Position numbers and translations under genes: made by a program. A stretch of 62,095 bases of DNA, taken from IMG/VR virus record IMGVR_UViG_3300030427_000031, positions 1 to 62,095 of that record. The stretch is one strand, 5' to 3'. Within the stretch, counting starts at the first letter, position 1. Each line of letters begins with the position of its first letter. Source of the stretch: a virus (Duplodnaviria > Caudoviricetes). The notes under the pieces are model-generated. The model made no database searches and had not been told where the DNA came from. It saw nothing but the letters and a program-made list of their open reading frames with translations. Below are positions 1 through 62,095 of this stretch, piece by piece.

Positions 1-237
1 GACGCGGTGCTGCTGGACCCACCCCGCAAAGGCGCCCGCCCGGAGGTTCTGGAAGCCGTGTCAGCCATGGGTCCCGCCCGGGTGGTCTATATCTCCTGCG
101 ACCCCGGCACCATGTCCAGAGACCTGGGCCTGCTGGCGGCCAAAGGTTACCGGGTGGAAGAGGTTCAGCCGGTGGACATGTTTCCGTGGACCCACCATGT
201 TGAGACTGTTGTCTTGATGTCACGCAAAGATAAATAA
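1..237 (+). CDS. rlmD: 3' end of 23S rRNA (uracil-C5)-methyltransferase RlmD/RumA (partial; last codons supplied by the prophage)
   Basis: Motifs DPPRKG, YISCDPGT and VDMFPWTHHVETV typical of the TrmA/RumA family; GC-rich compared with the downstream DNA. Confidence 0.93.
   Translation, partial: DAVLLDPPRKGARPEVLEAVSAMGPARVVYISCDPGTMSRDLGLLAAKGYRVEEVQPVDMFPWTHHVETVVLMSRKDK
172..222 (+). repeat. attL
   Basis: CCATGTTGAGACTGT at 195-209 matches CCATGTGGAGACAGT at 57227-57241; TGATGTCA (215-222) is the inverse of TGACATCA (57203-57210). Confidence 0.85.
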
Positions 238-263
238 ATAGGCTGAAAATAGCTTGAAATCAG

Positions 264-317
264 AGGTTTCCAGACTTTCGGTAACAATCACCGATTAATG
301 GAAACCTTATTTTTTTA
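264..317 (+). terminator. Probable intrinsic terminator after rlmD
   Basis: AGGTTTCCA...TGGAAACCT stem with an inner TCGGT/ACCGA stem, followed by a T-run. Confidence 0.6.
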
Positions 318-506
318 TCGTTCAAAAGTAGCCCCGGTTTAAGAGTATTGTTGGGTTGAGGCTATAGAACTGCTTTTTAACCCGCGAGACAAGGGAACTA
401 CTGTTTTCGGATAGGGTTGAAACTAGGGAACTGTTGCCGCATGAGTAGAGGTATTTTCTATAAAGAGGAATCATACAACTATAAATCTTGGTAGCTTGTA
501 ATTTAA

Positions 507-568
507 TTTGGTATGCTAATACCAAAATTCAAAAAGAGCTTGACATTATTATTTGGGTGTGATATTCT
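507..568 (+). promoter_or_regulatory. SigA-type promoter of the RM operon with an upstream palindrome
   Basis: TTGACA (540-545), 17 nt spacer, TG-extended TATTCT (563-568); TTTGGTAT-N4-ATACCAAA at 507-526. Confidence 0.65.
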
Positions 569-610
569 TAGTACAGTTAAAGAAGTAAATTGAACCAAAG
601 GAGGTAAAAC

Positions 611-2215
611 ATGACTAATGCGACCTTTGAGTATATGAATCTTTTCAGAGGGTATATGGGGATCGACTCCTACGTTCCTGCTGCGCTTCTTGTGGCTGAA
701 ACTAAGGAAGAATGCCAGAGCAGAAAAATGTCAGATGGGTCAGAAGATCGCATCTACGAGACGATGCTCTCGGTGGCTGATAGGCTTAATATCGTAAATC
801 CATTTAAGGACAAGGAACAATTTGTCCGAATATATAAAGCATACGGTGATTTCACTGGAGAACTCGATTGGGAAATGATGATGGCTGAGAGCACCAAAGG
901 GTTTAGATACTCAGCAATATCTAACGCCCTATTTAAGGAGTACAATAATCACTTTAAACTTGATGCCGATGAAGTTCTTATTGCCGAAGGTGAAAAATTC
1001 ATCCCTAACCTGAAAAGGCTTGTTGATGAACATCCTGGCTGCAGCTTTACCATCACGACTGAAAATACAATCAGCCATCAAGTAATTAACAGGATTTTTG
1101 CTGGTTATGAGAATGTAGAGATATTGAATGCCAGCATATATCAGTATGGCTTTACAAACAAGCGGTACGACCTCATTTTCTCTGTTCCTAACTTTGGAAC
1201 AAGAAACCTTGTAGAAGATGAGAACTTCATGTGCAGAGATCAAGATGCTGTAGCACTTGAAAACCTGCTTCTTCATACAACCGGTGGCGGTGAGCTTGTA
1301 ATAACGATGCCTGCAAGAATCACATACGCTCAGGGAAAGAATGGTGAGCTTAGGAGGTTTGTGCAGCAGACTTACCGTGTTAAGGAAATCGCTGAGCTTC
1401 CGGAGGGAACCTTTGAAGGCACAGGAATTAAAACCTACCTCATTGATGTTGTCAATACTAAGCCGGGTGATGATGATGTAATAGTTCGTCGTTACAAAGC
1501 TGAGAATCGTAAAAACAGACGTGACACAGCTGGAGAACTTATTATTGAAGAAGAGACATTTGTTATGTCTGATGAACTCGAGGAGCTTGGTGACTGGAAC
1601 ATAAATAAAATATTCTCACAGCAGGATGAAGAATGGGTTAAATTTCAGGAGTCTTCTGTTCGCAGAATGGCTCTGGGAGATATCGCAGAAATCTTCCGTG
1701 GAAAATCAGTAGCAAAGAAAGACCCGACTGGAAGTATCGGAGTTGTAAATATCTCCAACATTGGCGAGTACGATATCAGCTACGACAGTCTGGACCATTT
1801 AGATGAAGAAGAACGGAAGGTTACGAACTACCTACTAAAAGAAGGCGACGTACTAATCCCCGCGAGAGGTACTGCAATCAGAACTGCAATATTTCATGAG
1901 CAAAGTTACCCTTGCATTGCTTCATCAAATGTCATTGTTATTCGTCCGGAGCCAAAGATGCTTAACAGCACTTACCTTAAGCTATTCTTAGACAGTCCTC
2001 TTGGTGAAAAGATGATAAGCGGAGTGCAGCAAGGAATAACAATTATAAACATCAGCTACAAAGACCTTAAGGTGTTAGAAATTCCTCTTCCTTCTATCGA
2101 GGAGCAACAGCAAAAAGCTGATGAATATACAAATGAATTGAGAATTTATAAAGACACCATCGCAGCTGCTGAAAAGCGCTGGAATGAGGTCGTAAATATG
2201 TTACGAGAATTTTAA
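611..2215 (+). CDS. Degenerate HsdM-like (N6-MTase fold) domain fused to a single HsdS-type TRD
   Basis: YDLIFSVPNFG where NPPF/Y is expected; ELPEGTFEGTGIKT is HsdM-like; C-terminus LGDIAEIFRGK...GDVLI...IPLPSIEEQQ is a TRD plus conserved helix. Confidence 0.7.
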   Translation: MTNATFEYMNLFRGYMGIDSYVPAALLVAETKEECQSRKMSDGSEDRIYETMLSVADRLNIVNPFKDKEQFVRIYKAYGDFTGELDWEMMMAESTKGFRYSAISNALFKEYNNHFKLDADEVLIAEGEKFIPNLKRLVDEHPGCSFTITTENTISHQVINRIFAGYENVEILNASIYQYGFTNKRYDLIFSVPNFGTRNLVEDENFMCRDQDAVALENLLLHTTGGGELVITMPARITYAQGKNGELRRFVQQTYRVKEIAELPEGTFEGTGIKTYLIDVVNTKPGDDDVIVRRYKAENRKNRRDTAGELIIEEETFVMSDELEELGDWNINKIFSQQDEEWVKFQESSVRRMALGDIAEIFRGKSVAKKDPTGSIGVVNISNIGEYDISYDSLDHLDEEERKVTNYLLKEGDVLIPARGTAIRTAIFHEQSYPCIASSNVIVIRPEPKMLNSTYLKLFLDSPLGEKMISGVQQGITIINISYKDLKVLEIPLPSIEEQQQKADEYTNELRIYKDTIAAAEKRWNEVVNMLREF

Positions 2216-2229
2216 TTGGAGGTGCTATT

Positions 2230-4647
2230 TTGTTAGGAGCTATTATCGGGGACATTGTTGGTTCCCGTTTCGAATGGAATAATAACAGGAGCAAACAGTT
2301 TGACTTCCTGACTTATAAATGCAGTGTTACAGATGACTCCATCATGTCATTAGCAATAGCTAGAGCTCTGTTGGAAAGTAAAGCTGATTACAGCGATCTA
2401 TCTAAAAATGCAGTGAAGTATATGCAAGGTATTGGAAGGCACTATCCGAATTGTGGGTATGGTGGCCGATTCAGAGATTGGATACATTCTGATAATCCAA
2501 AGCCTTATAATAGCTACGGAAATGGGTCAGCAATGCGTGTCAGCGCGTGTGGCTTCGTGGCCAACAGCCTGGAAGAAGTTAAAAAGCTATCAAAAGCAGT
2601 GACAGAAGTAACTCACAATCATTCGGAAGGCTTAAAAGGTGCTGAAGCAACAGCAGTTGCTATCTTTCTTGCCCGCTCAGGAAAGAACCTACTAGAGATT
2701 CGTGATTATATAACGAAGAACTATTATCCGCTGAACTTTACGCTTGATGGAATTCGCGACAGCTACGAGTTTAACGAGAGCTGCCAAGATACAGTGCCTC
2801 AAGCACTGGAAGCCTTCTTCGAGTCAAAGAATTTTGAAGATGCAATCCGTAATGCAATATCAATTGGAGGCGACAGTGATACCCTTGCAGCTATTACAGG
2901 AGGCATCGCAGAAGCCTATTACGGGATACCTACAGAAATCAGAAAACACGCTCTGACATTCCTTGATGAGCGTCTACTTAAGATAATTGTAGAGTTTGAA
3001 AACAAGTATCCATCAAAGATGGAAAAACTCAATGTCGATGGTAGTGTTTGCATTGAAAGGAGCAAAGAAACTAAGGTAGAGACTGGAGATCGAAACGCTA
3101 TGATACAGTCATCTGTAGAAACAGCAGATAAAGAATTAAAAGATTCTATTCCAACAAACAAAGAAATAACTAGCCAGCAGTTATTTAATCACCTTTTTGA
3201 GGCTTGCAATATTCTTCGTGGACCAATAAACCAAGATGAGTACAAAAGCTATGTGACTCCTATTCTTTTCTTCAAGAGAATTAGTGATGTCTACGACGAA
3301 GAAACACAAGATGCTCTTGAGCGCTCTGGAGGCGATGAAGAATATGCCAGTTTTCCAGAAAACCACAGCTTTGACATCCCTGAAGGATGCCACTGGCAGG
3401 ATGTCCGTGAAGCAAGTGAAAACGTAGGTGTCGCAATCGTAAAAGCGATGAATGGAATTGAACGTGCAAATCCAGATACATTAAGCGGTGTGTTCAGCAG
3501 TTTCGATGATGCCAACTGGACTGACAAAACGAAGCTATCCGACGAACGACTCAAAAACCTCATTGAGCATATGTCCAAAATAAAAGTCGGTAATACAAAC
3601 TATTCTGCAGATGTTATGGGCGATAGCTACGAATTTCTTATTAAGAAGTTTGCTGACCTGTCAAAGAAGAATGCAGGTGAGTTCTATACCCCACGTTCCA
3701 TTGTAAAACTTCTTATCATGCTGTTGGCTCCCCAGATCGGAGAAACAGTTTATGACCCCGCTTGCGGAACCGGTGGCATGTTAATTGAAGCCATCCGCTA
3801 TATGAAAGGTGATAAATTGACATACGGTCGCATCTATGGTCAAGAGAAAAACCTATCAACATCCGCAATTGCTCGTATGAATCTGTTCTTACATGGTGCA
3901 AAGGACTTCAAGGTAACACAGGGCGACACTCTTCGCTTTCCAAATTATCATGATGGCGGCAAATTGAAAACTTTTGACTGTGTCGTTGCTAATCCGCCTT
4001 TTTCTCTGAAGAGCTGGGGCGCCGAACAGTTCAGTTCAGATATTTATGGTCGAAACATGTGGGGATGCCCATCGGATTTAAATGCCGACTATGCATGGTT
4101 ACAACACATGGTGAAGTCTATGAATCAGAAGACCGGTCGATGTGCAGTTGTTCTGCCGCAGGGCGTGCTATTCCGCAGTGGCAAAGAAAGCGAAATTCGT
4201 AAGCAGCTTGTTGAATCGGATAAGTTGGAATGCGTTATTACATTGGTAGGTGGTGTCTTCTATTCCACCGGTGTCTCGGCATGTATTCTTCTTCTTAATA
4301 ACCATAAAAAGAATGAGCACAAGGGGCGCATCTGCATGATCGATGCCTCCGACATCTATACCGCACAGCGGGCACAAAACATCATGACTGACGATGATAT
4401 TAACAAGGTATTCAAATTCTACGCCGACTACAAGGATGTCATCGAAAATGTGAAGGTTGCCACTATCCCCGATGTAAGAGAAAAAGACTACACCTTAGAC
4501 ATTAAAAATTATATCGAAAAGAAAGAACAAGAAATCGTCCCTCCGGCAGAAGTGCGCAGGCAATACTTCGAAGCCTTCGATGAAATGCTGGAAGCCGAGG
4601 AAACAATGAGAAATCTTCTCATGGAAGGAGGATATGTCAATGAGTAA
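2230..4647 (+). CDS. hsdM: ADP-ribosylglycohydrolase (DraG/ARH) fused to Type I HsdM (NPPF, predicted m6A)
   Basis: N-terminus GAIIGDIVGS, TDDS, GNGSAMR, THNH, GGDSDT; C-terminus GEFYTP, DPACGTGG, NPPF; single uninterrupted frame, TTG start after GGAGG. Confidence 0.88.
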   Translation: MLGAIIGDIVGSRFEWNNNRSKQFDFLTYKCSVTDDSIMSLAIARALLESKADYSDLSKNAVKYMQGIGRHYPNCGYGGRFRDWIHSDNPKPYNSYGNGSAMRVSACGFVANSLEEVKKLSKAVTEVTHNHSEGLKGAEATAVAIFLARSGKNLLEIRDYITKNYYPLNFTLDGIRDSYEFNESCQDTVPQALEAFFESKNFEDAIRNAISIGGDSDTLAAITGGIAEAYYGIPTEIRKHALTFLDERLLKIIVEFENKYPSKMEKLNVDGSVCIERSKETKVETGDRNAMIQSSVETADKELKDSIPTNKEITSQQLFNHLFEACNILRGPINQDEYKSYVTPILFFKRISDVYDEETQDALERSGGDEEYASFPENHSFDIPEGCHWQDVREASENVGVAIVKAMNGIERANPDTLSGVFSSFDDANWTDKTKLSDERLKNLIEHMSKIKVGNTNYSADVMGDSYEFLIKKFADLSKKNAGEFYTPRSIVKLLIMLLAPQIGETVYDPACGTGGMLIEAIRYMKGDKLTYGRIYGQEKNLSTSAIARMNLFLHGAKDFKVTQGDTLRFPNYHDGGKLKTFDCVVANPPFSLKSWGAEQFSSDIYGRNMWGCPSDLNADYAWLQHMVKSMNQKTGRCAVVLPQGVLFRSGKESEIRKQLVESDKLECVITLVGGVFYSTGVSACILLLNNHKKNEHKGRICMIDASDIYTAQRAQNIMTDDDINKVFKFYADYKDVIENVKVATIPDVREKDYTLDIKNYIEKKEQEIVPPAEVRRQYFEAFDEMLEAEETMRNLLMEGGYVNE

Positions 4648-6136
4648 GCGCATAACAATCGAAGAACTGCAGTCTTATTTATGGAACTCTGCTGTTCTTC
4701 TCCGTACTAGCATAGATGCCGGGGCCTATAAGCAATACATTTTTCCGCTACTGTTCTTCAAACGCATCTGTGACGTTTTTGATGAAGAGTGTCAAAGGAT
4801 CATAAAGGAATATGGTGACGAAGAAGCCCTGGAGTTTGAAGAAAATCACCGCTTTCAGGTGCCCAAAGGCGCCCATTGGAATGATGTTCGCGCGGTTTCA
4901 GAAAATGTTGGTGTTGCCATTGTAGACGCATTCCGTAAGATAGAAAATGCAAATTTAGATAAGCTGCAAGGCATTTTTGGTGATGGTGCTTGGACAAACA
5001 AGAATCGTTTACCAGATCGCCTGCTGAAAGAACTCATCGAGCACTTCAGCACAAAGACCTTGTCTATCGAAAACTGTCCTGAGGACGAACTTGGCCAGGG
5101 ATATGAATACCTGATCAAAAAATTTGCTGACGACAGCGGTCACACAGCTCAGGAATTCTATACGAATCGTACTGTAGTCCATCTGATGACAGAGATGCTC
5201 AAGCCAGAATCTGGTGAGTCAATCTATGATCCGACATGCGGCAGTGCTGGCATGCTAATCTCTGCTATTGCGTACCTACAGCAGCAGAAAAAAGAATGGC
5301 GCAACGTTGCTATTTTTGGTCAGGAAATCAACGTACTAACATCTGCTATTGGCAAGATGAATCTGTTTCTTCATGGTGTGAAGGACTTTGATATTGTAAA
5401 TGGTGACACACTGAAATCTCCAGCTTTCATTGAAAACGGAAAACTTAAACAATTTGATATGGTCCTTGCTAATCCGCCTTATTCTATTAGTCAGTGGGAC
5501 CGTGAAGCTTTTGCAAGCGATAAATATGGACGCAACTTCCTGGGTATCCCGCCGCAAGGCCGCGCCGATTATGCTTTCTTACAGCATATCTTGATGAGCC
5601 TAAAAAAGGATACCGGCCGTTGTGCAATACTTTTCCCACATGGAGTGCTGTTCCGCAACGAGGAAAGCAGTATGCGTGAAAAACTGGTTCGCAGTGATAT
5701 GCTCGAATGTGTCATAGGTCTAGGGCCAAACCTGTTTTACAATTCCCCAATGGAGGCTTGTATAATAATTTGCCGAACAAATAAGCGTCCGGAGCGTCGC
5801 GGTCAAGTTCTCTTTATTAACGCAGTCAATGAGGTGGAACGAAAGAATGCTCAGAGCTATTTGGAAGACAAACATATTAAAAGAATTGCATCAGCCTATG
5901 AAAAATATAAGACGGACGACAGTTTTGCCCGAGTTGTCACAATTCAAGACATCGAAGGCAACAATTTTTCGCTTAGTATACCTCTTTACGTTAAATATTC
6001 TGACCAAGAGACCGAAGCAGATGAGCGATCTCTCCAGGAACGTTACGAGAGCTGGAGAACACATTCAGAAATGATGAAACTTCGCTACATTAAATTAAAC
6101 AATATGGTTGGAAAGGAGGCTGAGTGCAATGAGTAA
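4640..6136 (+). CDS. hsdM: Second Type I HsdM (NPPY, predicted m4C)
   Basis: EFYTN, DPTCGSAG and NPPY motifs; start chosen by RBS spacing. Confidence 0.9.
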   Translation: MSKRITIEELQSYLWNSAVLLRTSIDAGAYKQYIFPLLFFKRICDVFDEECQRIIKEYGDEEALEFEENHRFQVPKGAHWNDVRAVSENVGVAIVDAFRKIENANLDKLQGIFGDGAWTNKNRLPDRLLKELIEHFSTKTLSIENCPEDELGQGYEYLIKKFADDSGHTAQEFYTNRTVVHLMTEMLKPESGESIYDPTCGSAGMLISAIAYLQQQKKEWRNVAIFGQEINVLTSAIGKMNLFLHGVKDFDIVNGDTLKSPAFIENGKLKQFDMVLANPPYSISQWDREAFASDKYGRNFLGIPPQGRADYAFLQHILMSLKKDTGRCAILFPHGVLFRNEESSMREKLVRSDMLECVIGLGPNLFYNSPMEACIIICRTNKRPERRGQVLFINAVNEVERKNAQSYLEDKHIKRIASAYEKYKTDDSFARVVTIQDIEGNNFSLSIPLYVKYSDQETEADERSLQERYESWRTHSEMMKLRYIKLNNMVGKEAECNE

Positions 6137-7250
6137 AGTGCATTTAGGAGACGTCGCCAAAGAGCGAAAAGAGACCTGTAAAGATAGTAAGAACGGATAC
6201 CCAATTGTTGGTCTTGAGCACCTGACCCCAGAAGAAATCACCTTGTCTGCCTGGGAGGAAGATAAAGAGAATTCTTTTTCGAAGTTGTTCCACAAGGGAG
6301 ACGTACTTTTTGGTCGCCGACGCGCGTATCTGAAGAAAGCTGTTGTTGCTCCTTTTGACGGTATCTGCTCCGGTGACATAACAGTTATTGAGGCCATCCC
6401 GGAGAAAATTCTACCAGAGCTACTGCCATTTATCATACAGAACGACGCCCTTTTTAACTACGCCACCAACAAATCGGCAGGCTCTCTCTCTCCCCGAGTG
6501 AAGTGGGAACATCTAAAAAACTACGAGTTTGAACTGCCTGATATGAAAAAACAGCGTGAATTAGCTAAAGTGCTTTGGGCTATGGATGCCACAAAGAAAT
6601 CCTACCAAAAGTTACTACAGAAAACTGATGAGCTTGTTAAATCCCGATTTGTTGAAATGTTCCATGATTGTCATCGAGAAAAGCTGGGTGATATATGTCA
6701 GATTAAAGCGAGAATTGGTTGGCAAGGACTGAAAAAAAATGAATATCTCAGTTCTGGGGATTATTTACTTGTAACTGGTGTTGATTTTGTAAAAAATCGT
6801 ATAGATTTTGAACACTGTTTTTATGTTGATAAGGAACGATATGAGCAGGACGAATACATTCAGTTGCAAGCAGGTGATGTTCTTATTACCAAAGACGGCA
6901 CCATAGGAAAAGTTGCTTTTGTTGAGGAAATACCCATGCCGGCTACACTCAATAGTGGAGTTTTCGTAGTAAGAGATTTATATGGTAAGGTTAGCAATTG
7001 GTTTCTGTACTACGCATTCATGACAAAAGAGTTTGAGACTTTCGTTGAAGGATGTAAGACTGGGTCAACAATAGCCCACCTGAATCAGGGAGCATTTATC
7101 AATTATGAGATCCCTGTACCTAATACTGCTATGCAGGAGGAGTTCGTTTTATTCGCCCGACAGAGCGATAAATCAAAATTTGAACTGGAACAAGCGCTTG
7201 CGGAGTTAACGACAACCTATAAGAAGATAATTTCCGAGAACCTGGGCTAA
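6129..7250 (+). CDS. hsdS: Type I RM specificity subunit
   Basis: Two TRDs (LGDVA..., LGDIC...) with helical spacers; lies between hsdM and hsdR. Confidence 0.9.
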   Translation: MSKVHLGDVAKERKETCKDSKNGYPIVGLEHLTPEEITLSAWEEDKENSFSKLFHKGDVLFGRRRAYLKKAVVAPFDGICSGDITVIEAIPEKILPELLPFIIQNDALFNYATNKSAGSLSPRVKWEHLKNYEFELPDMKKQRELAKVLWAMDATKKSYQKLLQKTDELVKSRFVEMFHDCHREKLGDICQIKARIGWQGLKKNEYLSSGDYLLVTGVDFVKNRIDFEHCFYVDKERYEQDEYIQLQAGDVLITKDGTIGKVAFVEEIPMPATLNSGVFVVRDLYGKVSNWFLYYAFMTKEFETFVEGCKTGSTIAHLNQGAFINYEIPVPNTAMQEEFVLFARQSDKSKFELEQALAELTTTYKKIISENLG

Positions 7251-7472
7251 GTCAAAACGGAAACTTGCTGAAGCCACATAAGATTACCCAGGCCGAACGT
7301 CCACTTGCACTTTTTATAATTGAAATAGCTCCAGCGAGATTCAGAAGAAAGAGCATTCAGTTCTCACAAGGATCACGCCGGATAAGATAATTAATTACGC
7401 TTTCTGCCCGGACCGACGTAATGAAGCTGTCCGGCACGGATATTAAAAATTTAATGATGGGAGGAAATGTTT

Positions 7473-10382
7473 ATGTTTAACGAAGATAATACAATGGAGC
7501 AGATGGTAATCTCGACTCTTAAAGGCAATGGCTGGAATTACATCCCCGCAGAAGAGCTACCTCGAACTTATTCTGATGTCATGGTAGAGCCTATGGTCAA
7601 AGACGCCCTTATCCGCCTTAATCCAGAAATAGCAGAAGACCCGTCACGCGCTGATGAGGTCATCTATAAACTGCGCACAATCATTCTGTCGGTACAGCCG
7701 CGTAACCTTATAACCCAGAACGAGCTCTTTAAGAAGATGGTGTTTGAAGAAAACTCCTATCCCTTTGGTAAAGATGGTCGGATGATTCCGATACGTTTTT
7801 TCGGCACAATGAAAAAGGAAGATCTAGCTCTTAACGAATATGTCGTCACTAACCAGTGGGTTTATCCTCAGGCAGAGGGCGGCAAGCGACTCGATATCGT
7901 TCTGCTGATAAATGGTTTTCCTATTGCTATCGGTGAGCTCAAGACTCCGGTCCGCAATGCGATAACCTGGTTAGACGCTGCCAGCGATATAGCTTCCTAC
8001 GAAAAGAGCATCCCTGAGATGTTCGTATCTAACGTATTCAACTTCGCTACTGAAGGTAAATGCTATCGCTATGGTTCTGTTGGAATGCCAATCAATATGT
8101 GGGGACCTTGGCATACTCCTGACCATAAGTCAGAAGGCAGCCTTGCCGATGTTAAAGTCAGCGTAGGTGATATGATTACACCTGAGAAGGTTATGGATAT
8201 TTTCCAGTTCTTTACCCTTTTTGCAACAGACAAAAAGCATGTAAAGTACAAGATTATCTGCCGTTATCAGCAGTATGAAGGTGCTAACCTTATCGTGCAG
8301 CGTGTTGTTGCTGGTTATCCTAAGCAAGGCCTTATCTGGCATTTCCAAGGTTCAGGAAAGTCGCTGCTGATGGTGTTTGCGGCGCAGAAGCTTCGAATGA
8401 TTCCTGAGCTTAAGAATCCGACCGTTGTAATAGTTGATGACCGTCTTGACCTTGAAACACAGATTACAGCAACCTTTAATGCTTCAGATGTTCCGAACTT
8501 AGTGTCACTTGCTACGAAGGAAGATGTTGAGAACTTCTTTAAACAGGATATTCGTAAGATTGCGATTACGACTATTTTCCGCTTTGGCGATGTTGATGGC
8601 GTTCTCAATCTTAGAGATAACATAATCATTATGGTTGATGAAGCACATAGAACTCAGGAAGGTGACCTCGGTGAAAAGATGCGTGCAGCACTACCCAATG
8701 CGTTCTTCTTCGGGCTTACAGGTACTCCCATTAATCGTATTGATAAGAATACATTCCGTACCTTTGGCGCAGCAGAAGACCGGAGCGGGTATTTGAGCCG
8801 CTATACCTTCTCTGACTCCATCAGAGATAATGCGACTCTACCGCTTAACTTTGAGCCAGTCCCGGTTGACCTTCATGTCGATAAGGATAAGCTAGATGCT
8901 GAGTTTGATGCTCTAACAGAAACACTTTCAGATGCAGACCGTGCAGAGCTTTCCAAACGCGTAAATATGAAGGCCATCATGTATGATCCTAAGCGTATCC
9001 GTAAGGTTTGTGAACACATCGTAAAGCACTACAAAGAGAAGATTGAACCTAATGGATATAAAGGTCAGATTGTTGTATTCGACCGTGAGTGCTGCCTTAA
9101 GTATAAGGAAGAGCTGGATAAGCTGCTCCCTCCTGAGGCAACTACAATTGTAATGGATACAAACAGCGATAAGGAAGACCGTTATAAGAAGTATCGCCGC
9201 AACCGTGATGAGGAAGGAAAGATTTTAGATCAGTTCCGTGATAAGAGCAATCCTCTGAAGCTGGTTATTGTTACTGCAAAACTTCTTACAGGTTTCGATG
9301 CCCCTATTCTTCAGGCGATGTATTTGGATAAGCCGATGAAGGACCATAACCTTCTACAGGCCATCTGTCGTACAAACAGAACTTATGATGAAGGAAAGAC
9401 TCATGGACTGATTGTAGACTATATCGGTATTTTCGATAATGTTGCTAAGGCTTTGGACTTTGATGAAGCCAGCATGAAGAAAGTTATCACCAACATCGAA
9501 GAAGTCAAGAAACAGGTTCCTGCGCTTCTTAGAAAGTGCCTCAGCTATTTTATGGGCGTTGACCGTACAGTTGAAGGCTGGGAAGGATTACTTGCCGCAC
9601 AGGAGTGTATTCCTACAAATAAGGATAAGGATGCGTTCGCAGCGGATTACCGTGTTCTTAATAGAGCCTGGGATGCGTTGTCCCCTGATCCATTTCTTGA
9701 TAAATTCAAATTTGACTATGTATGGCTCACTAAAGTTTATGAGTCTGTAAAACCGACTGACAACCGTGGTGCGCTTGTATGGGCAGCTCTTGGTGCTAAA
9801 ACGTTGGAGCTTGTTCACGCAAACATCGAAGTTGGCCAGGTTCATGATGATCTTGATATTCTTACATTAGACGCAGACCTGATTGACGAGTTTATCCGTA
9901 AGCAGAAGGATGTCAAGAAGACAACCATGAAGGTAGAGATTGACCTGGTTGCTAAGATTCGCGAACATACAAACGACCCTAAATTCGTAAAGCTAGGCGA
10001 GAAGCTCGAAGAACTTCGTGAACGGCATGAACAGGGCCTGATTAATAGCATTGAGTTCCTGAAGCTCTTGCTTGAACTCGCAAGAGAGGCAGCGCAGGCA
10101 GAGAAGGAAGTTGTACCGGAAGAAGAAATCGACCGTGGTAAAGCGGCGCTCACAGAGCTCTTTAAAGGTGCTAAGAATGATAAAACTCCTATCATTGTTG
10201 AGCGCATCGTTGCCGATATCGATGACATTGTAAAGATTGTACGTTTCGACGGCTGGCAAAGAACAACTACAGGTAAAAATGAAGTTAAGAAAGCGCTACG
10301 CAGTGTCATCTGGATTAAGTACAAGATTAAGGATAAAGAAGTATTCGATAAAGCTTATAGCTATATTGAACAGTATTATTAA
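7473..10382 (+). CDS. hsdR: Type I RM restriction subunit
   Basis: DIVLLING..ELK nuclease motif, WHFQGSGKS, DEAH, LTGTP, LLTGFD, QAICRTNR. Confidence 0.95.
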   Translation: MFNEDNTMEQMVISTLKGNGWNYIPAEELPRTYSDVMVEPMVKDALIRLNPEIAEDPSRADEVIYKLRTIILSVQPRNLITQNELFKKMVFEENSYPFGKDGRMIPIRFFGTMKKEDLALNEYVVTNQWVYPQAEGGKRLDIVLLINGFPIAIGELKTPVRNAITWLDAASDIASYEKSIPEMFVSNVFNFATEGKCYRYGSVGMPINMWGPWHTPDHKSEGSLADVKVSVGDMITPEKVMDIFQFFTLFATDKKHVKYKIICRYQQYEGANLIVQRVVAGYPKQGLIWHFQGSGKSLLMVFAAQKLRMIPELKNPTVVIVDDRLDLETQITATFNASDVPNLVSLATKEDVENFFKQDIRKIAITTIFRFGDVDGVLNLRDNIIIMVDEAHRTQEGDLGEKMRAALPNAFFFGLTGTPINRIDKNTFRTFGAAEDRSGYLSRYTFSDSIRDNATLPLNFEPVPVDLHVDKDKLDAEFDALTETLSDADRAELSKRVNMKAIMYDPKRIRKVCEHIVKHYKEKIEPNGYKGQIVVFDRECCLKYKEELDKLLPPEATTIVMDTNSDKEDRYKKYRRNRDEEGKILDQFRDKSNPLKLVIVTAKLLTGFDAPILQAMYLDKPMKDHNLLQAICRTNRTYDEGKTHGLIVDYIGIFDNVAKALDFDEASMKKVITNIEEVKKQVPALLRKCLSYFMGVDRTVEGWEGLLAAQECIPTNKDKDAFAADYRVLNRAWDALSPDPFLDKFKFDYVWLTKVYESVKPTDNRGALVWAALGAKTLELVHANIEVGQVHDDLDILTLDADLIDEFIRKQKDVKKTTMKVEIDLVAKIREHTNDPKFVKLGEKLEELRERHEQGLINSIEFLKLLLELAREAAQAEKEVVPEEEIDRGKAALTELFKGAKNDKTPIIVERIVADIDDIVKIVRFDGWQRTTTGKNEVKKALRSVIWIKYKIKDKEVFDKAYSYIEQYY

Positions 10383-10397
10383 TAGGGGGGTCTGCCT

Positions 10398-12311
10398 ATG
10401 AAACAATATGCTTCGTTTGAAAAATATCTTGAGGATAAGTACTATAACGATATTCACCGTGCCATCACCGGCCTCATACTCAAAAGAGGCCGGAATAATG
10501 GCTTTTATTCATATACAGTTTTAGACCCATCCTACTTCCAGGTAGATGACATACATGTGAAAACAGTGTCCTTCCATTCTACAGACGGAAACCGGATTAT
10601 TTTCAACGCAGCAGTAGAGGCGGACGTTATTCTTAAGGGAATGGGTAAAAGGGATTATGACGCAGATGTGAATAATCCTTGGTACACTGTTTCTTTTACT
10701 GGTTATTTGAGTGATGGCCTTAATATGGTTACCATCACAGGTGTTGACGAATATTCTGCAGATAAGTTTGATAAGAACACGACACTATCAAAGTATCTAG
10801 TCCCTTATCTTTATGCTGAGGACATTGAGAAAGAAGCGGAAAAGTTTTTATACAAATACTGTAGACAAGCATTAAAGGAGCCTATGCCCATTCCGCTTGA
10901 TGAGCTCATGATTAATATGGGACTTGAGCTTTATGAGGCACCGCTTCCTGATAACATCTTCGGTAAGACTTATTTTGCGGAAGCTACAGTTGATGTTTTT
11001 AATGAGGATGGTGAGGTGGTATCACAGACCATTGATCCGGGCACCATTCTTTTGAATCCTAACATCTTCTTCATGCGCAACATCGGCTCCCGTAATAACA
11101 CAGTCGTTCACGAGTGTGTGCATTGGGACCGCCATGATAAGTTCTTTGAGCTGCAGAAGCTGTTAAACAGCGACCTCAGCTCCCTTACCTGTGAGGTTAC
11201 AGAACATATGGGTCAGAAAGATACTGGCATTGAGGGAGCACTTCAGTGGATCGAATGGCAGGCTAATGCCTTGACTCCGCGCATATTGCTCCCGGCAAGC
11301 ACTACAAGACAAAAGTTAAACGAGATATTGCTTCGTCTACATATTGAAAACCCAGAAAGAACTGAGTCAGATATCATGGAGGAGGCTATCCAGGAGTTGG
11401 CAGATTTCTTTGCAGTTTCAAAGTTTGCTGCAAAGCTTCGTGCCATTGAACTTGGCTTCTCGCAGGCGCAGGGTGTTTGGAATTATTTCAATGGTAAGTA
11501 TCTGCCTAGCTTCTCATTTAAGGCTACGGCGTTGAAGAAAGACGAGAGTTATATCATCGACACCAGAAACGCTTGCTTTGAGGCCAGCTTAGATGATGAT
11601 GTAAAGGCTGTACTTTCCAAGGGTGACTTCATTTATGTTGACAACATGTTCTGTATCAACGACGAGAAGTACATAATGGAAACCGAAGATGGCGGCTGTA
11701 CTCTTACTGTTTACGCCAGACAACATGTTGATGAATGCTGCCTTAAGTTTAAACAGAAGTTCAAAGTTAACAGCGCACATGGTGATGCCTTCTATACGCA
11801 GTGTTCTCTTTGCAAGGATGTCGATGCAGCAGCTTATTGCGAATGTAACTACATCGATGATGAAGATAATCAAAATGTAGAGCAGCGTGCTATTGAGTTG
11901 AAGAAGCTGAAAGTCGAAGGAGGCCGTGTCATGGAAATTTATCGTAGCCTTCCGATGTCTTTTTCAGGAACGCTTGATGCTCACATGAAACGCCTTGAAA
12001 AAGAGGATGGCAGAAAGATGACAAATATGGAACTTGCTTTAAGAACAGGACTAAGCGACCGATACATTCAGGACCTTCGTAAGGAAGAGAAGAATATAAG
12101 TCTCGGAACCGTTTGTGCTATTTGCATTGGCCTTCACCTGCACCCTATCTTCAGTAATGACCTCATACAGAAGTCACGCAATAATTATCCTATGAATGAA
12201 GAAGGCTTCTTCGATAGATTCCTCATTGAGCATCACTACATGGACACTCTTGATTTGTGTAATGAAAAGCTTGCAGAGTTGGGTTATCACACCTGGGGTA
12301 AGGAATTATAA
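10398..12311 (+). CDS. ImmA/IrrE-family metallopeptidase with C-terminal XRE-like HTH
   Basis: HECVH (HExxH) and EWQANAL..ILLP motifs; C-terminal TNMELALRTGLSDRYI. Confidence 0.75.
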   Translation: MKQYASFEKYLEDKYYNDIHRAITGLILKRGRNNGFYSYTVLDPSYFQVDDIHVKTVSFHSTDGNRIIFNAAVEADVILKGMGKRDYDADVNNPWYTVSFTGYLSDGLNMVTITGVDEYSADKFDKNTTLSKYLVPYLYAEDIEKEAEKFLYKYCRQALKEPMPIPLDELMINMGLELYEAPLPDNIFGKTYFAEATVDVFNEDGEVVSQTIDPGTILLNPNIFFMRNIGSRNNTVVHECVHWDRHDKFFELQKLLNSDLSSLTCEVTEHMGQKDTGIEGALQWIEWQANALTPRILLPASTTRQKLNEILLRLHIENPERTESDIMEEAIQELADFFAVSKFAAKLRAIELGFSQAQGVWNYFNGKYLPSFSFKATALKKDESYIIDTRNACFEASLDDDVKAVLSKGDFIYVDNMFCINDEKYIMETEDGGCTLTVYARQHVDECCLKFKQKFKVNSAHGDAFYTQCSLCKDVDAAAYCECNYIDDEDNQNVEQRAIELKKLKVEGGRVMEIYRSLPMSFSGTLDAHMKRLEKEDGRKMTNMELALRTGLSDRYIQDLRKEEKNISLGTVCAICIGLHLHPIFSNDLIQKSRNNYPMNEEGFFDRFLIEHHYMDTLDLCNEKLAELGYHTWGKEL

Positions 12312-12339
12312 AAAGTTTTTGAAAAATATTAGTTTAGAC

Positions 12340-12445
12340 CGGAACTCACACTTCCGATTTTGAACACGGATTAACAGGGCTTTATGACCAGAGATGGTTG
12401 TAAGGCCTTTTTTTTATGCCGTAAAAACCGGAACTCGCAGTTCTG
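12340..12445. promoter_or_regulatory. Two 17-bp operator-like palindromes
   Basis: CGGAACTCACACTTCCG (12340-12356) and CGGAACTCGCAGTTCTG (12429-12445). Confidence 0.5.
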
Positions 12446-12685
12446 CGAAGAAAAACCGCATCCGAATTATGATGTTTATAGAAGCTTGAAGCTTCAAATA
12501 AATCTAAGCCTTCGGGTGCGCAACTTAGGCAAGGATACATACGGTTGGTGGATCTCAGTAAAAAGAGAGAAACCAGACCCTGTACCCTTACTTTGTTGCG
12601 CTCATTTTGCCGAAGTAGCGGTACTGGATAAGACCTGACTGTGTCCTTGCGATAGTTCTCTCCCTTTAGGCGGGAAGGACAAAAA

Positions 12686-13183
12686 ATGTTAAACACAGTC
12701 AATCAAGAAACTAAGCAGTATTACCTCACCATCGATGGCCAAGAGGTAACGGTAACCGAAGAGGTGTACAGAGCCTACAAACGTCCGATCTGGGCTGAAC
12801 ACAAGCGTAATGATCGGCAGAAACTATGTCAAGTTAGTGACGGCAAGGGCGGCCTGAAAAGATGCACAGAAGATTGCTCCAAATGCAGTCGCACTAAGGA
12901 AGGCAACGTCCTTTCACTAGACGGACTCGAAGAAGCTGGATACAGCGTTGAGGACCGCGCACAGGATGTTGCAGAGATTGTTGCAGAAAAGGTGCTTCTT
13001 GAAGAGCTTTTTAAGGCTCTCGAAGAACTGGACCCCAATAGTCATCGTATCTGCAAACTACTTATGGAAGGCTGTTCGAAGCGAGAAATTGCTAGAATCA
13101 TGTCAATTCCGCAGTCAAGTTTTGAGTACCAGTTTAAAAAGTTGATGGCATCTTTAAGAGAGCGTCTGGAAAACTACATCTAA
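12686..13183 (+). CDS. Sigma-70 region 4-like activator with Cys-rich insert
   Basis: LSLD motif, C-terminal HTH (SKREIARIMSIPQSS), C-x11-CxxDCxxC. Confidence 0.75.
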   Translation: MLNTVNQETKQYYLTIDGQEVTVTEEVYRAYKRPIWAEHKRNDRQKLCQVSDGKGGLKRCTEDCSKCSRTKEGNVLSLDGLEEAGYSVEDRAQDVAEIVAEKVLLEELFKALEELDPNSHRICKLLMEGCSKREIARIMSIPQSSFEYQFKKLMASLRERLENYI

Positions 13184-13198
13184 AACGTAAAAGAATAG

Positions 13199-13224
13199 AC
13201 GGTACTGATATAAAAGTCAGTACC
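13199..13224. terminator. Bidirectional terminator between convergent genes
   Basis: CGGTACTGA-N8-TCAGTACCG. Confidence 0.7.
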
Positions 13225-13235
13225 GCCTTTCTGTT

Positions 13236-15239
13236 TTAGTCTTTCTTATAAAACATTGTCTCATAGCCATCGGCTCTTAAAGCCAACCCTTTTATCCAGG
13301 GTGGCGTTCGTCCCATCTGCTCACAAACTGCTTTAAGGGAAACATCCATGCTGCACTCAATAATTAGTTCGTCGTGGACGTGACCGCAGATAAAGCAGTG
13401 GCGGAGCGTTTTCATAGCGTAGGCCAAGATATCCCGGCTGATGGCCTGCACAATATTTTCTGTAAACTTCGGCCCGTAACTTTCGATGCGTTCCCACTTC
13501 TTAGTGTTGCCGGTTCCTTCGTAGGTGACAGACTCACCACCGAACTGGTTCTGTTCGATCTTAGGCTTTACATAGGAAAGCCTTCTGCCGGAAGGAAGCT
13601 CAATAAAAAGCATACCCTTATGGTAGTAGAAATTAATCCCATGTGTTTTGGCATGTGTTCTTAAACGAACTGCCTCTTTAACATTTTTGTCAACATCCCA
13701 CCACAGCTTTGTAATCTTTGGGTTTGAAGCTCTCCAAGAGTCAACCAGCGGCTGCAGTTCGTCTTCGGTAAGGCCCATTTCTAATGCACCCATAGCCTTA
13801 AGTGCTCCAACACTGCCGCCATATCCAAGTGCCAATTCTGCGATTTTACCTTTTTGGCGAAGGTGGCTGTTTACACCGTGCTTCTCAACCGGTACATGGA
13901 ACATAGCAGAAGCAGAAGCGCAGTAGATATCACCATTGCTTTCAAAGACATCTAATCTCCATTGCTCCCCGGCTAAGAAGGACAGAACCCTAGCCTCGAT
14001 AGCACTAAAGTCGCACACAATAAACTTGTATCCTGACCTTGGAACAAAAGCGGTTCGGATAAGCTGAGAGAGTGTATCCGGCACATCCTCATAAAGAAGT
14101 TTCACTGCATCATAATCTCCGAGCTTTACAAGGGACCGTGCATCTTCCAAATCAGGGATATGGTTTTGAGGAAGGTTCTGCAATTGTATATGCCTGCCTG
14201 CCCAGCGACCAGAGCGTGAAGCGCCATAATATTGGAACATGCCGCGAGCCCTGCCATCTAAGCAGACGGTGTTCTGCATGGACTGATACTTTTTAACGCT
14301 ACTTTTTGCAAGCTGCTGACGAAGTAGAAGTACGTCCCGTTGATCCTCCGGTGAAGTCTTTATAAGTGCTGCGACATCCTTTTTGCCAAGGGACTCGGTC
14401 TCAACACCATTATCACAAAGCCACTGTTTTACTTGCACAACGCTGTTTGGGTTATCAAGGTTGGTAAGCTCCTTCATTGCCGCAGTAAGTTCTTCTTTGG
14501 ATTTCTCATCGAATATAATGGCATTTTTAACCACGCCCATATCAAGCAGGATGCCTCTGTCATTGATTTCTTGATCCAGATGGTATTCGTCCCACACAAA
14601 CTCAGGTACTGGATAGCTTTCTAGTCGCTTCTTAACTGCCTGTTCGACCTCAACATCTCGGATATTGTATTTCTTAAATAAGGACCATTTTTCCATATCA
14701 TGTACAGGCAGGTTACGAGTACGGCCACCGTTTACTTTGGTGGGTTTGCATGGAACGCAGAAATATTTGATGAGATCTTTGCCTTCTTTTAACTTCTGTT
14801 CACCGAGCTTAAGAACTGTACCTACACCTTCAAGCGAAAGTGGTAAGCCCATATAAGCCGACCATATCATGCAGCAGCGCCATGAAGATGGATTAAGGTA
14901 ACCTTTAACAGAGTCCTCTGGGATGCTGTAGCTATTAAACTTATCCGGGTAGTGCTTACGAAGCCAATAGGATAAACAGACACGTTCGAAGGAAGCATTA
15001 AATGCCCATTTGGTTATATTATCATCGACTAATGCATTTAATATCTCTTCTGGGACGATCTCCCCTAAGGCTAAGTCGATAACCTGTACATCACCGCCAT
15101 TAATTGCGTAGCCCAATAGGAGGACTTCAAAGCTCGGAGATTCTGCATAGCGATAAGCTCCACACTTACCAAGGTCCACATCTGAGTAAGTTTCAAGGTC
15201 AAGAGAAAGTGTTTTTATATCTTTCATAACATCCTCCAT
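13236..15239 (-). CDS. Phage DNA polymerase, family A
   Basis: DLETYS exonuclease motif, DFSAIEAR, RQKGKIAELALGYGG, HVHDE. Confidence 0.92.
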   Translation of the reverse strand: MEDVMKDIKTLSLDLETYSDVDLGKCGAYRYAESPSFEVLLLGYAINGGDVQVIDLALGEIVPEEILNALVDDNITKWAFNASFERVCLSYWLRKHYPDKFNSYSIPEDSVKGYLNPSSWRCCMIWSAYMGLPLSLEGVGTVLKLGEQKLKEGKDLIKYFCVPCKPTKVNGGRTRNLPVHDMEKWSLFKKYNIRDVEVEQAVKKRLESYPVPEFVWDEYHLDQEINDRGILLDMGVVKNAIIFDEKSKEELTAAMKELTNLDNPNSVVQVKQWLCDNGVETESLGKKDVAALIKTSPEDQRDVLLLRQQLAKSSVKKYQSMQNTVCLDGRARGMFQYYGASRSGRWAGRHIQLQNLPQNHIPDLEDARSLVKLGDYDAVKLLYEDVPDTLSQLIRTAFVPRSGYKFIVCDFSAIEARVLSFLAGEQWRLDVFESNGDIYCASASAMFHVPVEKHGVNSHLRQKGKIAELALGYGGSVGALKAMGALEMGLTEDELQPLVDSWRASNPKITKLWWDVDKNVKEAVRLRTHAKTHGINFYYHKGMLFIELPSGRRLSYVKPKIEQNQFGGESVTYEGTGNTKKWERIESYGPKFTENIVQAISRDILAYAMKTLRHCFICGHVHDELIIECSMDVSLKAVCEQMGRTPPWIKGLALRADGYETMFYKKD

Positions 15240-15283
15240 TCAAAAGAATAAGGGCGGCAGCAGGAGTGCCACCGCCCAAGCAA

Positions 15284-15436
15284 TTAAAACTTATCAAGTG
15301 AATCAAAGTTTTTCTTTGCTTTTTCTTTCTTATGCTTTTTGATGGCGTCATTAATTTCAGTTACGACCCAGAATAGGGCTCCGATGATAAACACGCCGTA
15401 TAAAGTAATAAGTTCAATAACAAGAATAGTTTCCAT
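15284..15436 (-). CDS. 50-aa single-TM small protein (not in ORF track)
   Basis: METILVIELITLYGVFIIGALFWVV followed by a basic tail; GAGGT RBS. Confidence 0.6.
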   Translation of the reverse strand: METILVIELITLYGVFIIGALFWVVTEINDAIKKHKKEKAKKNFDSLDKF

Positions 15437-15505
15437 ATGATTTACCTCATTTCTTTGATTGTCTAGGTGGCAGGTTTTCCTACCACCCGGATTGTCAGTT
15501 ACTGT

Positions 15506-16069
15506 TTAGGAAAGGAAGTCTTCATCATCCTCTGTAGCGAAGTCATCTTCGGCGTTAGACTTGCCGCCAAGATGCTCGCCATCACGGATCTTTTGAAGGT
15601 TATTAAGGGAACAAGCGATACCCTTATTTCCGTTGGTGTTGAATGCGTAGAAGTTAACACTGGCACGACCATAAACACCGGAATAAATCTCAGAACGCTC
15701 GATGATAGGCTGACGGTCTGCATCTACGATACCAGGCGCAGAGCTGTTGTTGGCATTCATAAAGTAGGCGTTTTTGTAAGCGGGATCGTCAGGACGTTCC
15801 ACATCACCATCACGAAGAGGAGTCTTAAGGGCTGCAAGAGGAGGTACCGAACGACCATTACCTTTGAGCTTGCCTTCACCTTCGTGGTAAGCTGCTTCTA
15901 TTGCGGCTTTGATCTTCTCGATGGTCTTTGTGTCAGACTTAGGGATAATGAGAGATACACTGTACTTAGGGGTGCCACCATTTATGGATTTAGGCTCCCA
16001 TGCATTCGCATAGCTCCAACGGGTATCAGGGCCAGTAACTACTTTTAACGGATTAACTGTCTTTGTCAT
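15506..16069 (-). CDS. DUF2815-like phage ssDNA-binding protein
   Basis: PKYSVSLIIPK, LRDGD, YSGVYGR, acidic C-terminal tail ending in F-L-S. Confidence 0.8.
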   Translation of the reverse strand: MTKTVNPLKVVTGPDTRWSYANAWEPKSINGGTPKYSVSLIIPKSDTKTIEKIKAAIEAAYHEGEGKLKGNGRSVPPLAALKTPLRDGDVERPDDPAYKNAYFMNANNSSAPGIVDADRQPIIERSEIYSGVYGRASVNFYAFNTNGNKGIACSLNNLQKIRDGEHLGGKSNAEDDFATEDDEDFLS

Positions 16070-16083
16070 GATTTATTTCCTCC

Positions 16084-17208
16084 TTAATTTTCATCAAAAT
16101 CTTCAAATGCTGAGTTATATTCAGGTCTCTTGTCATCAGCGGTAACAAGGACCGGTTTTCCAGGTGGCTTAAAGGTCAGCCCACCGAGAATATCTTCAAA
16201 TACCTTCTTACCGAGAAGTGCTGTCATGGCTGTGATGCCGAGTAATTTCTTCTCATAAGGGTCTTTACCGGCTGCAATAACAACATCAGCTACCGCAGCT
16301 TCGTCAGTGTACTTTCTGTTGGAACGACCGGCGACTAACTTAAAGCCTTCAAACTTGGTACCGTTCAGAGCCTCCTTCAGAGCATATTCCTTGACATCAT
16401 TGGCCCAAGATACCAGCTCATCTGCTTTTGTAAGGATTGCTGCGATTTCATCGTTATCGAGAGTGGCAGGTACCTCAAAGTCGTACTTTGCGAGCTCCAG
16501 ATTGTATTCAGCACGCTTCCTGCAGGTTGCTTTAGCCTTACAGAACTGGCAGTGCTCGCCAGCCTTGTATTCGCCCTCGCCTTTAATAGCAAGCTGTGCA
16601 GTAGGAGTCAATACTTCCTCAGCCCACTTGATTAGTTCGCTCTTTGAGATGCTGTATTCGCTAATGTTTTCTCTACGAGGCTGATAGATGATCAAGTGGA
16701 TATTGTCGATGTCGTAAATGCCATCGAAAAGAGCCAAACCTCCAAGTGCATAGCAGAACATTTGTGGATTTCTTTCCGCTGATACCTTGATTCCAAGTCC
16801 GTATTTGTAGTCAATTACGGTAAGAGTGCCGTCTGATATAATCAAACAGTCAACATGACCATAACCTTCCGGGACATATTTCGAGAAGTCGAGTTTCTGC
16901 TCAATAAGTATCTGAGGATCAGCACAGGTTTCTCTTGCTTTCTCAAGCTGTTCAATTACAAAGGCTGCGTAGTATTCAGCGTGGCTGTTCATTTCCTCAT
17001 CGTAGAAGCTTAAAGATTCAGTCGGGTCCTTTGTGTTAAGTCCCAGCAATTTTTCAAGCTTGTACTGTGCGAGTGTATGGGCATCAGTGCCTTCCTGTGC
17101 AAAGCTGCTGGACGTATCTTCAAACTTCTTACTAAGTAGCGCCGATGGTGGGCAAGCAATCCACTTGTGTGCGGACGAAGCTGAAAGCAGTGCATGTTTT
17201 ACGCTCAT
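16084..17208 (-). CDS. DUF2800-like Cas4/PD-(D/E)XK nuclease
   Basis: HALLSASS..W..C, EGT.AH, D...IDYKYG, HCQFC. Confidence 0.8.
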   Translation of the reverse strand: MSVKHALLSASSAHKWIACPPSALLSKKFEDTSSSFAQEGTDAHTLAQYKLEKLLGLNTKDPTESLSFYDEEMNSHAEYYAAFVIEQLEKARETCADPQILIEQKLDFSKYVPEGYGHVDCLIISDGTLTVIDYKYGLGIKVSAERNPQMFCYALGGLALFDGIYDIDNIHLIIYQPRRENISEYSISKSELIKWAEEVLTPTAQLAIKGEGEYKAGEHCQFCKAKATCRKRAEYNLELAKYDFEVPATLDNDEIAAILTKADELVSWANDVKEYALKEALNGTKFEGFKLVAGRSNRKYTDEAAVADVVIAAGKDPYEKKLLGITAMTALLGKKVFEDILGGLTFKPPGKPVLVTADDKRPEYNSAFEDFDEN

Positions 17209-17534
17209 TTAATTGCCTCCGCATCCGCAAGTAATGCGGCATACTGTGACGGGTCTACGCTGGAGAGCTTCTCCGCACCGTATTTTTTCAGAAGTCCCTT
17301 AAGCGCTTCTGTGTATCCGGCTCTGGACATTTCTGCAAACTTCTTGCGAACATCTAAGAACGAATACTCTGGTTTCGGTTCCTCTGTCGGTATTGCGGGT
17401 GCTTCCATAACAGTTTCAGGCTCGTCATTTGTACTTGAGAAAATCTCTGTAAGCGAGTCAGCAATGTTAATGAGAGTCTTGCCGCAGTCCCTAAGTTCAG
17501 AAAGAACCTGACTAAGTTCACTCATCTTGCTCAT
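17205..17534 (-). CDS. Conserved phage replication-module protein
   Basis: LLKKYGAEKLSSVDPSQYAALL C-terminus typical of this module; GGAGG RBS. Confidence 0.65.
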   Translation of the reverse strand: MSKMSELSQVLSELRDCGKTLINIADSLTEIFSSTNDEPETVMEAPAIPTEEPKPEYSFLDVRKKFAEMSRAGYTEALKGLLKKYGAEKLSSVDPSQYAALLADAEAIK

Positions 17535-17694
17535 TTGGAGTACCTCCTTCCTTCTTTTCTTGTTCCTTTGCAGACAAGGCTTTGATTTTCTGAGCCAGTC
17601 TCTTGGATACAACGCTTATGGCTGTGAGGGTGTCAGCAAGTTCTTCATCAAACTGCTGATCTTTTGAAGCCTCTACATTCGTCTGTGTCTGCAT
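17518..17694 (-). CDS. 58-aa hypothetical protein (not in ORF track)
   Basis: MQTQTNVEAS...AISVVSKRLAQKI; GGAGG RBS; overlaps the next start. Confidence 0.6.
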   Translation of the reverse strand: MQTQTNVEASKDQQFDEELADTLTAISVVSKRLAQKIKALSAKEQEKKEGGTPNEQDE

Positions 17695-17724
17695 TGTGTT
17701 ACCTCCCTTTCCGAGAGGAGTGCT

Positions 17725-17958
17725 CCCTCTCTAATAGTCCCAGGACAGTTTTGTGTGGTTTGAACGAAAAATCTTTTGAGATTTTTTTCAGGCCACACAT
17801 TTTTCATGTCCTTCACTAATCCCAGGACACTTAGAGTAGAAATGAACGAAAAAAGACAGCAGATTTTTTAGGTCTGCTGTCACTTATATAAGGAAGGAAA
17901 AATTTATTTTCAAAAGTTCGTTCAAAGCGGCGGTTTCTGTCCTGGGACTGGTAGAGGG
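17725..17958. promoter_or_regulatory. Divergent control region with three TTCGTTCA-N13-TGTCCTGGGA motifs
   Basis: Two copies on the minus strand (~17737-17768, ~17820-17850) and one on the plus strand (17917-17947); palindrome GACAGCAGA-N9-TCTGCTGTC at 17856-17882. Confidence 0.75.
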
Positions 17959-17997
17959 ACTTTTATGCCGCTCGAATCTTAATAAGGAGGTTCGCTT

Positions 17998-18456
17998 ATG
18001 AACGAACAGATGAGATGTAAATATGGTACCGGCGGAGTGGACAAGAAAAACAGTGAAGGCTATCCCGACCCTACCGCATACGAGGCGCTGATAAACATTA
18101 AAAAGGAAGACAAGGTATTCAAGCCGCTGGTGTATATCTGCTCACCATATGCGGGTGATATCAAGAGAAACACTGAAAGGGCTAAACTTTATAGTCGCTT
18201 CGCTGTTATTGAAAGAAACACTATCGCCTTTGCGCCACACCTGCTTTTTCCTTTATATCTTTCAGATGATGATCCTGTGGAACGCGAGCTTGCACTGTTC
18301 ATGGATGTTGTCTTCTTAGGTAAATGCAATGAGCTGTGGGTGTTTGGTGAAAACATCACGAAGGGCATGCAGATGGAGATTGATAAAGCTAAGAAGCGCC
18401 ATATGACTATTCGCTATTTTACCGAGGATATGGAGGAGGTAGAAACATGCAACTAA
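17998..18456 (+). CDS. DUF4406-like / nucleoside deoxyribosyltransferase-like protein
   Basis: VYICSPYAG, APHLLFP, CNELWVFG..ITKGM..EI. Confidence 0.65.
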   Translation: MNEQMRCKYGTGGVDKKNSEGYPDPTAYEALINIKKEDKVFKPLVYICSPYAGDIKRNTERAKLYSRFAVIERNTIAFAPHLLFPLYLSDDDPVERELALFMDVVFLGKCNELWVFGENITKGMQMEIDKAKKRHMTIRYFTEDMEEVETCN

Positions 18457-20699
18457 CAATTTGTACAGCAAACTGTGTCGGCAATCAGAAGAACTGCCTC
18501 TATCCAAATAAAAGAGTTGTTACCTCGGAAGATGAACTGAAGGAAGCGGTGAAACTCGATCATGTTTGTGCTGAGTATAAGAACAACTACCGAAGTGCAG
18601 ATAATTTCTTAAAGTCTGATGTCATCGTTATGGATTGTGATAATGACCATACCGAAAATCCGGATGAGTGGATAACGCCAGAGGCATTGGATGAGCTTTT
18701 AACGGATGTTTCATATGCGATTGCTCCCAGCCGCCATAACATGCTTTCTAAAGATGGGAAAACAGCAAGACCCAAGTTCCATGTTTACTTTTCTATAGAA
18801 GAGCTAACAGATGCGGAAGGATATGTGGCTATAAAAAAAGCTATCCATGCTCAGTTTCCATTCTTTGATGATAACGCTCTGGATGCAGCACGTTTTATCT
18901 ATGGGGCTGATACCGGCGAAGTTATCTGGCATGAAGGCTGGCTAACGATTGATGAGTTATTGGAGAACGTTTCTGCACCTACAAATATAGGTTGCAGCAA
19001 TTCAATACCTGAAGGTCAACGCAACAATACTCTGTCTCGTTTTGCTGGCCGCGTTGTAAAGAGATACGGCAGCACAGATAAGGCCCATGAGATTTTTCTG
19101 GAAGAAACCAAGAAATGTGATCCTCCTATGGACGATGAAGAACTTACTGCTATCTGGAATAGTGCTATTAAGTTTGCAAGGAAGGTGCAAGGTCAGGAGG
19201 GGTATGTTCCTCCAGATGACTACAATTCTGACTTTGAATCGCTGAGACCTTCCGACTTTTCTGATATTGGCCAGGCAAAGGTGTTGACTCGTGAATATGG
19301 CAATGAGCTCTGCTACACCGATGCCACAGATTATCTTCGTTTTAACGGTGAGTATTGGATGGAATCAAGACAGCAGTCGGTTGGTGCAATGGAAGAGTTC
19401 CTCGATTTACAGCTTCAAGATGCCCTCGGTGAGGTGGAAAGCGCCCTTAATGCCTTATTTGCTTTGGGTGAAAAGGAAGAAGATATTCTTGCTGGCGGTA
19501 AAAAGTATGAAGCTTCACTTTCAGGAGATCCATTAAAGGCACTTAAGAAGTATCAGTCGGCTGTTGCGTATAGAACTTTTGTAATGAAGCGCAGGGATAT
19601 GAAATATGTCATCTCAGCATTGCAGGCTGCAAAGCCAATGCTGGAAATCAAGGTGAGCGACTTAGATAAGGATGAGTTCCTACTTAATACACCGGGTGTT
19701 ACGTTTGACCTTCGCAAGGGTCTGGCTGGTGGTCGTGCTCCAGATGCAGCGGATTATATTACAAAGCAAACAACTGCTTCTCCGGGAGATAAGGGTGAGC
19801 AAATTTGGTTAGATGCTCTGAACACCTTTTTCTGTAATGACCAAAAGCTGATTGATTACGTTCAACAGATTGTTGGCCTTTCTGCAATCGGTAAAGTCTA
19901 TCTCGAAGCTATCATCATTGCCTATGGTGGAGGCCGCAATGGTAAATCAACCTTCTGGAACAGCATCTCAAGGGTACTCGGCTCCTACAGTGGTGCTATC
20001 TCAGCCGATACACTTACAGTTGGTTGCCGCAGAAACGTAAAACCTGAAATGGCAGAGCTTAAGGGCAAACGCCTCATCATTGCTTCCGAGCTTGAAGAGG
20101 GTATGCGCCTCAACACTTCAATTGTTAAACAGCTTAGCTCTACGGATGAAATCGAAGCTGAGAAAAAGTATAAGGACCCGTTCAAGTTTGAGCCTTCTCA
20201 TACACTGGTGCTTTACACGAATCATCTTCCCAGAGTCGGTGCCAATGATGATGGCACCTGGAGACGTCTCATCGTCATTCCCTTTAATGCAAGAATTGAG
20301 AATAAAAGCGACATCAAAAACTACGCCGACTACCTTGTTAAGAATGCAGGCTCGTACATCATGAGCTGGATCATCGAAGGTGCAAAGAAAGCTATTGAGG
20401 CTAACTACCATTTCAGTGTTCCCGCATGTGTTCAGGAGGCCATTGAAGCGTACAGAGAAAATAATGACTGGCTTGCTTCCTTTTTGGAGGATTGTTGCGA
20501 AGTGGATAAGACATACCAGCAAAAATCCGGTGAGTTTTATCAGGAATACCGTGCACATTGTGGGCGCAACGGTGAGTACACAAGAAGCACAACAGATTTC
20601 TATACTGCTTTGGAGACTGCTGGGTTTGAACGCAAAAAGACCAAAACAGGTAGCTTCATTTATGGTGTGCGCTTAAAAGAGGAAGAGTTTCTAAGTTGA
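18447..20699 (+). CDS. P4/D5-family primase-helicase
   Basis: DCDND and PKFH primase motifs, GQRNNTL, Walker A GGGRNGKST, TNHLP. Confidence 0.9.
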   Translation: MQLTICTANCVGNQKNCLYPNKRVVTSEDELKEAVKLDHVCAEYKNNYRSADNFLKSDVIVMDCDNDHTENPDEWITPEALDELLTDVSYAIAPSRHNMLSKDGKTARPKFHVYFSIEELTDAEGYVAIKKAIHAQFPFFDDNALDAARFIYGADTGEVIWHEGWLTIDELLENVSAPTNIGCSNSIPEGQRNNTLSRFAGRVVKRYGSTDKAHEIFLEETKKCDPPMDDEELTAIWNSAIKFARKVQGQEGYVPPDDYNSDFESLRPSDFSDIGQAKVLTREYGNELCYTDATDYLRFNGEYWMESRQQSVGAMEEFLDLQLQDALGEVESALNALFALGEKEEDILAGGKKYEASLSGDPLKALKKYQSAVAYRTFVMKRRDMKYVISALQAAKPMLEIKVSDLDKDEFLLNTPGVTFDLRKGLAGGRAPDAADYITKQTTASPGDKGEQIWLDALNTFFCNDQKLIDYVQQIVGLSAIGKVYLEAIIIAYGGGRNGKSTFWNSISRVLGSYSGAISADTLTVGCRRNVKPEMAELKGKRLIIASELEEGMRLNTSIVKQLSSTDEIEAEKKYKDPFKFEPSHTLVLYTNHLPRVGANDDGTWRRLIVIPFNARIENKSDIKNYADYLVKNAGSYIMSWIIEGAKKAIEANYHFSVPACVQEAIEAYRENNDWLASFLEDCCEVDKTYQQKSGEFYQEYRAHCGRNGEYTRSTTDFYTALETAGFERKKTKTGSFIYGVRLKEEEFLS

Positions 20700-20726
20700 G
20701 TTGCACCGAGTAGCACTGACCTAATA

Positions 20727-20832
20727 TGGTGACGGTCAGTTACGGTCATATATAGAACTTCGCATTAGAGAAAAATTTATAAAAATTCTTTATATAAGAG
20801 GTTTATGAGTAGACCTTCACAGACCGTCACCA
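20727..20832. other. Putative phage replication origin
   Basis: 21-bp inverted repeat (3 mismatches) made of 10-bp GACCGTCAC-like units flanking an AT-rich core, directly after the primase. Confidence 0.6.
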
Positions 20833-20852
20833 ATTTTGATGGAGATATAGCG

Positions 20853-21134
20853 ATGAGAGAAAAAGAAATAGAAAAGAAGTTAACTTTGGAAGCAAAAAAG
20901 CGTGGCGGGCTGGCAGTGAAGTTTGTATCTCCGGGCTTTGATGGTATGCCGGATAGAATTCTTCTAATGCCTGAAGGAAAGATGGCCTTTGTTGAGGTTA
21001 AGTCCCCTGGTAAGCGCCCGCGCCCATTACAGATTGCAAGGCACAAATTGCTTAGAGCATTAGGCTTTTTAGTTTTTGTACTAGACGACGAGAGTCAGAT
21101 TGGAGGGATTTTAGATGCAGTACAATCCACATGA
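20853..21134 (+). CDS. VRR-NUC nuclease
   Basis: GMPDRILL...FVEVK.PG...Q. Confidence 0.85.
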   Translation: MREKEIEKKLTLEAKKRGGLAVKFVSPGFDGMPDRILLMPEGKMAFVEVKSPGKRPRPLQIARHKLLRALGFLVFVLDDESQIGGILDAVQST

Positions 21135-22488
21135 TTATCAGAAATACGCTATCAGTTATATCGAATCTCATCCGGTGTCAGCAGTACTGCTTGATATGGG
21201 TTTAGGAAAAACAAGTATCGCTCTTACTGCAATAAATGACCTACTGTTTGATTTCTTTGAAGCCCATAAAGTGTTAGTTGTAGCACCACTTCGAGTGGCA
21301 AGAGATACCTGGCCAGCTGAAATTGAAAAATGGGATCATCTATCTGACCTGATCGTTTCTGTTGCAGTAGGAAGTGTCACTGAACGGGTTCAAGCGTTAA
21401 AGGCCACAGCCGATATTTATGTAATCAATCGAGAGAATCTTTCATGGCTCATTGATGAGAGCGGACTTCTGTTTGATTTCGATACAGTTATAATTGATGA
21501 GCTTTCTTCCTTCAAAAATCATCAGGCCAAGCGCTTTAAGTCTTTTATGAAGGTGCGTCCTAAAGTAAAGCGCATTATTGGAATGACAGGAACACCAAGC
21601 AGCAATGGACTAATGGATTTATGGGCAGAGTTCAAATTGCTTGACATGGGTGTAAGACTTGGAAGGTTCATAACTGCGTTTCGTAACAACTACTTCATGC
21701 CGGATAAAAGAAATGGCCAGATTATTTACAGTTATAAGCCTCTTCCGGGAGCGGAGAAATGCATTTACAAGAAAATTTCCGATATTACAATTTCAATGAA
21801 GTCTACGGATTATCTTAAGATGCCTGAACTGGTTAGTAGTGAATACATGGTTATGCTTTCTGAAAAAGAGGCAGAACGTTATGACGAATTAGCAAAAGAC
21901 CTTGTACTGGAGATCCCTGGTGGTGAGGTTACTGCTGCAAATGCTGCAGCGCTTTCCAACAAGCTCTGTCAGATGGCTAACGGTGCCATTTATAACGATA
22001 GCGGTGAAGCTCAGGTCATTCATAATCAGAAGCTAGATGCATTGGAAGACATTATTGAAGCTGCTGCCGGAAAGCCGATACTTGTGGCTTATTGGTATAA
22101 GCACGACTACGAAAGAATCGTAGAAAAGCTTCATAACATAAAGGTTCTATTTTCTAAGCTTGATACCGCTGAAAGTATTCGAAGGTGGAACAACAAGGAA
22201 ATACCAGTCGGTTTAATTCATCCGGCATCTGCAGGACATGGCTTAAATCTTCAGGCTGGTGGCTCTTGTATTGTGTGGTTCGGTCTTACCTGGTCACTAG
22301 AGTTATATCAACAGACAAATGCTAGGCTCTGGCGTCAGGGCCAAACAGCTGAAACGGTTGTGGTGCAGCACATCGTTACCAAAGGCACTATTGATGAGCG
22401 TGTCTTGAGGGCTCTTTCCTTAAAGGACAAAAGCCAGTCGGCGCTTATCGAAGCTGTCAAAGCTGATCTGCAAATGAGAGTCAAATAG
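21115..22488 (+). CDS. SNF2-family helicase
   Basis: DMGLGKT, IDELS, TGTP, GHGLNLQ, ARLWRQGQ. Confidence 0.9.
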   Translation: MQYNPHDYQKYAISYIESHPVSAVLLDMGLGKTSIALTAINDLLFDFFEAHKVLVVAPLRVARDTWPAEIEKWDHLSDLIVSVAVGSVTERVQALKATADIYVINRENLSWLIDESGLLFDFDTVIIDELSSFKNHQAKRFKSFMKVRPKVKRIIGMTGTPSSNGLMDLWAEFKLLDMGVRLGRFITAFRNNYFMPDKRNGQIIYSYKPLPGAEKCIYKKISDITISMKSTDYLKMPELVSSEYMVMLSEKEAERYDELAKDLVLEIPGGEVTAANAAALSNKLCQMANGAIYNDSGEAQVIHNQKLDALEDIIEAAAGKPILVAYWYKHDYERIVEKLHNIKVLFSKLDTAESIRRWNNKEIPVGLIHPASAGHGLNLQAGGSCIVWFGLTWSLELYQQTNARLWRQGQTAETVVVQHIVTKGTIDERVLRALSLKDKSQSALIEAVKADLQMRVK

Positions 22489-22533
22489 AGACAATCCGTG
22501 CCAATCCGAGAAACAAAAACTTGGAGGTGCGAT

Positions 22534-22761
22534 ATGGAACCATATGAAAGTTTAGCGAATGCGATTATAGTACAGGCAGTCAAGGACTACCGGGAAGCCT
22601 TACAGCGTTTGGGCCGTCACCCAGAGAAAAATGATTACAAAGCTGAGGTTAAATCTCTTGAGCGCTTCTTCTGTTCCAGCTGGTATCAGATACTAACTGA
22701 TCTTGATGGTAACCTCTTAATGCGCAAGGTACGAGAAAAACTGGAGGTGGTCCGCCTATGA
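22534..22761 (+). CDS. Conserved phage hypothetical protein
   Basis: LANAIIVQAVKDYR...ERFF.S.WY; GGAGG RBS. Confidence 0.6.
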   Translation: MEPYESLANAIIVQAVKDYREALQRLGRHPEKNDYKAEVKSLERFFCSSWYQILTDLDGNLLMRKVREKLEVVRL

Positions 22762-23174
22762 CTGCTAAAGAATATTTGTCCCAAGCCTATCGTTTGGACC
22801 AGCGTATCAACAGCAAGCTGGAGCAGGTTGCTTCGTTGAATGAACTGGCAGCCAAATGCACGACCACGCTAACAGGGATGCCACGTAATCCGAATCATGG
22901 TACATCTATGATGGCCGACGCTATTTGTAAAATCATTGATCTTCAGAACGAGATCAACAGAGATATTGATCGCCTTGTTGATTTAAAGGGTGAAATAATA
23001 GGAGTTATAAAAGCGGTGGACAGTTTGGAGTGCCAGACACTCCTGGAGCTGCGATACCTATGCTTTAAATCGTGGGAACAAATTGCAGTGGACCTGGGTT
23101 ATAATGTACGCCACGTTTATCGACTGCACGATGTTGCCACTTCACTGATTAAACTTCCTGAAACAAGTCAGTGA
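22758..23174 (+). CDS. RinA/ArpU-like late transcriptional activator (DUF1492-like)
   Basis: MTAKEYL start, LLELRY...WEQIA..LGY HTH; directly precedes HNH-terS. Confidence 0.75.
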   Translation: MTAKEYLSQAYRLDQRINSKLEQVASLNELAAKCTTTLTGMPRNPNHGTSMMADAICKIIDLQNEINRDIDRLVDLKGEIIGVIKAVDSLECQTLLELRYLCFKSWEQIAVDLGYNVRHVYRLHDVATSLIKLPETSQ

Positions 23175-23211
23175 ATGTCACTGTTTGTCAGTGTTGTTCG
23201 TGTGTTACTAT
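23167..23211 (+). promoter_or_regulatory. Late promoter: three GTCA(G/C)TG repeats at 10-bp pitch plus extended -10
   Basis: Repeats at 23167, 23177 and 23187; TG-T-TACTAT at 23203-23211. Confidence 0.6.
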
Positions 23212-23294
23212 TACAATAGAGAAACTGAATTCCAAAGGCCATCGTGGAGAGATCTGCGGTGGCTTTTGTTATGCCCTGAAAGTGAGGTGAACCA

Positions 23295-23663
23295 ATGCCC
23301 TACAAACCTAAACGTCCCTGTGCTTACCCCGGCTGCGGTCGGCTTGCTGTACGCGAGCAATACTGTGCCGAGCATCAAAAAGCAATGGATAAACAATACA
23401 ACCAGTACGAACGTGATCCCGCTTCAAACAAGCGATATGGTCGTGCTTGGAAGCGTATCCGTGACCGCTACATCAAGTCGCATCCTCTCTGCGAGGAATG
23501 TGAGAAGCAAGGCAAGTTCACTCCTGCCGAAGAGGTACACCACATCCTTCCGCTTTCCAAAGGCGGTGGTAACGAGAAGAGCAATCTCATGGCTCTTTGC
23601 AAATCCTGCCACTCTAGAATTACTGCAGAGAGCGGTGACCGGTGGGGGCGGTCAAATCTCTAA
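23295..23663 (+). CDS. Packaging-associated HNH endonuclease
   Basis: CEEC...VHHI.P..GG...NL..LCKSCH. Confidence 0.9.
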   Translation: MPYKPKRPCAYPGCGRLAVREQYCAEHQKAMDKQYNQYERDPASNKRYGRAWKRIRDRYIKSHPLCEECEKQGKFTPAEEVHHILPLSKGGGNEKSNLMALCKSCHSRITAESGDRWGRSNL

Positions 23664-23758
23664 AACTTTTTAAAGCGGACAGCGGCGTGGGGCTTCGTGT
23701 TAAAAAACGCGGTTTCAAACGAGGGAATAGCCCCAACCCTGCTAAGTGAGGTGAAAAT

Positions 23759-24310
23759 ATGGCGAAAGACGGTACAAATCGAGGCGGCGCTCGTGTAGGT
23801 GCAGGTGCGAAAAAGAAGCCCCTGACTGATAAAATAGCCGAAGGCAATCCAGGAGGCAGAAAACTGACCGTGATGGAATTTAAGGATACGGCAGACCTAA
23901 AAGGACTTGAAATGCCTGAGCCAAATAAAATGCTTGAAGCTATACAAAAAGACGGCAAAGCCCTGGTTGCAGGAGAAATCTACAGAAACACATGGCAGTG
24001 GCTGAACGAACGTGGATGTGCTGTTCTCGTATCGCCGCAGTTGTTGGAACGCTACGCCATGAGCGTGGCTCGTTGGATTCAATGTGAGGAAGCAGTCACA
24101 GAATATGGCTTTTTAGCAAAACACCCGACTACAGGTAATGCCATTCAAAGCCCCTATGTGGCAATGGGCCAGAATTACATGAACCAAACCAATCGGCTGT
24201 GGATGGAGATTTTCCAGATTGTTAAAGAAAACTGTACAGGAGAATACAACGGCGCTAGCCCGCAGGACGATGTAATGGAACGTCTGCTCATGGCAAGGCG
24301 GGGAAAATAA
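23759..24310 (+). CDS. Terminase small subunit (P27 family)
   Basis: RGGAR.GAG.K N-terminus, GNPG, HP..SPY; follows HNH. Confidence 0.8.
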   Translation: MAKDGTNRGGARVGAGAKKKPLTDKIAEGNPGGRKLTVMEFKDTADLKGLEMPEPNKMLEAIQKDGKALVAGEIYRNTWQWLNERGCAVLVSPQLLERYAMSVARWIQCEEAVTEYGFLAKHPTTGNAIQSPYVAMGQNYMNQTNRLWMEIFQIVKENCTGEYNGASPQDDVMERLLMARRGK

Positions 24311-24328
24311 ATTAGATAGGAGGAAAAT

Positions 24329-25507
24329 ATGATTACTTATAAAACAGCGGAAAGTGTCTGCATGGGACATCCGGATAAACTCTGTGACCTCATTGCTGAC
24401 AATATTTTGGATGCTTGTATGCGTAAAGATAAATCTTCCCGCGTGGCCTGCGAGGTCATGGCAACCAAAGGCAAAATTATCGTGGCGGGCGAAATCACCT
24501 GCAGCGGTAAAGTGGATATCCGCTTCATCGTAAAAAATGTACTTCGTGAGGTCGGATATAATCCGTGGAAGTTCACAGTATTTGTCTTCGTACACCATCA
24601 AAGCTCAGACATTGCGGCGAGTGTAGATAATGCACTTGAAGCAAGAAATGGTATCAATGATCCATACGGTTCTGTGGGGGCTGGTGACCAAGGCACGGTT
24701 TACGGTTACGCAACCAATGAAACCCGTGAGAACCTGCCCCTCCCACTGGTGCTTTCCCATCGCATCATAAAGCGCATTGACAACTGCCGGAAAGGAAAAC
24801 TCATTAAGGGTATTCTACCTGACGGCAAAGCACAGGTTACTGTGGAATATGAGGATGGCAAGCCCAAGCGTGTAAAAACAATTGTAGTTTCAGTCCAGCA
24901 TGATAAGGGCAAGACTAAGGAAGAATTGAAATCGGATATCTGGAGTAATGTACTTTGGCAGTGCTTTGAAGATTTCCCGTTAGATGATGATACTGAAATT
25001 CTTATTAACCCCTCCGGAAGATTTGTCGAAGGTGGTCCCGCTGCTGATACAGGTTTAACCGGCAGAAAAATCATGGTTGATACTTATGGCGGCCTTGCAT
25101 CCCACGGTGGCGGTGCCCTTTGCGGCAAAGACCCAACCAAGGTTGATCGAAGCGGCGCATATATGGCGAGATACATTGCAAAGAACATCGTATGGAGCGG
25201 TCTTGCAGAGAAATGTGAGGTCGCTCTTTCTTATGCAATTGGTAAGGCAAACCCTGTGGCAGTCGACGTGACTTCCTTTAGTACTAGCAAACTCACCGAT
25301 GAGCAGCTTGCCCATATTGTGCAGGAGGTGTTTAATCTCCGACCAGCTGCAATCATCGAAAAACTAAGGCTGCGAAATTCCATCTACTCCGATACGGCTG
25401 TTTATGGACATTTCAATTCTTGTCTGTTCCCGTGGGAGGATGTAAACATGTACACAAATTTAAGAAAGGCGGCTGAGAAATATGCAGATAGAAAAACTGA
25501 AAACTGA
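24329..25507 (+). CDS. metK: S-adenosylmethionine synthetase
   Basis: GHPDK, GAGDQG, PDGKAQVT, TGRKIMVDTYGG, GKDPTKVDRS. Confidence 0.95.
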   Translation: MITYKTAESVCMGHPDKLCDLIADNILDACMRKDKSSRVACEVMATKGKIIVAGEITCSGKVDIRFIVKNVLREVGYNPWKFTVFVFVHHQSSDIAASVDNALEARNGINDPYGSVGAGDQGTVYGYATNETRENLPLPLVLSHRIIKRIDNCRKGKLIKGILPDGKAQVTVEYEDGKPKRVKTIVVSVQHDKGKTKEELKSDIWSNVLWQCFEDFPLDDDTEILINPSGRFVEGGPAADTGLTGRKIMVDTYGGLASHGGGALCGKDPTKVDRSGAYMARYIAKNIVWSGLAEKCEVALSYAIGKANPVAVDVTSFSTSKLTDEQLAHIVQEVFNLRPAAIIEKLRLRNSIYSDTAVYGHFNSCLFPWEDVNMYTNLRKAAEKYADRKTEN

Positions 25508-26723
25508 GCTATTGATTCCAGCCGACTACAATCCTCGTAAAGACTTGAAACCCGGTGACCCGGAATACGAAAAGCTGAAACGCTCCATCGAGCAGTTCGG
25601 CTATGTTGAACCTGTTATATGGAATAAGACCACATCTCGTGTTGTAGGTGGCCACCAGCGTTTGAAGGTGCTGCTTGATATGGGCATCACCGAAGTCGAG
25701 TGTGTGGTTATTGAAATGGATGAGGATAAAGAAAAGGCACTCAACATCGCCCTCAATAAAATCAGTGGTGATTGGGATAAGGATAAGCTGGCTCTCCTCA
25801 TTGCGGATTTGCAGGGAGCGGACTTTGACGTGTCCCTCACCGGCTTTGAGCCTGCCGAACTTGATGCGCTTTTTAAGGATTCGCTCAAGGACGGTATTCA
25901 TGATGATGACTTCGATGTGGATGCTGAACTGCAAAAGCCCGCACTCACCAAGCAAGGCGATGTTTGGATGCTTGGGCAGCACAGGCTAGTCTGTGGTGAT
26001 TCTACTAAGGCTGACACTTTCATTCTATTGATGGACGGGAAACTCGCAAATCTTGTTGTAACCGACCCTCCGTACAACGTCAACTATGAAGGATCGGCTG
26101 GTAAAATAAAAAACGATAATATGGGAAATGAAGCATTCTACAATTTTCTGCTTGAGGCGTTTAAGAACACCGAAGTGGCAATGGCGAAGGATGCTTCTAT
26201 TTATGTGTTCCATGCAGATACTGAAGGTCTGAATTTCAGAAAGGCATTCTCTGAAGCAGGTTTCTACCTTTCCGGTACTTGCATCTGGAAAAAGCAGTCG
26301 CTTGTTCTCGGCCGTTCACCTTATCAATGGCAGCATGAGCCTGTTCTTTTCGGCTGGAAGAAGTCAGGAAAGCACAACTGGTATGCCGATCGTAAGCAGA
26401 CCACCATCTGGGAATTTGAGAAGCCGAAGAAGAATGGTGACCACCCCACCATGAAGCCCGTGGCACTGGTAGCATACCCGATCCTCAACTCAAGCCTGAC
26501 CAACTGCATCGTGCTCGATCCCTTTGGTGGTTCAGGTAGTACGCTCATAGCCTGTGATCAGACGGAGCGTATCTGCTACACCATTGAATTGGATGAAAAG
26601 TACTGCGATGTCATTATAAAAAGGTATATCGAGCAAGCCGGAAACGCAGATGGTGTATTTCTTTTAAGAGATGGTATGAAGTATAGGTATTGTGATCTGC
26701 CAGAAGTAAATGCTGAGGAGTAA
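25482..26723 (+). CDS. ParB-like domain fused to N4/N6 DNA methyltransferase
   Basis: YNPR and GGHQR (ParB); TDPPY, HPTMKP, DPFGGSG (beta-class MTase). Confidence 0.9.
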   Translation: MQIEKLKTELLIPADYNPRKDLKPGDPEYEKLKRSIEQFGYVEPVIWNKTTSRVVGGHQRLKVLLDMGITEVECVVIEMDEDKEKALNIALNKISGDWDKDKLALLIADLQGADFDVSLTGFEPAELDALFKDSLKDGIHDDDFDVDAELQKPALTKQGDVWMLGQHRLVCGDSTKADTFILLMDGKLANLVVTDPPYNVNYEGSAGKIKNDNMGNEAFYNFLLEAFKNTEVAMAKDASIYVFHADTEGLNFRKAFSEAGFYLSGTCIWKKQSLVLGRSPYQWQHEPVLFGWKKSGKHNWYADRKQTTIWEFEKPKKNGDHPTMKPVALVAYPILNSSLTNCIVLDPFGGSGSTLIACDQTERICYTIELDEKYCDVIIKRYIEQAGNADGVFLLRDGMKYRYCDLPEVNAEE

Positions 26724-26789
26724 ACTCCGATCCATACAAAACACCGCCGATTAATCGGAACAGTTTCCCTACAGAAATATGCTTGAATC

Positions 26790-26829
26790 GACTTGCTATT
26801 TACAGCGTTCAGAGTGATATATGTAGTAC
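26790..26829 (+). promoter_or_regulatory. CTTG(C/A)TA-N12-AGAGTGAT motif, copy 1 of 3
   Basis: Recurs at 27934-27960 and 48494-48520 with the same spacing. Confidence 0.65.
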
Positions 26830-26853
26830 CGAAAAAGAAAGGCGGTATGAAAA

Positions 26854-27657
26854 ATGCAGATTAATTATAATGTAACAGGCGCAGAACGAAAATCACTGGT
26901 AGGCGCAATCAGTCAGGAACTAAATGCTCCGACAAAATACCTCGGTGCACCAACCTTCGCATACGAGGTAGGCGGCTACCATATTGACAAGAACGGGATA
27001 CTCAGAGGAGATGACAATCCCGGACTGGTTGCTGACCTGCAGGGATTGCACGACTTCAAAGCTATTACAGAAGAATACGACACTCCACTCCCGGAAGCAG
27101 AACAAGTACCAGAGGATGTTCAAATTCCATACGAAGCCGCTCTTGGTGGCAGGGTCAGCCCTTACTGCGATTACGAGGAGCCCCCTGCATACGAGGAACC
27201 CGAGCAAGGGGATGCGTTCGAAGCTAACCGTTTGACCATCGAGATGCCGAAGTCGGCTTTTACCGATATGGCTCTTGAAAACCTCAAGCGATTGGTTGAA
27301 AGCAAATCGTCCCTAATCCAAAAAGCTCTTGGTACTGATTGCAGCACTATCATTACAGGTGAAGAAACTATCAGTTTCCCTTGGTTTCAAGGTGAGCTAA
27401 CTTCAGATGAGGTCAAAGCCTACACTCATTTTATTACTGCCCTTTGCGAAATGGCAAAAACACAGCAAAGAGTCAATGCTACCGAAAAGCAAGTGGAAAA
27501 TGAGAAGTACGCATTTCGCTGCTTCCTCATCCGGCTTGGTTTCGTGGGCTCTGAATACAAAACGGAACGCAAAATTCTGCTAAAGAACCTATCAGGTAAT
27601 AGCGCCTTTAAGAACGGCGCTCCGCCTAAAGCTGAGGAGGTAACGGCTGATGAATAA
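26854..27657 (+). CDS. Conserved phage protein ('virulence-related' family), function unknown
   Basis: YLGAPTFAY; C-terminal NEKYAFRCFLIRLGF...NLSGNSAF shared with the amidoligase C-terminus. Confidence 0.6.
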   Translation: MQINYNVTGAERKSLVGAISQELNAPTKYLGAPTFAYEVGGYHIDKNGILRGDDNPGLVADLQGLHDFKAITEEYDTPLPEAEQVPEDVQIPYEAALGGRVSPYCDYEEPPAYEEPEQGDAFEANRLTIEMPKSAFTDMALENLKRLVESKSSLIQKALGTDCSTIITGEETISFPWFQGELTSDEVKAYTHFITALCEMAKTQQRVNATEKQVENEKYAFRCFLIRLGFVGSEYKTERKILLKNLSGNSAFKNGAPPKAEEVTADE

Positions 27658-27874
27658 CTTTCCTTCGAAAGATACAGTGGAGCGTCTCCGTAAGCAGTAT
27701 CCGTCTGGCACACGAGTAGAGTTGGTACACATGAATGATCCTTATTCCAAGCTAAGGCCCGGCGACCAAGGAACCGTGGACTTCGTGGACGACACGGGCA
27801 CAATTTTCTGCTCCTGGGATATCGGGTCCTCCCTCGGCGTTGTGTACGGAGAGGATGCGGTACGAAAGCTTTAG
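27650..27874 (+). CDS. DUF4314-like protein
   Basis: YP.GTRVEL..M.DPY...GTV..VDD.G...WD.GSSL. Confidence 0.7.
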   Translation: MNNFPSKDTVERLRKQYPSGTRVELVHMNDPYSKLRPGDQGTVDFVDDTGTIFCSWDIGSSLGVVYGEDAVRKL

Positions 27875-28010
27875 TGATATCTGTTTTGCAGAAACACACC
27901 CATAAATTGATGTGTTTTATCTCTCGAATTTCGCTTGCTATATAAGCCTTTTAGAGTGATATATGTACATGCGGAAAGCACAAAACATACACATTCAGGA
28001 GGAAAACCAC

Positions 28011-28910
28011 ATGTTTACAAGCAAATTCGGGATTGAGATTGAGTTTACAGGCATCACAAGAAACGAAGCGGCTAAAGTAGCTGCCGACTTCCTTAACGGG
28101 ACGGTTATACACACAGGCGATTATTACGACACCAAGAAGATAACGACCCGAGATGGACGGGTTTGGAAGTTTATGAGCGACAGCAGCATCTCCTGCCAAA
28201 AGAAACAAGGACGCCAGAAGGTAGCTGCCACACGCGATTATAGCGTAGAGTTGGTCAGCCCCATCCTAACTTACCGCGAGGACATTGAAACGCTGCAGGA
28301 ACTGGTCAGACAGCTTCGCCACGCCGGTGGATTTGCAAACAACTCCTGCGGAATTCACATACACCTTGACGGCTCAGACCACACATCGAGGAGCATTAGG
28401 AACTTCGTGAACATCATCGCCAGCAAGAACGACCTTTTTTACAAGGCTTTGCAGATAGCACCTGAACGAATGAGTTACTGCAAAAAGATGGATAGCCTCT
28501 TGGTCGAGAAATTAAACCGACACAAACCGAAAACGATGGAAGCCATCGAGAGCCTTTGGTACGAGGGCTACAGTGAAAGCACCAGCCGTCACTACCATTC
28601 AAGCCGATACCATTTTCTTAACCTGCACAGCTTTTTCACTGGCAACCATACGGTCGAGCTTCGAGGCTTCAACAGCGAGCTACACGCAGGTAAGATAAGA
28701 AGCTACATTGTTCTCGCTCTTGCTCTCAACCATCAGGCCCTCACACAGAAATGCGCCTCGGCAAAGAAACCGCAGGCTGAAAATGAAAAGTTCGCAATGC
28801 GGACCTACCTCAATCGCATCGGTTTCATCGGCGAGGAATTCGCAAACTGCCGAGAGCACTTGACCGCACACCTGGACGGCTCGGCGGCTTGGCGATTTCG
28901 GGCAGCCTGA
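28011..28910 (+). CDS. Putative amidoligase (COOH-NH2 ligase)
   Basis: FGIEIE, ELVSP, SCGIHIH, RYHFLN, TVELR. Confidence 0.85.
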   Translation: MFTSKFGIEIEFTGITRNEAAKVAADFLNGTVIHTGDYYDTKKITTRDGRVWKFMSDSSISCQKKQGRQKVAATRDYSVELVSPILTYREDIETLQELVRQLRHAGGFANNSCGIHIHLDGSDHTSRSIRNFVNIIASKNDLFYKALQIAPERMSYCKKMDSLLVEKLNRHKPKTMEAIESLWYEGYSESTSRHYHSSRYHFLNLHSFFTGNHTVELRGFNSELHAGKIRSYIVLALALNHQALTQKCASAKKPQAENEKFAMRTYLNRIGFIGEEFANCREHLTAHLDGSAAWRFRAA

Positions 28911-28945
28911 ACGGTTGCCTCGCAAAAATAAGGAGGACAAAGACT

Positions 28946-29395
28946 ATGAATAAAACATTCTATCTCGCCTATGGTTCAAATCTCAACCTTGAGCAAATGG
29001 CGCATCGCTGCCCCACAGCGAAGCCTGTCGGGCCGGTGGTTTTGAAGGACTACCAGTTATTGTTTCGAGGCGGACACGGCGGCTCTGTGGCGACAGTGGA
29101 ACCTTTTAAGGGCAAGACAGTGCCATGCCTGCTGTGGGAGATTACCCCGGCTGACGAAACGGCACTCGACCGGTACGAGGGTTTCCCATTCCTCTACCGA
29201 AAGGAAAAAGTCAAAGTCAGACTTGGAAAAAAGAACGTAGAAACTATGGTGTATATCATGAATGAAGGTCGACCGCTCGGTACTCCAAGCTGTTATTACT
29301 ACAGCGTTATTTTAGAGGGCTACAAGAGTGCGGACTTCGACATCAACATTCTAAAAGAGGCTGTCGAGGATTCTAAGGAGGACATAAATGGATAA
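28946..29395 (+). CDS. Gamma-glutamylcyclotransferase-family protein
   Basis: YLAYGSNL, RCP, LDRYEG. Confidence 0.85.
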   Translation: MNKTFYLAYGSNLNLEQMAHRCPTAKPVGPVVLKDYQLLFRGGHGGSVATVEPFKGKTVPCLLWEITPADETALDRYEGFPFLYRKEKVKVRLGKKNVETMVYIMNEGRPLGTPSCYYYSVILEGYKSADFDINILKEAVEDSKEDING

Positions 29396-29567
29396 GAAGA
29401 TAAAGGAGCAGATTCTCGCCATCCGCGCAACAGGTGAAACAAACATGTTCGATGTGCCGAAGGTGCAGGAAATCGCTATGAGAGAGGGATATGATGAGTT
29501 GCTTGTTTACCTCGCTGATAACACTGGTGCATATGCCCGTTTCATTCTGACAGGCGAAGAGAAATAA
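29388..29567 (+). CDS. 59-aa DUF5049-like protein (not in ORF track)
   Basis: EQILAIR.TG.TNMFD...Y..FILTG; AGGAGG RBS. Confidence 0.65.
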   Translation: MDKKIKEQILAIRATGETNMFDVPKVQEIAMREGYDELLVYLADNTGAYARFILTGEEK

Positions 29568-29678
29568 ATAACTAAACACAGGGAACAGTGCCGAAGATGG
29601 CTCTGTTTCTCGTACAGATAGATTTAGAAGGCTTGCTTAATGCAGGTCTATTTTTATGTTCGGAAGGAGGCGGCGGAT

Positions 29679-31283
29679 ATACGAAAACTCAAGAAATACA
29701 CACCAACCCGGTTTAAGTCGGCTGATTCGATCTACGATAAGTCATCCGCCGATTATGCCGTTGCTTTTGTTGAAGCCCTCTCACATACCAAAGGCACGTG
29801 GGCGGGAAAGCCTTTTGAACTAATCGATTGGCAGGAGAGGATAATTCGTGACGTATTCGGAACCCTGAAGCCAAACGGTTATCGGCAGTTCAACACAGCT
29901 TATGTAGAAATACCTAAGAAGATGGGGAAAAGTGAGCTTGCGGCGGCTGTTGCCCTGTTGCTCACTTGCGGAGATAACGAGGAACGCGCCGAGGTTTACG
30001 GATGCGCTGCTGACCGTAACCAGGCATCCATCGTTTTTAACGTTGCGGCGGATATGGTACGGATGTGCCCGGCGCTATCCAAGCGAGTGAAAATACTCGA
30101 CTCAATGAAGCGGCTTATCTATCAACCGACAGGCAGTATTTATCAGGTGCTTTCAGCTGACGTAGGCAACAAACACGGCTTTAACACCCATGGTGTGGTG
30201 TTTGATGAACTTCATACCCAACCTAACCGAAAGCTGTACGACGTTATGACCAAAGGCAGTGGTGATGCAAGAATGCAGCCACTGTATTTTCTTATAACTA
30301 CTGCCGGGGACAACCAAAACAGTATCTGCTGGGAGGTACACCAGAAGGCCCTTGATATCATAAACGGCAGAAAAAGCGACCCCACCTTTTATCCTGTTAT
30401 ATATGGGGCCGATCCTGAGGACGACTGGACAGATCCAAAAGTATGGAAGAAGGCAAATCCATCTTTAGGAATCACCGTCAGCATGGATAAAGTCAAAGCA
30501 GCGTTTGAATCAGCAAAGCAAAATCCTGCCGAGGAGAACAGCTTCCGGCAGCTCAGGCTTAATCAATGGGTGAAACAGGCTGTACGCTGGATGCCAATGG
30601 ACAAATGGGATGCCTGCGCTTTTGCAGTTGATCCGGAATTATTGCGAGGACGCGTTTGCTATGGCGGACTTGACCTATCAAGTAGTACGGATATAACAGC
30701 GTTTGTTCTGGTGTTCCCACCTGAAGATGAAGCGGATAAATACACAGTTCTAGCATTCTTTTGGATACCAGAGGATAACATCGATTTGCGGGTACGGCGT
30801 GATCACGTAAACTACGATGTGTGGGAAAAGCAAGGATTCCTACAAACCACCGAGGGTAACGTAGTACATTACGGCTTCATCGAATCGTTTATTGAAGAAC
30901 TCGGAACAAAATATAACATTCGAGAAATCGCCTTTGACCGTTGGGGTGCTGTACAAATGACGCAGAATCTTGAAAACCTCGGCTTTACGGTTGTTCCATT
31001 TGGCCAAGGCTTTAAAGATATGTCTCCACCGACCAAAGAACTGATGAAACTGACCTTGGAACAGAAAATAGCTCACGGAGGTCATCCGGTCCTTCGGTGG
31101 ATGATGGATAACATATTTGTCCGAACCGACCCTGCCGGAAATATAAAGGCGGATAAGGAAAAGTCGACTGAGAAAATCGACGGCGCGGTGGCAACCATTA
31201 TGGCGCTCGACCGTGCTATCCGATGCGGCTCCGGTAACGGTGGCGAGTCGGTCTACAACGAAAGGGGGTTATTGATACTATGA
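29679..31283 (+). CDS. terL: Terminase large subunit (probable ATA start; ORF-track ATG at 29640)
   Basis: PKKMGKS, FDELH, ITTAG, GLDLS, KIDG..A. Confidence 0.92.
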   Translation: MRKLKKYTPTRFKSADSIYDKSSADYAVAFVEALSHTKGTWAGKPFELIDWQERIIRDVFGTLKPNGYRQFNTAYVEIPKKMGKSELAAAVALLLTCGDNEERAEVYGCAADRNQASIVFNVAADMVRMCPALSKRVKILDSMKRLIYQPTGSIYQVLSADVGNKHGFNTHGVVFDELHTQPNRKLYDVMTKGSGDARMQPLYFLITTAGDNQNSICWEVHQKALDIINGRKSDPTFYPVIYGADPEDDWTDPKVWKKANPSLGITVSMDKVKAAFESAKQNPAEENSFRQLRLNQWVKQAVRWMPMDKWDACAFAVDPELLRGRVCYGGLDLSSSTDITAFVLVFPPEDEADKYTVLAFFWIPEDNIDLRVRRDHVNYDVWEKQGFLQTTEGNVVHYGFIESFIEELGTKYNIREIAFDRWGAVQMTQNLENLGFTVVPFGQGFKDMSPPTKELMKLTLEQKIAHGGHPVLRWMMDNIFVRTDPAGNIKADKEKSTEKIDGAVATIMALDRAIRCGSGNGGESVYNERGLLIL

Positions 31284-32527
31284 GTATGTTTTCAGGACTG
31301 TTCCGTTCAAGGGATAAGCCCCAAAACCGTGTGGGCAGCGCGTTTTCATTCTTGTTTGGCGGCACCAGTAGTGGCAAAACAGTAAACGAGCGAACGGCTA
31401 TGCAGACCACTGCGGTATATGCCTGCGTAAGAATATTGGCCGAAGCAATCGCTGGACTGCCTTTACATGTATACCGATACCGCTTGGATGGTGGGAAGGA
31501 ACGCATCGCACAGCACCCACTGTACTATCTTCTTCATAACGAACCTAACCCTGAGATGACTTCATTTGTGTTTCGAGAAACACTGATGAGTCATCTTTTA
31601 CTTTGGGGCAATGCTTACGCGCAGATTGTTCGAAATGGTCGTGGCCAGGCTGTTGCGCTTTACCCATTGCTACCAAACAAGATGGAAGTCGGCCGAGCTC
31701 AAAACGGCGAGTTGGTCTACACCTATTACCGTGATGTTGACGAAAGCGGACTAAAGCCTAGAGGCGGCTATGTCACGCTCCGCAAGGATGAGGTGCTTCA
31801 CATACCCGGTCTTGGTTTTGATGGACTCATTGGCTATAGCCCCATAGCGATGGCCAAGAACGCCATCGGCATGTCGCTTGCCACCGAGGAATACGGTGCG
31901 GCGTTCTTCGCTAACGGTGCAAATCCCGGTGGTGTATTGGAGCATCCCGGTGTAATCAAGGATATCCAGCGGGTCAAAGATAGCTGGAACAGTGCCTATC
32001 AAGGAAGCGGTAATGCACACAAGGTTGCCGTACTGGAAGAAGGCATGAAGTTTCAGGCCATTGGTATCCCACCGGAGCAGGCGCAATTTCTGGAGACACG
32101 GAAATTTCAGATCAACGAAATCGCCCGTATCTTCCGTGTGCCGCCACACATGGTGGGTGACCTTGAGAAGTCCAGTTTCTCCAACATCGAGCAACAATCG
32201 CTGGAGTTCGTAAAATACACACTCGATCCATGGGTAGTTCGCTGGGAGCAGAGCCTTCAGCAATCGTTAATCCTACCGTCAGAGAAAACGTCGCTGTTTA
32301 TCAAGTTTAATCTGGATGGATTGCTTCGTGGTGACTACCAGAGCCGTATGAACGGTTATTCAGTCGGAAGGCAAAACGGATGGATGTCTGCCAATGACAT
32401 CCGCGAGCTCGAGGATATGAACCGCATCCCAGCTGAGGAAGGCGGTGACTTGTATCTTGTGAACGGCAATATGCTCCCGCTTTCACAGGCGGGCAATTTT
32501 TATGAAAAGGAGGCTAATGGCCAATGA
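31280..32527 (+). CDS. HK97-family portal protein
   Basis: VYACV, PNPEMT, GNAY, GYSPI, SNIEQ. Confidence 0.92.
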   Translation: MSMFSGLFRSRDKPQNRVGSAFSFLFGGTSSGKTVNERTAMQTTAVYACVRILAEAIAGLPLHVYRYRLDGGKERIAQHPLYYLLHNEPNPEMTSFVFRETLMSHLLLWGNAYAQIVRNGRGQAVALYPLLPNKMEVGRAQNGELVYTYYRDVDESGLKPRGGYVTLRKDEVLHIPGLGFDGLIGYSPIAMAKNAIGMSLATEEYGAAFFANGANPGGVLEHPGVIKDIQRVKDSWNSAYQGSGNAHKVAVLEEGMKFQAIGIPPEQAQFLETRKFQINEIARIFRVPPHMVGDLEKSSFSNIEQQSLEFVKYTLDPWVVRWEQSLQQSLILPSEKTSLFIKFNLDGLLRGDYQSRMNGYSVGRQNGWMSANDIRELEDMNRIPAEEGGDLYLVNGNMLPLSQAGNFYEKEANGQ

Positions 32528-33225
32528 GAAAATTCTGGAACTGGGTGCGAGATGAAGCCACCGAAGAGCGCACCCTTTATCTCAACGGAGAAATCTCCGA
32601 CGAGACCTGGTGGGGCGACGAAGTAACACCAAAGTTATTCAAAGATGAATTGATGGCTGGCTCCGGTAATGTCACGGTGTGGATCAACTCGCCCGGCGGT
32701 GATGTTTTCGCTGCTGCACAGATCTATAACATGCTAATGGAATATACCGGAAAGGTCACCGTGAAGATCGACGGATTGGCAGCAAGTGCGGCATCAGTTA
32801 TCGCTATGGCAGGTGGCGATGTATATATGTCGCCCGTTTCTATGCTGATGATCCATAATCCTTCGACCATTGCTATCGGCGACAGTGAGGAGATGCTCCG
32901 AGCCAAAGCCCTGCTGGATGAGGTCAAGGAAAGCATCATCAACGCATATGAACTGAAATCCGGGCTATCCCGCGCAAAGCTATCGCATCTCATGGATGCG
33001 GAGACTTGGATGAATGCGAACAAAGCCATTGAACTTGGCTTCGCTGACAAAATCATGTTTGCGGAAGATGAAGATCGTATCCCTCTTGATACAGGGCAAG
33101 GACTTATATTTTCCCGTGCAGCTGTGTGCAACTCCCTACTTGGGAAAATACCCAAAAAATCAAAACCGAAAACAGGTACCCCCATAGAGTCGCTGGAAAA
33201 GCGGCTCTCTTTAATTTCACACTAA
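32524..33225 (+). CDS. ClpP-type prohead protease
   Basis: INSPGGDV, AASAAS, MIHNP, ETWM.A..A...GFAD. Confidence 0.9.
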   Translation: MRKFWNWVRDEATEERTLYLNGEISDETWWGDEVTPKLFKDELMAGSGNVTVWINSPGGDVFAAAQIYNMLMEYTGKVTVKIDGLAASAASVIAMAGGDVYMSPVSMLMIHNPSTIAIGDSEEMLRAKALLDEVKESIINAYELKSGLSRAKLSHLMDAETWMNANKAIELGFADKIMFAEDEDRIPLDTGQGLIFSRAAVCNSLLGKIPKKSKPKTGTPIESLEKRLSLISH

Positions 33226-33244
33226 TTTGAAGGAGGAAATTACA

Positions 33245-34450
33245 ATGAGTAAGATTCTTGAATTGCGCGAAAAGCGCGCTAAGGCTTGGGACGCGGCAAA
33301 GGCGTTTCTTGATACGAAACGTGGCGGCGATGGGCTACTGTCCGCCGAGGATACCACTACTTACGAGAAGATGGAAAACGACGTCGTCGCATTAGGTAAA
33401 GAAATTGAGCGCCTCGAGCGTCAGGCCTCTATCGACTTGGAACTTTCCAAAGCTACCAGCAATCCCATTACAAACGCTCCATCCAAAGGAGCTGAAGAAA
33501 AAACCGGTCGTGCATCCGCCGAATACAGGAAAGCGTTCTGGAATGCTATGCGTACCCGTGCAGGAGAAGGACTTGATGTAAACGTAAGAAATGCCCTGCA
33601 AATAGGTACAGACACCGAGGGTGGTTATCTCGTACCTGACGAGTTTGAGCGTACGCTGGTGGAGGCCCTCGAGGATGAGAACATCTTCCGTTCACTGGCC
33701 AATGTTATCACCACATCTTCCGGTGATAGGAAAATTCCAGTCGTAGCTACCAAAGGTACTGCTTCATGGGTCGATGAAGAAGGCATTATTCCAGAGAGCG
33801 ATGACAGCTTCGGTCAGGTGTCTATCAGTGCCTATAAACTGGCAACCTTGATCAAAGTCTCCGAGGAGTTGCTGAACGATTCCGTGTTCAACCTCGAAGC
33901 CTACATCTCCAAAGAGTTCGCAAGACGTATCGGCAATAAAGAAGAGGAAGCTTTCTTCACCGGTGATGGCTCCGGTAAACCGACTGGCATCCTTGCCGCT
34001 ACAGGTGGTGCCCAAATCGGTGTAACTACAGCAGGTGCTACAGCAATCACCATGGATGAGGTGCTCGACCTGTTCTACTCACTTAAGGCTCCTTACCGTA
34101 ACAGGGCTGTATTCGTTATGAACGATGCTACTGTAAAGGCAATACGTAAACTAAAGGACGGTCAGGGCCAGTACCTTTGGCAACCTTCACTTCAGGCAGG
34201 CACGCCTGATACCATCATGAACCGCCCTCTGTACACCTCGGCATATGTGCCAACTATTGCTGCGACCGCCAAGAGCATCGTGTTTGGTGACTTCAGCTAT
34301 TACTGGGTAGCCGACCGTCAGGGACGTATGTTCAAGAGATTAAACGAGCTTTATGCAGTCACCGGGCAAGTGGGCTTTGTTGCTACCCAGCGTGTTGACG
34401 GAAAGCTGATCCTGCCGGAGGCTATCAAGGTTCTCCAGCAGCACGCATAA
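33245..34450 (+). CDS. HK97-fold major capsid protein
   Basis: N-terminal coiled-coil, GGYLVP, LKDGQGQYLW, GDFSYY. Confidence 0.92.
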   Translation: MSKILELREKRAKAWDAAKAFLDTKRGGDGLLSAEDTTTYEKMENDVVALGKEIERLERQASIDLELSKATSNPITNAPSKGAEEKTGRASAEYRKAFWNAMRTRAGEGLDVNVRNALQIGTDTEGGYLVPDEFERTLVEALEDENIFRSLANVITTSSGDRKIPVVATKGTASWVDEEGIIPESDDSFGQVSISAYKLATLIKVSEELLNDSVFNLEAYISKEFARRIGNKEEEAFFTGDGSGKPTGILAATGGAQIGVTTAGATAITMDEVLDLFYSLKAPYRNRAVFVMNDATVKAIRKLKDGQGQYLWQPSLQAGTPDTIMNRPLYTSAYVPTIAATAKSIVFGDFSYYWVADRQGRMFKRLNELYAVTGQVGFVATQRVDGKLILPEAIKVLQQHA

Positions 34451-34463
34451 GGAGGGCTGACAT

Positions 34464-34679
34464 ATGAGTTATAGTTCAAAGAATTATATGGAACAGGGCG
34501 GCGAAAAGTGGATCATCGGTGGCACATTGGAAGTCCTGCCGGGAGCCTCGGTAACGGGGCTTCCTGCTGCAGAGAATCAGGCGGACAGCACGGCCACCGA
34601 TGTTGCTGGTCTGGTCACGGATTTCAATGCCCTTCTCACCAAGCTAAAAGCGGCGGGTTTGATGGCGGCAGACGAATAA
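34464..34679 (+). CDS. Small head fibre/decoration protein
   Basis: DFNALLTKLKAAGLM; position after capsid. Confidence 0.6.
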   Translation: MSYSSKNYMEQGGEKWIIGGTLEVLPGASVTGLPAAENQADSTATDVAGLVTDFNALLTKLKAAGLMAADE

Positions 34680-34701
34680 GGACCGGAAGGAGGCGGATGG
34701 C

Positions 34702-35019
34702 ATGACAACAGATAATCTTCTCCCCAAAGTAAAAGCGAACCTGATCCTGGCACATGATGCAGACGACGGCCTACTGCTGCATTACATCAAAGCCGCCGTC
34801 TCCTACGCGGAGAGCTACCAACATGTTGCTGAGGGTTATTACACTGAAAACACTATGCCGCCCACTACTGAACAGGCAGTAATCATGCTGTCGAGTCATT
34901 TCTACGAAAGCAGAGATGGCTCGACGGCTGGTTTCTTTGCCGATAGCGCGCAGGCAGGTCAACAAGTTTGGAACACAGTAAACTTGCTACTCCGCCTCGA
35001 CCGGGATTGGAAGGTGTAG
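34702..35019 (+). CDS. Head-tail connector (gp6-like)
   Basis: VKANL...DD.LL...AV.ML.SHFYESR. Confidence 0.8.
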   Translation: MTTDNLLPKVKANLILAHDADDGLLLHYIKAAVSYAESYQHVAEGYYTENTMPPTTEQAVIMLSSHFYESRDGSTAGFFADSAQAGQQVWNTVNLLLRLDRDWKV

Positions 35020-35022
35020 ATT

Positions 35023-35355
35023 ATGAGCTTTGGAAAGATGAACACCTTTATAGATATTATTGAGACCGTAACTATAAAAGACTCGGAGGGTTTCAGCACT
35101 GAGGCTGACAATATTGTTGCTTCCATCAAAGCATATCGGGAAGGACGGCACGGTACTGAAATATGGGCGAACAGAGCCGCATTTTCAGAAGCCACCGATC
35201 TTTTCCGTTTCCGCTGTATTCCTGGTGTCAATGTTACGACCGCAATGCTTATTGCTTGTGAAGACGGAAGATTTGAAATCACTTCGGTGGAGGACGTCAA
35301 AGGTCGTGGAATGTACATTGAAGTACTCGCCAAGGAGGTGAAGTCCAGTGGCTAA
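35023..35355 (+). CDS. Head closure/adaptor protein
   Basis: Size and synteny in the head-tail joining block. Confidence 0.7.
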   Translation: MSFGKMNTFIDIIETVTIKDSEGFSTEADNIVASIKAYREGRHGTEIWANRAAFSEATDLFRFRCIPGVNVTTAMLIACEDGRFEITSVEDVKGRGMYIEVLAKEVKSSG

Positions 35356-35779
35356 AGTAACTATGAAAATGCCGGAGGACTTTCTCCAGAAGGTTTCACG
35401 GTTGAACGATAAAACTGATGAAATTATCCCTCGTGTGCTTAAGGCTGGCGGTGAGGTTGTGCTTGATAAGGTAAAGTCTAATCTTAATTCAGCGGTTGGC
35501 CGTGACACAAAGTATCCTTCACGTTCCACCGGCGAGCTTTCGGCTGCATGGGGAATTTCATCCGCTTTACAGGATAGAGATGGCAACCATAACGTTAAAG
35601 TTGGTTTTTCCGAACCACGTCGTGATGGAAGCAGCAATGCAAAGATAGCCAATATCATCGAATACGGAAAATCGGGTCAACCGGCAAAACCATTCTTAAA
35701 GCCAGCGAAAAGCACCAGTAGAAAGCCGTGCATCGAAGCGATGAAAGCAAAGCTGGATGAGGAGGTAAATAGGATATGA
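35348..35779 (+). CDS. HK97 gp10-like neck protein
   Basis: TGEL, EYGK..QPAKPFLKPA. Confidence 0.75.
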   Translation: MAKVTMKMPEDFLQKVSRLNDKTDEIIPRVLKAGGEVVLDKVKSNLNSAVGRDTKYPSRSTGELSAAWGISSALQDRDGNHNVKVGFSEPRRDGSSNAKIANIIEYGKSGQPAKPFLKPAKSTSRKPCIEAMKAKLDEEVNRI

Positions 35780-36117
35780 GTCTACTTTCAGATTTGAGCG
35801 AAGTCCTGGAACCACTTAATATTCCTATCGAAACTGGTGTGTTCAGCGGTGTGCCACCTGACGAATATCTGGTCTTTACCCCTCTGACGGACATTTTTGA
35901 AGTTCACGCGGATAACCGCCCCGGCTTTGATGTGCAGGAAGTGAGGATATCACTTTTCTCAAGAGGCAATTACTTAGTGCGGAAAAGGCAGATCACTACG
36001 GCTTTGCTGAATGCGGATTTCACTGTGACTGAACGACGGTACATCGGACACGAAGACGATACCGGATATCACCATTACGCCATTGATGTGGCAAAAAACT
36101 ATGGATTGGAGGAATAA
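35776..36117 (+). CDS. Tail terminator/completion protein
   Basis: Synteny; EDDTGYHH. Confidence 0.6.
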   Translation: MSLLSDLSEVLEPLNIPIETGVFSGVPPDEYLVFTPLTDIFEVHADNRPGFDVQEVRISLFSRGNYLVRKRQITTALLNADFTVTERRYIGHEDDTGYHHYAIDVAKNYGLEE

Positions 36118-36120
36118 CAC

Positions 36121-36711
36121 ATGGCAACTATCGGTCTTGACAGACTGTACTATTCAAAGATAACCGAAGATTCTAGCGGTGTAGAGACCTATGCTGTACC
36201 TTCGGTGCTTGCTAAAGCTATTACCGCCGAGCTTTCGGTGGAATTAATTGAGGCGATTCTATATGCGGACGACGGTGCTGCAGAAGTTGTAAAAGACTTT
36301 AATAGCGGCACGCTCACCCTCGGCGTGGATGACATTGGCCCAACTGTCGCGGCAGATCTAACCGGAGCATCAACCGATGACAACGGTGTGCTGATCTCCG
36401 CCAGTGAGAATGTGGGTACACCTGTTGCTGTAGGCTTCAGAGCGCAGAAGGCCAACGGCACATATCGTTATTTTTGGCTTTATCGCGTAAAATTTGGCCT
36501 ACCCGCAACAAACCTGCAGACAAAGGCGGATTCTATCACCTTCTCTACGCCAACCATCGAAGGAACGGTTATGCGTAGGAACAAATTGGACGGCATGGGC
36601 AAACATCCATGGAAAGCAGAGGTCACTGAAGGCGATGCAGGCGTATCTTCTGCAACTATAACCGGTTGGTTCACTGAAGTTTACGAGCCTGTCTACACAC
36701 CGGAACCGTAG
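36121..36711 (+). CDS. Major tail protein (phi13-like)
   Basis: MATIGLD.LYY, LYADD, WLYRVKF. Confidence 0.85.
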   Translation: MATIGLDRLYYSKITEDSSGVETYAVPSVLAKAITAELSVELIEAILYADDGAAEVVKDFNSGTLTLGVDDIGPTVAADLTGASTDDNGVLISASENVGTPVAVGFRAQKANGTYRYFWLYRVKFGLPATNLQTKADSITFSTPTIEGTVMRRNKLDGMGKHPWKAEVTEGDAGVSSATITGWFTEVYEPVYTPEP

Positions 36712-36723
36712 GAGGATTGAACT

Positions 36724-37110
36724 ATGGATAATGAGAGAAGCGCAGCAATCAACATCGGCGATAAAGACTATGAACTGATTCTGACCACACGTGCGACAAA
36801 AGCGATTGCCGGTCGTTATGGCGGGCTTGAAAACCTCGGAGAAAAACTCATGAAATCCGAGAACTTCGAGATGGCCCTGGACGAGATCGTTTGGCTAATC
36901 ACACTGCTGGCAAACCAGTCAATCTTAATTCGCAACCTTAAAAATAAGAACACGCCAGAGGATTTGCTCTCCGAAGAAGAGGTGGAACTTCTCACTTCAC
37001 CGCTTGACTTAGCGGCATATAAAAATGCAATTACCGAGGCGATGTTCAAAGGTACAAAGCGCAATGTAGAAAGTGAGGAGGAAACTCCAAAAAACGTGGA
37101 AGTCGGGTAA
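36724..37110 (+). CDS. Tail assembly chaperone (gpG-like)
   Basis: Lies between the major tail and tape measure genes; ends with a slippery site. Confidence 0.75.
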   Translation: MDNERSAAINIGDKDYELILTTRATKAIAGRYGGLENLGEKLMKSENFEMALDEIVWLITLLANQSILIRNLKNKNTPEDLLSEEEVELLTSPLDLAAYKNAITEAMFKGTKRNVESEEETPKNVEVG

Positions 37111-37298
37111 CGGACGCTGAAGTCTTTACCCGGCTTCTTTATTATGGAACAGTTCAGATGGGTATGGATGCGGAGGAATTCTGGCTCATGCCAATCGGAC
37201 TGTTCTTTGATTTATGGACCTGCCACAAGCAATGGCACGGAATTGAAAAGCCGAAGAAAACCCGGACAATTGATGACATTATCCCGCCGGGTATATAG
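37089..37298 (+). CDS. -1 frameshift extension (gpT-like) of the tail chaperone
   Basis: A-AAA-AAC at 37089-37095; the -1 frame is open to TAG at 37298 (..EEFWLMPIGLFFDLW..). Confidence 0.75.
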   Translation, partial: KKRGSRVTDAEVFTRLLYYGTVQMGMDAEEFWLMPIGLFFDLWTCHKQWHGIEKPKKTRTIDDIIPPGI

Positions 37299-37312
37299 GA
37301 GGAGGTGAAGAT

Positions 37313-39733
37313 ATGGCGGACAATTTTGGCTTAAAAATCGGCGTTGAGGGTGAGCGTGAATTTAAGAACGCTCTTTCTGAAATCAATCAGTCATTTAAGG
37401 TGCTCGGCAGCGAAATGACCCTTGTTACCAGCCAGTTTGATAAAAACGATAAATCCATACAATCGGTTGCCGCTCGGAATGCGGTTCTAAATAAAGAAAT
37501 TGACGCGCAGAAAGAGAAGATTTCCACCCTTAAAGCTGCTCTTGATAACGCCTCCTCCTCTTTTGGTGAAAATGACCGCCGCACGCAGAACTGGCAGATC
37601 CAGCTGAACAAGGCACAAGCTGAACTCAACGGTATGGAGCGTGAACTTGCACAGTCCACTATCGAAGCGGATAACCTCGGTGCAGAATTAGACGATTCTG
37701 GCAAAAGAGCAGAAGATGCTGGTGGCAGGTTTGATAAACTTGGTGGCGTACTTAAGGGCATTGGTTTGGCGATGGGCACAGTTGCCGTTGCCGCCGGAGC
37801 TGCCGCAATTAAGTTGGGCAAAGAAGTGGTCACTCAATTTGGCGAGTTGGAGCAAAACCTGGGTGGTTCAGAGGCGGTTTTCGGTGCATACGCTGCGTCG
37901 ATTCAGAAAACCGGTGAAGAGGCCTATAAAAACCTCGGTGTCTCCCAAAGCGAGTATCTCGCTACTGCCAACAAAATGGGTGCGTTGTTCCAAGGTTCCG
38001 GTATACAGCAACAGAAAAGCCTTGAACTAACCGAAAAAGCCATGCAACGTGCCGCAGACATGGCATCCGTTATGGGAATAGATATGTCTACTGCGATGGA
38101 GGCTGTCACAGGTGCTGCAAAAGGCAACTTTACCATGATGGATAACCTCGGTGTTGCTATGAACGCTACCAACATCCAAGCCTACGCTCTCGCAAAGGGT
38201 CTGGATTTCACCTGGAATACCGCAACGCAAGCAGAAAAAGCCGAAGTTGCAATGCAGATGTTTTTCGAGAACACCGAGCAGTATGCTGGCAACTTTGCAA
38301 AAGAATCGACTCAGACCATTTCTGGTTCGATTGGGTTGTTACAGGCTGCGGTTGGCTCTTTTACAGCAGGACTTGGCAATGCTAATGCGGATATGACAAA
38401 TCTGACCGAGAATCTTGTTGATGCTTTCGAGGCAGTTGTCACTAATATCGTACCGGTTTTAGAGAATATAGTAGCAGCACTACCGACAGCGACGGGCGCA
38501 ATTTTAGCAGCGGTGGCAGACTTGCTTCCAATGCTTCTTGAATTAGTGACAAATATATTCCAGCAGGTTCTGGAGGCTATTTTGAACCTTTTACCTGAAC
38601 TTATCCCGGCGGCGGTTAGTGCTCTAATGACAATTGTCGGAGCGCTGATTGATAATCTTCCATTGCTCATAAATGCAGCAATAGAACTGGTTACCGCGCT
38701 TGTTGAGGGTATTGGCATTGCTTTACCTAAGCTCATACCCGCAGCAGTTTCGGCAGTCACAAAGATTGTTCAAGGTTTGATTGAGAACCTGCCAATGCTG
38801 TTGGATGCGGCTTTGCAGTTGATTATAGGATTAGCGCAAGGATTGGTAGACGCGATACCTCAGCTTGTTTCTGCCTTGCCTCCCATCATCGAAGCACTGG
38901 TGGATTTTCTGATTGAATCCATTCCAGAGATTATCGATGCGGGTATTCAATTGCTGACTTCACTGGTGACAGCATTGCCTACCATCATTACGGCAATTGT
39001 GGAAGCAATCCCGCAAATCATCGACAGTATTATTAATGCAGTCATTGGATCGATTCCCATGATTATTGATGCAGGCATCCGGCTTTTGATATCGCTAATT
39101 CAGGCACTTCCTCAGATTATTACTACTGTTGTAGCCGCAATTCCAAAGATCATAACCTCACTGGTAAATGCCATTGTAGGTAATATAGATAAGATCATCC
39201 TGGCCGGTGTTCAGCTGTTTGTGGCATTGATTGCAAACCTGCCAAGGATAATTGTGGAGGTTGTTAAGGCAGTTCCACAGATCATCTCAGGATTGGTTAG
39301 AGCCTTTACCGGTTATATAAGCTCAATGGCCCAAGTGGGTGGCAATTTGATTAAAGGATTGTGGAATGGTATTTCAGACGCAGGTGCTTGGCTATGGAAT
39401 AAGATTTCAGGATTTTTCGGTAATGTGGTATCGAAGATTAAGAACTTCTTCGGTATCAACTCCCCTTCAACTCTATTTGCTGGAATTGGTCGCAATATGG
39501 GCGAAGGCATCGGTGTGGGCTTTGAAGATGCAATGACAGCAGTTTCAAGGGATATGCAAAATGCGGTACCCACAAATTTCGATTTGAATTACAGAGGTTT
39601 GTCAGGACAAGGCAGTGCCACCGGCACAAGCATCACACAAAATCTCTCGGTGGTGACACCAAAGGCTCTGTCCGAAAAAGAACTGGCACGGGAGTTCAAA
39701 AACCTCTCCCGCAAGCTGGCACTTGAATTATAA
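37313..39733 (+). CDS. Tape measure protein
   Basis: Coiled-coil N-terminus, ~11-residue Pro-periodic amphipathic repeats, GINSPS. Confidence 0.9.
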   Translation: MADNFGLKIGVEGEREFKNALSEINQSFKVLGSEMTLVTSQFDKNDKSIQSVAARNAVLNKEIDAQKEKISTLKAALDNASSSFGENDRRTQNWQIQLNKAQAELNGMERELAQSTIEADNLGAELDDSGKRAEDAGGRFDKLGGVLKGIGLAMGTVAVAAGAAAIKLGKEVVTQFGELEQNLGGSEAVFGAYAASIQKTGEEAYKNLGVSQSEYLATANKMGALFQGSGIQQQKSLELTEKAMQRAADMASVMGIDMSTAMEAVTGAAKGNFTMMDNLGVAMNATNIQAYALAKGLDFTWNTATQAEKAEVAMQMFFENTEQYAGNFAKESTQTISGSIGLLQAAVGSFTAGLGNANADMTNLTENLVDAFEAVVTNIVPVLENIVAALPTATGAILAAVADLLPMLLELVTNIFQQVLEAILNLLPELIPAAVSALMTIVGALIDNLPLLINAAIELVTALVEGIGIALPKLIPAAVSAVTKIVQGLIENLPMLLDAALQLIIGLAQGLVDAIPQLVSALPPIIEALVDFLIESIPEIIDAGIQLLTSLVTALPTIITAIVEAIPQIIDSIINAVIGSIPMIIDAGIRLLISLIQALPQIITTVVAAIPKIITSLVNAIVGNIDKIILAGVQLFVALIANLPRIIVEVVKAVPQIISGLVRAFTGYISSMAQVGGNLIKGLWNGISDAGAWLWNKISGFFGNVVSKIKNFFGINSPSTLFAGIGRNMGEGIGVGFEDAMTAVSRDMQNAVPTNFDLNYRGLSGQGSATGTSITQNLSVVTPKALSEKELAREFKNLSRKLALEL

Positions 39734-39746
39734 AGGAGGTTTGACT

Positions 39747-40598
39747 ATGGAACTTACTTATATTAATGCAGATGGCAGGAGCATCACGCTCAAACAAAGC
39801 CGCCCGTATTTTCTTACCAAGATAGACGGCACAGGCAACATACGTCAGACCGTTAACACCTTCAAGGCACCGGATCAGGACGGTGCTTTTTATATTTCCT
39901 CTACACTGGATATGCGAAACATCATACTGGAGGGTACAGTCGTAGCAGATACACCTGACGATGCCTATGCATGGAGACAGCTTTTCCTTAAGATATTTAG
40001 CCCTAAGCTGAATGGAACACTCATCTATCGTGAACGGCAAATTGCCTGCGTTGTAGAGGAAGCGGGTTTTACCGTTTCCACCAGGCAGCGCATACCTAAC
40101 TTTTTTGTCAGTCTGCTTTGCCCGTCTCCCTTCTTTGAGACGCTTAATGAAGTGCGTGAGGAACTGGCATCTTGGATACCTTTATTCGAGTTTGAACTGG
40201 AAATACCTGAGAGTGGCATGGAGTTTGGAATGCGCCAGCCCAGTCAGATCATCACGGTGGACAACATCGGCGATGTTTCCTGTGGGTGTGAGATCGTATT
40301 CCAGGCACTGGGAACGGTGTCGAATCCAGAACTCTTAAATATTGATACCGGGGAATACATCCGCCTTCTCACTACAATGAATGCCGGAGATGAACTTCGT
40401 GTATATACCCATTTCGCTGGTAAGCGAGTAGTCAGCATCAACGGTTCTGCGGTAACAAATGCTTTCTCCCTGCTGGACACTAATTCGGTATTTTTCCAGC
40501 TTGCAGCAGGCATTAACACTTTGCGCTACGATGCTTCAGTCAATATGGAACTGCTGGAAGTTAGCATTTACTATCGTCCGCAGTTTCTGGGGGTGTGA
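39747..40598 (+). CDS. Distal tail (Dit-like) protein
   Basis: Follows the tape measure gene; LLCPSPFF, NIGDV, L..G.N.L. Confidence 0.75.
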   Translation: MELTYINADGRSITLKQSRPYFLTKIDGTGNIRQTVNTFKAPDQDGAFYISSTLDMRNIILEGTVVADTPDDAYAWRQLFLKIFSPKLNGTLIYRERQIACVVEEAGFTVSTRQRIPNFFVSLLCPSPFFETLNEVREELASWIPLFEFELEIPESGMEFGMRQPSQIITVDNIGDVSCGCEIVFQALGTVSNPELLNIDTGEYIRLLTTMNAGDELRVYTHFAGKRVVSINGSAVTNAFSLLDTNSVFFQLAAGINTLRYDASVNMELLEVSIYYRPQFLGV

Positions 40599-42517
40599 AT
40601 ATGCAATTATATATCTACAATCCAAACCGGGAGCTTACGGGTATTGTGGAGTCTTTTGAGTACCTGCGTTGGACACGGCGTTACTCTCAGTGTGGTTCAT
40701 TTGAGCTAAAAGCCATTGCAACACAGGAGAACACCGCGCTCTTAAAAGAAGGGAACATTATTTGGAAGAACGATGATGAGGAAGCCGGGATTATTGAACA
40801 TCTGGAATTGTCTCAGACCGAGCAGGAAATTATCACGGCGACTGGTCGCTTTGCTACCTCTTTCCTCGCCCGTCGTATTTTGTGGCAAACCGAGATACTT
40901 TCCGGAGATCTTTCTGTCTGTGCCCTGCAGCTGATAAATAATAATCTCATCAACCCTACTGATACAGCCCGGCAGATTACTGGAATATCCTTCTCGTCTC
41001 CTAACTTGGGTATTCCTGTTAGTACCCAGATATCATATCGGAATCTGATGGATTCAGTAACGGAACTATGCGCCGCTTCGGATATTGGCATTAAGACAGT
41101 GTTCACTCCTGCTACAGGTATTTTTACAGTGACGCTGTATAACGGGTCCAACTCCCAGGCGGTATTCTCTAAGGAGTACGAGAATCTGACTGAACAGATA
41201 TATACAGAGAGCGTAGCGGATTACGCCAATACCGCACTCATCGGTGGTGAGGGTGAAGGGGCAGACCGTACATTTGTTGCAATCACAAGCGGTTCTGGGG
41301 AGACTCGCCGCGAAATCTTCGTGGATGCCAAAGACTTACGGGCTGAGGACTTTGGAACAGATTACGTCAATACTCTGACTTTTCGAGGTCAGAGTAAGCT
41401 GAATGAGCAGGCAATACGATATACATTTGACACATCGGTCAATCCGCATGGCAACTTGACTTACAAGATAGACTTCGACCTTGGGCAGACCGTCAAAGTG
41501 ATCTCCAAGGCATGGGGCGTATCCATGACTACGCGAATCACCGAGATCGAAGAAACATATGACGCAGATGGGCAGAGTATCAGCGTAGTGTTTGGAAAGG
41601 CTGAGCTAACTATAGCGCAGAAAGTCCGCTCTGACATGAGCGAGGTTAAAACAGCACTATTGGCCCCTACCGGTATATCCGAAGTTGCCGAAGCTCTAAG
41701 CGTCGTGGAAGGAACACTGGGTGACTTGACGCAGGTGGACCCGAAAATTCAGGGTGATGACGTCGCGGATACCTTCAACAACCTGTTTGGGAAGCTTCCT
41801 ACCCTCGAAATTTTTGTAGGTGCGGGTACCATATCGATCGGTCAGTATGCCTTGTACAACATGGTACCAGGAGATACTTTATACTTCACCTCGTACAGTG
41901 GTAACAAGTTCAGCGACCAACCAAGTGAAAACGGACACGTATTTTTAACAAAGCATAATGGAGATAACACGGGCTATGGCTATCAGCGAGCAATGGGTTT
42001 CTTTATCAGTAGGGACACTATGACGTTTTATGTAATCTCTGTTTTCGTATTCAATAACCTATCTGGGCAGGCGAACTGGCTCAACATCAATAATGAACCA
42101 ATAACTACGACTAGGCTTGCAAACGGCGCAGTCACCGGCGTAAAGATCACAGATCGTACAATTACCGCTTCTAAAATTTCATCTGCGTTTACTGACTACT
42201 CTACGACAGAACAAAACACAGGGCGTTTATGGATTGATGGTAAGACGATTTATCGCAAACATGTGAATCTTGGGTCACTTACTAATGCGACACCGAAAAG
42301 CGTAGCTCATGGCATATCAAACCTCAGCACTGTTGTCAGTTTAACAGGCTTTGCGACAAACGGAACCGTATTCTTGCCGCTGCCACTTGCTCGTTACAAC
42401 AACTTTGCCTCGCAAATCGGTCTGTATATGGATACAACCAATGTCGTTGTCGAACCCGGCAATGACCGGACAACATATACAGGTTATGTGGTTATAGAGT
42501 ATACGAAAACTGTTTAA
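40595..42517 (+). CDS. Tal/Gp37-like tail protein with fibre-like C-terminal extension
   Basis: WTRRY..GSFEL, RREIFVDA, DFDLGQTV; C-terminal WIDGKTIYRK...IEYTK. Confidence 0.7.
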   Translation: MNMQLYIYNPNRELTGIVESFEYLRWTRRYSQCGSFELKAIATQENTALLKEGNIIWKNDDEEAGIIEHLELSQTEQEIITATGRFATSFLARRILWQTEILSGDLSVCALQLINNNLINPTDTARQITGISFSSPNLGIPVSTQISYRNLMDSVTELCAASDIGIKTVFTPATGIFTVTLYNGSNSQAVFSKEYENLTEQIYTESVADYANTALIGGEGEGADRTFVAITSGSGETRREIFVDAKDLRAEDFGTDYVNTLTFRGQSKLNEQAIRYTFDTSVNPHGNLTYKIDFDLGQTVKVISKAWGVSMTTRITEIEETYDADGQSISVVFGKAELTIAQKVRSDMSEVKTALLAPTGISEVAEALSVVEGTLGDLTQVDPKIQGDDVADTFNNLFGKLPTLEIFVGAGTISIGQYALYNMVPGDTLYFTSYSGNKFSDQPSENGHVFLTKHNGDNTGYGYQRAMGFFISRDTMTFYVISVFVFNNLSGQANWLNINNEPITTTRLANGAVTGVKITDRTITASKISSAFTDYSTTEQNTGRLWIDGKTIYRKHVNLGSLTNATPKSVAHGISNLSTVVSLTGFATNGTVFLPLPLARYNNFASQIGLYMDTTNVVVEPGNDRTTYTGYVVIEYTKTV

Positions 42518-42535
42518 TAAGGAGGAAAATAGTGT

Positions 42536-43039
42536 ATGGAGAAAAGCGGATTTTTTAACTCATCGGACGGAGACAGAGTCTATGATGCTGCGGATTTTGC
42601 TGCATATTTCGGAAGCCTCGTCTCCAACGGTGTTTTTTATATGGCAGCAACAAATCTACAGGTGTCGCCAGCAATTGGCTTGGCTGTGAATGTGGCTGCA
42701 GGAAGCGCATGGATTAACGGATACCGTTATGAGAATACGGATGTCTTAAATATACCACTGACAACTGCAAACGGAAGCAATCCCCGCATTGACCGGATTG
42801 TGATCCGCTTGAGTCAGATCAGTCGTAGCATTCAGCTTGCTGTTGTTGTTGGTACTCCCGCTGCAACGCCTGTGGCCCCTGCGCTGACAAGAACCAGCGA
42901 CGTCTACGAACTTGGTATCGCAGATGTGCTTGTACCTACAGCCGCTACATCAATAGTCGCAAACAACATTACTGACACCCGTCTGAATACCGACCTTTGT
43001 GGGTTGGTGAATTCGCTGGTTTCAGCGGTATATGAGTGA
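42536..43039 (+). CDS. Baseplate/tail structural protein
   Basis: SGFFNS..GDRVY, G.AWING, PRIDRIV. Confidence 0.6.
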   Translation: MEKSGFFNSSDGDRVYDAADFAAYFGSLVSNGVFYMAATNLQVSPAIGLAVNVAAGSAWINGYRYENTDVLNIPLTTANGSNPRIDRIVIRLSQISRSIQLAVVVGTPAATPVAPALTRTSDVYELGIADVLVPTAATSIVANNITDTRLNTDLCGLVNSLVSAVYE

Positions 43040-43050
43040 GGTGAATTTCT

Positions 43051-45522
43051 ATGGCAACTTATCAGGCAAATAATGCGTGTACATGGCGTAATGGTAGCTG
43101 GATTGCAGGTGTAACGGATTATGTTCGGCAAGGGGTTTATCCTGATGCTAACAATTATGAGAACGTGGGCGCTATGCTGTTTGACCTTGCCAGCATCCGG
43201 AATACTTACGCAAACTATTATCCAACATCGGCCAGCATTCACCTTGTCAGAATAGCTGCGGGTGACTGGGGCTCCGCCAGAACTATGACGCTGTATGCAG
43301 GAAACGCTTCTGGCATGCCAGCACCCAGTTCCAGCACAAGTGTGTCCGGGAGCAGGCCCACGAAGGTTACCTCCGGGTATAACTACACCGTTTCCGCCGG
43401 ACAAGGCGCAAAAGATATCGCCATTTCTACCGCGCTCATAGATTCCATCGGTAGTGGTGCCAGCAACTGCCTATTCATGGATGCAGGCTCAAGCACCTTG
43501 AATTACATGGGCTTTGGCGCAAGGGATGACCTGAGCCAGATCGTTCTAACTATTAATTGGGCAAGTCGGACAACCGCTTGCAGCGCACCTACTTCCTGCT
43601 CAGTTAACGCGACCCTCTCAGAAGGTAATGTCACACTATCGTGGAGTGGCGCATCTGGCGGCGTAAATAATACAATTTCATCCTACGAGATACAGTACAG
43701 CGATTCAACGGATAACATCACCTGGGGAGCATGGACAGCACTGACCACGGTGACTACCACGGCCACTAGCGGCAGCGCTTCTGTTGCGCCGCCTTCGACG
43801 CGAGGTAATTATCGTAGGTTTCAGGTACGAACACGTGGTACTGCAGGAGCAAGCTATTATTCGGGCTGGAAGGTTTCGACGAATTCCGTCCGTAGAAATA
43901 CGGTACCAAGTCCGGCAACCACTGCAGTCGCTTCCCCCTCAAACTATAGCGACGAAACCATTACGCTGACATGGAGCGGAGCTTCCGGTGGAACAAGTGC
44001 CATCAAGGGATACCAGATTGCCAGCAGAACATCCACTGATAACAGTACATGGAGTTCATGGAATGTTCTTACCACTCTAACACTCTCGGCAAGCGGCGGT
44101 AGTTACAACCCAAATGTATCAAGAATTCCAGGAACCTATACTCAATTTGGCATTTGGACGATAGATACTCTTGATGTTTACTCTTCAGAGGTTATCAGTA
44201 ACAGCATCTACTGCGATATTACTGCCTGCGTAGCGCCGACCGCTTGCTCAGTAAGCGCAACGTTGGCCGAAGGAAACGTAACCCTTTCATGGAGCGGAGC
44301 AGCTGGTGGTGCGGGAAATGCTATCACATCCTATGAGATACAATATAGTGATTCGACAGATAACAGCACATGGGGAGCCTGGACAGCACTGGCTACGGTG
44401 TTAACTTCAGCGACAAGCGGCAGTGTAATTGTCAGTGCACCGACTACACGTGGAAATTACCGCCGATTCAGAGTAAGAACACGTGGTGCAGCCGGGGAGA
44501 GTTTCTACTCAGACTGGACTGTTTCCAGCAACACTGTCCGTAGAAATACACTGCCTACACCACCGACTTCCTTTACCGCCGCTCCTGCCATTTACGAATC
44601 CAGCACCGTTACTCTTACATGGAGCGGAACGATACCCGGAACCAGCGCTATCAAGCAGTATGTCATTCAGCGTTCAACTTCAACGGACGGGATTAACTGG
44701 TCGGCATATGAGGCTCTGACAATCGTCGTTTCAAGTGCAACCTCTGGGACATATATAGCGAACGCTTCTCAGATATCAGGAATGTATACCCGCTACCGTA
44801 TCAGCGTAACCGATACATTGGATGCAGTTTCTGCCTATGTAGTAAGCGGTACAGTAAAGAAAAATAGTCCGCCGACTGCCCCAGCAATCATATGTCCCGT
44901 ATCTGGCAGCTCCAGTTACAATACCACCCCGCGTTTCATGATAACAACGGGCATTGAGCCAGATGGTCAAACACAGATTGTAGAAGTGAAAATCGACGCG
45001 GGTATTTGGATTAACAGCGTAGATCACCCTGAGATGTTTTCAGTAAGCGGCTATCTGGGCAATGGTGCAAAAACGGTGTATCAATCGGCAGCGCTGGCCG
45101 CAGGGAACCATACTGTGACCGTCCGCTGCATTGATAGTGATATAGGGTCGTCAAGTCCGGAGGTTATGCGTACTTTTACTGTATTGCCACCGCTATTTGA
45201 GACGATCACTGCGAACGAAACACATGTAAAGGCAATTCATATCCAGATGCTCCGAACTGCTGTAAATACAGTGCGGAGCTATTACAATCTGTCTCAGGTG
45301 ACTTGGAGTGAGGAGATTGTTGCTGGAAAGAGCACCATCAAAAACTGGCCTTTCCACATCACTGAGCTTAGAAAAGCCATCGAGTCGGTTATTACAATAG
45401 TAAACAGCTTTGATTCCTCGTCTACTTTTGATATCCCGCCCATAACCTGGTTGCCCATTGGAACTGGGCGACCAAAGGCGGATGTGATGCAACAGATTCA
45501 AGACCTGATCTTGGAGCTTTAG
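43051..45522 (+). CDS. Ser/Thr-rich tail or adhesin protein with four FN3-like domains
   Basis: Repeated VTLSWSG / Y.IQ / YRRF.VR units in an A-B-A'-B' arrangement. Confidence 0.7.
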   Translation: MATYQANNACTWRNGSWIAGVTDYVRQGVYPDANNYENVGAMLFDLASIRNTYANYYPTSASIHLVRIAAGDWGSARTMTLYAGNASGMPAPSSSTSVSGSRPTKVTSGYNYTVSAGQGAKDIAISTALIDSIGSGASNCLFMDAGSSTLNYMGFGARDDLSQIVLTINWASRTTACSAPTSCSVNATLSEGNVTLSWSGASGGVNNTISSYEIQYSDSTDNITWGAWTALTTVTTTATSGSASVAPPSTRGNYRRFQVRTRGTAGASYYSGWKVSTNSVRRNTVPSPATTAVASPSNYSDETITLTWSGASGGTSAIKGYQIASRTSTDNSTWSSWNVLTTLTLSASGGSYNPNVSRIPGTYTQFGIWTIDTLDVYSSEVISNSIYCDITACVAPTACSVSATLAEGNVTLSWSGAAGGAGNAITSYEIQYSDSTDNSTWGAWTALATVLTSATSGSVIVSAPTTRGNYRRFRVRTRGAAGESFYSDWTVSSNTVRRNTLPTPPTSFTAAPAIYESSTVTLTWSGTIPGTSAIKQYVIQRSTSTDGINWSAYEALTIVVSSATSGTYIANASQISGMYTRYRISVTDTLDAVSAYVVSGTVKKNSPPTAPAIICPVSGSSSYNTTPRFMITTGIEPDGQTQIVEVKIDAGIWINSVDHPEMFSVSGYLGNGAKTVYQSAALAAGNHTVTVRCIDSDIGSSSPEVMRTFTVLPPLFETITANETHVKAIHIQMLRTAVNTVRSYYNLSQVTWSEEIVAGKSTIKNWPFHITELRKAIESVITIVNSFDSSSTFDIPPITWLPIGTGRPKADVMQQIQDLILEL

Positions 45523-45602
45523 ACACAATACAACCAATAGCGCTCTCGTAATGTATGGGAGCGTTTTTCTATACACAAATTCATGAAATGGAGGTATTTC
45601 AT

Positions 45603-46043
45603 ATGAAAGAGATTTGGAATTGGATACAGCTGGTTTTTGCAGCTGTTGGTGCTTTTCTTGGGTGGTTTCTCGGTGGTCTGGACGGATTCCTTTATGCGCT
45701 CCTAGCATTTGTTGCTATTGATTATGTGACCGGAGTGCTCTGTGCCATTGTAGATAAAAAGCTGTCCAGTGAAATCGGCGCGAAAGGCATCTTTAAAAAG
45801 GTGCTTATTTTTACATTGGTGGGTGTGGCGCATATCCTTGATACGCAGATACTGGGTAGTACTGGGGACAATGGTGGTGTCCTTCGGACAGCAGTAATTT
45901 TCTTCTACTTGAGCAATGAAGGTGTGTCTATTTTAGAAAATGCCGGACATATTGGGCTACCAATACCTGAAAAACTCAAGGAGGTTCTAAAACAGCTACA
46001 TGGGCGTGATGATGAGCCCCCTAAATCAGGTGATGGAATATGA
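45603..46043 (+). CDS. Holin (phage holin 4 family)
   Basis: DYVTG, SEIG.KGI.KK, NEG.SILEN...G.PIP. Confidence 0.88.
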   Translation: MKEIWNWIQLVFAAVGAFLGWFLGGLDGFLYALLAFVAIDYVTGVLCAIVDKKLSSEIGAKGIFKKVLIFTLVGVAHILDTQILGSTGDNGGVLRTAVIFFYLSNEGVSILENAGHIGLPIPEKLKEVLKQLHGRDDEPPKSGDGI

Positions 46044-47410
46044 TTGATTTAACTAAAGCAGCAACAGTGTTCATCGGTAGACGAGGGGAACATTACTTTC
46101 GCCACCTTGAGTTTGACGTTTCCAGTTTGTTGGATGGTACCTACCCCGGCACTTCCCTAAATGCTATATATAAAAGACCCGATGGTATTGCATACCCTGT
46201 GATCGCTACCTATGCCGATGGAGTCCTTACATGGTCGCCCAGCGCAACGGATACACTGCTAGTCGGTGTCGGTCAGCTGGAGATAAGGGTTACTTATGGT
46301 GATGTGGTTGGAAAAAGCGTTCGGATACTGACCATCGTCCAGGAGGCCCTTGCAGATGGTATCGCTGAACCACCAGAGCCGCCAGCACAGGAATGGCTCA
46401 ATCAAGTGCTTTCTGCTTTAGCTGAACTGGATATTGATGAGATAAATAATCTGCTAAATCTCACTTATAATCTGTTAAACACTACACACGACTTGGTCGA
46501 AGATACGCGCGACAATCTGTATATGCGGACTGGGGTTCTCCTGAACCATTCGCATCCGATAGAAACTGCCACAGCACCGGATATGATAAGCCGAAGAGCG
46601 TCCATAACATTTAATGGCATAGCCAATGGCAATAACGTAGTAATCGGCACGGTAACTTATACATTTGTTACATCCTTGGGCAGTCCAACCGCAAACAATG
46701 TGCAAGTGTTAATCCAGGGCACTCTCCGCAATACCGTCAAGAAACTTGCCGAAGCTATAAGGGGCATCCAAGATGTAGCGAACATTGCTTTTGGGTCAGG
46801 AACATCATCAAACCCGTCTTGCACAGCCTATTGGACGAGTCAAATTTTCTCCATTGGTGATGTTACCATTCCTTCTGGTGAGAGTCTATTTTTATTGGAA
46901 AGAGCAGAAAATGCTACAACAGCATTGACTCTTACCTCTACTGCAACAGCTACTATCAACGCATTCACAAGAGCAAGCTATTTGAGATATGTGTTAAGCG
47001 GTAATGCTACCGGAGCGGGCGGTATTAATAGTGTCCGAGGACCTTTGCACACATTATTGCCCATTGGTAGTGTGGTTATAGGTGGACAGGGCGGATTGCT
47101 TTATCCGACGGCTTATGATTGTCATTTGGTTACCCTTTGCCGTCAATCGGATACAAGCGAAAAAGAACTAGACTTATATATCTCAAATGATGAAGTGAAC
47201 TTTACCAGAATCTCACGCAGCACGCCTATCGGTGCTGATAGTTCAAACGCTGGGTTGCATATTCATATTCAAATGCGTCAAAGTCGAGTGCCTTCTGGAT
47301 ATGGGCTGTATATCAGTATGGGAAGTGATGGCACATCGGCGAGTGCTTTCTGCGATTTGAAGTTTACCTACCACCTATACCCTGTCAGTCTTGCAACAAC
47401 CAACATGTAA
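46040..47410 (+). CDS. BppU-like N-terminal domain protein (possible receptor-binding/structural protein)
   Basis: N-terminal YKRPDG..YP...LTW....DT...G.GQLEI, then a coiled segment and a beta-rich C-terminus. Confidence 0.5.
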   Translation: MIDLTKAATVFIGRRGEHYFRHLEFDVSSLLDGTYPGTSLNAIYKRPDGIAYPVIATYADGVLTWSPSATDTLLVGVGQLEIRVTYGDVVGKSVRILTIVQEALADGIAEPPEPPAQEWLNQVLSALAELDIDEINNLLNLTYNLLNTTHDLVEDTRDNLYMRTGVLLNHSHPIETATAPDMISRRASITFNGIANGNNVVIGTVTYTFVTSLGSPTANNVQVLIQGTLRNTVKKLAEAIRGIQDVANIAFGSGTSSNPSCTAYWTSQIFSIGDVTIPSGESLFLLERAENATTALTLTSTATATINAFTRASYLRYVLSGNATGAGGINSVRGPLHTLLPIGSVVIGGQGGLLYPTAYDCHLVTLCRQSDTSEKELDLYISNDEVNFTRISRSTPIGADSSNAGLHIHIQMRQSRVPSGYGLYISMGSDGTSASAFCDLKFTYHLYPVSLATTNM

Positions 47411-47426
47411 ATTAGAGGTGATTTTA

Positions 47427-48131
47427 ATGAATTTACGCAAGTTAATACTTACGAATAATGCCTGCTTCAAAGCAGGCAAAACAATAATTCCCAAAGGCAT
47501 CATGGTACACTCTACTGGGGCAGATAACCCATGGCTGAAGCGCTATGTTGGCCCGGATGACGGCTTGCTCGGAAAGAACCAATACAACAATCATTGGAAT
47601 CAAGAAAAGCCCGGCGGCCGTCAGGTTTGCGTTCATGCCTTCATCGGTAAGCTGGCAGATAGAACAATCGCCACATATCAGACTTTGCCGTGGAACCATC
47701 GAGGCTGGCATGCTGGTGGCAATGCTAATGATACCCATATAGGCTTCGAGATTTGCGAGGACGGTCTTTCGGACAGCACCTATTTCAACAAGGTGTACCG
47801 GGAGGCCGTTGAACTTTGTGTATTTCTTTGTAGGGAGTTTGGTCTTACTGAAAAAGATATTATCTGCCATAGCGAAGGATATAAGCAAGGTATCGCCAGC
47901 AATCATGGTGATGTACTGCATTGGTTTCCTAAACACGGTAAGTCGATGGATACCTTCCGCGCCGATGTAAAATCCGGTCTTTCCTTTGCCGCTTCGGTCG
48001 AGACGACCCCATCGAAGAAATATTACCGAGTCCAACTTGGATCGTTTTCTGTTAAGGCGAATGCAGATGCCATGCTCAGCAAGGTCAAGGCAGCTGGCTT
48101 CACCGATGCCTTTATTAAATACAGCGAATAA
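47427..48131 (+). CDS. Endolysin, N-acetylmuramoyl-L-alanine amidase with SPOR-like domain
   Basis: VHSTG, WHAG, GFEICE, ICHSE; C-terminal YRVQLGSF..KANA. Confidence 0.9.
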   Translation: MNLRKLILTNNACFKAGKTIIPKGIMVHSTGADNPWLKRYVGPDDGLLGKNQYNNHWNQEKPGGRQVCVHAFIGKLADRTIATYQTLPWNHRGWHAGGNANDTHIGFEICEDGLSDSTYFNKVYREAVELCVFLCREFGLTEKDIICHSEGYKQGIASNHGDVLHWFPKHGKSMDTFRADVKSGLSFAASVETTPSKKYYRVQLGSFSVKANADAMLSKVKAAGFTDAFIKYSE

Positions 48132-48140
48132 CAATCAGTT

Positions 48141-48186
48141 TAATGCCTATCGAGAGATCCGTCTTTCGGTAGGCATTATTTTTTTT
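48141..48186 (+). terminator. Intrinsic terminator ending the late operon
   Basis: TAATGCCTATCGAGAGA/TCTTTCGGTAGGCATTA stem plus T-run. Confidence 0.8.
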
Positions 48187-48193
48187 GGCTTTT

Positions 48194-48235
48194 TTCGTTC
48201 ATTCGGCTGATTTCTGTCCTGGGACTATTAGAGGG
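48194..48235 (+). promoter_or_regulatory. Fourth TTCGTTCA-N13-TGTCCTGGGA motif, ahead of the recombination module
   Basis: TTCGTTCATTCGGCTGATTTCTGTCCTGGGACTATTAGAGGG. Confidence 0.75.
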
Positions 48236-48273
48236 TGTTGATTGATATGTTCCCTCGGAAAGAGGTCGAGAGA

Positions 48274-48489
48274 ATGAAATTAACAAAATTAGAAGCCGTT
48301 GAATCCATAAAGTATGAAGCAGAAAAGCCTACAGAGGCTTCACTTAAAAATGAGCACGATTATTTGGTGGCAGAAAAACTTACAAAAAAGCTCTTAGAAA
48401 AGGGTCTTATTAGCCAGAGTGAATTTGACAAGATCATGGCCAAAAACCGCGAAACTTTCTCTCCGTTTTTAGCGGAGATTATGGCCTAA
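48274..48489 (+). CDS. SHOCT-like small protein
   Basis: LLEKGLISQSEFDKI. Confidence 0.7.
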   Translation: MKLTKLEAVESIKYEAEKPTEASLKNEHDYLVAEKLTKKLLEKGLISQSEFDKIMAKNRETFSPFLAEIMA

Positions 48490-48551
48490 AAGACTTGATA
48501 AATAAGGCACTTAGAGTGATGTATAGTACTGCAAGAAAGGAGGTTGAGACA

Positions 48552-50111
48552 ATGAAACGAATAACAAAGATTGAAGCAAATGAGAAACTGCAGAAGGCAC
48601 CTAAAAAACTGCGTGTTGCTGCCTACGCTCGTGTTTCAACAGATAGTCGCGAACAACTCGTCAGTTTGGATGCTCAAAGAAGTCATTATGAGACCTGCAT
48701 TAAGAGCAATCCCGACTGGGAGTATGTCGGACTTTACTATGATGAAGGCATATCCGGTACAAGCATGGCCAAGCGTGATGCACTTCTAAAAATGCTCGAT
48801 GATTGTGAAGCCGGTAAGATTGACTTTATTATTATCAAATCCATCAGCCGCTTTGCAAGAAATACCACAGAGTGCCTTGAAGCGGTTAGAAAGCTTATAA
48901 AGCTAAAAGTGTTCATTTACTTTGAGAAAGAAAACATCAACACCGGCGATATGGAGAATGAACTGCTGCTTACGATTTTTAGCAGCTTGGCAGAAAGTGA
49001 GTCTATTTCCCTTTCGGAGAATGAAAAATGGTCCATCGAGAAGAGATTTCAAAACGGAACATACATTGTTGCCTCTCCGCCTTACGGGTACAAAAACGAA
49101 GATGGCTTGATGGTGATCAATGAAGATGAGGTTGATGTAGTAAGGTACATTTTTGCAGAATGTTTAGCTGGTAAAGGCGGTCATGTAATCGCTAGAGATC
49201 TTAATGATAAAGGAATCCCAACCAGGCGAAAAAGAGAATGGACTCCGGGCACAGTAAATGCGATCCTTCGAAATGAAAAGTACAAAGGTGATGTGCTTTT
49301 TCAAAAAACATTTACCGATGAGACTTTCGTTAGGCATATCAATAATGGTGAGAAGGCGCAGTACTACGTTACTGAGCATCACGAAGCGATAATCAGTGTT
49401 GAGGATTTTGAAGCGGCGCAGGCCATGATTGACCAGCGCTCCAAAGACATGAAAATCAAGCAAGGCGATGCAAAGTATCAAAACCGCTATCCCTTTTCTG
49501 GAAAAATTGTTTGCGGCGAATGTGGTGCTACATGGAAAAGGAGAACTCATAGCGAATCGAAAATAAAATATTACGCTTATGCTTGCAACACACATCTTAA
49601 GAAAAAAGACCAATGTAGCATGCAGTTTATACGCGAAAAGAGTTTTGAAGTGGCTTTTTTGAATATGATCAATAAGTTGGCATTTACTAAGAAGGTGTTG
49701 TTGCAGCCGCTACTTACAAGTCTTAAAGCCATTAACCAGGAAGCAGCAATCGCCCGAATTAATAAGTTGGAAGCGGCTCTTGAGGCCAATTTCAACAAAA
49801 GGCAGCAGCTTATGAATTTATTTGCAAAGGAATATTTAGAGCCAGCTGTTTTCAACGATCAGAATTCAGGTCTTCTTGCTGAGGCTAAAAATTTAAGTGA
49901 TGAAAAAGAAGCCCTATATGCTTCGGTGAATCATGAGTACGAGCATGTTGAAGCTTTGAATAAACTCATCAAGTACGTCAACAGCTCAAGGATTTTTTCT
50001 GAATTTGATGTTGATGCATTTGAGGAGCATGTTGATTACATTATCGTTTTCAAAAGATATGAAATAGGTTTCGTATTAAAGTGTGGATTAACGCTAAGAG
50101 AAAGGTTGTGA
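48552..50111 (+). CDS. Large serine recombinase 1
   Basis: [25 protein letters not shown], zinc ribbon CGECG. Confidence 0.92.
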   Translation: MKRITKIEANEKLQKAPKKLRVAAYARVSTDSREQLVSLDAQRSHYETCIKSNPDWEYVGLYYDEGISGTSMAKRDALLKMLDDCEAGKIDFIIIKSISRFARNTTECLEAVRKLIKLKVFIYFEKENINTGDMENELLLTIFSSLAESESISLSENEKWSIEKRFQNGTYIVASPPYGYKNEDGLMVINEDEVDVVRYIFAECLAGKGGHVIARDLNDKGIPTRRKREWTPGTVNAILRNEKYKGDVLFQKTFTDETFVRHINNGEKAQYYVTEHHEAIISVEDFEAAQAMIDQRSKDMKIKQGDAKYQNRYPFSGKIVCGECGATWKRRTHSESKIKYYAYACNTHLKKKDQCSMQFIREKSFEVAFLNMINKLAFTKKVLLQPLLTSLKAINQEAAIARINKLEAALEANFNKRQQLMNLFAKEYLEPAVFNDQNSGLLAEAKNLSDEKEALYASVNHEYEHVEALNKLIKYVNSSRIFSEFDVDAFEEHVDYIIVFKRYEIGFVLKCGLTLRERL

Positions 50112-50115
50112 GATT

Positions 50116-50532
50116 ATGCCAATTCCATATGGGTACAAAATTGAGAAAGGCAAAGCTGTTATAGATGAAGCTCAAGCCGAGCAGGTTAGGATGATTTACA
50201 AAGGTTATCTTTCCGGCCTCGCCTACGTTGCTGCAGCAGAGGCCGCTGGGCTTACGATTCTACATCCAGGTGTAAAGAAAATGCTACAAAATAAACGCTA
50301 CCTTGGTGATAAATACTATCCTGCGATCATCGATCAGGAGACTTTTGATAGAGCTGAAGCAGAACGAATCAAACGTCAAAGAAGGCTTGGTAGAGTATTT
50401 GCGGATAAGCCGGTAGAGGAATGCAAGCCAGCGACAAAATTTACTATGCCGAAAGCAGGAAAGATTTTCATTGACCCATTTAAGCAGGCGGAGTACATCT
50501 ACAGCTTGATAGAAAGTGAGGTGGAGGTATGA
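50116..50532 (+). CDS. Recombinase DNA-binding-domain-only protein
   Basis: IPYGY...N.RYLG...YPAIID...F; no catalytic domain. Confidence 0.8.
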
Positions 50533-52103
50533 TCTCCTTAGCGAGTAATGTAACGGTTATTCCAGCAAAGAAAACCATCGGGACACAGAAAGCAACCGAC
50601 AAAAAGCAGAAAACCAGAGTCGCAGCATACTGTCGTGTCAGTACTGACAGCGATGAGCAAGAAACCAGCTATGAAGCCCAGATCCAGCATTACACCTCAT
50701 ACATTGAAAGTCATCCGGATTGGGTACTAGCCGGAATTTATGCCGATGATGGCATCTCTGGAATGAATACGAAGAAGCGTGATGAGTTCCAGCACATGAT
50801 TAACGACTGCAATGACGGCAAGATAGATATGGTGATTACCAAGTCCATCAGCCGGTTTGCAAGGAATACGGTGGATTGCCTGAATTACACCAGAGCCCTT
50901 AAGAATAAGAACATTGGCGTCTATTTCGAGAAAGAAAATATTAATACGCTCGATGCTAAGGGTGAAGTGCTCATGACAATTATGGCTTCTCTTGCACAGC
51001 AAGAAAGTGAGTCATTGTCGGCCAACGTTCGTCTGGGCTTGCAGTTCCGATACCAACAAGGAAAAGTTCAGGTCAATCACAACTGGTTCTTGGGATATAC
51101 CAAAGATGCAGACGGTCACCTCATCATTGATCCAGAGCAAGCCGAAGTCGTGAAGCGCATTTATAGAGAGTACCTTTCCGGTAAGAGCTTCTTACAGATA
51201 AAAAGGTCTCTTGAGGCCGACGGTATTCTAAACGGTGCGGGTAATGAAAAATGGCATGAAAGTAATATAAAGCAGATACTTACGAACGAGAAGTACATCG
51301 GAGACGCTTTGCTCCAGAAGACTTATACGGTGGATATTCTTGAAAAGAAGCGTGAAGCTAATAAGGGTCAGGTTCCTAAATATTATGTAGAGGACAGCCA
51401 TGAAGCTATTATTCCAAAGGATATCTTCCTAAAGGTACAGGAGGAAATCGCACGACGCGCAAATCTTACTAAAGGCACCACAAAGCGCAAACGAATCTAT
51501 AGTGGCCGTTACGCTTTATCTGGAATAGTTTTCTGCGCATACTGTGGCGACATCTTCCGCAGAATTAAATGGAACAATCGCGGGTGTAAGTCCACCGTTT
51601 GGCGCTGTGTCAGCAGAGTTGAAAAAGACGGCCCTGATTGCCCGGCAAGAACTGTTCACGAGAAATTGCTTCAGGAGGTAGTTATCAAGGCTATAAACGA
51701 AGCGTTCCGTGAAAAGGAAGCAATCCTGCCACTTTTACGAGAGAATATCGAGAGTAGCCTTGAGGAAGTCACCTCAAATCAGATTGCAGCGATTGATGAA
51801 CAAATGAAGTCAATGCAGCAGGAGCTAATGGCAACCGTTAATTCAAAGAATACCGGTGATGAGCTTGGTCTGGAGATTAGGAGGCTGCGCGATGAGAAGC
51901 AGGCCCTACAAAATGAGCAGGCATCCCGTCAGGATCTGAAAAAGCGAATTGATGATTTGATGCGTTTTCTTAACGACCTGCCTTGTGAGCTGATTGAATA
52001 TGAAGAAGATTATGTGAGGACTCTCCTGGAAAAGATAACGGTTTACGACGACCACATCATAGTTGAATTTAAGTCCGGAATTGAAATCCAAATTGACGAA
52101 TAA
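50529..52103 (+). CDS. Large serine recombinase 2
   Basis: [26 protein letters not shown]...WRC. Confidence 0.92.
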
Positions 52104-52120
52104 CTAAGTAATGCTAAATC

Positions 52121-52151
52121 ACCCGCAGCTCTTGTCAGAGTTGCGGGTTTC
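52121..52151 (+). terminator. Terminator after the recombinases
   Basis: ACCCGCAGCTCT-N4-AGAGTTGCGGGT. Confidence 0.75.
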
Positions 52152-52238
52152 GTTGTTTATAAAACAATTAATGTGTAAATATTGTAAATTGAAACCAAAT
52201 GGTTTACAATGTTCCTATTGAGGTTTGGAGGAATTATA

Positions 52239-52463
52239 ATGAAAACTTCGGACATGATACGACAGCTTTGTGAACAAATGAACATGAGCGTTTCCGAATT
52301 GGCTAGGCGGTTAGGCCAGTCCCCACAGAACTTCGGGAAGAAGCTAAAGCGTGAGACTATTACATTAGAAGAACTTAAGGCCATAGCAGATGTGATGAAT
52401 GTTAAGTTTGAGCAGACTTTCATTCTGCCCGATGGCAATGAAATAAAGACAGGAAATGAGTAA
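52239..52463 (+). CDS. XRE-family HTH regulator
   Basis: SVSELARRLGQSPQNF..KL; palindromes upstream (ATTGTAAA..TTTACAAT). Confidence 0.85.
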   Translation: MKTSDMIRQLCEQMNMSVSELARRLGQSPQNFGKKLKRETITLEELKAIADVMNVKFEQTFILPDGNEIKTGNE

Positions 52464-52478
52464 AGGAGGCGGCCTAAC

Positions 52479-53159
52479 ATGATGATTAGCCCGGAAGGAT
52501 ACTATGAAGAGCATCTTAAAGGAAAAAATAAAGAACAGATTCTGACCGTTATACGTGGGCTTAAGCAAGAAATAGGTCGTCTTAAGAATACAATGGAAAG
52601 CCCCGACTATGGCGTAAAACCTATTATGCATCCGAGTGAAGATACACGCCTTCACTGGACTCGTGAATATTTGGAAATAGCCAAGCAAGCCTTTGCTGAA
52701 GCTGGTGGAACTTATACCTTAACAAAGTCAGAAAAAAAGGTTGCTGACTTTGATGCAAATATGGATGCCATCTGCAAGATTACCTTTAGCATTGGCGGTT
52801 TCTTTGGTGGCTACCGTAGTTATGTTGTAGAACTATCAGATGAATTGAAAGCCTATACAAAATTATGGGATGATGAAGAACCACTCTTATTGTTGGATGG
52901 TGATAACGAGGAGTCATTTACAAAGGACACTTTTATAGCCGCACTTAGGGATCTTCACATCGGTGAATGGCTCAGACGATATTCAACTAAGCGTTTCGGA
53001 TACACGGTGTGTGATGGTACACAGTGGGAGTTGGAATTTGAATATAGCAATGGCCATAAACCGGTAAGATTTGATGGTGATAACTCATACCCGTATAACT
53101 TCGATAAGTTCCAGATGTTATTTGGCATTGATGAAACTGAGGAGGACGAGGATGAGTAG
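52479..53159 (+). CDS. Hypothetical protein
   Basis: 226-aa ORF with strong RBS; DGTQWELEF...G.NSYP.NF motif. Confidence 0.7.
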   Translation: MMISPEGYYEEHLKGKNKEQILTVIRGLKQEIGRLKNTMESPDYGVKPIMHPSEDTRLHWTREYLEIAKQAFAEAGGTYTLTKSEKKVADFDANMDAICKITFSIGGFFGGYRSYVVELSDELKAYTKLWDDEEPLLLLDGDNEESFTKDTFIAALRDLHIGEWLRRYSTKRFGYTVCDGTQWELEFEYSNGHKPVRFDGDNSYPYNFDKFQMLFGIDETEEDEDE

Positions 53160-53562
53160 ATTTGATATTTTGGTGAAATACATACCTATAATTCAGGCGG
53201 ATGGCATCGGTGAATGGGTTGTTGATAAAGAAAACGATGGAACACCGGAACATCCGATACAGATGCCTTTTGTAGATTATTCCGAAATGGTACATAACTT
53301 TATCGATGATGTTTATGCCTTTGAAGAAAGCAATAAAGATATGGAGCTTACCCGTTATGGAGATATTCTCAAAGATAACGGACTTGAATGGGATTCAGAA
53401 TCTATGGAAAATGCTGATGTTTCAAACTTGAACGCACAGTGTGTTCTTGCACTGATTATGGGTGCAGTAAGAGCTGAGCGTTTTTGCGATGGTGCATTAT
53501 TAGATTTCTTCAAGAATGGCTGCATATTGAAGTGGCTTGAAAGATTAAACAGTATTGAGTAA
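53152..53562 (+). CDS. DUF6508-like protein
   Basis: RAERFCDG.L.....G.I.KWL.RL. Confidence 0.65.
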   Translation: MSRFDILVKYIPIIQADGIGEWVVDKENDGTPEHPIQMPFVDYSEMVHNFIDDVYAFEESNKDMELTRYGDILKDNGLEWDSESMENADVSNLNAQCVLALIMGAVRAERFCDGALLDFFKNGCILKWLERLNSIE

Positions 53563-53575
53563 AGGAGGTTTGACT

Positions 53576-55201
53576 TTGGATATTAACAAAATTAAAGCTC
53601 TACCGTATGATGAACTGCGTGCTTTATATAAGAACTTCCTACATAGCCAGAACATTTCGATAGCAACAATCAATACTGCTTATGTGGACACCTTCTACCT
53701 TTGGAGGAAAGGAAGCAAAGATCTGTTCTGGAATGCGGTGAACGCTACTGATTTTGAGACTGAAGCAAAGAGTGCATTGATAAAAGCTCTTTCTGAGAAC
53801 TCGACCGGTAATGTCAATTCACTTGTTAGTGGTTACTTGTCTCATCTAAGAAGGTTCCGCTTGTTTCTATCGTCAGATGAAACCATTGCTCCGGTTGAAT
53901 ATAAACAAAAAACCGCAGTAAAAGTAAAGCCAACACATATGAGCCGTGAAATAATAATTAACAAAATGTATGTTGGAGCATATTTGTCAGAGGGCGATAA
54001 TATAGGTCATGAAATCATAAATCTCTATAAGGCAGATGATGGGAAAAACTATATTTATCTCAATTCACAAGGAACAATAGAATTATCTCATGGAGAAAAT
54101 AGAATAACTATTCTGTTGGTACGAAAATTTGCCTCGAAAACATATAAAGTACTAGCCAAGGCAGAGGGGGTTACAATTCTTGATTTTGCCGACAGCAAAC
54201 TTCCGCGAGAAGAGAGATATAAAGGACAAGTTGCATTAGGACTGACCTATGGCGGAATAAGTCTTGTAGATTTATTTAATGAAAACTCGTATCATGGAAG
54301 TCTTCAAGAAGAAAAGAATGCTTATACTACCTTTGTTGCAGATAAGGTTATCAAGCCCAAAAATCAGATATATATTACAGATGATGCATCTGTAAGTGGT
54401 GACAACACTTATTTCATCCGTACTAATAAAGGATTTGGCAAACAAACATTAAGGGAATTCTACAACGAAAATGAAAAGCCGGATTCTTTCGCTGATTTGA
54501 ATCAGATAATTGAAAACAGAGAGTTGTGGGAAGATGCTAATACGACACAAGCAATTTCTGAATTGCCGGAACTTCAAAAAGATCCGTATTTCAATTTCCT
54601 AAAAATAATCAGGCAGGAAGACAATGAACTCGCTTTTTCAAATATGTTAGCTTACTTTTTTGATATAAACAGAGAAGCTTTTTCCCGTTTTGCAAGAGAG
54701 GTTCTAAATATAGAGGTACAAACAGATTTTACTATTGAGAGAGAAAAGAGAAACATTGACCTACTTATTTCTGACAAAAATAATGCCGTTGTAATAGAAA
54801 ATAAAATCAAATCGAGCATCAATGGTATTGATGACCGACATGATATCTACAGTGACCAAGTACAGTCACAGCTAAAAAAATACTATCAATTTGTTACATC
54901 TGATGATGAGTATCGCAATAAAACAGCGAGCTGCTTTATTTTTTCACCTAATTACAATCGCATTGACCTAAGTAAGTTTTCGTGCGGTGAAAAATATACT
55001 ATTGTTTATTACAGAGAAATCTATAATTTCTTTGTTGAGAACAGAAGCCGGTATGATGGGGTGCTTTACTTTGATGATTTCATTAAAGCAATGTATAAGC
55101 ACACCAAGGACTACGACAATGATTTAGAGGAAGAAATGCAAAGAAGATTTCAAAATACTATTTGCAATGCGAAAAAGGGGTATGGAGGCCATCAATTATG
55201 A
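53576..55201 (+). CDS. Multidomain protein with C-terminal PD-(D/E)XK nuclease
   Basis: ERE.RNIDLLI...VIENKI...QL.KY; TTG start after AAGGAGG. Confidence 0.75.
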   Translation: MDINKIKALPYDELRALYKNFLHSQNISIATINTAYVDTFYLWRKGSKDLFWNAVNATDFETEAKSALIKALSENSTGNVNSLVSGYLSHLRRFRLFLSSDETIAPVEYKQKTAVKVKPTHMSREIIINKMYVGAYLSEGDNIGHEIINLYKADDGKNYIYLNSQGTIELSHGENRITILLVRKFASKTYKVLAKAEGVTILDFADSKLPREERYKGQVALGLTYGGISLVDLFNENSYHGSLQEEKNAYTTFVADKVIKPKNQIYITDDASVSGDNTYFIRTNKGFGKQTLREFYNENEKPDSFADLNQIIENRELWEDANTTQAISELPELQKDPYFNFLKIIRQEDNELAFSNMLAYFFDINREAFSRFAREVLNIEVQTDFTIEREKRNIDLLISDKNNAVVIENKIKSSINGIDDRHDIYSDQVQSQLKKYYQFVTSDDEYRNKTASCFIFSPNYNRIDLSKFSCGEKYTIVYYREIYNFFVENRSRYDGVLYFDDFIKAMYKHTKDYDNDLEEEMQRRFQNTICNAKKGYGGHQL

Positions 55202-56211
55202 AGATACATTATTTCCAAAGATACCATGAGAAAGAAAATGTAGCTACAGCTAATACAATGCTGTTGTTATCTCGTTTATATCAATATTCTTCTGATAAGT
55301 TCTTTCGGTTTTTGAAATCGGAATTCTTCTCTGATTCCTTTGAACCGGAAATTGCATTTAACTTACAAGAGAAAAGTGTTGATAGTATCCCTGACGCAAC
55401 CATTACTCAGGAGAGCTTCAAGATTGTAGTTGAGACAAAGATGTCCGACTGGTTTTATTCCGATCAACTTATGAGGCATCTGAATTCCTTTAGTGGTGAA
55501 AAGTATAAGGTAATGATTACTCTAGCACCAGAACTGATGGCAGAAGACAAAAAAGAGACCTTTGAAAAGCAACTCAAAGAATATAATGCTACACAAGACC
55601 ATCCGGTTATCCACATAAATACTACCTTTGAAGGCATTGCAAATGCAATTCAAGAGGTTATCGATGATAAGGATTATGATATGCAAGAAGTACTCGATGA
55701 CTACCTAAATTATTGCTATAACGATGGTCTTATTGCGGTATCTGACTCATGGAAATACATGAGAATGCAGCTTGCAGGTACAACACTTGATTTCAATATT
55801 AGCGAAGACATATACTATGATAATGCTGAACGTGGTTTTAGAGCACATGATTATTTGAGTTTATATAAAAATAAGAGTGTACGTGCAGTGGGTAAAGTCA
55901 GCGCTAGAATTACAGCAATTGAAACCGAAAACGGTATGCAATATGAAGCTGAATTTGGCGATTTAACTGATCAAAGAAAAGAAAAAATTCTCAAGGCTAT
56001 CGCAGACGGTGATGAACATGGCTATGATTTAAGAACAATTAAGCACCGGTATTTCTTTGTGGAAAAATTCTATGAGACGGATTTTAGAAAGATAACGCCT
56101 CGAGCACCAATGGGTACACGAGTATTTGACTTATCACAAGTTTTAGAGACAGAGCATCTGCCTGATACTCAGGGAATAGCAGAGTTGCTTAAAACAAAGA
56201 CATGGAGTTAA
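55198..56211 (+). CDS. PD-(D/E)XK nuclease-domain protein
   Basis: EN..T, PDATI...VVETK...QL.RH. Confidence 0.7.
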   Translation: MKIHYFQRYHEKENVATANTMLLLSRLYQYSSDKFFRFLKSEFFSDSFEPEIAFNLQEKSVDSIPDATITQESFKIVVETKMSDWFYSDQLMRHLNSFSGEKYKVMITLAPELMAEDKKETFEKQLKEYNATQDHPVIHINTTFEGIANAIQEVIDDKDYDMQEVLDDYLNYCYNDGLIAVSDSWKYMRMQLAGTTLDFNISEDIYYDNAERGFRAHDYLSLYKNKSVRAVGKVSARITAIETENGMQYEAEFGDLTDQRKEKILKAIADGDEHGYDLRTIKHRYFFVEKFYETDFRKITPRAPMGTRVFDLSQVLETEHLPDTQGIAELLKTKTWS

Positions 56212-56229
56212 TAGATGGGAGGATATAAG

Positions 56230-56499
56230 ATGGCTAATTCAAAAGTTCCTGTTGCTACAGCGATTCCTCTATCCCCGATGGATGGAGAGGATTTTTATGC
56301 AGTTATTACTCAGGAAGAAAGAAGTAAGAAAAAGTGGAATTTAATGTGGTTGTTCCGAAAAGGATGTGGAGTGGCACACTTTTGCGTGGAGACAAGCGCA
56401 GATAATGATGATGGTACCATGACACCAGATGGAATTAAAGCTTTGGATGCTATAGGGCGTTTTGATGAAAACAAAGAAATGCTCCTCGAGGAAAACTAA
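56230..56499 (+). CDS. Hypothetical protein
   Basis: ORF with GGAGG RBS, coupled to the next gene (TAATG). Confidence 0.55.
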   Translation: MANSKVPVATAIPLSPMDGEDFYAVITQEERSKKKWNLMWLFRKGCGVAHFCVETSADNDDGTMTPDGIKALDAIGRFDENKEMLLEEN

Positions 56500-57095
56500 T
56501 GGCTAAAAGAGATCGTTATGATGTTCTAGTTATACTTACAAATAATGCGGCTCTCATATGGAAAGAAGCTCGTGGGATAGCACCGGATTCGGCAGCCGAT
56601 AAGCTGGACGATGCTATGCTCGAATGGCAAAGCAAATTGACAAAAACATTAAAAATTTGGATTGATAAAGGTCTCACAATGACTACAGGTGAGCTGATTC
56701 TTGCACGTGCAAATCTTGGTGCAGTCGTTGAGTCATGGCTTAAATTCTTTTACTGTGTTTACTATGAGGATTATTGTAAGAGCCCGATTACAAATAACAA
56801 AGGCAAAATGATAGAGCCGGAAAAAGCTTCGTTCGATAATCTTAAAGACTTTAGTAGTGGAAAGCTATGGGATGATGTAAATTCACCGGAGTACGCTTGG
56901 GTTGATTCTGTTCAGCATAAAAGGAATGCAATTCATTCGTTCAGATATAGAGATATTGGAACTTCACTAGAATTTTTGGATGACATTGATCATCTTTATA
57001 ATTTTGTAGAAAATGTGCTTTCACATTTTCCACCACTTGAGGATTATATCGAGGCATATCCACCTGGTTATGTGATGAATCCATATTCTAATTGA
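56499..57095 (+). CDS. Helical protein, possible HEPN-like RNase
   Basis: LGAVVESWL helix and KRNAIH motif. Confidence 0.5.
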   Translation: MAKRDRYDVLVILTNNAALIWKEARGIAPDSAADKLDDAMLEWQSKLTKTLKIWIDKGLTMTTGELILARANLGAVVESWLKFFYCVYYEDYCKSPITNNKGKMIEPEKASFDNLKDFSSGKLWDDVNSPEYAWVDSVQHKRNAIHSFRYRDIGTSLEFLDDIDHLYNFVENVLSHFPPLEDYIEAYPPGYVMNPYSN

Positions 57096-57179
57096 TATGT
57101 TCCCACGAACAGTAAAACCGTTGATATATTTCCACATACCTCGAAAATGCTAAAAAACGGTTGACCTGTTTCCACTAAC
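57092..57179 (+). repeat. Three degenerate copies of the rlmD attB left half-site
   Basis: TTGATATGTTCCCACGAAC, TTGATATATTTCCACATAC, TTGACCTGTTTCCACTAAC versus host TGGACATGTTTCCGTGGAC. Confidence 0.7.
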
Positions 57180-57200
57180 GTATGGTTCAAAATTTCAGCG

Positions 57201-57278
57201 GTTGACATCATTTAGGCTAACTCGGCCCATGTGGAGACAGTGTGTCTGTTATCCAGTAAAATCAAGGGTTTGAAGTAA
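57201..57278 (+). repeat. attR with displaced rlmD 3' end (HVETVCLLSSKIKGLK*)
   Basis: 57228-57278 translates as an alternative RlmD C-terminus. Confidence 0.85.
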
Positions 57279-57327
57279 TAAAAATATCAACCCCTGTTGA
57301 TTTGCTTACTATTTGCCAACGTAATTT

Positions 57328-58563
57328 TTACTTGGTAGGCAAATTATGATTGACTGCTTTTTCAAATATATCAACTGACTGTTCAGCCATTTTTTCAGTT
57401 GAATGTGTGTATGTTCCAAGGGTGGTTTCAATATTGGCATGACCAAGCCTGTCTTGAACATCCTTAATGTTTGCACCATTTTCAATCAGGGTGGTTGCGT
57501 GGGTATGGCGCAATGAATGAAAGTTGAACAGTATACCCAAGCTATAATGAATCACCCTGGCAGCATATTTGAAGGTGTCAGGTGTTATCATGTCACCATC
57601 TTCTTTGGTGCAAACCATTTGAATTGGTTTTATGATACCAGCATCAATTGAAAGTGACAGTGAATAAATCCTTCTTAATTTTTCATTCCCATTCAATTCT
57701 TCAACTTCATATTGCTGAATGAAGTGCTGACCATATTTCAATCTGTTTTCCAGTTGCCATTTCTTATGCTGCTTCAAAGCTAAAATTAATGTTTTACCAA
57801 TCTTGATGGTTCTTACTGATGATTCTGTTTTAGTAGAACCAAAATACCAGTCCGGTTTGCGCTTATAAATGAGTTTGTTAATATTAACAGTTCCTTTTTC
57901 AAGGTCAATATCATCCCATGTCAAACCCATGACTTCACCAATTCTGCATCCAGTATAATATCCAATCATCAGCGCAATATGAAAAGTTGTTCCGGCTGGA
58001 AATCTTGAAATTATCTTTTCAAAGTCATCTTTTGAAATAACCTTGTGGTCAATTTCAAGTTTTGAATGTTCATATTTTGGGTACTTCACATATTGCATGG
58101 GATTATCCTTGATGAACTTGCATGGATGCACAGCATATTTTATTGACCCACTTAAAACAGTCATGATGTTGGTCAAATGATGTTTACTAAAGCCGCTTAA
58201 ATATTTTCCATTGATAAATTCCTGAAGGATTGCGGGTGTCAATGACTTCAGCTTGTAAATTCCCAATGCTGGTTTAATATGATTCCTGATGATAATTTCA
58301 TAACCAGTTTGGGTGTTGTATTTACAATTAAGCAACACATAGTTCTTCATCCAATAATCCATATAATCTGATACTGAAATTTCAGTTGGTTCAAAATGTA
58401 ACCCGGCATTGTTGTACTCTTGAAGTGCAACCCTCAAAGCAGCTTCAGCTTCCTTCTTTGTTCTTCCTCCAACACGTTCAATTCTTTTCCTTTTTCCATC
58501 CACATTGGATGCTTCAAAGGAAAAATACCACTTGTCACCACGTTTTCTTACATGACCTTCCAT
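57328..58563 (-). CDS. int: Tyrosine integrase
   Basis: Arm-binding N-terminus (GHVRKRGDKW), TGCRIGE, HSLRHT, LGH...T..TY. Confidence 0.93.
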   Translation of the reverse strand: MEGHVRKRGDKWYFSFEASNVDGKRKRIERVGGRTKKEAEAALRVALQEYNNAGLHFEPTEISVSDYMDYWMKNYVLLNCKYNTQTGYEIIIRNHIKPALGIYKLKSLTPAILQEFINGKYLSGFSKHHLTNIMTVLSGSIKYAVHPCKFIKDNPMQYVKYPKYEHSKLEIDHKVISKDDFEKIISRFPAGTTFHIALMIGYYTGCRIGEVMGLTWDDIDLEKGTVNINKLIYKRKPDWYFGSTKTESSVRTIKIGKTLILALKQHKKWQLENRLKYGQHFIQQYEVEELNGNEKLRRIYSLSLSIDAGIIKPIQMVCTKEDGDMITPDTFKYAARVIHYSLGILFNFHSLRHTHATTLIENGANIKDVQDRLGHANIETTLGTYTHSTEKMAEQSVDIFEKAVNHNLPTK

Positions 58564-58592
58564 AATAACTTCATCCTTTCTTTTATTTTTTA

Positions 58593-58854
58593 GTTCAAGA
58601 TGGTTCAAGATGAATTGTTTTATCTTGAACTGCTTTAAAGCCTTTATATATAAGGTTTTTTTCAATATCAGTTCAAGTTCAAGATTGTTTTTTCTTCTAT
58701 ACATTATTTCTTAAGGATATATAAACATTTTTAATGTAATTTTAAAAATGTTTAATAAAATATCAATTCATCTTGAACCATCTTGAACTTTCCCATAAAT
58801 ACAAGGTTTTCATCTTGAACCACAATCTTGAACCATCTTGAACTTATCTTGAAC
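58593..58854. repeat. Array of ten GTTCAAGA/TCTTGAAC octamers around an AT-rich core
   Basis: GTTCAAGA at 58593, 58603, 58677; TCTTGAAC at 58623, 58771, 58781, 58813, 58826, 58836, 58847. Confidence 0.85.
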
Positions 58855-58858
58855 TAAA

Positions 58859-59197
58859 TTATTTTAATTCAACAAGTATGTATTTCTTGATGTACTGAAT
58901 CCACTTATTAATCCCTTCAATATAATCATGAAGTTCACCTTTGATGTTTTGACTATCATATAAATTTTTCATTATCATCATCCACTTTGTTCTGCCTTGT
59001 AATTTTATTTTTCCAATAGGATATGAAGCATAATCAACATTGATTGTTCCATCTGACAACCTTGTAAATTTAAATACTGCTTTTAACCCGCTTTCTTCTA
59101 TCTTCATTTTAAGAGCATTAAAAAACATAATTTCATCTTCAATAACTTCATAAGTTTTTCTTGGATTAGTTGAATTTTGTGCAATTTTAAATTCCAT
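58859..59197 (-). CDS. Hypothetical protein (lysogeny-region accessory)
   Basis: ORF from MEFKIAQ with AAAGGA RBS. Confidence 0.6.
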   Translation of the reverse strand: MEFKIAQNSTNPRKTYEVIEDEIMFFNALKMKIEESGLKAVFKFTRLSDGTINVDYASYPIGKIKLQGRTKWMMIMKNLYDSQNIKGELHDYIEGINKWIQYIKKYILVELK

Positions 59198-59214
59198 TTT
59201 ATCAATCCTTTCAG

Positions 59215-59610
59215 TTACAACGTATATTCTGATGGTGCTGCACAGTGCATGACTTCTTCCCTGAAATTTAAGACCTGATTCATTGTCTTTGCGCTTACAT
59301 CCCAAAAGGCAAGATGTTTTGGTTCACCTGCTGAAGATGTGTACTTAAATACATAATAAAACTTTGTTCCAGCTTTACTGGTAGTTCCTGCGGTATTGTG
59401 GTACTGAACCAGGAAATTATTTTCAGGCATTGCATCAATAGAAATCACTTGATTAAATGGCAGCTTCACTATAAGGTCAGGGTTTATTTTCTTGATAACC
59501 AGTGCATCATTTTCCAGAATAATGGTGCAAGGGAAATCCTGAATGAATCCCGGCAATCCTTCATAATACATAACATTCAAAGTGTTAGTTTCTTTTTTCT
59601 TTCCAAACAT
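59215..59610 (-). CDS. Hypothetical protein (lysogeny-region accessory)
   Basis: ORF co-oriented with and directly after the repressor. Confidence 0.6.
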   Translation of the reverse strand: MFGKKKETNTLNVMYYEGLPGFIQDFPCTIILENDALVIKKINPDLIVKLPFNQVISIDAMPENNFLVQYHNTAGTTSKAGTKFYYVFKYTSSAGEPKHLAFWDVSAKTMNQVLNFREEVMHCAAPSEYTL

Positions 59611-59627
59611 AAACACACTTCCTTTCT

Positions 59628-60263
59628 TTAAAATACATTACTTTGAAATGCAATTGCTTTTCCTAAAATTCTGACATAATTAAGTTCTTCGTTTTTATAA
59701 ACCATAGGCTTATAAGCTGAATTTTCAGCAACCAAAATGATTTCATTTTCTTTTTTATATACTCTTTTCAGGGTTGCTTCATCTTCAATTAAAACAGCGG
59801 CAATTTGACCATCTTCAACATCAGATTGCTTCCTGATAAAAACAATATCACCATCACAGATTCTTGCATTTACCATGCTGTCACCCTGAATCTTCAAACA
59901 AAAATCAGCCTGAATATTTGTACCAGCTTCAACATAACTTTCAAATTGTTCATCAGCAAAAATTGGTACACCAGCAGCAATTGTTCCCAGCAAAGGGAAC
60001 TTTTTTGTTTCAATCTTTAAAATGTTATCAGGGTATTTGGTAGATGTTCTTTCCATTGGCACATCATAACCCATTAACCAGGATTCACTTACATCTAAGG
60101 CTTTTGCAATCAAATAAATTCCCTTTTGTTTTGGTTCATACTTCCCGGAATAATATTGGCTTATTGCTGATTTTCCAAGACCAGTTTTTTCAACCAAGTC
60201 AGCTTGTTTCATATCTCTAATATCCATAGCTTTTCTCATCCGGCTTGCAAAAGAATCTTTCAT
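59628..60263 (-). CDS. CI-like repressor, XRE HTH plus S24 peptidase
   Basis: QADL...G..KSAISQY, IAAG cleavage site, GDSM, ATLKR. Confidence 0.92.
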   Translation of the reverse strand: MKDSFASRMRKAMDIRDMKQADLVEKTGLGKSAISQYYSGKYEPKQKGIYLIAKALDVSESWLMGYDVPMERTSTKYPDNILKIETKKFPLLGTIAAGVPIFADEQFESYVEAGTNIQADFCLKIQGDSMVNARICDGDIVFIRKQSDVEDGQIAAVLIEDEATLKRVYKKENEIILVAENSAYKPMVYKNEELNYVRILGKAIAFQSNVF

Positions 60264-60367
60264 TAATACACACCCTTCCATAATTAACCTTATTCAATAT
60301 TATACAGAAAAGTTCAATTTATTACAACAGGATTTGAAAAATAGTTAAGAAAACTGAAAAAAATATA

Positions 60368-60433
60368 TTGACAAGTTTTTCTATAGGGTGTATCATAAAA
60401 ATAGTTCAAGAAGCTGAACCGAAAAGTTCAAGA
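60368..60433 (+). promoter_or_regulatory. Rightward SigA promoter with operator-like sites
   Basis: TTGACA-17-TATCAT (60368-60396); GTTCA-N6-TGAAC at 60404-60419. Confidence 0.7.
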
Positions 60434-60536
60434 AAGGAATGAAGAAATTGACCATAATGATTTTGTTACATACGCAAGATTTATGGATGAAAGTAATATA
60501 AAGAAAAATTATCCTTGGACAAAGGAAATGTGAAAG

Positions 60537-60854
60537 GTGGAATTAATTATGGGAAGACGTGATGTAAACAAATTGGTTGATGCAATGGTAGCAAAACGGA
60601 AAGTACGTTTGGCAGAAGAAGCTGATAATGACTTCAATTTTTTGATTGAAGTGCTGGAAGGAAATGTTAAAATTGGGGAACCGGAAAAACAGAGGTTCAT
60701 TCGCCTATATCGTAAATTATTAGAATCCGGTCAGTATATTGGAATGAGGCAAGGCAAAACAGTAATATCAAACAAGTTCCCAGAAAAAGTCACAAAACAA
60801 CTTGAAAACTTTGATGACCTTATATTAAGGCGTGCTTCGAGGCCTGTCCCTTAA
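60537..60854 (+). CDS. Hypothetical protein, probably truncated by the transposase element
   Basis: Stop codon lies inside the left inverted repeat (..RPVP*). Confidence 0.45.
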   Translation: MELIMGRRDVNKLVDAMVAKRKVRLAEEADNDFNFLIEVLEGNVKIGEPEKQRFIRLYRKLLESGQYIGMRQGKTVISNKFPEKVTKQLENFDDLILRRASRPVP

Positions 60855-61785
60855 CATATTAACTTATTGTTGATGGAACAAACACTTTCTGTTAGAATAT
60901 GGCAGGAGGTGTTTTTTCTTTGGTCAGGCGGGCTCGAGTGGAGTATCCGGGTGCTATATACCACGTCATACAGCGGGGAAATAACAAGGAGGACGTGTTT
61001 GAAAGTCCGGAAAAGAAAGACTATCTTATCAATCTTCTCAGTAAATCCGTGGCGGTGAATGGCGTTGAATTATATGCCTACGTGGTAATGAGCAATCACT
61101 ACCACCTCGCCCTCAGAACATGCAGAGAAACGTTGAGTAAAGTAATGCACCGGCTAAATACAGGATACGGCATTTATTACAACCGACAAATGAAAAGGAC
61201 CGGACACGTTTTTCAGGGAAGATATAAAGCCATACCCGTGCTGGACGAGAGCTATCTCATGGTATTGGTGAAATATATTCACCTAAACCCGGTGAGGGCT
61301 GGTATTTGTAACGACTTACGTAACTATCCCTGGTCCGGCGACGGTTGCTACCGGACAACGGAATCCGGCATAGTGGAGACTGGATTTTTACTGGACATGT
61401 TATCCAAGGACAGAAAAAAGTCTTATGCAAAATATAATCTGCTATTGGGTCAAGAGTATGATCCAGGCACAATAGAATTGATTACAGCAGAAAACAAAAA
61501 CACAGAGGGCCAGATTGAACCTCAAAAGGTTACCGGCGGCAGAAAATCACTAAACGAAATACTAAAAGAAACAGGCATCAAACAGGAGGAATTAGAACAA
61601 ATAAAAAGGGGGTCCAGGCTGAGAAGGTTTTCTCCGGTTAAGACAGTATATGCAAAATCCGCATGGGAGCACGGTTATTCACTAAAAGAAATAGCCTGCC
61701 ACATTGGAGTCTCTTCTGTGGCTGTGTTCAAGTATATTAACAAGACGATCAGCAAGCAATAAGTTAACAAGTTAAGGGACAGGCC
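60841..61785. mobile_element. Y1/HUH transposase element bounded by 29-bp inverted repeats
   Basis: GGCCTGTCCCTTAACATATTAACTTATTG (60841-60869) and its inverse at 61757-61785, 2 mismatches. Confidence 0.8.
60920..61762 (+). CDS. RAYT/IS200-like Y1 transposase with C-terminal HTH
   Basis: YHVIQRGNN, MSNHYHL (HUH), GHVFQGRY, YIHLNPVRAG, YPWS. Confidence 0.9.
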   Translation: MVRRARVEYPGAIYHVIQRGNNKEDVFESPEKKDYLINLLSKSVAVNGVELYAYVVMSNHYHLALRTCRETLSKVMHRLNTGYGIYYNRQMKRTGHVFQGRYKAIPVLDESYLMVLVKYIHLNPVRAGICNDLRNYPWSGDGCYRTTESGIVETGFLLDMLSKDRKKSYAKYNLLLGQEYDPGTIELITAENKNTEGQIEPQKVTGGRKSLNEILKETGIKQEELEQIKRGSRLRRFSPVKTVYAKSAWEHGYSLKEIACHIGVSSVAVFKYINKTISKQ

Positions 61786-62095
61786 CCGATATCTCCCTTA
61801 AATTTTCTAAGCTATTTGCCATATCTTTCATGCCAAGATAGTTTGTGCGAGCGTAATCTGCTACTTTTTCGGAATGTTTTATTACTTCATGGTTTTTACC
61901 TAATATGGAACGGCATTTTGCTATAACCTCTATAACAAAAGGAGCAATATCTTTGTCGTAAGAGTGTTGTAATCTCATTCCATGAGATAATACATTTTCT
62001 CTATATTTTTCAAAATTAGGGAATGTAAATAATTTTGTGTAAATGGAATTATTACCCTGGGGCTTGATGGATATTATTGGTAAACAGCCATTTGT
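61772..62095 (-). CDS. 3' part of a gene entering from the window edge, ending in the right inverted repeat
   Basis: Frame is open from 62095 to the stop at 61772 (..SGPVP*). Confidence 0.5.
   Translation of the reverse strand, partial: TNGCLPIISIKPQGNNSIYTKLFTFPNFEKYRENVLSHGMRLQHSYDKDIAPFVIEVIAKCRSILGKNHEVIKHSEKVADYARTNYLGMKDMANSLENLREISGPVP

Follow-up and report, generated by a model that had tools for sequence, protein, structure and literature searches.

To our knowledge, transcriptional control of Type I systems has been described only recently, and only for the small regulators HsdC and RptR. C proteins, HsdC of Mycoplasma and RptR of EPEC are all encoded within the RM locus and bind repeats in the promoter of their own operon, RptR and HsdC acting on Type I operons (PMC12255303, PMC5282649), and all are small dedicated transcription factors. 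In SsoII and EcoRII it is the methyltransferase polypeptide that represses its own RM promoter (PMC12707154); these enzymes are catalytically active and carry an added N-terminal repressor domain. An engineered S. aureus M–half-S fusion, an active methyltransferase that restricts together with HsdR, dimerises and recognises a palindrome (PMC6158711). Ronin (HsdM, HsdS and RonA) uses a Type I MTase-like module beyond methylation, its catalytic mutant still working (bioRxiv 10.1101/2023.04.06.535777); it has separate HsdM and HsdS proteins and a 61-aa toxic effector, usually without hsdR. Esub1 (SpyM3_0890 of Streptococcus pyogenes; 8VSQ/8VSR) is a stand-alone protein of ~200 aa with one TRD and one dimerisation helix, without an MTase-like domain and without RM neighbours. 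The solved structure is a homodimer whose two DNA-binding heads are identical; the authors consider the protein transcription-factor-like, with the target unknown (PMC11754733). Finally, the m6A/m4C two-methyltransferase Type I layout, exemplified by PacII, is set out in PMC5100572; in the portion of that paper available to us an upstream dead M–half-S gene is not described, the sole mention being of an uninvestigated extra TRD on M2.PcaI.

The window analysed here, the whole stretch of 62,095 nt from a virus, contains a Type I operon that shares the downstream layout of PacII-type systems. Its gene order is M1-M2-S-R, with an NPPF-type M1 (P0002, ANPPFS) and an NPPY-type M2 (P0003, ANPPYS) by S, as in the m6A/m4C class. 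The operon is headed by an open reading frame of 534 aa (611..2215, plus strand) whose domain order of MTase, one TRD and helix is that of the engineered S. aureus fusion and of 7EEW_A; unlike the engineered fusion, it has lost the SAM loop and the catalytic residue. The features of the locus are as follows.

507..526, no strand: candidate operator, perfect palindrome TTTGGTAT-GCTA-ATACCAAA, unique in the window and recurring at related loci
540..568, plus strand: sigma-70-like promoter, -35 TTGACA (540-545), 17-nt spacer, TG-extended -10 TATTCT (563-568); consensus scan 10/12 with TG
597..604, plus strand: ribosome-binding site AAAGGAGG, 6 nt 5' of the ATG, read from the sequence
611..955, plus strand: helical N-terminal domain, residues 1-115; six helices of high pLDDT by AF2, the least conserved part
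956..1630, plus strand: dead gamma-class MTase fold, residues 116-340 (Pfam N6_Mtase, Foldseek, SAM loop deleted)
977-1000, plus strand: motif I remnant LIAEGEKF within the dead MTase fold
1631..2095, plus strand: single conserved Esub1-type TRD, residues 341-495 (Pfam Methylase_S, HMM and Foldseek to 8VSQ/8VSR)
2096..2215, plus strand: C-terminal helix, residues 496-534 and stop; predicted antiparallel dimerisation helix (AF2 helix 496-533, predicted interface)
2230..4647, plus strand: operon gene 2, ADP-ribosylglycohydrolase (ARH) fused to HsdM1, motif IV NPPF (Pfam, translation)
4634..6136, plus strand: operon gene 3, HsdM2, motif IV NPPY (Pfam, translation)
6108..7250, plus strand: operon gene 4, full-length HsdS with two TRDs, varying between loci (two Pfam stretches)
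7467..10382, plus strand: operon gene 5, HsdR (TIGR00348, 482 bits)

The leading gene stops at 2213-2215 and the next start is the TTG at 2230, a gap of 14 nt; direct reading and the promoter scan bear out the first-pass annotation, which had placed it first after the promoter and 14 nt before ARH-HsdM. Both promoter hexamers (TTGACA and TATTCT) were found again at equal offset in related loci. In RNA libraries from three activated-sludge studies, contigs of 90-99% likeness span parts of the gene, DNA carry-over being possible; none covers 442-584 and one begins at 585, such contigs being unable to show a transcript start. PADLOC returned generic Type I S matches and one mad5 match on the locus, none of them a named system.

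Judged by its sequence, the product of the leading gene is an HsdM–half-HsdS fusion that has been exapted, with loss of SAM binding and catalysis. Pfam gave a weak N6_Mtase match (residues 171-302, 22.1 bits, cut-off 20.4) and a Methylase_S match (residues 353-504, E 8e-15), and Foldseek recovered a Rossmann-like MTase fold with matches to HsdM, CamA and M.TaqI (E 1e-13 to 1e-22), the best full-length match being 7EEW_A, a V. vulnificus MTase chain. Motif IV is S191-V-P-N-F195 (nt 1181-1195), which departs from (D/N/S)PP(Y/F). In 20 homologues (51-88% identity) the invariant residues of this motif are P193 and F195 alone, and none has the N, D or S of the active pattern; the family instead reads x-P-x-F, with V, C, T, L, S or A in the first position. 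Alignment to the active HsdM2 of the same operon placed a 9-residue gap exactly at DPxCGxGG, with LIAEGEKF where the SAM loop is expected, and the acidic residue of motif II is unconserved in the family (E, Q, A, T or M). The dead methyltransferase-like domain reported at first pass from the SVPNF motif and the lack of a recognisable DPxxGxG thus stands, now with a deleted SAM loop, as does the half-HsdS fusion, since Pfam and the AF2 model agree on one TRD (~341-495) followed by one long helix (496-533). The model reached a pLDDT of 94 with an 84-row alignment, a 20-row alignment having left the TRD below 50. The protein has the TRD fold and conserved helix of HsdS (HsdS chains in the PDB are matched at E 1e-11 to 6e-4), with one of each where an HsdS chain has two TRDs and two helices. 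Pfam and NCBIfam detected no HTH family in it.

The gene is, on the evidence of its homologues, a feature far beyond chance. Searches returned 733 homologues at E<=1e-3, and those at E<=1e-30 form 102 clusters at 50% identity. Bacillota carry them, as do MAGs labelled Alphaproteobacteria, Bacteroidales and others; the phage collection gave zero matches, and the plasmid matches were all partial and below 60% identity, most of them being to ordinary N-6 methylase or S genes. An HsdM gene lies directly 3' in 31 of 33 close loci and in 8 of 9 distant ones, which upholds the link to Type I loci assumed at first pass. Of the 31 loci with M1, 21 have the ARH domain, and the 8 loci of the distant subfamily that retain an HsdM all lack it, so its proposed co-occurrence with the gene does not hold. 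The family heads Type I operons of two kinds, whose defence cargo varies: a 35-40%-identical subfamily leads operons with one HsdM, ~30% identical, and the HsdM and HsdR types behind the gene can thus be unrelated ones. In some loci HNH or GmrSD defence genes intervene between the homologue and M1, which fits the role of a leader regulator. Among the matches listed, NCBI and UniRef name the homologues 'restriction endonuclease subunit S', and some JGI entries have type I M protein; both names are probably wrong. Within the family the TRD is the best-conserved domain, with a mean pairwise identity of 0.67 (minimum 0.55) against 0.31 for the N-terminal domain, whereas TRDs of HsdS vary, the true HsdS proteins at related loci being 29-100% identical. 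Because the TRD is conserved instead of variable, the earlier idea of an alternative specificity module finds no support, and the evidence points to no reader of modified DNA, another role suggested at first pass.

By profile and fold comparison, the TRD and helix are an Esub1-type half-S module. They match 8VSQ/8VSR with an HMM E of 2.4e-46 over 349-536 of the profile and with Foldseek TM scores of 0.90-0.94 (rmsd 1.4-1.8 Å), and residues 349-534 are 33-34% identical to Esub1. Unlike the stand-alone ~200-aa protein, the module sits here behind a 340-aa dead HsdM-like part. Esub1 has a phage-encoded partner, Prx, that binds its DNA face (PMC11754733), and in our reading of the alignment the RxPhixR motif that Prx targets is only partly kept here, with R402 retained and N406 replacing the second R. 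Homodimer prediction gave an ipSAE of 0.54 against 0.00 for the best control, a score that may reflect memory of the solved 8VSQ dimer; runs agreed in at least 53% of contacts at a pLDDT of at least 78, and the predicted interface is helix 502-534. In calibration of the tool, the mark was reached by 20 of 30 solved homomers and by 1 of 23 solved monomers.

The candidate operator, TTTGGTAT-N4-ATACCAAA, ends 13 nt 5' of the -35 box. It is the sole match in the window, both at <=3 mismatches and as the core RGTAT-N4-ATACY, and the 4.1 Mb genome has no second perfect copy; at <=2 mismatches the palindrome occurs there in 6 places against 5 for a control pattern. Of the 32 related loci with at least 150 nt of upstream sequence, 31 have it no more than 300 nt before the start codon and the other has it at 320 nt; elsewhere 9 sites were found at <=3 mismatches in 515,540 nt. 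The family consensus is TTTRGTATT-NN-AATACYAAA, with near-invariant arms and two variable central bases, the matrix having been built from motif-chosen sites, so that arm conservation is partly circular. Independent support for the palindrome is its position and its recurrence. In the 35-40%-identical subfamily, TTTAGTAT-N4-ATACTAAA occurs at <=1 mismatch in 8 of 9 loci, the ninth being degenerate, and in 5 of the 9 the -35 hexamer falls inside the palindrome, a repressor layout. Among plausible promoter calls in the window's own subfamily, 4-16 nt separate the site from the -35 box downstream of it, mostly 13-14 nt. Three relatives of 600-645 aa that keep motif I have one core palindrome, one related palindrome and none, respectively. 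As far as these loci show, the palindrome tracks the family of the leading gene and not the rest of the cassette. Esub1 relatives share a GTAT-N4-ATAC core with this operon: at 71 of 74 loci it stands in the promoter region of the Esub1-like gene itself, a stand-alone gene away from RM loci, and sites of the ATAGTAT-CTAA-ATACTAT type were found upstream of such relatives. The loci are mostly near-identical and amount to ~4 independent sequence groups. Sites also occur elsewhere in these loci (152 in 373 kb), and one of them has 4 sites in 6.6 kb.

As in known RM controllers, the palindrome stands in the promoter of the first gene, at 31 of 32 close and 8 of 9 distant loci, and the product of that gene is the candidate binder. 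P0006, which has an HTH and a capP-like match, was rejected as binder, being found beyond the window only in L001, one of 33 loci. A conserved upstream regulator was rejected as well, there being no upstream gene family common to more than 6 of 24 loci. With upstream families reaching at most 6 of 24 loci and L001 alone having the gene that follows hsdR, the neighbourhood offers no other conserved binder; a host factor might conceivably bind the palindrome instead.

We put the probability at roughly 60% that the leading gene encodes a homodimeric, M2S-shaped autoregulator, probably a repressor, of a prophage-borne m6A/m4C two-methylase Type I operon. Observed are its anatomy, the purifying selection, the resemblance to Esub1, the linkage to Type I genes and the conserved, unique palindrome; that the protein dimerises, binds DNA, represses and may flip a base we infer from comparative data. 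Two chains would join by their C-terminal helices, in the manner of Esub1 and the engineered M–half-S fusions, to give an M2S1-shaped clamp with two identical TRDs, each of which would read one RGTAT half-site, the half-site centres lying ~10 bp apart in 507-526. A dimer of ~120 kDa on the palindrome would occlude RNA polymerase and so impose negative feedback on the whole cassette, namely its own gene, ARH-HsdM1, HsdM2, HsdS and probably HsdR. The dead MTase domain would probably just clamp the DNA; the adenine of GTAT may flip into the residual pocket (P193, F195) unmethylated, so that the operator would never be modified. With near-contiguous arms of 8-9 bp, the palindrome is closer in form to a classical operator than to the bipartite site of a Type I enzyme. 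Type I half-sites span 2-5 bp (PMC5100572), and as the arms are longer, one TRD may not explain the whole palindrome. Such a regulator would share with C proteins, HsdC and RptR its place in the RM locus and its site in the operon promoter, but where these are small dedicated factors it is a 534-aa dead enzyme with a TRD, without an HTH, and with binding predicted. In contrast to the active SsoII and EcoRII enzymes with their repressor domains, it has lost catalysis and would read DNA with its own TRD.

Other roles for the same fold have to be weighed against this reading. Loss of the catalytic motifs is what would be expected of a functionless, decaying remnant of a third methyltransferase gene, but dN/dS is 0.08-0.11 overall, 0.065-0.115 in the dead domain and 0.025-0.069 in the TRD, the length of ~534 aa is constant over hundreds of homologues and the AF2 model is confident (pLDDT 94). 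Decay, which the first pass had named as the finding that would overturn its view, is extremely improbable. We also think it very unlikely that the protein serves the restriction enzyme structurally, as an M-S module of fixed specificity that recruits HsdR or pairs with an active HsdM against a conserved invader sequence. The engineered HsdM–half-HsdS fusion does dimerise and restrict with HsdR (PMC6158711), and the gene is translationally close to M1 (14 nt); yet with motifs I and IV lost methylation would be impossible, so the site in its own promoter would be an unprotected self-target. The gene moreover heads operons with those unrelated HsdM and HsdR types, and at locus L023, on a short contig, it is followed by a GmrSD gene.

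A protein of this shape could also meet the DNA mimics of phages, as a decoy or sensor for Ocr and ArdA in which operator binding is secondary or absent. The best structural match, 7EEW, is by its entry title a Vibrio vulnificus MTase crystallised with Ocr; Ronin provides HsdMS-based decoy immunity for which methylation activity is dispensable (bioRxiv 10.1101/2023.04.06.535777), and Prx binds the DNA face of Esub1 (PMC11754733). A pure decoy nevertheless leaves the conserved, genome-unique palindrome at its own promoter unexplained, and a stoichiometric decoy would require high expression. The fusion occupies the place of a separate HsdM-HsdS pair in a full Type I operon that keeps hsdR (7467-10382), on which ground membership in the Ronin type was rejected. 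We regard a decoy or sensor as the main function as quite unlikely; such a role may exist only in addition to the role at the promoter palindrome. The sign of regulation is a separate matter. A dimer around -58 might be a class I-type activator, or a dual activator-repressor like the C proteins, which both activate and repress (PMC12707154), and in the window's subfamily the palindrome does end 4-16 nt upstream of -35 without overlap. The promoter, though, already has a consensus TTGACA and a TG-extended -10, so activation should be unneeded; the spacing between site and -35 varies (6, 11-16 nt) and is thus not fixed to one helix face, and the -35 box lies inside the site in those 5 of 9 sister-subfamily loci. 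Activation seems unlikely to us for these reasons, and repression by the homodimer is the reading we retain.

An extension of the repressor reading, tentative and to our minds doubtful, is that the protein, itself shaped like the M2S clamp of a Type I methylase, serves as an alarm for Ocr, ArdA or Prx-like phage proteins that jam Type I enzymes, with these displacing the repressor from the operator in like manner and so de-repressing the defence operon and its cargo. It would then be the first transcription factor to use a restriction TRD and a dead, possibly base-flipping MTase pocket on an operator. In the main texts of the literature searched we found no description of a dead M–half-S regulator. 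If the autoregulator reading is true, this would be a Type I controller made from methylase and specificity parts that belong to the system itself, now inactive and put to a new use, in a module that looks portable. It would also provide a candidate DNA target for the Esub1 family, RGTAT-N4-ATACY, extended as TTTRGTAT-N4-ATACYAAA.

The first gene of the restriction-modification operon encodes P0001, a dead HsdM-like methyltransferase (MTase) joined to one target recognition domain (TRD) and one helix. The first-pass annotation had described it correctly: motif IV reads SVPNF, the SAM motif is gone, there is one TRD, and the gap to the next gene is 14 nt, since the stop codon occupies 2213-2215 and the next start lies at 2230.

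611-2215, plus strand: P0001 gene, ORF of 534 aa

In Pfam, residues 353-504 match Methylase_S clearly and residues 171-302 match N6_Mtase marginally (22.1 bits against a cut-off of 20.4); the S-like part is all that NCBIfam and PADLOC recognise. Across 20 aligned homologues (51-88% identity) P193 and F195 of motif IV are the sole invariant motif residues, and the catalytic N/D/S of this motif does not occur once. The DPxCGxGG SAM loop of the active HsdM2 corresponds exactly to a 9-residue gap in aligned P0001, and the acidic position of motif II is unconserved in the family alignment. An AlphaFold2 model built on an 84-row alignment has a mean pLDDT of 94.2 and a pTM of 0.90 (an earlier 20-row model did not resolve the TRD). 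Its full-length fold matches are CamA, M.TaqI and 7EEW_A, an MTase chain of V. vulnificus from a co-crystal with Ocr, each chain covering both the MTase and TRD parts.

The P0001 gene is under selection. Pairwise dN/dS is 0.08-0.11 for the whole gene, 0.065-0.115 for the dead MTase domain and 0.025-0.069 for the TRD. A homologue search returned 733 matches, the best 120 of which are nearly all 530-559 aa long, and a full HMMER scan at E≤1e-30 placed the relatives in 102 clusters at 50% identity. Decay-like substitution, which the first-pass annotation named as a refuting sign, is thus not what the homologues display.

Downstream of P0001, the window operon (2230-10382) comprises an NPPF M1, an NPPY M2 adjoining S, and then R, the same gene order as the two-methyltransferase m6A/m4C Type I layout outlined in PMC5100572. 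M1 and M2 overlap by 14 nt, M2 and S by 29 nt, and HsdM1 (2230-4647) carries an N-terminal ADP-ribosylglycohydrolase (ARH) domain (Pfam E 5e-36). After hsdR comes P0006 (10398-12311; 637 aa), which has an HECVH metallopeptidase-like motif, matches capP weakly (PADLOC E 2e-5) and carries an HTH at its C-terminus (Pfam E 0.01). On one side the operon is flanked by the 3' end of an upstream ORF (1-237), whose product is guessed to be an rRNA uracil methyltransferase; on the other lies a prophage-like region (13236-58704) encoding a family A DNA polymerase, a DUF2800 nuclease, a D5-type primase and an SNF2 helicase. The operon may be prophage cargo. The prophage-like region also contains:

29640-31283: TerL
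40595-42517: siphovirus Gp37-like tail protein
50529-52103: large serine recombinase
57328-58704, minus strand: tyrosine integrase

Among 33 close species-genome loci (P0001 relatives of 44-98% identity), HsdM1 lies directly 3' of the P0001 homologue in 31, HsdM2 is visible in 27 and HsdR in 19, the last count being limited by how far contigs reach. The two loci without M1 are L019, at a contig edge, and L023, where a GmrSD-type gene, apparently split in two frames (1646-3425), comes next. A distant subfamily of nine loci (35-40% identity to P0001) has a single HsdM, ∼30% identical to the window's HsdM, after the gene in eight; the ninth, L057 (7217-10618, minus strand), keeps the palindrome described below and an orphan dead M-S gene, followed only by a 161-aa KilA-N ORF ending in an HsdR C-terminal remnant. 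The Type I linkage thus holds in both sets. The proposed co-occurrence with the ARH-HsdM fusion does not: 21 of the 31 M1 genes carry ARH and ten (L022, L024-L032) lack it, eight of these loci being labelled alpha- or 'proteobacterium', one Clostridiales and one an unclassified MAG. On this survey, the P0001 gene is tied to Type I operons generally, rather than to the ARH fusion or the M1/M2 duplication.

In some loci extra genes separate M1 from the dead M-S gene, namely HNH endonuclease genes in L003 (11611-12597) and L012 (within 11608-15623) and unidentified ORFs (209-221 aa and 784 aa) in L010 (11606-12271), L012 (11608-15623) and L016 (11603-12232). Five others (L004, L005, L008, L011 and L020) have hsdS in two or three copies or fragments in the stretch from M2 to hsdR, with 1-2 kb gaps, which suggests specificity shuffling.

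Upstream of the P0001 gene lies a candidate operator:

507-526: palindrome TTTGGTAT-GCTA-ATACCAAA, ending 13 nt before the -35 box
540-545: -35 hexamer TTGACA of a TG-extended promoter

A 67-aa TTG-start ORF (322-525, minus strand) overlapping it on the opposite strand is probably spurious. The palindrome is the sole match in the 62-kb window at up to three mismatches, as it is for the core RGTAT-N4-ATACY; the 4.1-Mb genome has this one perfect copy and, at up to two mismatches, six places versus five for a control pattern. At ≤3 mismatches, 31 of the 32 related loci whose upstream sequence spans 150 nt or more carry it no further than 300 nt from the start codon, and the other, L012, has it 320 nt upstream; nine such sites occur elsewhere in these loci (515,540 nt). 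Its consensus is TTTRGTATT-NN-AATACYAAA, with near-invariant arms and two variable central bases; because the matrix rows were selected by motif, it is where the site lies and how it recurs that count as independent evidence. In the distant subfamily, eight of nine loci carry TTTAGTAT-N4-ATACTAAA at no more than one mismatch, the remaining one being degenerate.

What binds this element? No upstream gene family is common to more than six of 24 loci; in those six, the adjoining gene is guessed to encode an rRNA methyltransferase. P0006 was rejected, being present outside the window only in L001 among the related loci. The operon HsdS proteins of the close loci vary from 29 to 100% identity to that of the window, whereas the TRD is the best-conserved domain of P0001 (mean pairwise identity 0.67, minimum 0.55, 15 sequences). 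This leaves the P0001 TRD as the one domain of the cassette that both reads sequence and is conserved.

Residues 349-536 match Esub1, a stand-alone one-TRD protein of Streptococcus pyogenes (8VSQ/8VSR; E 2e-46, PDB profile search), on which the P0001 model superposes with TM 0.90-0.94 and rmsd 1.4-1.8 Å. Esub1 is a homodimer through its C-terminal helices in crystal and solution, its DNA face is bound by the phage protein Prx, and its authors regard it as transcription-factor-like, target unknown (PMC11754733). Two copies of P0001 116-534 are likewise predicted to pair through helix 502-534 (ipSAE 0.54, best control 0.00; contacts agreeing at least 53% across runs; pLDDT at least 78). Among the solved structures used for calibration, 20 of 30 homomers reached the mark, as did 1 of 23 monomers; since the Esub1 dimer structure was already solved, the score indicates likeness, not proof.

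Stand-alone Esub1-like genes from metagenomes, outside restriction-modification operons, provided an independent test set. GTAT-N4-ATAC occurs within 160 nt upstream in 71 of 74 such loci, which form only ∼4 independent groups; ATGATAGTATCTAAATACTATAAT and GATAGTATTTAAATACCAAG, for instance, each overlap the -10 region. Four sites lie in 6.6 kb around the Esub1-like gene in L074 (1482, 1764, 2933 and 3937), and L072 is similar; at least one of these sites is intergenic (CTAAGTATTTTGATACTAAA), ahead of a neighbouring gene, which suggests that Esub1-type proteins have a small local regulon. In relatives of 600-645 aa with the same kind of TRD (L051 214-2088; L052 1453-3381, minus strand; L053 325-2124), a motif I-like loop and GQEIN/AEEIN are preserved and motif IV is non-canonical (DLPF, NLPL or DIPR); these proteins may be evolutionary intermediates. 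Upstream, one has AGGTAT-GAAC-ATACCT, one a related palindrome beside the -35 box and one none. In L063, the L051 form also stands first in an HsdM...HsdR operon.

We consider P0001, on sequence grounds, somewhat more probably than otherwise (∼60%) an operator-binding autoregulator. This reading largely replaces the functions first proposed for it (alternative specificity module, reader of modified DNA, decoy); a DNA-mimic sensor role may exist in addition to it. Within the operator-binding model the main rival is that P0001 activates the operon, since in the window's own subfamily the site sits 5' of the -35 box; in five of nine distant loci the -35 hexamer is inside the palindrome, and their promoters score 9 to 12 of 12.

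Related systems include the small transcription factors HsdC in Mycoplasma (PMC5282649) and RptR in EPEC (PMC12255303), which control Type I operons; active Type II MTases that autoregulate their own promoters through an added repressor domain (PMC12707154); engineered HsdM-half-HsdS fusions, which dimerise, recognise palindromes and stay active (PMC6158711); and Ronin, where HsdMS serves as a decoy (bioRxiv 10.1101/2023.04.06.535777). None of these is a dead M-half-S controller, and the literature searched holds no description of one; prior annotation may exist in supplements or in REBASE.

As an autoregulator, P0001 would form a homodimeric, M2S1-shaped clamp whose two identical TRDs read the RGTAT half-sites, spaced roughly a helical turn from centre to centre. 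Clamping of the DNA would fall to the dead MTase domain, with the A of GTAT possibly being flipped into the leftover pocket (P193, F195) with no methyl transfer, and the clamp would block the promoter, giving negative feedback on the operon.

Follow-up and report, generated by a model that had tools for sequence, protein, structure and literature searches.

The gene at positions 2230-4647 encodes, in one open reading frame, an ADP-ribosylglycohydrolase (ARH) domain joined to the M1 methylase subunit of a Type I restriction-modification (R-M) system. This fusion is confirmed to be real, old and widespread. The best explanation that we can offer for it, tentatively, is that of a tethered eraser undoing ADP-ribosylation inflicted by invaders, a function that we infer.

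An ADP-ribosylglycohydrolase is fused in frame to a Type I methylase

We analysed a stretch of viral DNA of 62,095 nucleotides, here called the window. The fusion gene lies in an operon near its left end, with the following features:

540-568, plus strand: putative promoter of the sigma-70 type (TTGACA-17-TATTCT) that precedes the operon; read from the sequence
611-2215, plus strand: first operon gene, dMS, a degenerate N6_Mtase-like domain fused to one TRD (Pfam Methylase_S 8e-15, N6_Mtase 1e-4)
2218-2224, plus strand: Shine-Dalgarno GGAGGTG, 5 nt 5' of the TTG at 2230; likewise read from the sequence
2230-4647, plus strand: ARH-M1 fusion gene, 805 aa, single ORF (ORF list, Pfam, PDB match, comparison of loci)
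2230-3009, plus strand: ADP-ribosylglycohydrolase domain, aa 1-260, with E15, T34-D35-D36, H129 and D215-x-D217-T218 (Pfam)
3019-3147, plus strand: fusion-specific extension, a beta-hairpin (aa 264-275) and a helix (aa 288-306) (AlphaFold2, partial conservation)
3100-3102, plus strand: internal ATG (Met291), possible secondary start, with a weak GGAG 11 nt upstream in the window
3148-3186, plus strand: low-confidence flexible tether into HsdM_N (AlphaFold2 pLDDT)
3187-3573, plus strand: HsdM N-terminal domain, aa 320-448 (Pfam HsdM_N, E 2e-24)
3604-4533, plus strand: N6_Mtase catalytic domain, aa 459-768, with DPACGTG SAM motif and NPPF (Pfam, E 6.6e-96)
4634-6136, plus strand: M2 subunit, NPPY, predicted m4C, overlapping the M1 stop (Pfam)
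6108-7250, plus strand: HsdS with two TRDs (Pfam Methylase_S in two stretches; PADLOC Specificity_I 7e-83)
7467-10382, plus strand: HsdR, 971 aa (Pfam HSDR_N, SWI2_SNF2, T1R_D3-like; PADLOC REase_I 5e-124)
10398-12311, plus strand: 637-aa phage protein phrog_4031 (profile match), which by synteny often travels with the cassette

The start codon of the fusion gene is the TTG at 2230, and an ATG occupies the equivalent position in 78 of 80 homologous loci. In Pfam searches, ADP_ribosyl_GH (PF03747) matched aa 1-233 (E 4.8e-36), with a score of 125.3 bits against a curated cut-off of 26.2. The full ARH motif set described in the first-pass annotation was recovered residue by residue: G7-D8..G11, T34-D35-D36, G97-N-G-S-A-M-R103, T128-H129 and G214-D-S-D-T218. 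The intact HsdM with its NPPF motif (residues 588-591, nt 3991-4002), which had been placed near nt 3166, begins at residue 307 (nt 3148) when aligned to M2 and at residue 316 (nt 3175) in the PDB alignment, which bears out the earlier placement. Between the two parts a linker of about 50 aa had been described; it does join them, but it is not featureless, since AlphaFold2 gives the beta-hairpin and the helix listed above. The pLDDT is about 76-87 across the hairpin and helix of this ~55-aa linker and falls below 50 only for aa 308-341. The helix is partly conserved among 78 sequences, and the whole hairpin-helix extension is missing from the unfused M1 of two loci, L109 and L111. Met is found at position 291 in 61 of the 78 sequences, and a Shine-Dalgarno-like motif stands ahead of a start codon near it in 36 of them; an internal start at this point could yield M1 without the ARH.

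The fusion is conserved across species and arose once

The fusion is not a peculiarity of this assembly broken by a linker stop in its relatives, one of the outcomes that the first-pass annotation had named as fatal to its reading: one continuous ARH-M1 frame was found in 79 of 80 species-level genome loci, with the fusion full-length in 77. Both PF03747 and PF02384 are present in each of the best 120 protein clusters, whose lengths are 758-811 aa. A contig from an independent DNA run (X8) spans the whole of 600-6200 without a gap, and another (X9) spans 2174-3332, junction included, also gap-free. On the RNA side, the evidence consists of metatranscriptome contigs of relatives (X18, X20) that cover parts of the stretch; they indicate presence in an RNA library rather than a start site or a form of the protein. 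Among 111 homologues, mean identity is 91% in the ARH, 88% in the MTase domain and 75% in the linker, and E15, T34, D35, D36, H129, D215, D217 and T218 are each retained in 73-78 of 78 sequences. This conservation indicates purifying selection on the ARH. The possibility of an artefact (misassembly, a frameshifted gene pair or a decaying pseudogene) has next to no probability: the window does derive from a metagenome-assembled genome of 98 contigs and the frames are shortened in 3 of the 80 loci, but the continuous frames, the independent runs over the junction and the signs of purifying selection all stand against it. The in-frame ARH-HsdM fusion that had been proposed is therefore a conserved architecture: the ARH keeps its catalytic residues, the HsdM with its NPPF is intact, and the Type I operon around them is complete.

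Then, the ARH domains were placed in trees. In a tree of 219 rows, all 79 M1-fused ARH rows formed a single split with a support of 95, and when viral rows were added, 90 of 298 rows made up one M1-fused clade with no foreign row inside. Since the fused ARH domains form one clade, the fusion arose once. Divergence among the fused ARHs reaches down to 62% identity, and the fusion has been retained in Bacillota as well as in several further phyla. An ARH and an M1 encoded as two split genes were seen in none of the 92 loci examined. The ARH has been lost in the phage locus L109, which is nested inside the fused clade, and is also absent from the M1 of L111; the ARH is thus dispensable for the methylase. 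A further sequence from the phylum sample, G360:C71, was considered as an unfused close relative and proved uninformative: it is high in GC, its HsdM is frameshifted and M1 (60%) and M2 (56%) are about equally close to it.

The full-length fusion is present in IMG/VR contigs and was found in none of 145 GenBank phage records and none of 3560 PLSDB plasmid records. Among 400 sampled genomes of the phylum, 2 carry the fusion and 25 a free-standing ARH. Our literature search found no paper on an ARH-HsdM fusion, in agreement with the first-pass annotation, which knew of no characterised R-M system built in this way.

The methylase part is the M1 subunit of a PacII-type system

The best PDB match of the methylase part is chain A of the PacII M1M2S-DNA structure (7vru_A, E 2.3e-135), followed by the M2 chain (7vru_B, 3.6e-119) and then by the M subunit of EcoR124I. 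Foldseek likewise placed 7vru_A first for the model of the fusion, and identity to PacII M1 is 43%. The structure is described in PMC9613975 (PDB 7vru/7vs4). In PacII-type systems, the gene of the NPPF subunit M1 lies 5' of that of the NPPY subunit M2 (Morgan et al. 2016, PMC5100572 section 11), and the same source gives an M1-M2 identity of 45-55% for the class. Here, the two HsdM genes are paralogous, the NPPF gene (2230-4647) lies 5' of the NPPY gene (4634-6136), M2 is directly upstream of HsdS and a typical HsdR is present. The M1 part and M2 share 46% identity and are nearer to one another than either is to a single-M system. The gene order, the NPPF/NPPY pair and this identity match the PacII class, so that the methylase part of the fusion is, by these features, the M1 subunit (NPPF, predicted adenine-N6) of a PacII-type M1M2SR Type I system. 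Membership in this class predicts that one strand receives m6A and the other m4C, and that phage is restricted. The system differs from PacII in that its M1 has about 306 extra N-terminal residues, namely the ARH, the hairpin and the helix, and its operon is led by an extra degenerate methylase-TRD gene. The words 'ribosyl' and 'glycohydrolase' do not occur in the main texts of PMC5100572 and PMC9613975.

The leading gene, dMS, has SVPN as its motif IV, and no SAM motif was found in it. Its matches among protein clusters are to N6_Mtase clusters, and the idea that it might be a hidden transferase was ruled out, as it is N6_Mtase-like. It is found upstream of the fusion at a coverage of at least 90% in 39 of 80 loci. 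For M2, an alternative start at ATG 4640 has a better spacing to GGAGGA. NPPF was present in the M1 of all 80 loci and NPPY in the M2 of 79. HsdR was found in 59 of the 80, downstream of S in 37 and immediately upstream of ARH-M1 in 22. The R-M cassette is mobile cargo of a temperate siphophage-like prophage, of which it occupies the left end; no convincing att repeats turned up when this end was compared with the remainder of the window.

The ARH domain belongs to a large and promiscuous subfamily

The ARH domain matches phrog_6572 (1.5e-56) and, as its best solved match, ARH3 (3e-14). It is all-helical in the AlphaFold2 model (pLDDT about 79-96), and Foldseek matched it to 1t5j, 5zqy, 6g1p and 3g9d (E about 1e-8), the fold matches including MJ1187, ARH3 and DraG. 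E15, T34-D35-D36, T128-H129 and D215-S-D217-T218 align to the motifs of ARH3. The domain therefore shares with ARH3, DraG, Tri1 and MJ1187 (PF03747) the fold, the binuclear-metal motifs (TDD, DxDT and an N-terminal Glu) and the TH motif, and differs from them in its short length, about 260 aa, and in its fusion to a DNA methyltransferase. It scored 67.9 bits with the DraG model TIGR02662 (cut-off 337) and 44.9 bits with the Tri1 model NF041672 (cut-off 490); with scores so far under both cut-offs, it is neither DraG nor Tri1. None of the PADLOC models matches the domain. From its motifs it is predicted to be an apparently working ADP-ribosylhydrolase.

Sequence searches place this ARH in a large and promiscuous subfamily, members of which are also encoded as free-standing genes and by phages. 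This placement, the assignment to PacII-type M1 and the cargo state of the cassette all go beyond the first-pass annotation of the fusion. Fusion partners other than the methylase include kinase, GNAT, HD, flavodoxin, patatin and further domains, and N6_Mtase is found in only 2 of 94 ARH fusion representatives. Free-standing ARHs in 19 genomes have heterogeneous neighbours; no conserved operon partner was found, the 110 neighbouring ORFs matching 132 Pfam families of which none, among the 25 listed, occurred in more than three members.

The subfamily is encoded on at least 338 IMG/VR contigs. We examined the best 80 of these viral loci, in which 12 ARHs were fused to M1 and 68 were not. In 16 of the 68, a protein with an ADPrib_exo_Tox domain is encoded upstream on the same strand, at 60-400 nt or, in L156, farther away; the pairs L129/L130, L134/L135, L136/L137 and L153/L154 are near-duplicates, so that the 16 hold fewer independent cases. 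Pfam confirmed the upstream domain in all 10 proteins tested (E 1e-17 to 1e-24), and 3 of these are fused to Phage_portal_3 and NUDIX. In Bacteroides phage Versailles, an 869-aa protein bearing an ADP-ribosyltransferase (ART) adjoins the portal gene and is convergent with the ARH gene; of two GenBank phages that were checked, the Porphyromonas phage has a minor capsid protein beside the ARH for which Pfam gave no match. The ART-paired phage ARHs are of the same subfamily, at 53-65% identity, and are not among the 78 tree rows nearest the M1 clade. Another 16 of the 68 non-M1 viral ARHs have an ATP-dependent DNA-ligase gene 0.4-1.8 kb upstream on the same strand, although many of these loci come from one metagenome data set and belong to related phages, and so are not independent.

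No writer is found beside the fusion

Contrary to these phage pairs, no ADP-ribosyltransferase was found in the cassette by Pfam, and an ADPrib_exo_Tox neighbour is likewise missing from all 12 viral loci in which the ARH is fused to M1. The arrangement of ART/ARG pairs, with an ART adjacent to the ARH, is therefore seen neither in the cassette nor in these 12 loci. Neither DarT nor a macrodomain was among the Pfam and PADLOC matches of the cassette, which thus holds no DarTG, that is, a DarT beside an eraser with a macrodomain or NADAR antitoxin. Searches of the window's own genome for PF14487, PF18760 and PF03496 gave no match, a weak negative since 14 control genomes were also silent.

A tethered eraser is the tentative best explanation

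Since no cognate transferase lies in the cassette, the ARH would be an eraser without its own writer, and the modification on which it acts would come from outside. Because it is covalently part of M1, the hydrolase would be carried along DNA-bound complexes of either kind, the methylase (M1M2S) as well as the endonuclease (R2M1M2S). In that position, it would remove ADP-ribose put by an invader's ADP-ribosyltransferase on the complex or on neighbouring proteins, so that restriction and modification would be kept working as foreign DNA enters. The phage loci suggest that such writers exist and, from the portal fusions, that they are delivered with the virion. Precedents are known both for the enzymatic ARG immunity proteins against ART toxins (PMC3482391) and for ARG-centred host systems predicted to act against viral ARTs (PMC9503650). 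No transferase targeting a restriction enzyme was found in the literature search. The first-pass annotation had proposed two substrates for the eraser, the R-M complex itself and DNA, both of them conjectural. A bolder version, in which phage ARTs delivered with the virion as fusions to portal or head proteins disable Type I restriction by ADP-ribosylating the enzyme or the ends or bases of its DNA, and the built-in ARH of the M1M2 clade repairs the damage in place, is conceivable but doubtful.

Several observations were counted against the tethered eraser. The ART-paired phage ARHs lie outside the nearest 78 rows, and some of their loci are near-duplicates. The ARH is fused to many unrelated partners, and its free-standing copies have mixed neighbours. 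To these were added the ARH loss in L109, its absence in L111 and the possible start at Met291, and the transferase searches in the window's own genome, as weak negatives.

It is less probable, and on balance unlikely, that the substrate is DNA, the tethered ARH stripping ADP-ribose from bases or phosphorylated ends at or near the sites bound by the complex so that these can be read, methylated, translocated over or cut; in a variant, the element's own DNA would be cleaned of ADP-ribose added by DarT-type enzymes. The fused ARH is closest in sequence to ARH3, which suits such a role. ARH3 is reported to take ADP-ribose off phosphorylated DNA ends. The ligase gene upstream of 16 of 68 viral ARHs would fit end-cleaning before ligation, yet such adjacency is no proof of a common substrate, and many of those loci share one data set. 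The M1-M2 interface, to which the N-terminal domain of M1 contributes, closes the clamp round DNA (PMC9613975), so that a tether at the N-terminus would adjoin the DNA tunnel. Insertions of DarTG, a toxin-antitoxin pair that works through ADP-ribosylation of DNA, are reported from Type I R-M operons of E. coli and cyanobacteria (PMC8883491), and an ARH-like antitoxin to a DarT, 'DarG3', has been described on structural grounds (PMC13069673). However, in the literature covered, no ARH was found to reverse base-linked ADP-ribosylation of DNA, and DarT was not found in the window's genome, where the controls were silent too.

We give still less credence to a generic module for defence against ARTs, or for ADP-ribose clean-up, that is only a passenger of the R-M gene, protecting the lysogen or the element from ADP-ribosylating toxins of phages or competitors, with the fusion to M1 serving co-expression and playing no role in restriction. 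The greater frequency of free-standing ARHs in the phylum, the diversity of fusion partners, the cargo nature of the cassette and the case of L109, which lost the ARH and kept M1, are all in favour of it. However, co-expression would also be given by a separate gene, and the split arrangement was never met. Moreover, the fusion has a single origin and is retained in 90 of 90 tree rows, and its specific hairpin-helix extension is partly conserved and confidently predicted.

Finally, a sensor or regulator is improbable. The ARH would here bind or hydrolyse a soluble molecule derived from NAD (ADP-ribose, O-acetyl-ADP-ribose or a cyclic ADPR isomer) and tune methylation against restriction, for example in restriction alleviation upon entry of the prophage into a new host. 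The tethered domain with its conserved helix adjoins the N-terminal domain of M1, a part that shifts when DNA is bound (PMC9613975), and a wider substrate range has been suggested for ARGs (PMC9503650). Against this, the catalytic metal site is fully retained, as expected of an enzyme rather than of a pure sensor, features typical of a regulator did not come to light, and phage ARGs are argued to prefer macromolecular conjugates in that same source.

Relation to other ADP-ribosylation systems

Three kinds of systems resemble the tethered eraser. DarTG in Type I operons and DarG3 of DarHTG also link ADP-ribosylation chemistry genetically to Type I R-M operons (PMC8883491, PMC13069673), and DarG3 is an ARH-fold eraser set against an ADP-ribosyltransferase (PMC13069673). 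In contrast, the present cassette is without DarT, macrodomain or toxin gene, and its eraser is fused to M1 instead of being a separate antitoxin. The ART/Imm-ARG pairs (Zhang et al. 2012, PMC3482391), in which the eraser neutralises the product of an R-S-E type ART, and the phage ART-ARH pairs resemble it through the shared ARH subfamily, but have their writer next door, and other branches of the tree lie nearer to the M1-fused clade than their ARHs do. The ARG-centred host systems (PMC9503650 section 3.8) likewise set an eraser without a cognate writer against an invader's modifications; they differ in being built on Nudix/WYL regulators, phosphatases and chaperones, and are described from Actinobacteria, Planctomycetes and Proteobacteria. 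The terms 'restriction-modification', 'methylase' and 'R-M' are absent from the main text of PMC9503650.

Implications

If the bolder version, with virion-delivered ARTs, is true, ADP-ribosylation would act against restriction in a way that has gone unrecognised, and the system described here would be the first of the restriction systems to bring its own counter-counter-defence enzyme. Restriction enzymes are blocked by DNA mimics and by DNA modification; to our knowledge, no weapon against restriction that works by ADP-ribosylation has been described. Phage kinases are reported to act on other defence systems (PMC13645617). A hydrolase gained once and kept on a methylase in many species of several phyla is indirect evidence for such a weapon, or for ADP-ribosylated DNA meeting restriction complexes. 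Through the fusion, the PacII class, of which a structure is known, gains an accessory domain, and a clonable cassette together with a point mutant would give a direct handle on ADP-ribosylation around restriction enzymes. The ARH subfamily itself is a mobile module that recurs in the ART-antidote pairs and the ligase modules of phages as well as in host defence.

An ADP-ribosylglycohydrolase is fused in frame to M1 of a two-methylase Type I system

From the ORF listing and the translation of the window, 2230-4647 (+) is a single frame of 805 aa. It opens with a TTG at 2230, 14 nt past the stop of the preceding gene and with GGAGGTG (2218-2224) 5 nt upstream. Three Pfam domains and the methylase motif were located in the product (+ strand):

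aa 1-233, ADP_ribosyl_GH (the ADP-ribosylglycohydrolase domain, ARH), E 4.8e-36
aa 320-448, HsdM_N, E 2e-24
aa 459-768, N6_Mtase, E 6.6e-96
aa 588-591, NPPF, sequence motif

The in-frame ARH-HsdM fusion noticed in the first-pass annotation is thus confirmed by one frame and three domains, and every ARH motif listed there, together with NPPF, was found in the translation. To place the methylase, called M1 here, we searched the PDB with aa 316-802. The top match was chain A of 7vru, PacII M1 (E 2.3e-135), followed by chain B, PacII M2 (E 3.6e-119), and M subunits of single-methylase Type I systems ranked below both. Foldseek with an AlphaFold2 model gave the same ranking. The genes that follow are:

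4634-6136, +, second HsdM (M2), motif NPPY, 46% identity to the M1 part
6108-7250, +, HsdS (S)
7467-10382, +, HsdR (R)

In the m6A/m4C Type I class, as defined by Morgan et al. 2016 (PMC5100572), M1 (NPPF) lies upstream, M2 (NPPY) adjoins S, the two methylases are 45-55% identical, and mutational data assign m6A to M1 and m4C to M2. The operon of the window matches this class exactly in gene order, in NPPF/NPPY and in its M1-M2 identity of 46%. The terms 'ribosyl' and 'glycohydrolase' are absent from the main text of that paper and of the PacII structure paper (PMC9613975).

M2 could start at either of two in-frame ATGs, 4634 or 4640, and GGAGGA (4627-4632) stands 1 nt before the former and 7 nt before the latter; because of this spacing, 4640 is the likelier start. 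The M1 stop (4645-4647) falls inside M2, and this overlap suggests that translation of the two is coupled. The first gene of the operon, 611-2215 (+), fuses a degenerate N6_Mtase-like domain, with SVPN as motif IV and without a SAM motif, to a single TRD. This leading gene (at least 90% coverage) accompanies ARH-M1 in 39 of 80 genome loci, and also the cassette in most viral loci.

The junction and a possible internal start

The AlphaFold2 model, built from a 35-row alignment (mean pLDDT 74.9, pTM 0.46), contains the ARH domain with block pLDDT of ~79-96, then a predicted beta-hairpin (aa 264-275) and a helix (aa 288-306), both at pLDDT ~76-87, and after the helix a low-confidence stretch, aa 308-341. 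The helix region is partially conserved, with the pattern R-x-E-M-[IM]-x-S-A...A-D. It includes Met291 (nt 3100), shared by 61 of 78 sequences. At this column, 36 of the 78 have a start codon with a Shine-Dalgarno-like motif of at least 5 nt placed 10-11 nt before it, 27 have a start codon but lack the motif and 15 have no start codon; the window itself has only GGAG, 11 nt upstream. Internal initiation could thus give part of the clade an additional M1 that lacks ARH.

The fusion arose once and has been lost secondarily

In a protein-cluster search, 8000 candidates were scored and 6478 were significant. The best 120 all carried PF03747 and PF02384, with 82-100% identity, and nearly shared one length (112 of 805 aa, five of 806, and one each of 811, 810 and 758 aa); their source names include the Bacillus cereus group, Lysinibacillus, Listeria innocua, Dehalococcoides, Anaerosphaera and Lachnospiraceae. 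When each species was represented by a single genome, 252 loci coding for a relative were found. The best 80 of these show 65-94% identity, over aa 1-805 in 79 and aa 10-805 in one. Their hosts are Bacillota and assemblies labelled Akkermansia, Sphaerochaeta, Synergistaceae, Deferribacteraceae, Proteiniphilum and Methanomicrobium mobile, part of them metagenome bins whose taxon labels are only as reliable as the binning. Reading from the ARH start, 79 of the 80 loci kept one uninterrupted frame up to where the best M1 segment ends; the frame measured at least 802 aa in 77 and was shortened in three (766, 703 and 622 aa). A contig of an independent metagenome run spans 600-6200 with 18 substitutions and 0 gaps, and a contig from another run bridges 2174-3332. 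In a phylum sample of 400 genomes, the fusion occurred in 2 (one broken) and a free-standing ARH of the same subfamily in 25.

Mean identity to the window among the 111 other 805-aa homologues was 91% for ARH, 88% for the MTase, 97% for HsdM_N and 75% for the linker. In 78 more divergent sequences, E15, T34, D35, D36, H129, D215, D217 and T218 are each retained in 73-78. By alignment, these residues correspond to the metal and catalytic motifs of ARH3, which is the closest match by sequence among solved structures (E 3e-14); the motif comparison uses the ARH3 residue numbers.

A FastTree phylogeny of 219 ARH domains placed all 79 M1-fused rows on one side of a branch with support 95, with one state change. 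When viral rows were added (298 in all), the 90 M1-fused rows formed one clade with zero foreign rows inside. Judged from these trees, the fusion therefore has a single origin and has since been passed on with the cassette, by descent and by transfer.

M1 without ARH was found in two viral contigs, L109 and L111 (78% and 71% identity to the M1 part), in the same phage family. Their M1 frames open ~10-12 residues ahead of a conserved EETTSQ, and both hairpin and helix are absent. In an M2-rooted M1 tree, for which L111 was too short to be placed, L109 lies inside the fused clade (enclosing clade of 83 rows, support 96), and this nesting indicates that its ARH was lost secondarily. Altogether, an ARH with intact catalytic residues emerges from these comparisons as a covalent, long-retained but optional part of M1 in a known Type I class.

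The cassette is prophage cargo

The window opens as follows:

7-237, 3' end of a tRNA/rRNA uracil-5-methyltransferase gene

A terminator-like hairpin and then a promoter come after it. On the 3' side of the cassette are genes for a phrog_4031 protein, a DNA polymerase of family A, an exonuclease, an ssDNA-binding protein (SSB) of the Enc34 type and a primase-helicase. Beyond these come genes for terminase and for portal, major head and tape-measure proteins, and a pair of large serine recombinases. Such surroundings mark the cassette as prophage cargo, carried at the left end. Twelve IMG/VR contigs encode a relative, 9 of them full length, and in most the cassette adjoins homologues of the phrog_4031 protein, the sigma-like gene, the exonuclease, SSB and polymerase, or serine recombinases. 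Both temperate phages and other elements carry it. In the set of 80 genome loci, M2 is immediately 3' of M1 in 79, and R was found in 59, downstream of S in 37 and directly upstream of ARH-M1 in 22.

The phrog_4031 protein (10398-12311, 637 aa) matches this family of unknown function over its full length and a CapP-like peptidase weakly; it recurs 3' of the cassette in genomes and viral contigs. In 13 of the 80 loci, a homologue of the uracil-5 RNA methyltransferase precedes the cassette. The two serine recombinases are in tandem (48495-52103) near the right end of the prophage, and their presence, with the methyltransferase gene at the left, suggests site-specific insertion beside that gene; no att repeat was found in the window. 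Past the recombinases, GC falls to 32-39% (53555-58704); this stretch, which may be a second island, codes for a protein of the PD-(D/E)XK nuclease family (53555-55201) and for a tyrosine integrase (57328-58704, -).

In phages, part of the ARH subfamily lies near transferase or ligase genes

When the ARH domain served as query in an exhaustive search without profiles, 9726 cluster representatives were returned at E <=1e-3 and 1839 at <=1e-30. Among the best 150, 43 were free-standing (<340 aa) and 107 fused to other sequence. N6_Mtase was the partner in only 2 of 94 fusions scanned; most partners had no Pfam match, and the others were DUF6508, SseB, protein kinase, HD, GNAT, flavodoxin, DUF1810, patatin, RecA and TnsA-like. 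No recurrent neighbour of free-standing ARH was seen across 19 genomes.

In IMG/VR, members of the subfamily are encoded on at least 338 contigs, and the best 80 loci comprise 12 M1 fusions and 68 others. With an HMM seeded from one phage ADP-ribosyltransferase (ART), an ADPrib_exo_Tox protein was detected near ARH in 16 of the 68, several of which are near-duplicates, and in 15 it was immediately upstream on the same strand. Pfam confirmed the domain in 10 of 10, three being fused to a portal domain and NUDIX. These three (L134, L153 and L189) are giant phage proteins with portal, NUDIX and C-terminal ADPrib_exo_Tox, and a free-standing ARH gene directly 3'; the pair resembles a transferase delivered with the virion and the antidote to it. 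In Bacteroides phage Versailles, an ART ends an 869-aa protein adjoining the portal gene. These architectures indicate that R-S-E type transferases occur in these viromes, built into virion proteins. In the 298-row tree, other branches lie closer to the M1 clade than the ART-paired ARHs do.

In another 16 of the 68 loci, many from one data set, a gene for an ATP-dependent DNA ligase lies 0.4-1.8 kb upstream of ARH. The order ligase, ~200-aa ORF, ARH on one strand was seen in L140, L144, L148, L167, L171 and 11 more IMG/VR loci, and is a hint that some members of the subfamily act in nucleic-acid repair.

A candidate eraser beside restriction

The fusion reported by the first-pass annotation stood, and its interpretation, a restriction-modification complex carrying its own eraser, was supported in part only. 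No writer gene was found in the cassette (Pfam and PADLOC) or beside the 12 M1-fused viral loci, and three ART families had no match in the window's own genome, though the control genomes were silent too. The ARH of M1 would erase ADP-ribose written by another party. The subfamily would, in part, be the natural antidote of virion R-S-E transferases, and since some ARTs are built into virion proteins beside ARH genes, an injected ART would be the most economical candidate writer.

The protected target may be DNA, and such a role is still alive: the N-terminal domain of M1 sits at the clamp over DNA (PMC9613975), insertion of DarTG in Type I operons has been reported (PMC8883491), and some phage ARHs are ligase-linked. 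It may also be the restriction-modification complex or neighbouring proteins.

No description of an ARH-HsdM fusion was found in the full texts searched, which came mostly from non-subscription journals. The closest published ideas are enzymatic ARG immunity against ART toxins (PMC3482391), predicted ARG-centred systems against viral ARTs (PMC9503650) and the ARH-like DarG3 (PMC13069673). With ARH-M1, a specific idea that is so far unexplored can be tested directly, that of ADP-ribosylation as a weapon around restriction.

Follow-up and report, generated by a model that had tools for sequence, protein, structure and literature searches.

Conserved attB-like half-site repeats beside the attachment site of an rlmD-integrated phage: a widespread variant of large serine recombinase site architecture with putative function

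RESULTS

The prophage and its recombinase module

The window (the whole stretch of DNA that was analysed, 62,095 nt; G000:C31:5806-67900) carries a siphovirus-like prophage that lies within the 3′ end of rlmD and encodes an amidase, a holin and a Sipho_Gp37-family tail protein. Its extent is placed at about 196 to 57229, because the 5′ part of rlmD ends at 234 and the displaced rlmD end follows the repeat array described below. Along the window, the lysis genes are succeeded by the recombinase module, ∼5 kb of cargo and the array. The module and cargo are as follows.

48274..48489, + strand: small SHOCT-domain protein (PF20612, E 3.8e-16), first gene of the recombinase module; start codon reassigned
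48552..50111, + strand: large serine recombinase 1 (LSR1), with Resolvase, Recombinase and Zn_ribbon_recom domains and the catalytic motif YARVSTDS
50116..50532, + strand: 138-aa protein with part of the Recombinase DNA-binding domain only (PF07508, E 3.5e-5)
50529..52103, + strand: large serine recombinase 2 (LSR2), with Resolvase, Recombinase and zinc-ribbon domains and the catalytic motif YCRVSTDS
52104..57095, + strand: variable cargo (DUF6508, PD-(D/E)XK nuclease, unnamed ORFs), which differs among relatives right up to copy 1 of the array

LSR1 and LSR2 (520 and 524 aa) each combine an N-terminal resolvase catalytic domain bearing the serine with Recombinase and zinc-ribbon domains, and both have the C-terminal domains of LSRs. 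An earlier note on this DNA had counted three recombinase proteins, but only two are full LSRs with a catalytic serine motif; the third is the 138-aa partial-domain protein, which is kept in G011, G017 and G213. Directly downstream of the element lies a second prophage with a tyrosine integrase (57328-58704, minus strand) and an S24-type repressor. As this integrase belongs to the neighbouring prophage, on the far side of the rlmD remnant, it is not the element's own.

Attachment sites

The 5′ part of rlmD extends into the window, reads VDMFPWTHHVETVVLMSRKDK and ends at 234. The arms of the two attachment sites are assigned as follows.

175..195, + strand: B arm of attL, host rlmD coding for DMFPWTH, 21 nt from GACAT to the crossover; same register in the rlmD loci of relatives
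196..197, + strand: CA, crossover dinucleotide at attL as deduced from junctions
198..237, + strand: P′ arm of attL (24 nt, 198-221) and phage replacement of the rlmD end, VETVVLMSRKDK, with the stop at 235-237
57204..57227, + strand: P arm of attR, 24 nt from GACAT to the crossover; outer GACATCA and inner CTCGGCC conserved, middle variable
57228..57229, + strand: CA, crossover dinucleotide at attR as deduced from junctions
57230..57278, + strand: B′ arm of attR, the displaced rlmD end HVETVCLLSSKIKGLK, with the stop at 57276-57278; a similar rlmD end is found in G043 (L218)

That the sequence from 57202 onward is an attP arm, as the earlier note had it, is borne out on two counts. Relatives have the stretch from copy 1 through the arm at 57202 in common and then continue into divergent rlmD 3′ ends, so that the arm is the P arm of the phage, and in two metagenome contigs (L271 and L272) P is joined to P′ in an intact attP. 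The P′ sequence also follows the P arm in L188, and the attL of G033 (L195) is the same. From GAYAT to CA, the host left arm counts 21 nt, and P and the reverse complement of P′ count 24 nt each. The deduced attP (P + CA + P′) measures ∼52 bp, with an 8-bp outer inverted repeat around the central dinucleotide, and has the make-up of an LSR attP, i.e. an imperfect inverted repeat of ∼50 bp with a central dinucleotide and no long identity to attB. Between attP and attB, the left arms are different, whereas the right arms are almost alike in sequence, since the rlmD end is replaced by P′. As P′ brings a replacement C-terminus and a stop codon, rlmD is kept open after integration.

The position of the crossover is inferred from two regularities. 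Nearly all P arms in the printed junctions end in CCA and then diverge, including those joined to non-rlmD DNA (exceptions are L003, L102/L110 and L127), and CA precedes YGT in all 29 host rlmD left arms read; for these reasons the crossover is placed at CA. Exchange at GA, as in streptococcal elements, was rejected, given that P arms joined to non-rlmD DNA diverge right after CCA, although at the rlmD junctions themselves a GA crossover a few bases beyond CA could still have occurred.

Three attB-like half-sites upstream of the P arm

Just upstream of the attR P arm are three direct repeats, each consisting of the core TKGAYNTNTTYCC followed by N4-AC.

57092..57110, + strand: copy 1 (u1), mimic of the attB left arm
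57121..57139, + strand: copy 2 (u2), mimic of the attB left arm
57161..57179, + strand: copy 3 (u3), mimic of the attB left arm; the copy most widely kept among relatives

In agreement with the earlier description, the starts of the copies and the next TTGAC (57202) are spaced by 29, 40 and 41 bp, the copies read (I)DMFPRT, VDIFPHT and VDLFPLT, mimicking the VDMFPxT of rlmD that forms the attB left arm, and the last cargo ORF (56499-57095) ends within copy 1 with a TGA at 57093-57095. All copies are oriented as the P arm and lie within 140 bp of the crossover site. Similarity to rlmD stops after position 19, and the crossover position (22-23 after GAYAT) is occupied by AA, AA and GG rather than CA. 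A coding role for the array was rejected, as the spacings break the frame and each VDMFPxT frame meets a stop.

The earlier note had raised the concern that matches of this quality might be common in background DNA. A degenerate 15-mer finds three exact matches, all at the array, and TKGAYNTNTTYCC matches exactly 37 times on both strands of the 4.1-Mb assembly. Of these 37 matches, the 62-kb window has six (the three array copies and those at 173, 16765 and 48242), each on the + strand, whereas 200 Markov-simulated windows contain a mean of 0.41 core matches and none of the 200 contains a same-strand pair within 60 bp. Chance is excluded as the origin of the array.

A role unconnected with recombination, as a promoter, a terminator, a small RNA or the sites of another protein such as a repressor, is very unlikely. 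The cores begin with TTGAC or TTGAT and thereby resemble a -35 box, one promoter-like match begins at 57121, and the spacers between the copies are A-rich. Yet promoter-like matches stand at background (four found versus 3.0 expected) and no terminators were found, so that a promoter or terminator was rejected; furthermore, the match to the attB arm runs over 19 nt, far beyond a -35 hexamer. RNA candidates fared no better: the array folds no better than shuffled sequence (z = -0.16), and Rfam yields one match only, an unrelated microRNA model that falls outside the array (E 0.55; score 19.8 bits, threshold 76). The company that the cores keep also speaks against such roles. A scan of contigs for the P-arm pattern returned at least 120 stretches that are mostly noise, with true att arms in nine of those listed. 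In a comparison of P-pattern matches with cores, the motif always went with a P arm: the 11 matches that have a core at most 140 bp upstream all look like real att arms, and the other 130 have no core there.

Inheritance and conservation of the copies

Eight elements were aligned (the window, L003, L156, L180, G033, G026, G035 and G055), and all eight have three copies with spacings of 29-30 and 40-41. Two copies are present in L055 and L147, a 24-bp deletion having taken the core of copy 1 in L055, and only the copy closest to the P arm is retained in L010, L127, L135, L102/L110 and L188; across elements, anything between one copy and three or more is found. Copy 3 and the P arm are 41 apart in six of eight arrays and 20 apart in L186 and L187, and with other P-arm variants the copy-to-P distance is about 34 or 43-44. 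As both copy number and the distance between copy 3 and P vary, strict phasing is not kept.

Homology among relatives starts at copy 1, and the cargo upstream is unrelated (mean pairwise identity 0.38). Within the array, the nearest neighbour of 21 of 24 copies is the equally ranked copy of another element, across different host genera, and the mean identity over 22 nt is 0.79 for copies of the same rank in different arrays versus 0.68 for copies of different ranks in one array. On these comparisons, the array is old and inherited. The two contigs with an intact attP, L271 and L272, each have one copy followed by P, CA, P′ and then a left end homologous to 225-400 of the window, and hence at least one copy travels with the phage.

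The cores of copies 1, 2 and 3 have mean pairwise identities of 0.88, 0.92 and 0.88, compared with 0.86, 0.81 and 0.46 for the outer, inner and middle parts of the P arm, 0.66-0.75 for the six bases after each core and 0.60-0.72 for the spacers. Taken together, the 39 core columns average 0.90 versus 0.68 in the other 71 array columns (Mann-Whitney p = 4.5e-6), a test that counts columns as independent. With related sequences and an alignment anchored on the repeats, the conservation statistics overstate independence. The earlier note had allowed that relatives might show no conservation; instead, the cores are conserved to the level of the functional parts of the P arm and above the spacers. 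In a logo of 78 distinct copies, positions that were no part of the search are conserved as well (A18 0.99, C19 0.94, G8 0.79 and A24 0.83). Conservation falls on the first and second codon positions of V-D-M-F-P-x-T, whose bases are constant across rlmD alleles.

The earlier note had also entertained that the copies are scars of attB, each being the left arm taken from a previous host, so that the array would form a record of host history, and had proposed that the copies be matched to rlmD alleles across relatives. This reading retains its appeal in that the copies keep the VDMFPxT reading, with variation at third codon positions and at residue x, and in that rlmD-type alleles with H at residue x do exist (G164). 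The comparison went against it, however. Of 30 rlmD loci fetched from the order 29 could be read, and all 29 have TGG after FP, whereas TGG occurs in 0 of 78 copies, so that the copies are not a record of recent hosts; the rank orthology, which spans host genera, points the same way, and CA is absent from the window copies. The same pattern of variation would be expected if the sites fit a recombinase that tolerates synonymous change, and no LSR reaction seems derivable that would put a B arm upstream of P. We therefore consider a host record extremely unlikely, more so even than a role outside recombination. A related precedent is the tandem accretion at tRNA genes, which leaves target-derived repeats at the element end that comprise the whole identity segment and differ between lineages. 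The array resembles such scars in having target-derived repeats at one element end, at a hotspot, but its copies lack the crossover core, the arm not being kept through it, do not differ by host lineage, are orthologous by rank across lineages and form part of the free phage genome (L271, L272).

Recurrence across genomes and metagenomes

Genomes were searched for two copies separated by a gap of 14-30, with the same pattern read backwards as the control. The pair pattern is present in 13 of 103 genomes of the order (control 2/103), in 13 of 112 genomes of the class, where the nine genomes added contain no new arrays, and in 18 of 401 genomes (18/271 genera) of an even sample of the phylum (control 1/401). 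In most printed arrays a P arm comes next, in one of several sequence variants, and an rlmD end often follows; L264, with a different tandem repeat, and L253, where the contig ends, are exceptions. Contigs from four metagenome runs match only 57113-57192, with differing flanks that include other P-arm variants, and in run X8 the depth spikes over this interval (87-145 versus 3-14). Runs X1 and X6 are possibly where the DNA of the window comes from, and so give no independent support. The runs are represented by assembled contigs, in which rare variants are lost, and no excision or alternative joints were reported among them. A blastn search of 57085-57235 against 50,697 phage records returned no match.

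In G000, G011, G017 and G213, all four of the contiguous genomes, 3-8 kb separate the array from the recombinase module upstream of it, LSR1 being split into two pieces in G017. Elsewhere, no LSR homologue was found in the 18 kb on the cargo side of the array locus in G183 or in the 13 kb searched in G073, and the whole genome of G055 has no LSR2 match at E 1e-50 or better. Near the array, G164 and G072 have LSR fragments only, and G415, with LSR genes that are fragmentary, distant or not found nearby, has 1.5 kb between its array and the left arm of rlmD. In G026, the stretch that should contain the recombinase genes is masked as N. As arrays persist where the LSR genes are in such a state, part of the array sample probably consists of remnants, or decaying DNA.

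Junctions at the copies and nested insertions

In two unrelated genomes, G213 and L072, a P arm with its CA occupies the place of the middle copy of another array type, for which five intact arrays were compared, and homology to these five resumes immediately after CA; the fusion is located exactly at the predicted crossover of the copy. The P-arm variants at the two junctions differ, that of G213 being as in G017 and that of L072 as in the window, and the G213 element is a phage with a window-type module (LSR2 60% identity; one cargo protein 89%). A junction of this kind would be expected from recombination of an attP with a copy that stands in for the left arm of attB. Intact arrays of this other type have AA or GA at the crossover position. 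Given these dinucleotides, and the lack of CA in the window copies, strand exchange at the copies should be hindered. P-CA is succeeded in G026 and G073 by a copy in inverted orientation, placed precisely in the 21-nt attB register. The earlier suggestion that copies are entry points is thus upheld in part: it stands for whole elements, with a P arm fused to a copy in G213 and L072, but not for cargo, as the variable DNA is upstream of copy 1 and not where a crossover at the copy would place it.

The copies might accordingly be thought to serve mainly as landing pads or decoys, i.e. secondary attB half-sites at which related elements are caught or their recombinases titrated, turning the locus into a growing nest. 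The two independent junctions at exactly the predicted crossover would be accounted for, rlmD is a known hotspot, and the repeats recur at 40-41 bp, as far apart as the two outer motifs of the rlmD attB, so that neighbouring copies imitate a full attB. We nevertheless judge this unlikely, as there is no evident gain for the carrier phage, the copies mostly lack the CA dinucleotide and copy-type junctions number only two among roughly 30 arrays inspected.

Of greater weight, although still rather doubtful in our estimate, is that the copies are functionless debris of old att duplications or nested rlmD integrations, carried along beside an indispensable P arm. Whole array-plus-P units are stacked in L072, L102/L110, G099 and G485, and such stacks or fossil P-CA junctions are common (the same genomes and contigs, G070 and G213); the attP region of the free phage itself has, upstream of its copy, a putative P-CA junction in degenerate form. 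The copies vary in number and spacing, copy 1 having been lost in L055, arrays survive in remnants devoid of recombinase genes, and tandem insertions at rumA are documented (PMC4120198, PMC11578063). Hitch-hiking, however, leaves unexplained why the cores (0.90) exceed the spacers (0.68) and are on a par with the functional parts of the P arm, as well as the near-invariant AC at 18-19 in 78 copies, and accretion at attL or attR gives P and P′ junctions, not copies of the attB left arm.

A fourth copy in the leader of the recombinase operon

48242..48260, + strand: fourth copy of the attB-like motif, shortly before the ribosome-binding site in the untranslated leader of the recombinase operon

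The earlier note had pointed out that a 13-mer of the array recurs at 48242, upstream of the recombinase module, and the recurrence is well above expectation (two matches at ≤3 mismatches versus 0.03 expected). The copy is present with 0-1 mismatch in 12 of 12 close relatives (L001-L012) and as a one-mismatch variant in G011, and is absent from G017 and G213. That it encodes a protein start (MFPRK...) was rejected, as its ATG is AGG in L008, L010, L011 and L012. Because this inner ATG is not a start codon and the first ATG of the operon is at 48274, the copy is assigned to the untranslated leader. A post-hoc estimate from the genome background rate of the core gives ∼1 in 1000 for a chance core on the right strand of a 200-bp leader. 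An autoregulatory role of this copy is possible, and is weakly suggested by these data.

DISCUSSION

The array is a real, conserved and widespread feature that, on the sequence evidence, represents a variant of LSR attachment-site architecture with a putative function. We put at about even the chance that the copies are attB-type half-sites recognised by recombinase, acting as accessory sites, as occasional secondary sites or as both. Of the four readings offered in the earlier note (accessory recombinase-binding sites, scars of earlier hosts, decoys and entry points), the first is the best supported, if only indirectly. It is favoured because the cores are conserved about as well as the P arm, because the copies recur beside several P-arm variants across the phylum and because AC at 18-19 is nearly invariant. 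The following course of events may be envisaged. The temperate siphovirus-like phage integrates into the 3′ end of rlmD by means of its two LSRs and the partial-domain protein. The attB left half-site is reproduced over its outer 19 nt in each motif. In our reading, the recombinase machinery would recognise the copies in its attB-binding mode, and the copies would serve as extra, non-crossover binding sites beside attP and attR by which synapsis or the direction of recombination is tuned. Occasionally, a copy may become the left half of a secondary attB for related elements. Protein binding, the protein that would be responsible and an effect on integration or excision are what we infer from these patterns.

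Accessory sites next to a crossover site are well known in other recombination systems. Sites II and III of Tn3/gamma-delta res and site II of Sin are extra half-sites, bound by the recombinase, within ∼100 bp on one side of the crossover, arranged as direct repeats in Sin, and the enzymes that act on them are small resolvases that recombine two res sites in one molecule. The geometry of the array fits such accessory sites, with putative binding sites in the same orientation and within 140 bp, but a small resolvase or invertase is not what the module encodes, its two recombinases being proteins of 520 and 524 aa with LSR C-terminal domains. The arm-type and Xis sites of lambda-type attP are likewise direct repeats on the P arm that are kept in attR and set the direction of recombination; they are bound by a tyrosine integrase with a separate arm-binding domain and are unlike the core. 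In contrast, the repeats described here imitate the host half-site itself, and no tyrosine integrase acting at the att site was found among the element's own recombinases, which are serine-type. For large serine integrases, we know of no accessory subsites.

The target is shared with other elements. The rumA/rlmD gene is an established hotspot of serine-recombinase elements according to PMC4120198, PMC4701971 and PMC11578063, the last of which describes a Dehalobacter rumA island (Texts S4 and S6). The streptococcal and enterococcal rumA/rlmD elements (vanG elements, ICE-r and single-integrase ICEs) have the same target as the phage, i.e. the last 11-16 codons of the 23S rRNA uracil methyltransferase gene, and tandem insertions and hotspot behaviour are reported (PMC4120198, PMC4701971, PMC11578063). 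As they are described there, these elements are conjugative and have one integrase, whose gene spans the element end, whereas the present element is a phage with two LSRs located 5 kb from the end. The target dinucleotide of the streptococcal rumA elements is given as GA in PMC4120198, and is deduced as CA here. Imperfect terminal inverted repeats are mentioned for the streptococcal and enterococcal elements in the text at hand, but not attB-like arrays. In the full-text literature, chiefly the main texts of open-access papers, no account of attB-like repeat arrays beside an LSR attP was found.

Characterised serine integrases reportedly work on small sites, with no need of accessory DNA (PMC3783163, PMC1470463). 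The present system resembles the LSR sites of phiC31, Bxb1, A118/LI and SPbeta in its deduced attP of ∼52 bp with a central dinucleotide inside an 8-bp outer inverted repeat, and their enzymes in the Resolvase/Recombinase/zinc-ribbon domains. Whereas these known sites are minimal and without flanking DNA, one to three or more conserved extra half-sites of the attB type are found here upstream of P. Serine integrases owe their value in genome engineering to the view that two short sites suffice, without accessory DNA, and in known LSR systems it is a protein partner, the recombination directionality factor, that sets the direction. More broadly, and tentatively, LSRs may not always be minimal-site enzymes. 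There may be a widespread phage family whose attP is extended by attB-type half-sites, with a further one in the leader of the recombinase operon, to which the LSRs and the partial-domain protein would bind, thereby setting direction, regulating their own operon and making rlmD a self-renewing landing site; this is quite possible, although we would not bet on it. If true, a natural attP with conserved extra half-sites would constitute a further layer of control that acts through DNA sites, and there would be a concrete mechanism for rlmD/rumA as a nested hotspot, including for resistance-carrying elements in other bacteria. If the copies are inert, they illustrate that debris of the att region can persist for long periods. 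The order of attB-like core, spacer of roughly 20-45 bp and P arm provides a signature by which elements and their remnants may be delimited.

Two further differences from known LSR systems concern the module and the arms: two LSRs are accompanied by a small domain-only protein, and the right arms of attP and attB are nearly identical. Finally, the left arm of attB (21 nt) has its outer motif 3 bp nearer the centre than attP (24 nt) does, and in the published model of serine-integrase sites the zinc-domain motif is reportedly also nearer the centre in attB than in attP.

A second prophage adjoins the serine recombinase prophage

In the window, the displaced rlmD stop codon is followed, after 50 bp, by the start of a second prophage:

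57328-60281, minus strand, start of the second prophage, with a tyrosine integrase and an S24/HTH repressor

The tyrosine integrase is 458 aa long and has an arm-binding domain. As this prophage adjoins the one that carries the large serine recombinases, two elements with recombinases of different classes lie back to back at rlmD. Within the second prophage region, an ORF at 60899-61762 carries an IS200-like Y1 transposase domain (PF01797) and, at 287 aa, is above the usual length. At the other end of the window, the host flank (G000:C31:1-6040, which includes window positions 1-235) has a G+C content of 51-55% versus an assembly median of 39%, and the best match to the rlmD of this flank (64% identity) comes from a genome of another family, whereas genomes of its own family reach at most 57%. 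The contig may be mis-binned, or the host flank may be foreign. Three repeats of approximately GAACT-N0-2-TGTT (363-440) stand in noncoding DNA at the left end of the serine recombinase prophage; they have counterparts in both metagenome contigs that carry an intact attP (L271 and L272) and may serve as operators.

Probable remnants of attachment sites in related loci

A conserved 47-bp element lies ∼50 bp upstream of the attB-like copy (mimic of the attB left arm) nearest to the P arm in loci L010, L127, L135, L102/L110 and L072, as well as in L271/L272, such that the free attP contigs also carry it. The element contains an inverted rlmD 3′ end, that is, a half-site of the P′/B′ type, and we read the sequence that precedes it as a probable degenerate P-CA junction (CA being the deduced crossover dinucleotide). 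On the host side, locus L226 (G070) has a 42-bp insert between P-CA and the true rlmD end made up of a short rlmD-end relic together with the final bases of a B arm; this insert looks like a further layer of att debris. In L269 (G415:C1), only 1.5 kb separates the rlmD left arm from a full three-copy array and P arm; this locus is a miniature remnant with att sites on both flanks. In L189 (G026:C1:39990-48017), a run of 8,000 N coincides precisely with the place where a close relative would predict the recombinase genes.

Inverted attB-like copies were also observed. In L185 (G026) and L228 (G073), such a copy lies directly to the right of P-CA in the exact 21-nt register (the GAYAT-to-CA distance of the host attB left arm), resulting in a P-CA-inverted-B site. 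A lone inverted copy is found 150-190 bp past the rlmD stop codon in L234 (G017), L197 (G058), L259 (G495) and L270 (G164), where it sits just 3′ of the post-rlmD hairpin and T-run and is not part of any array.
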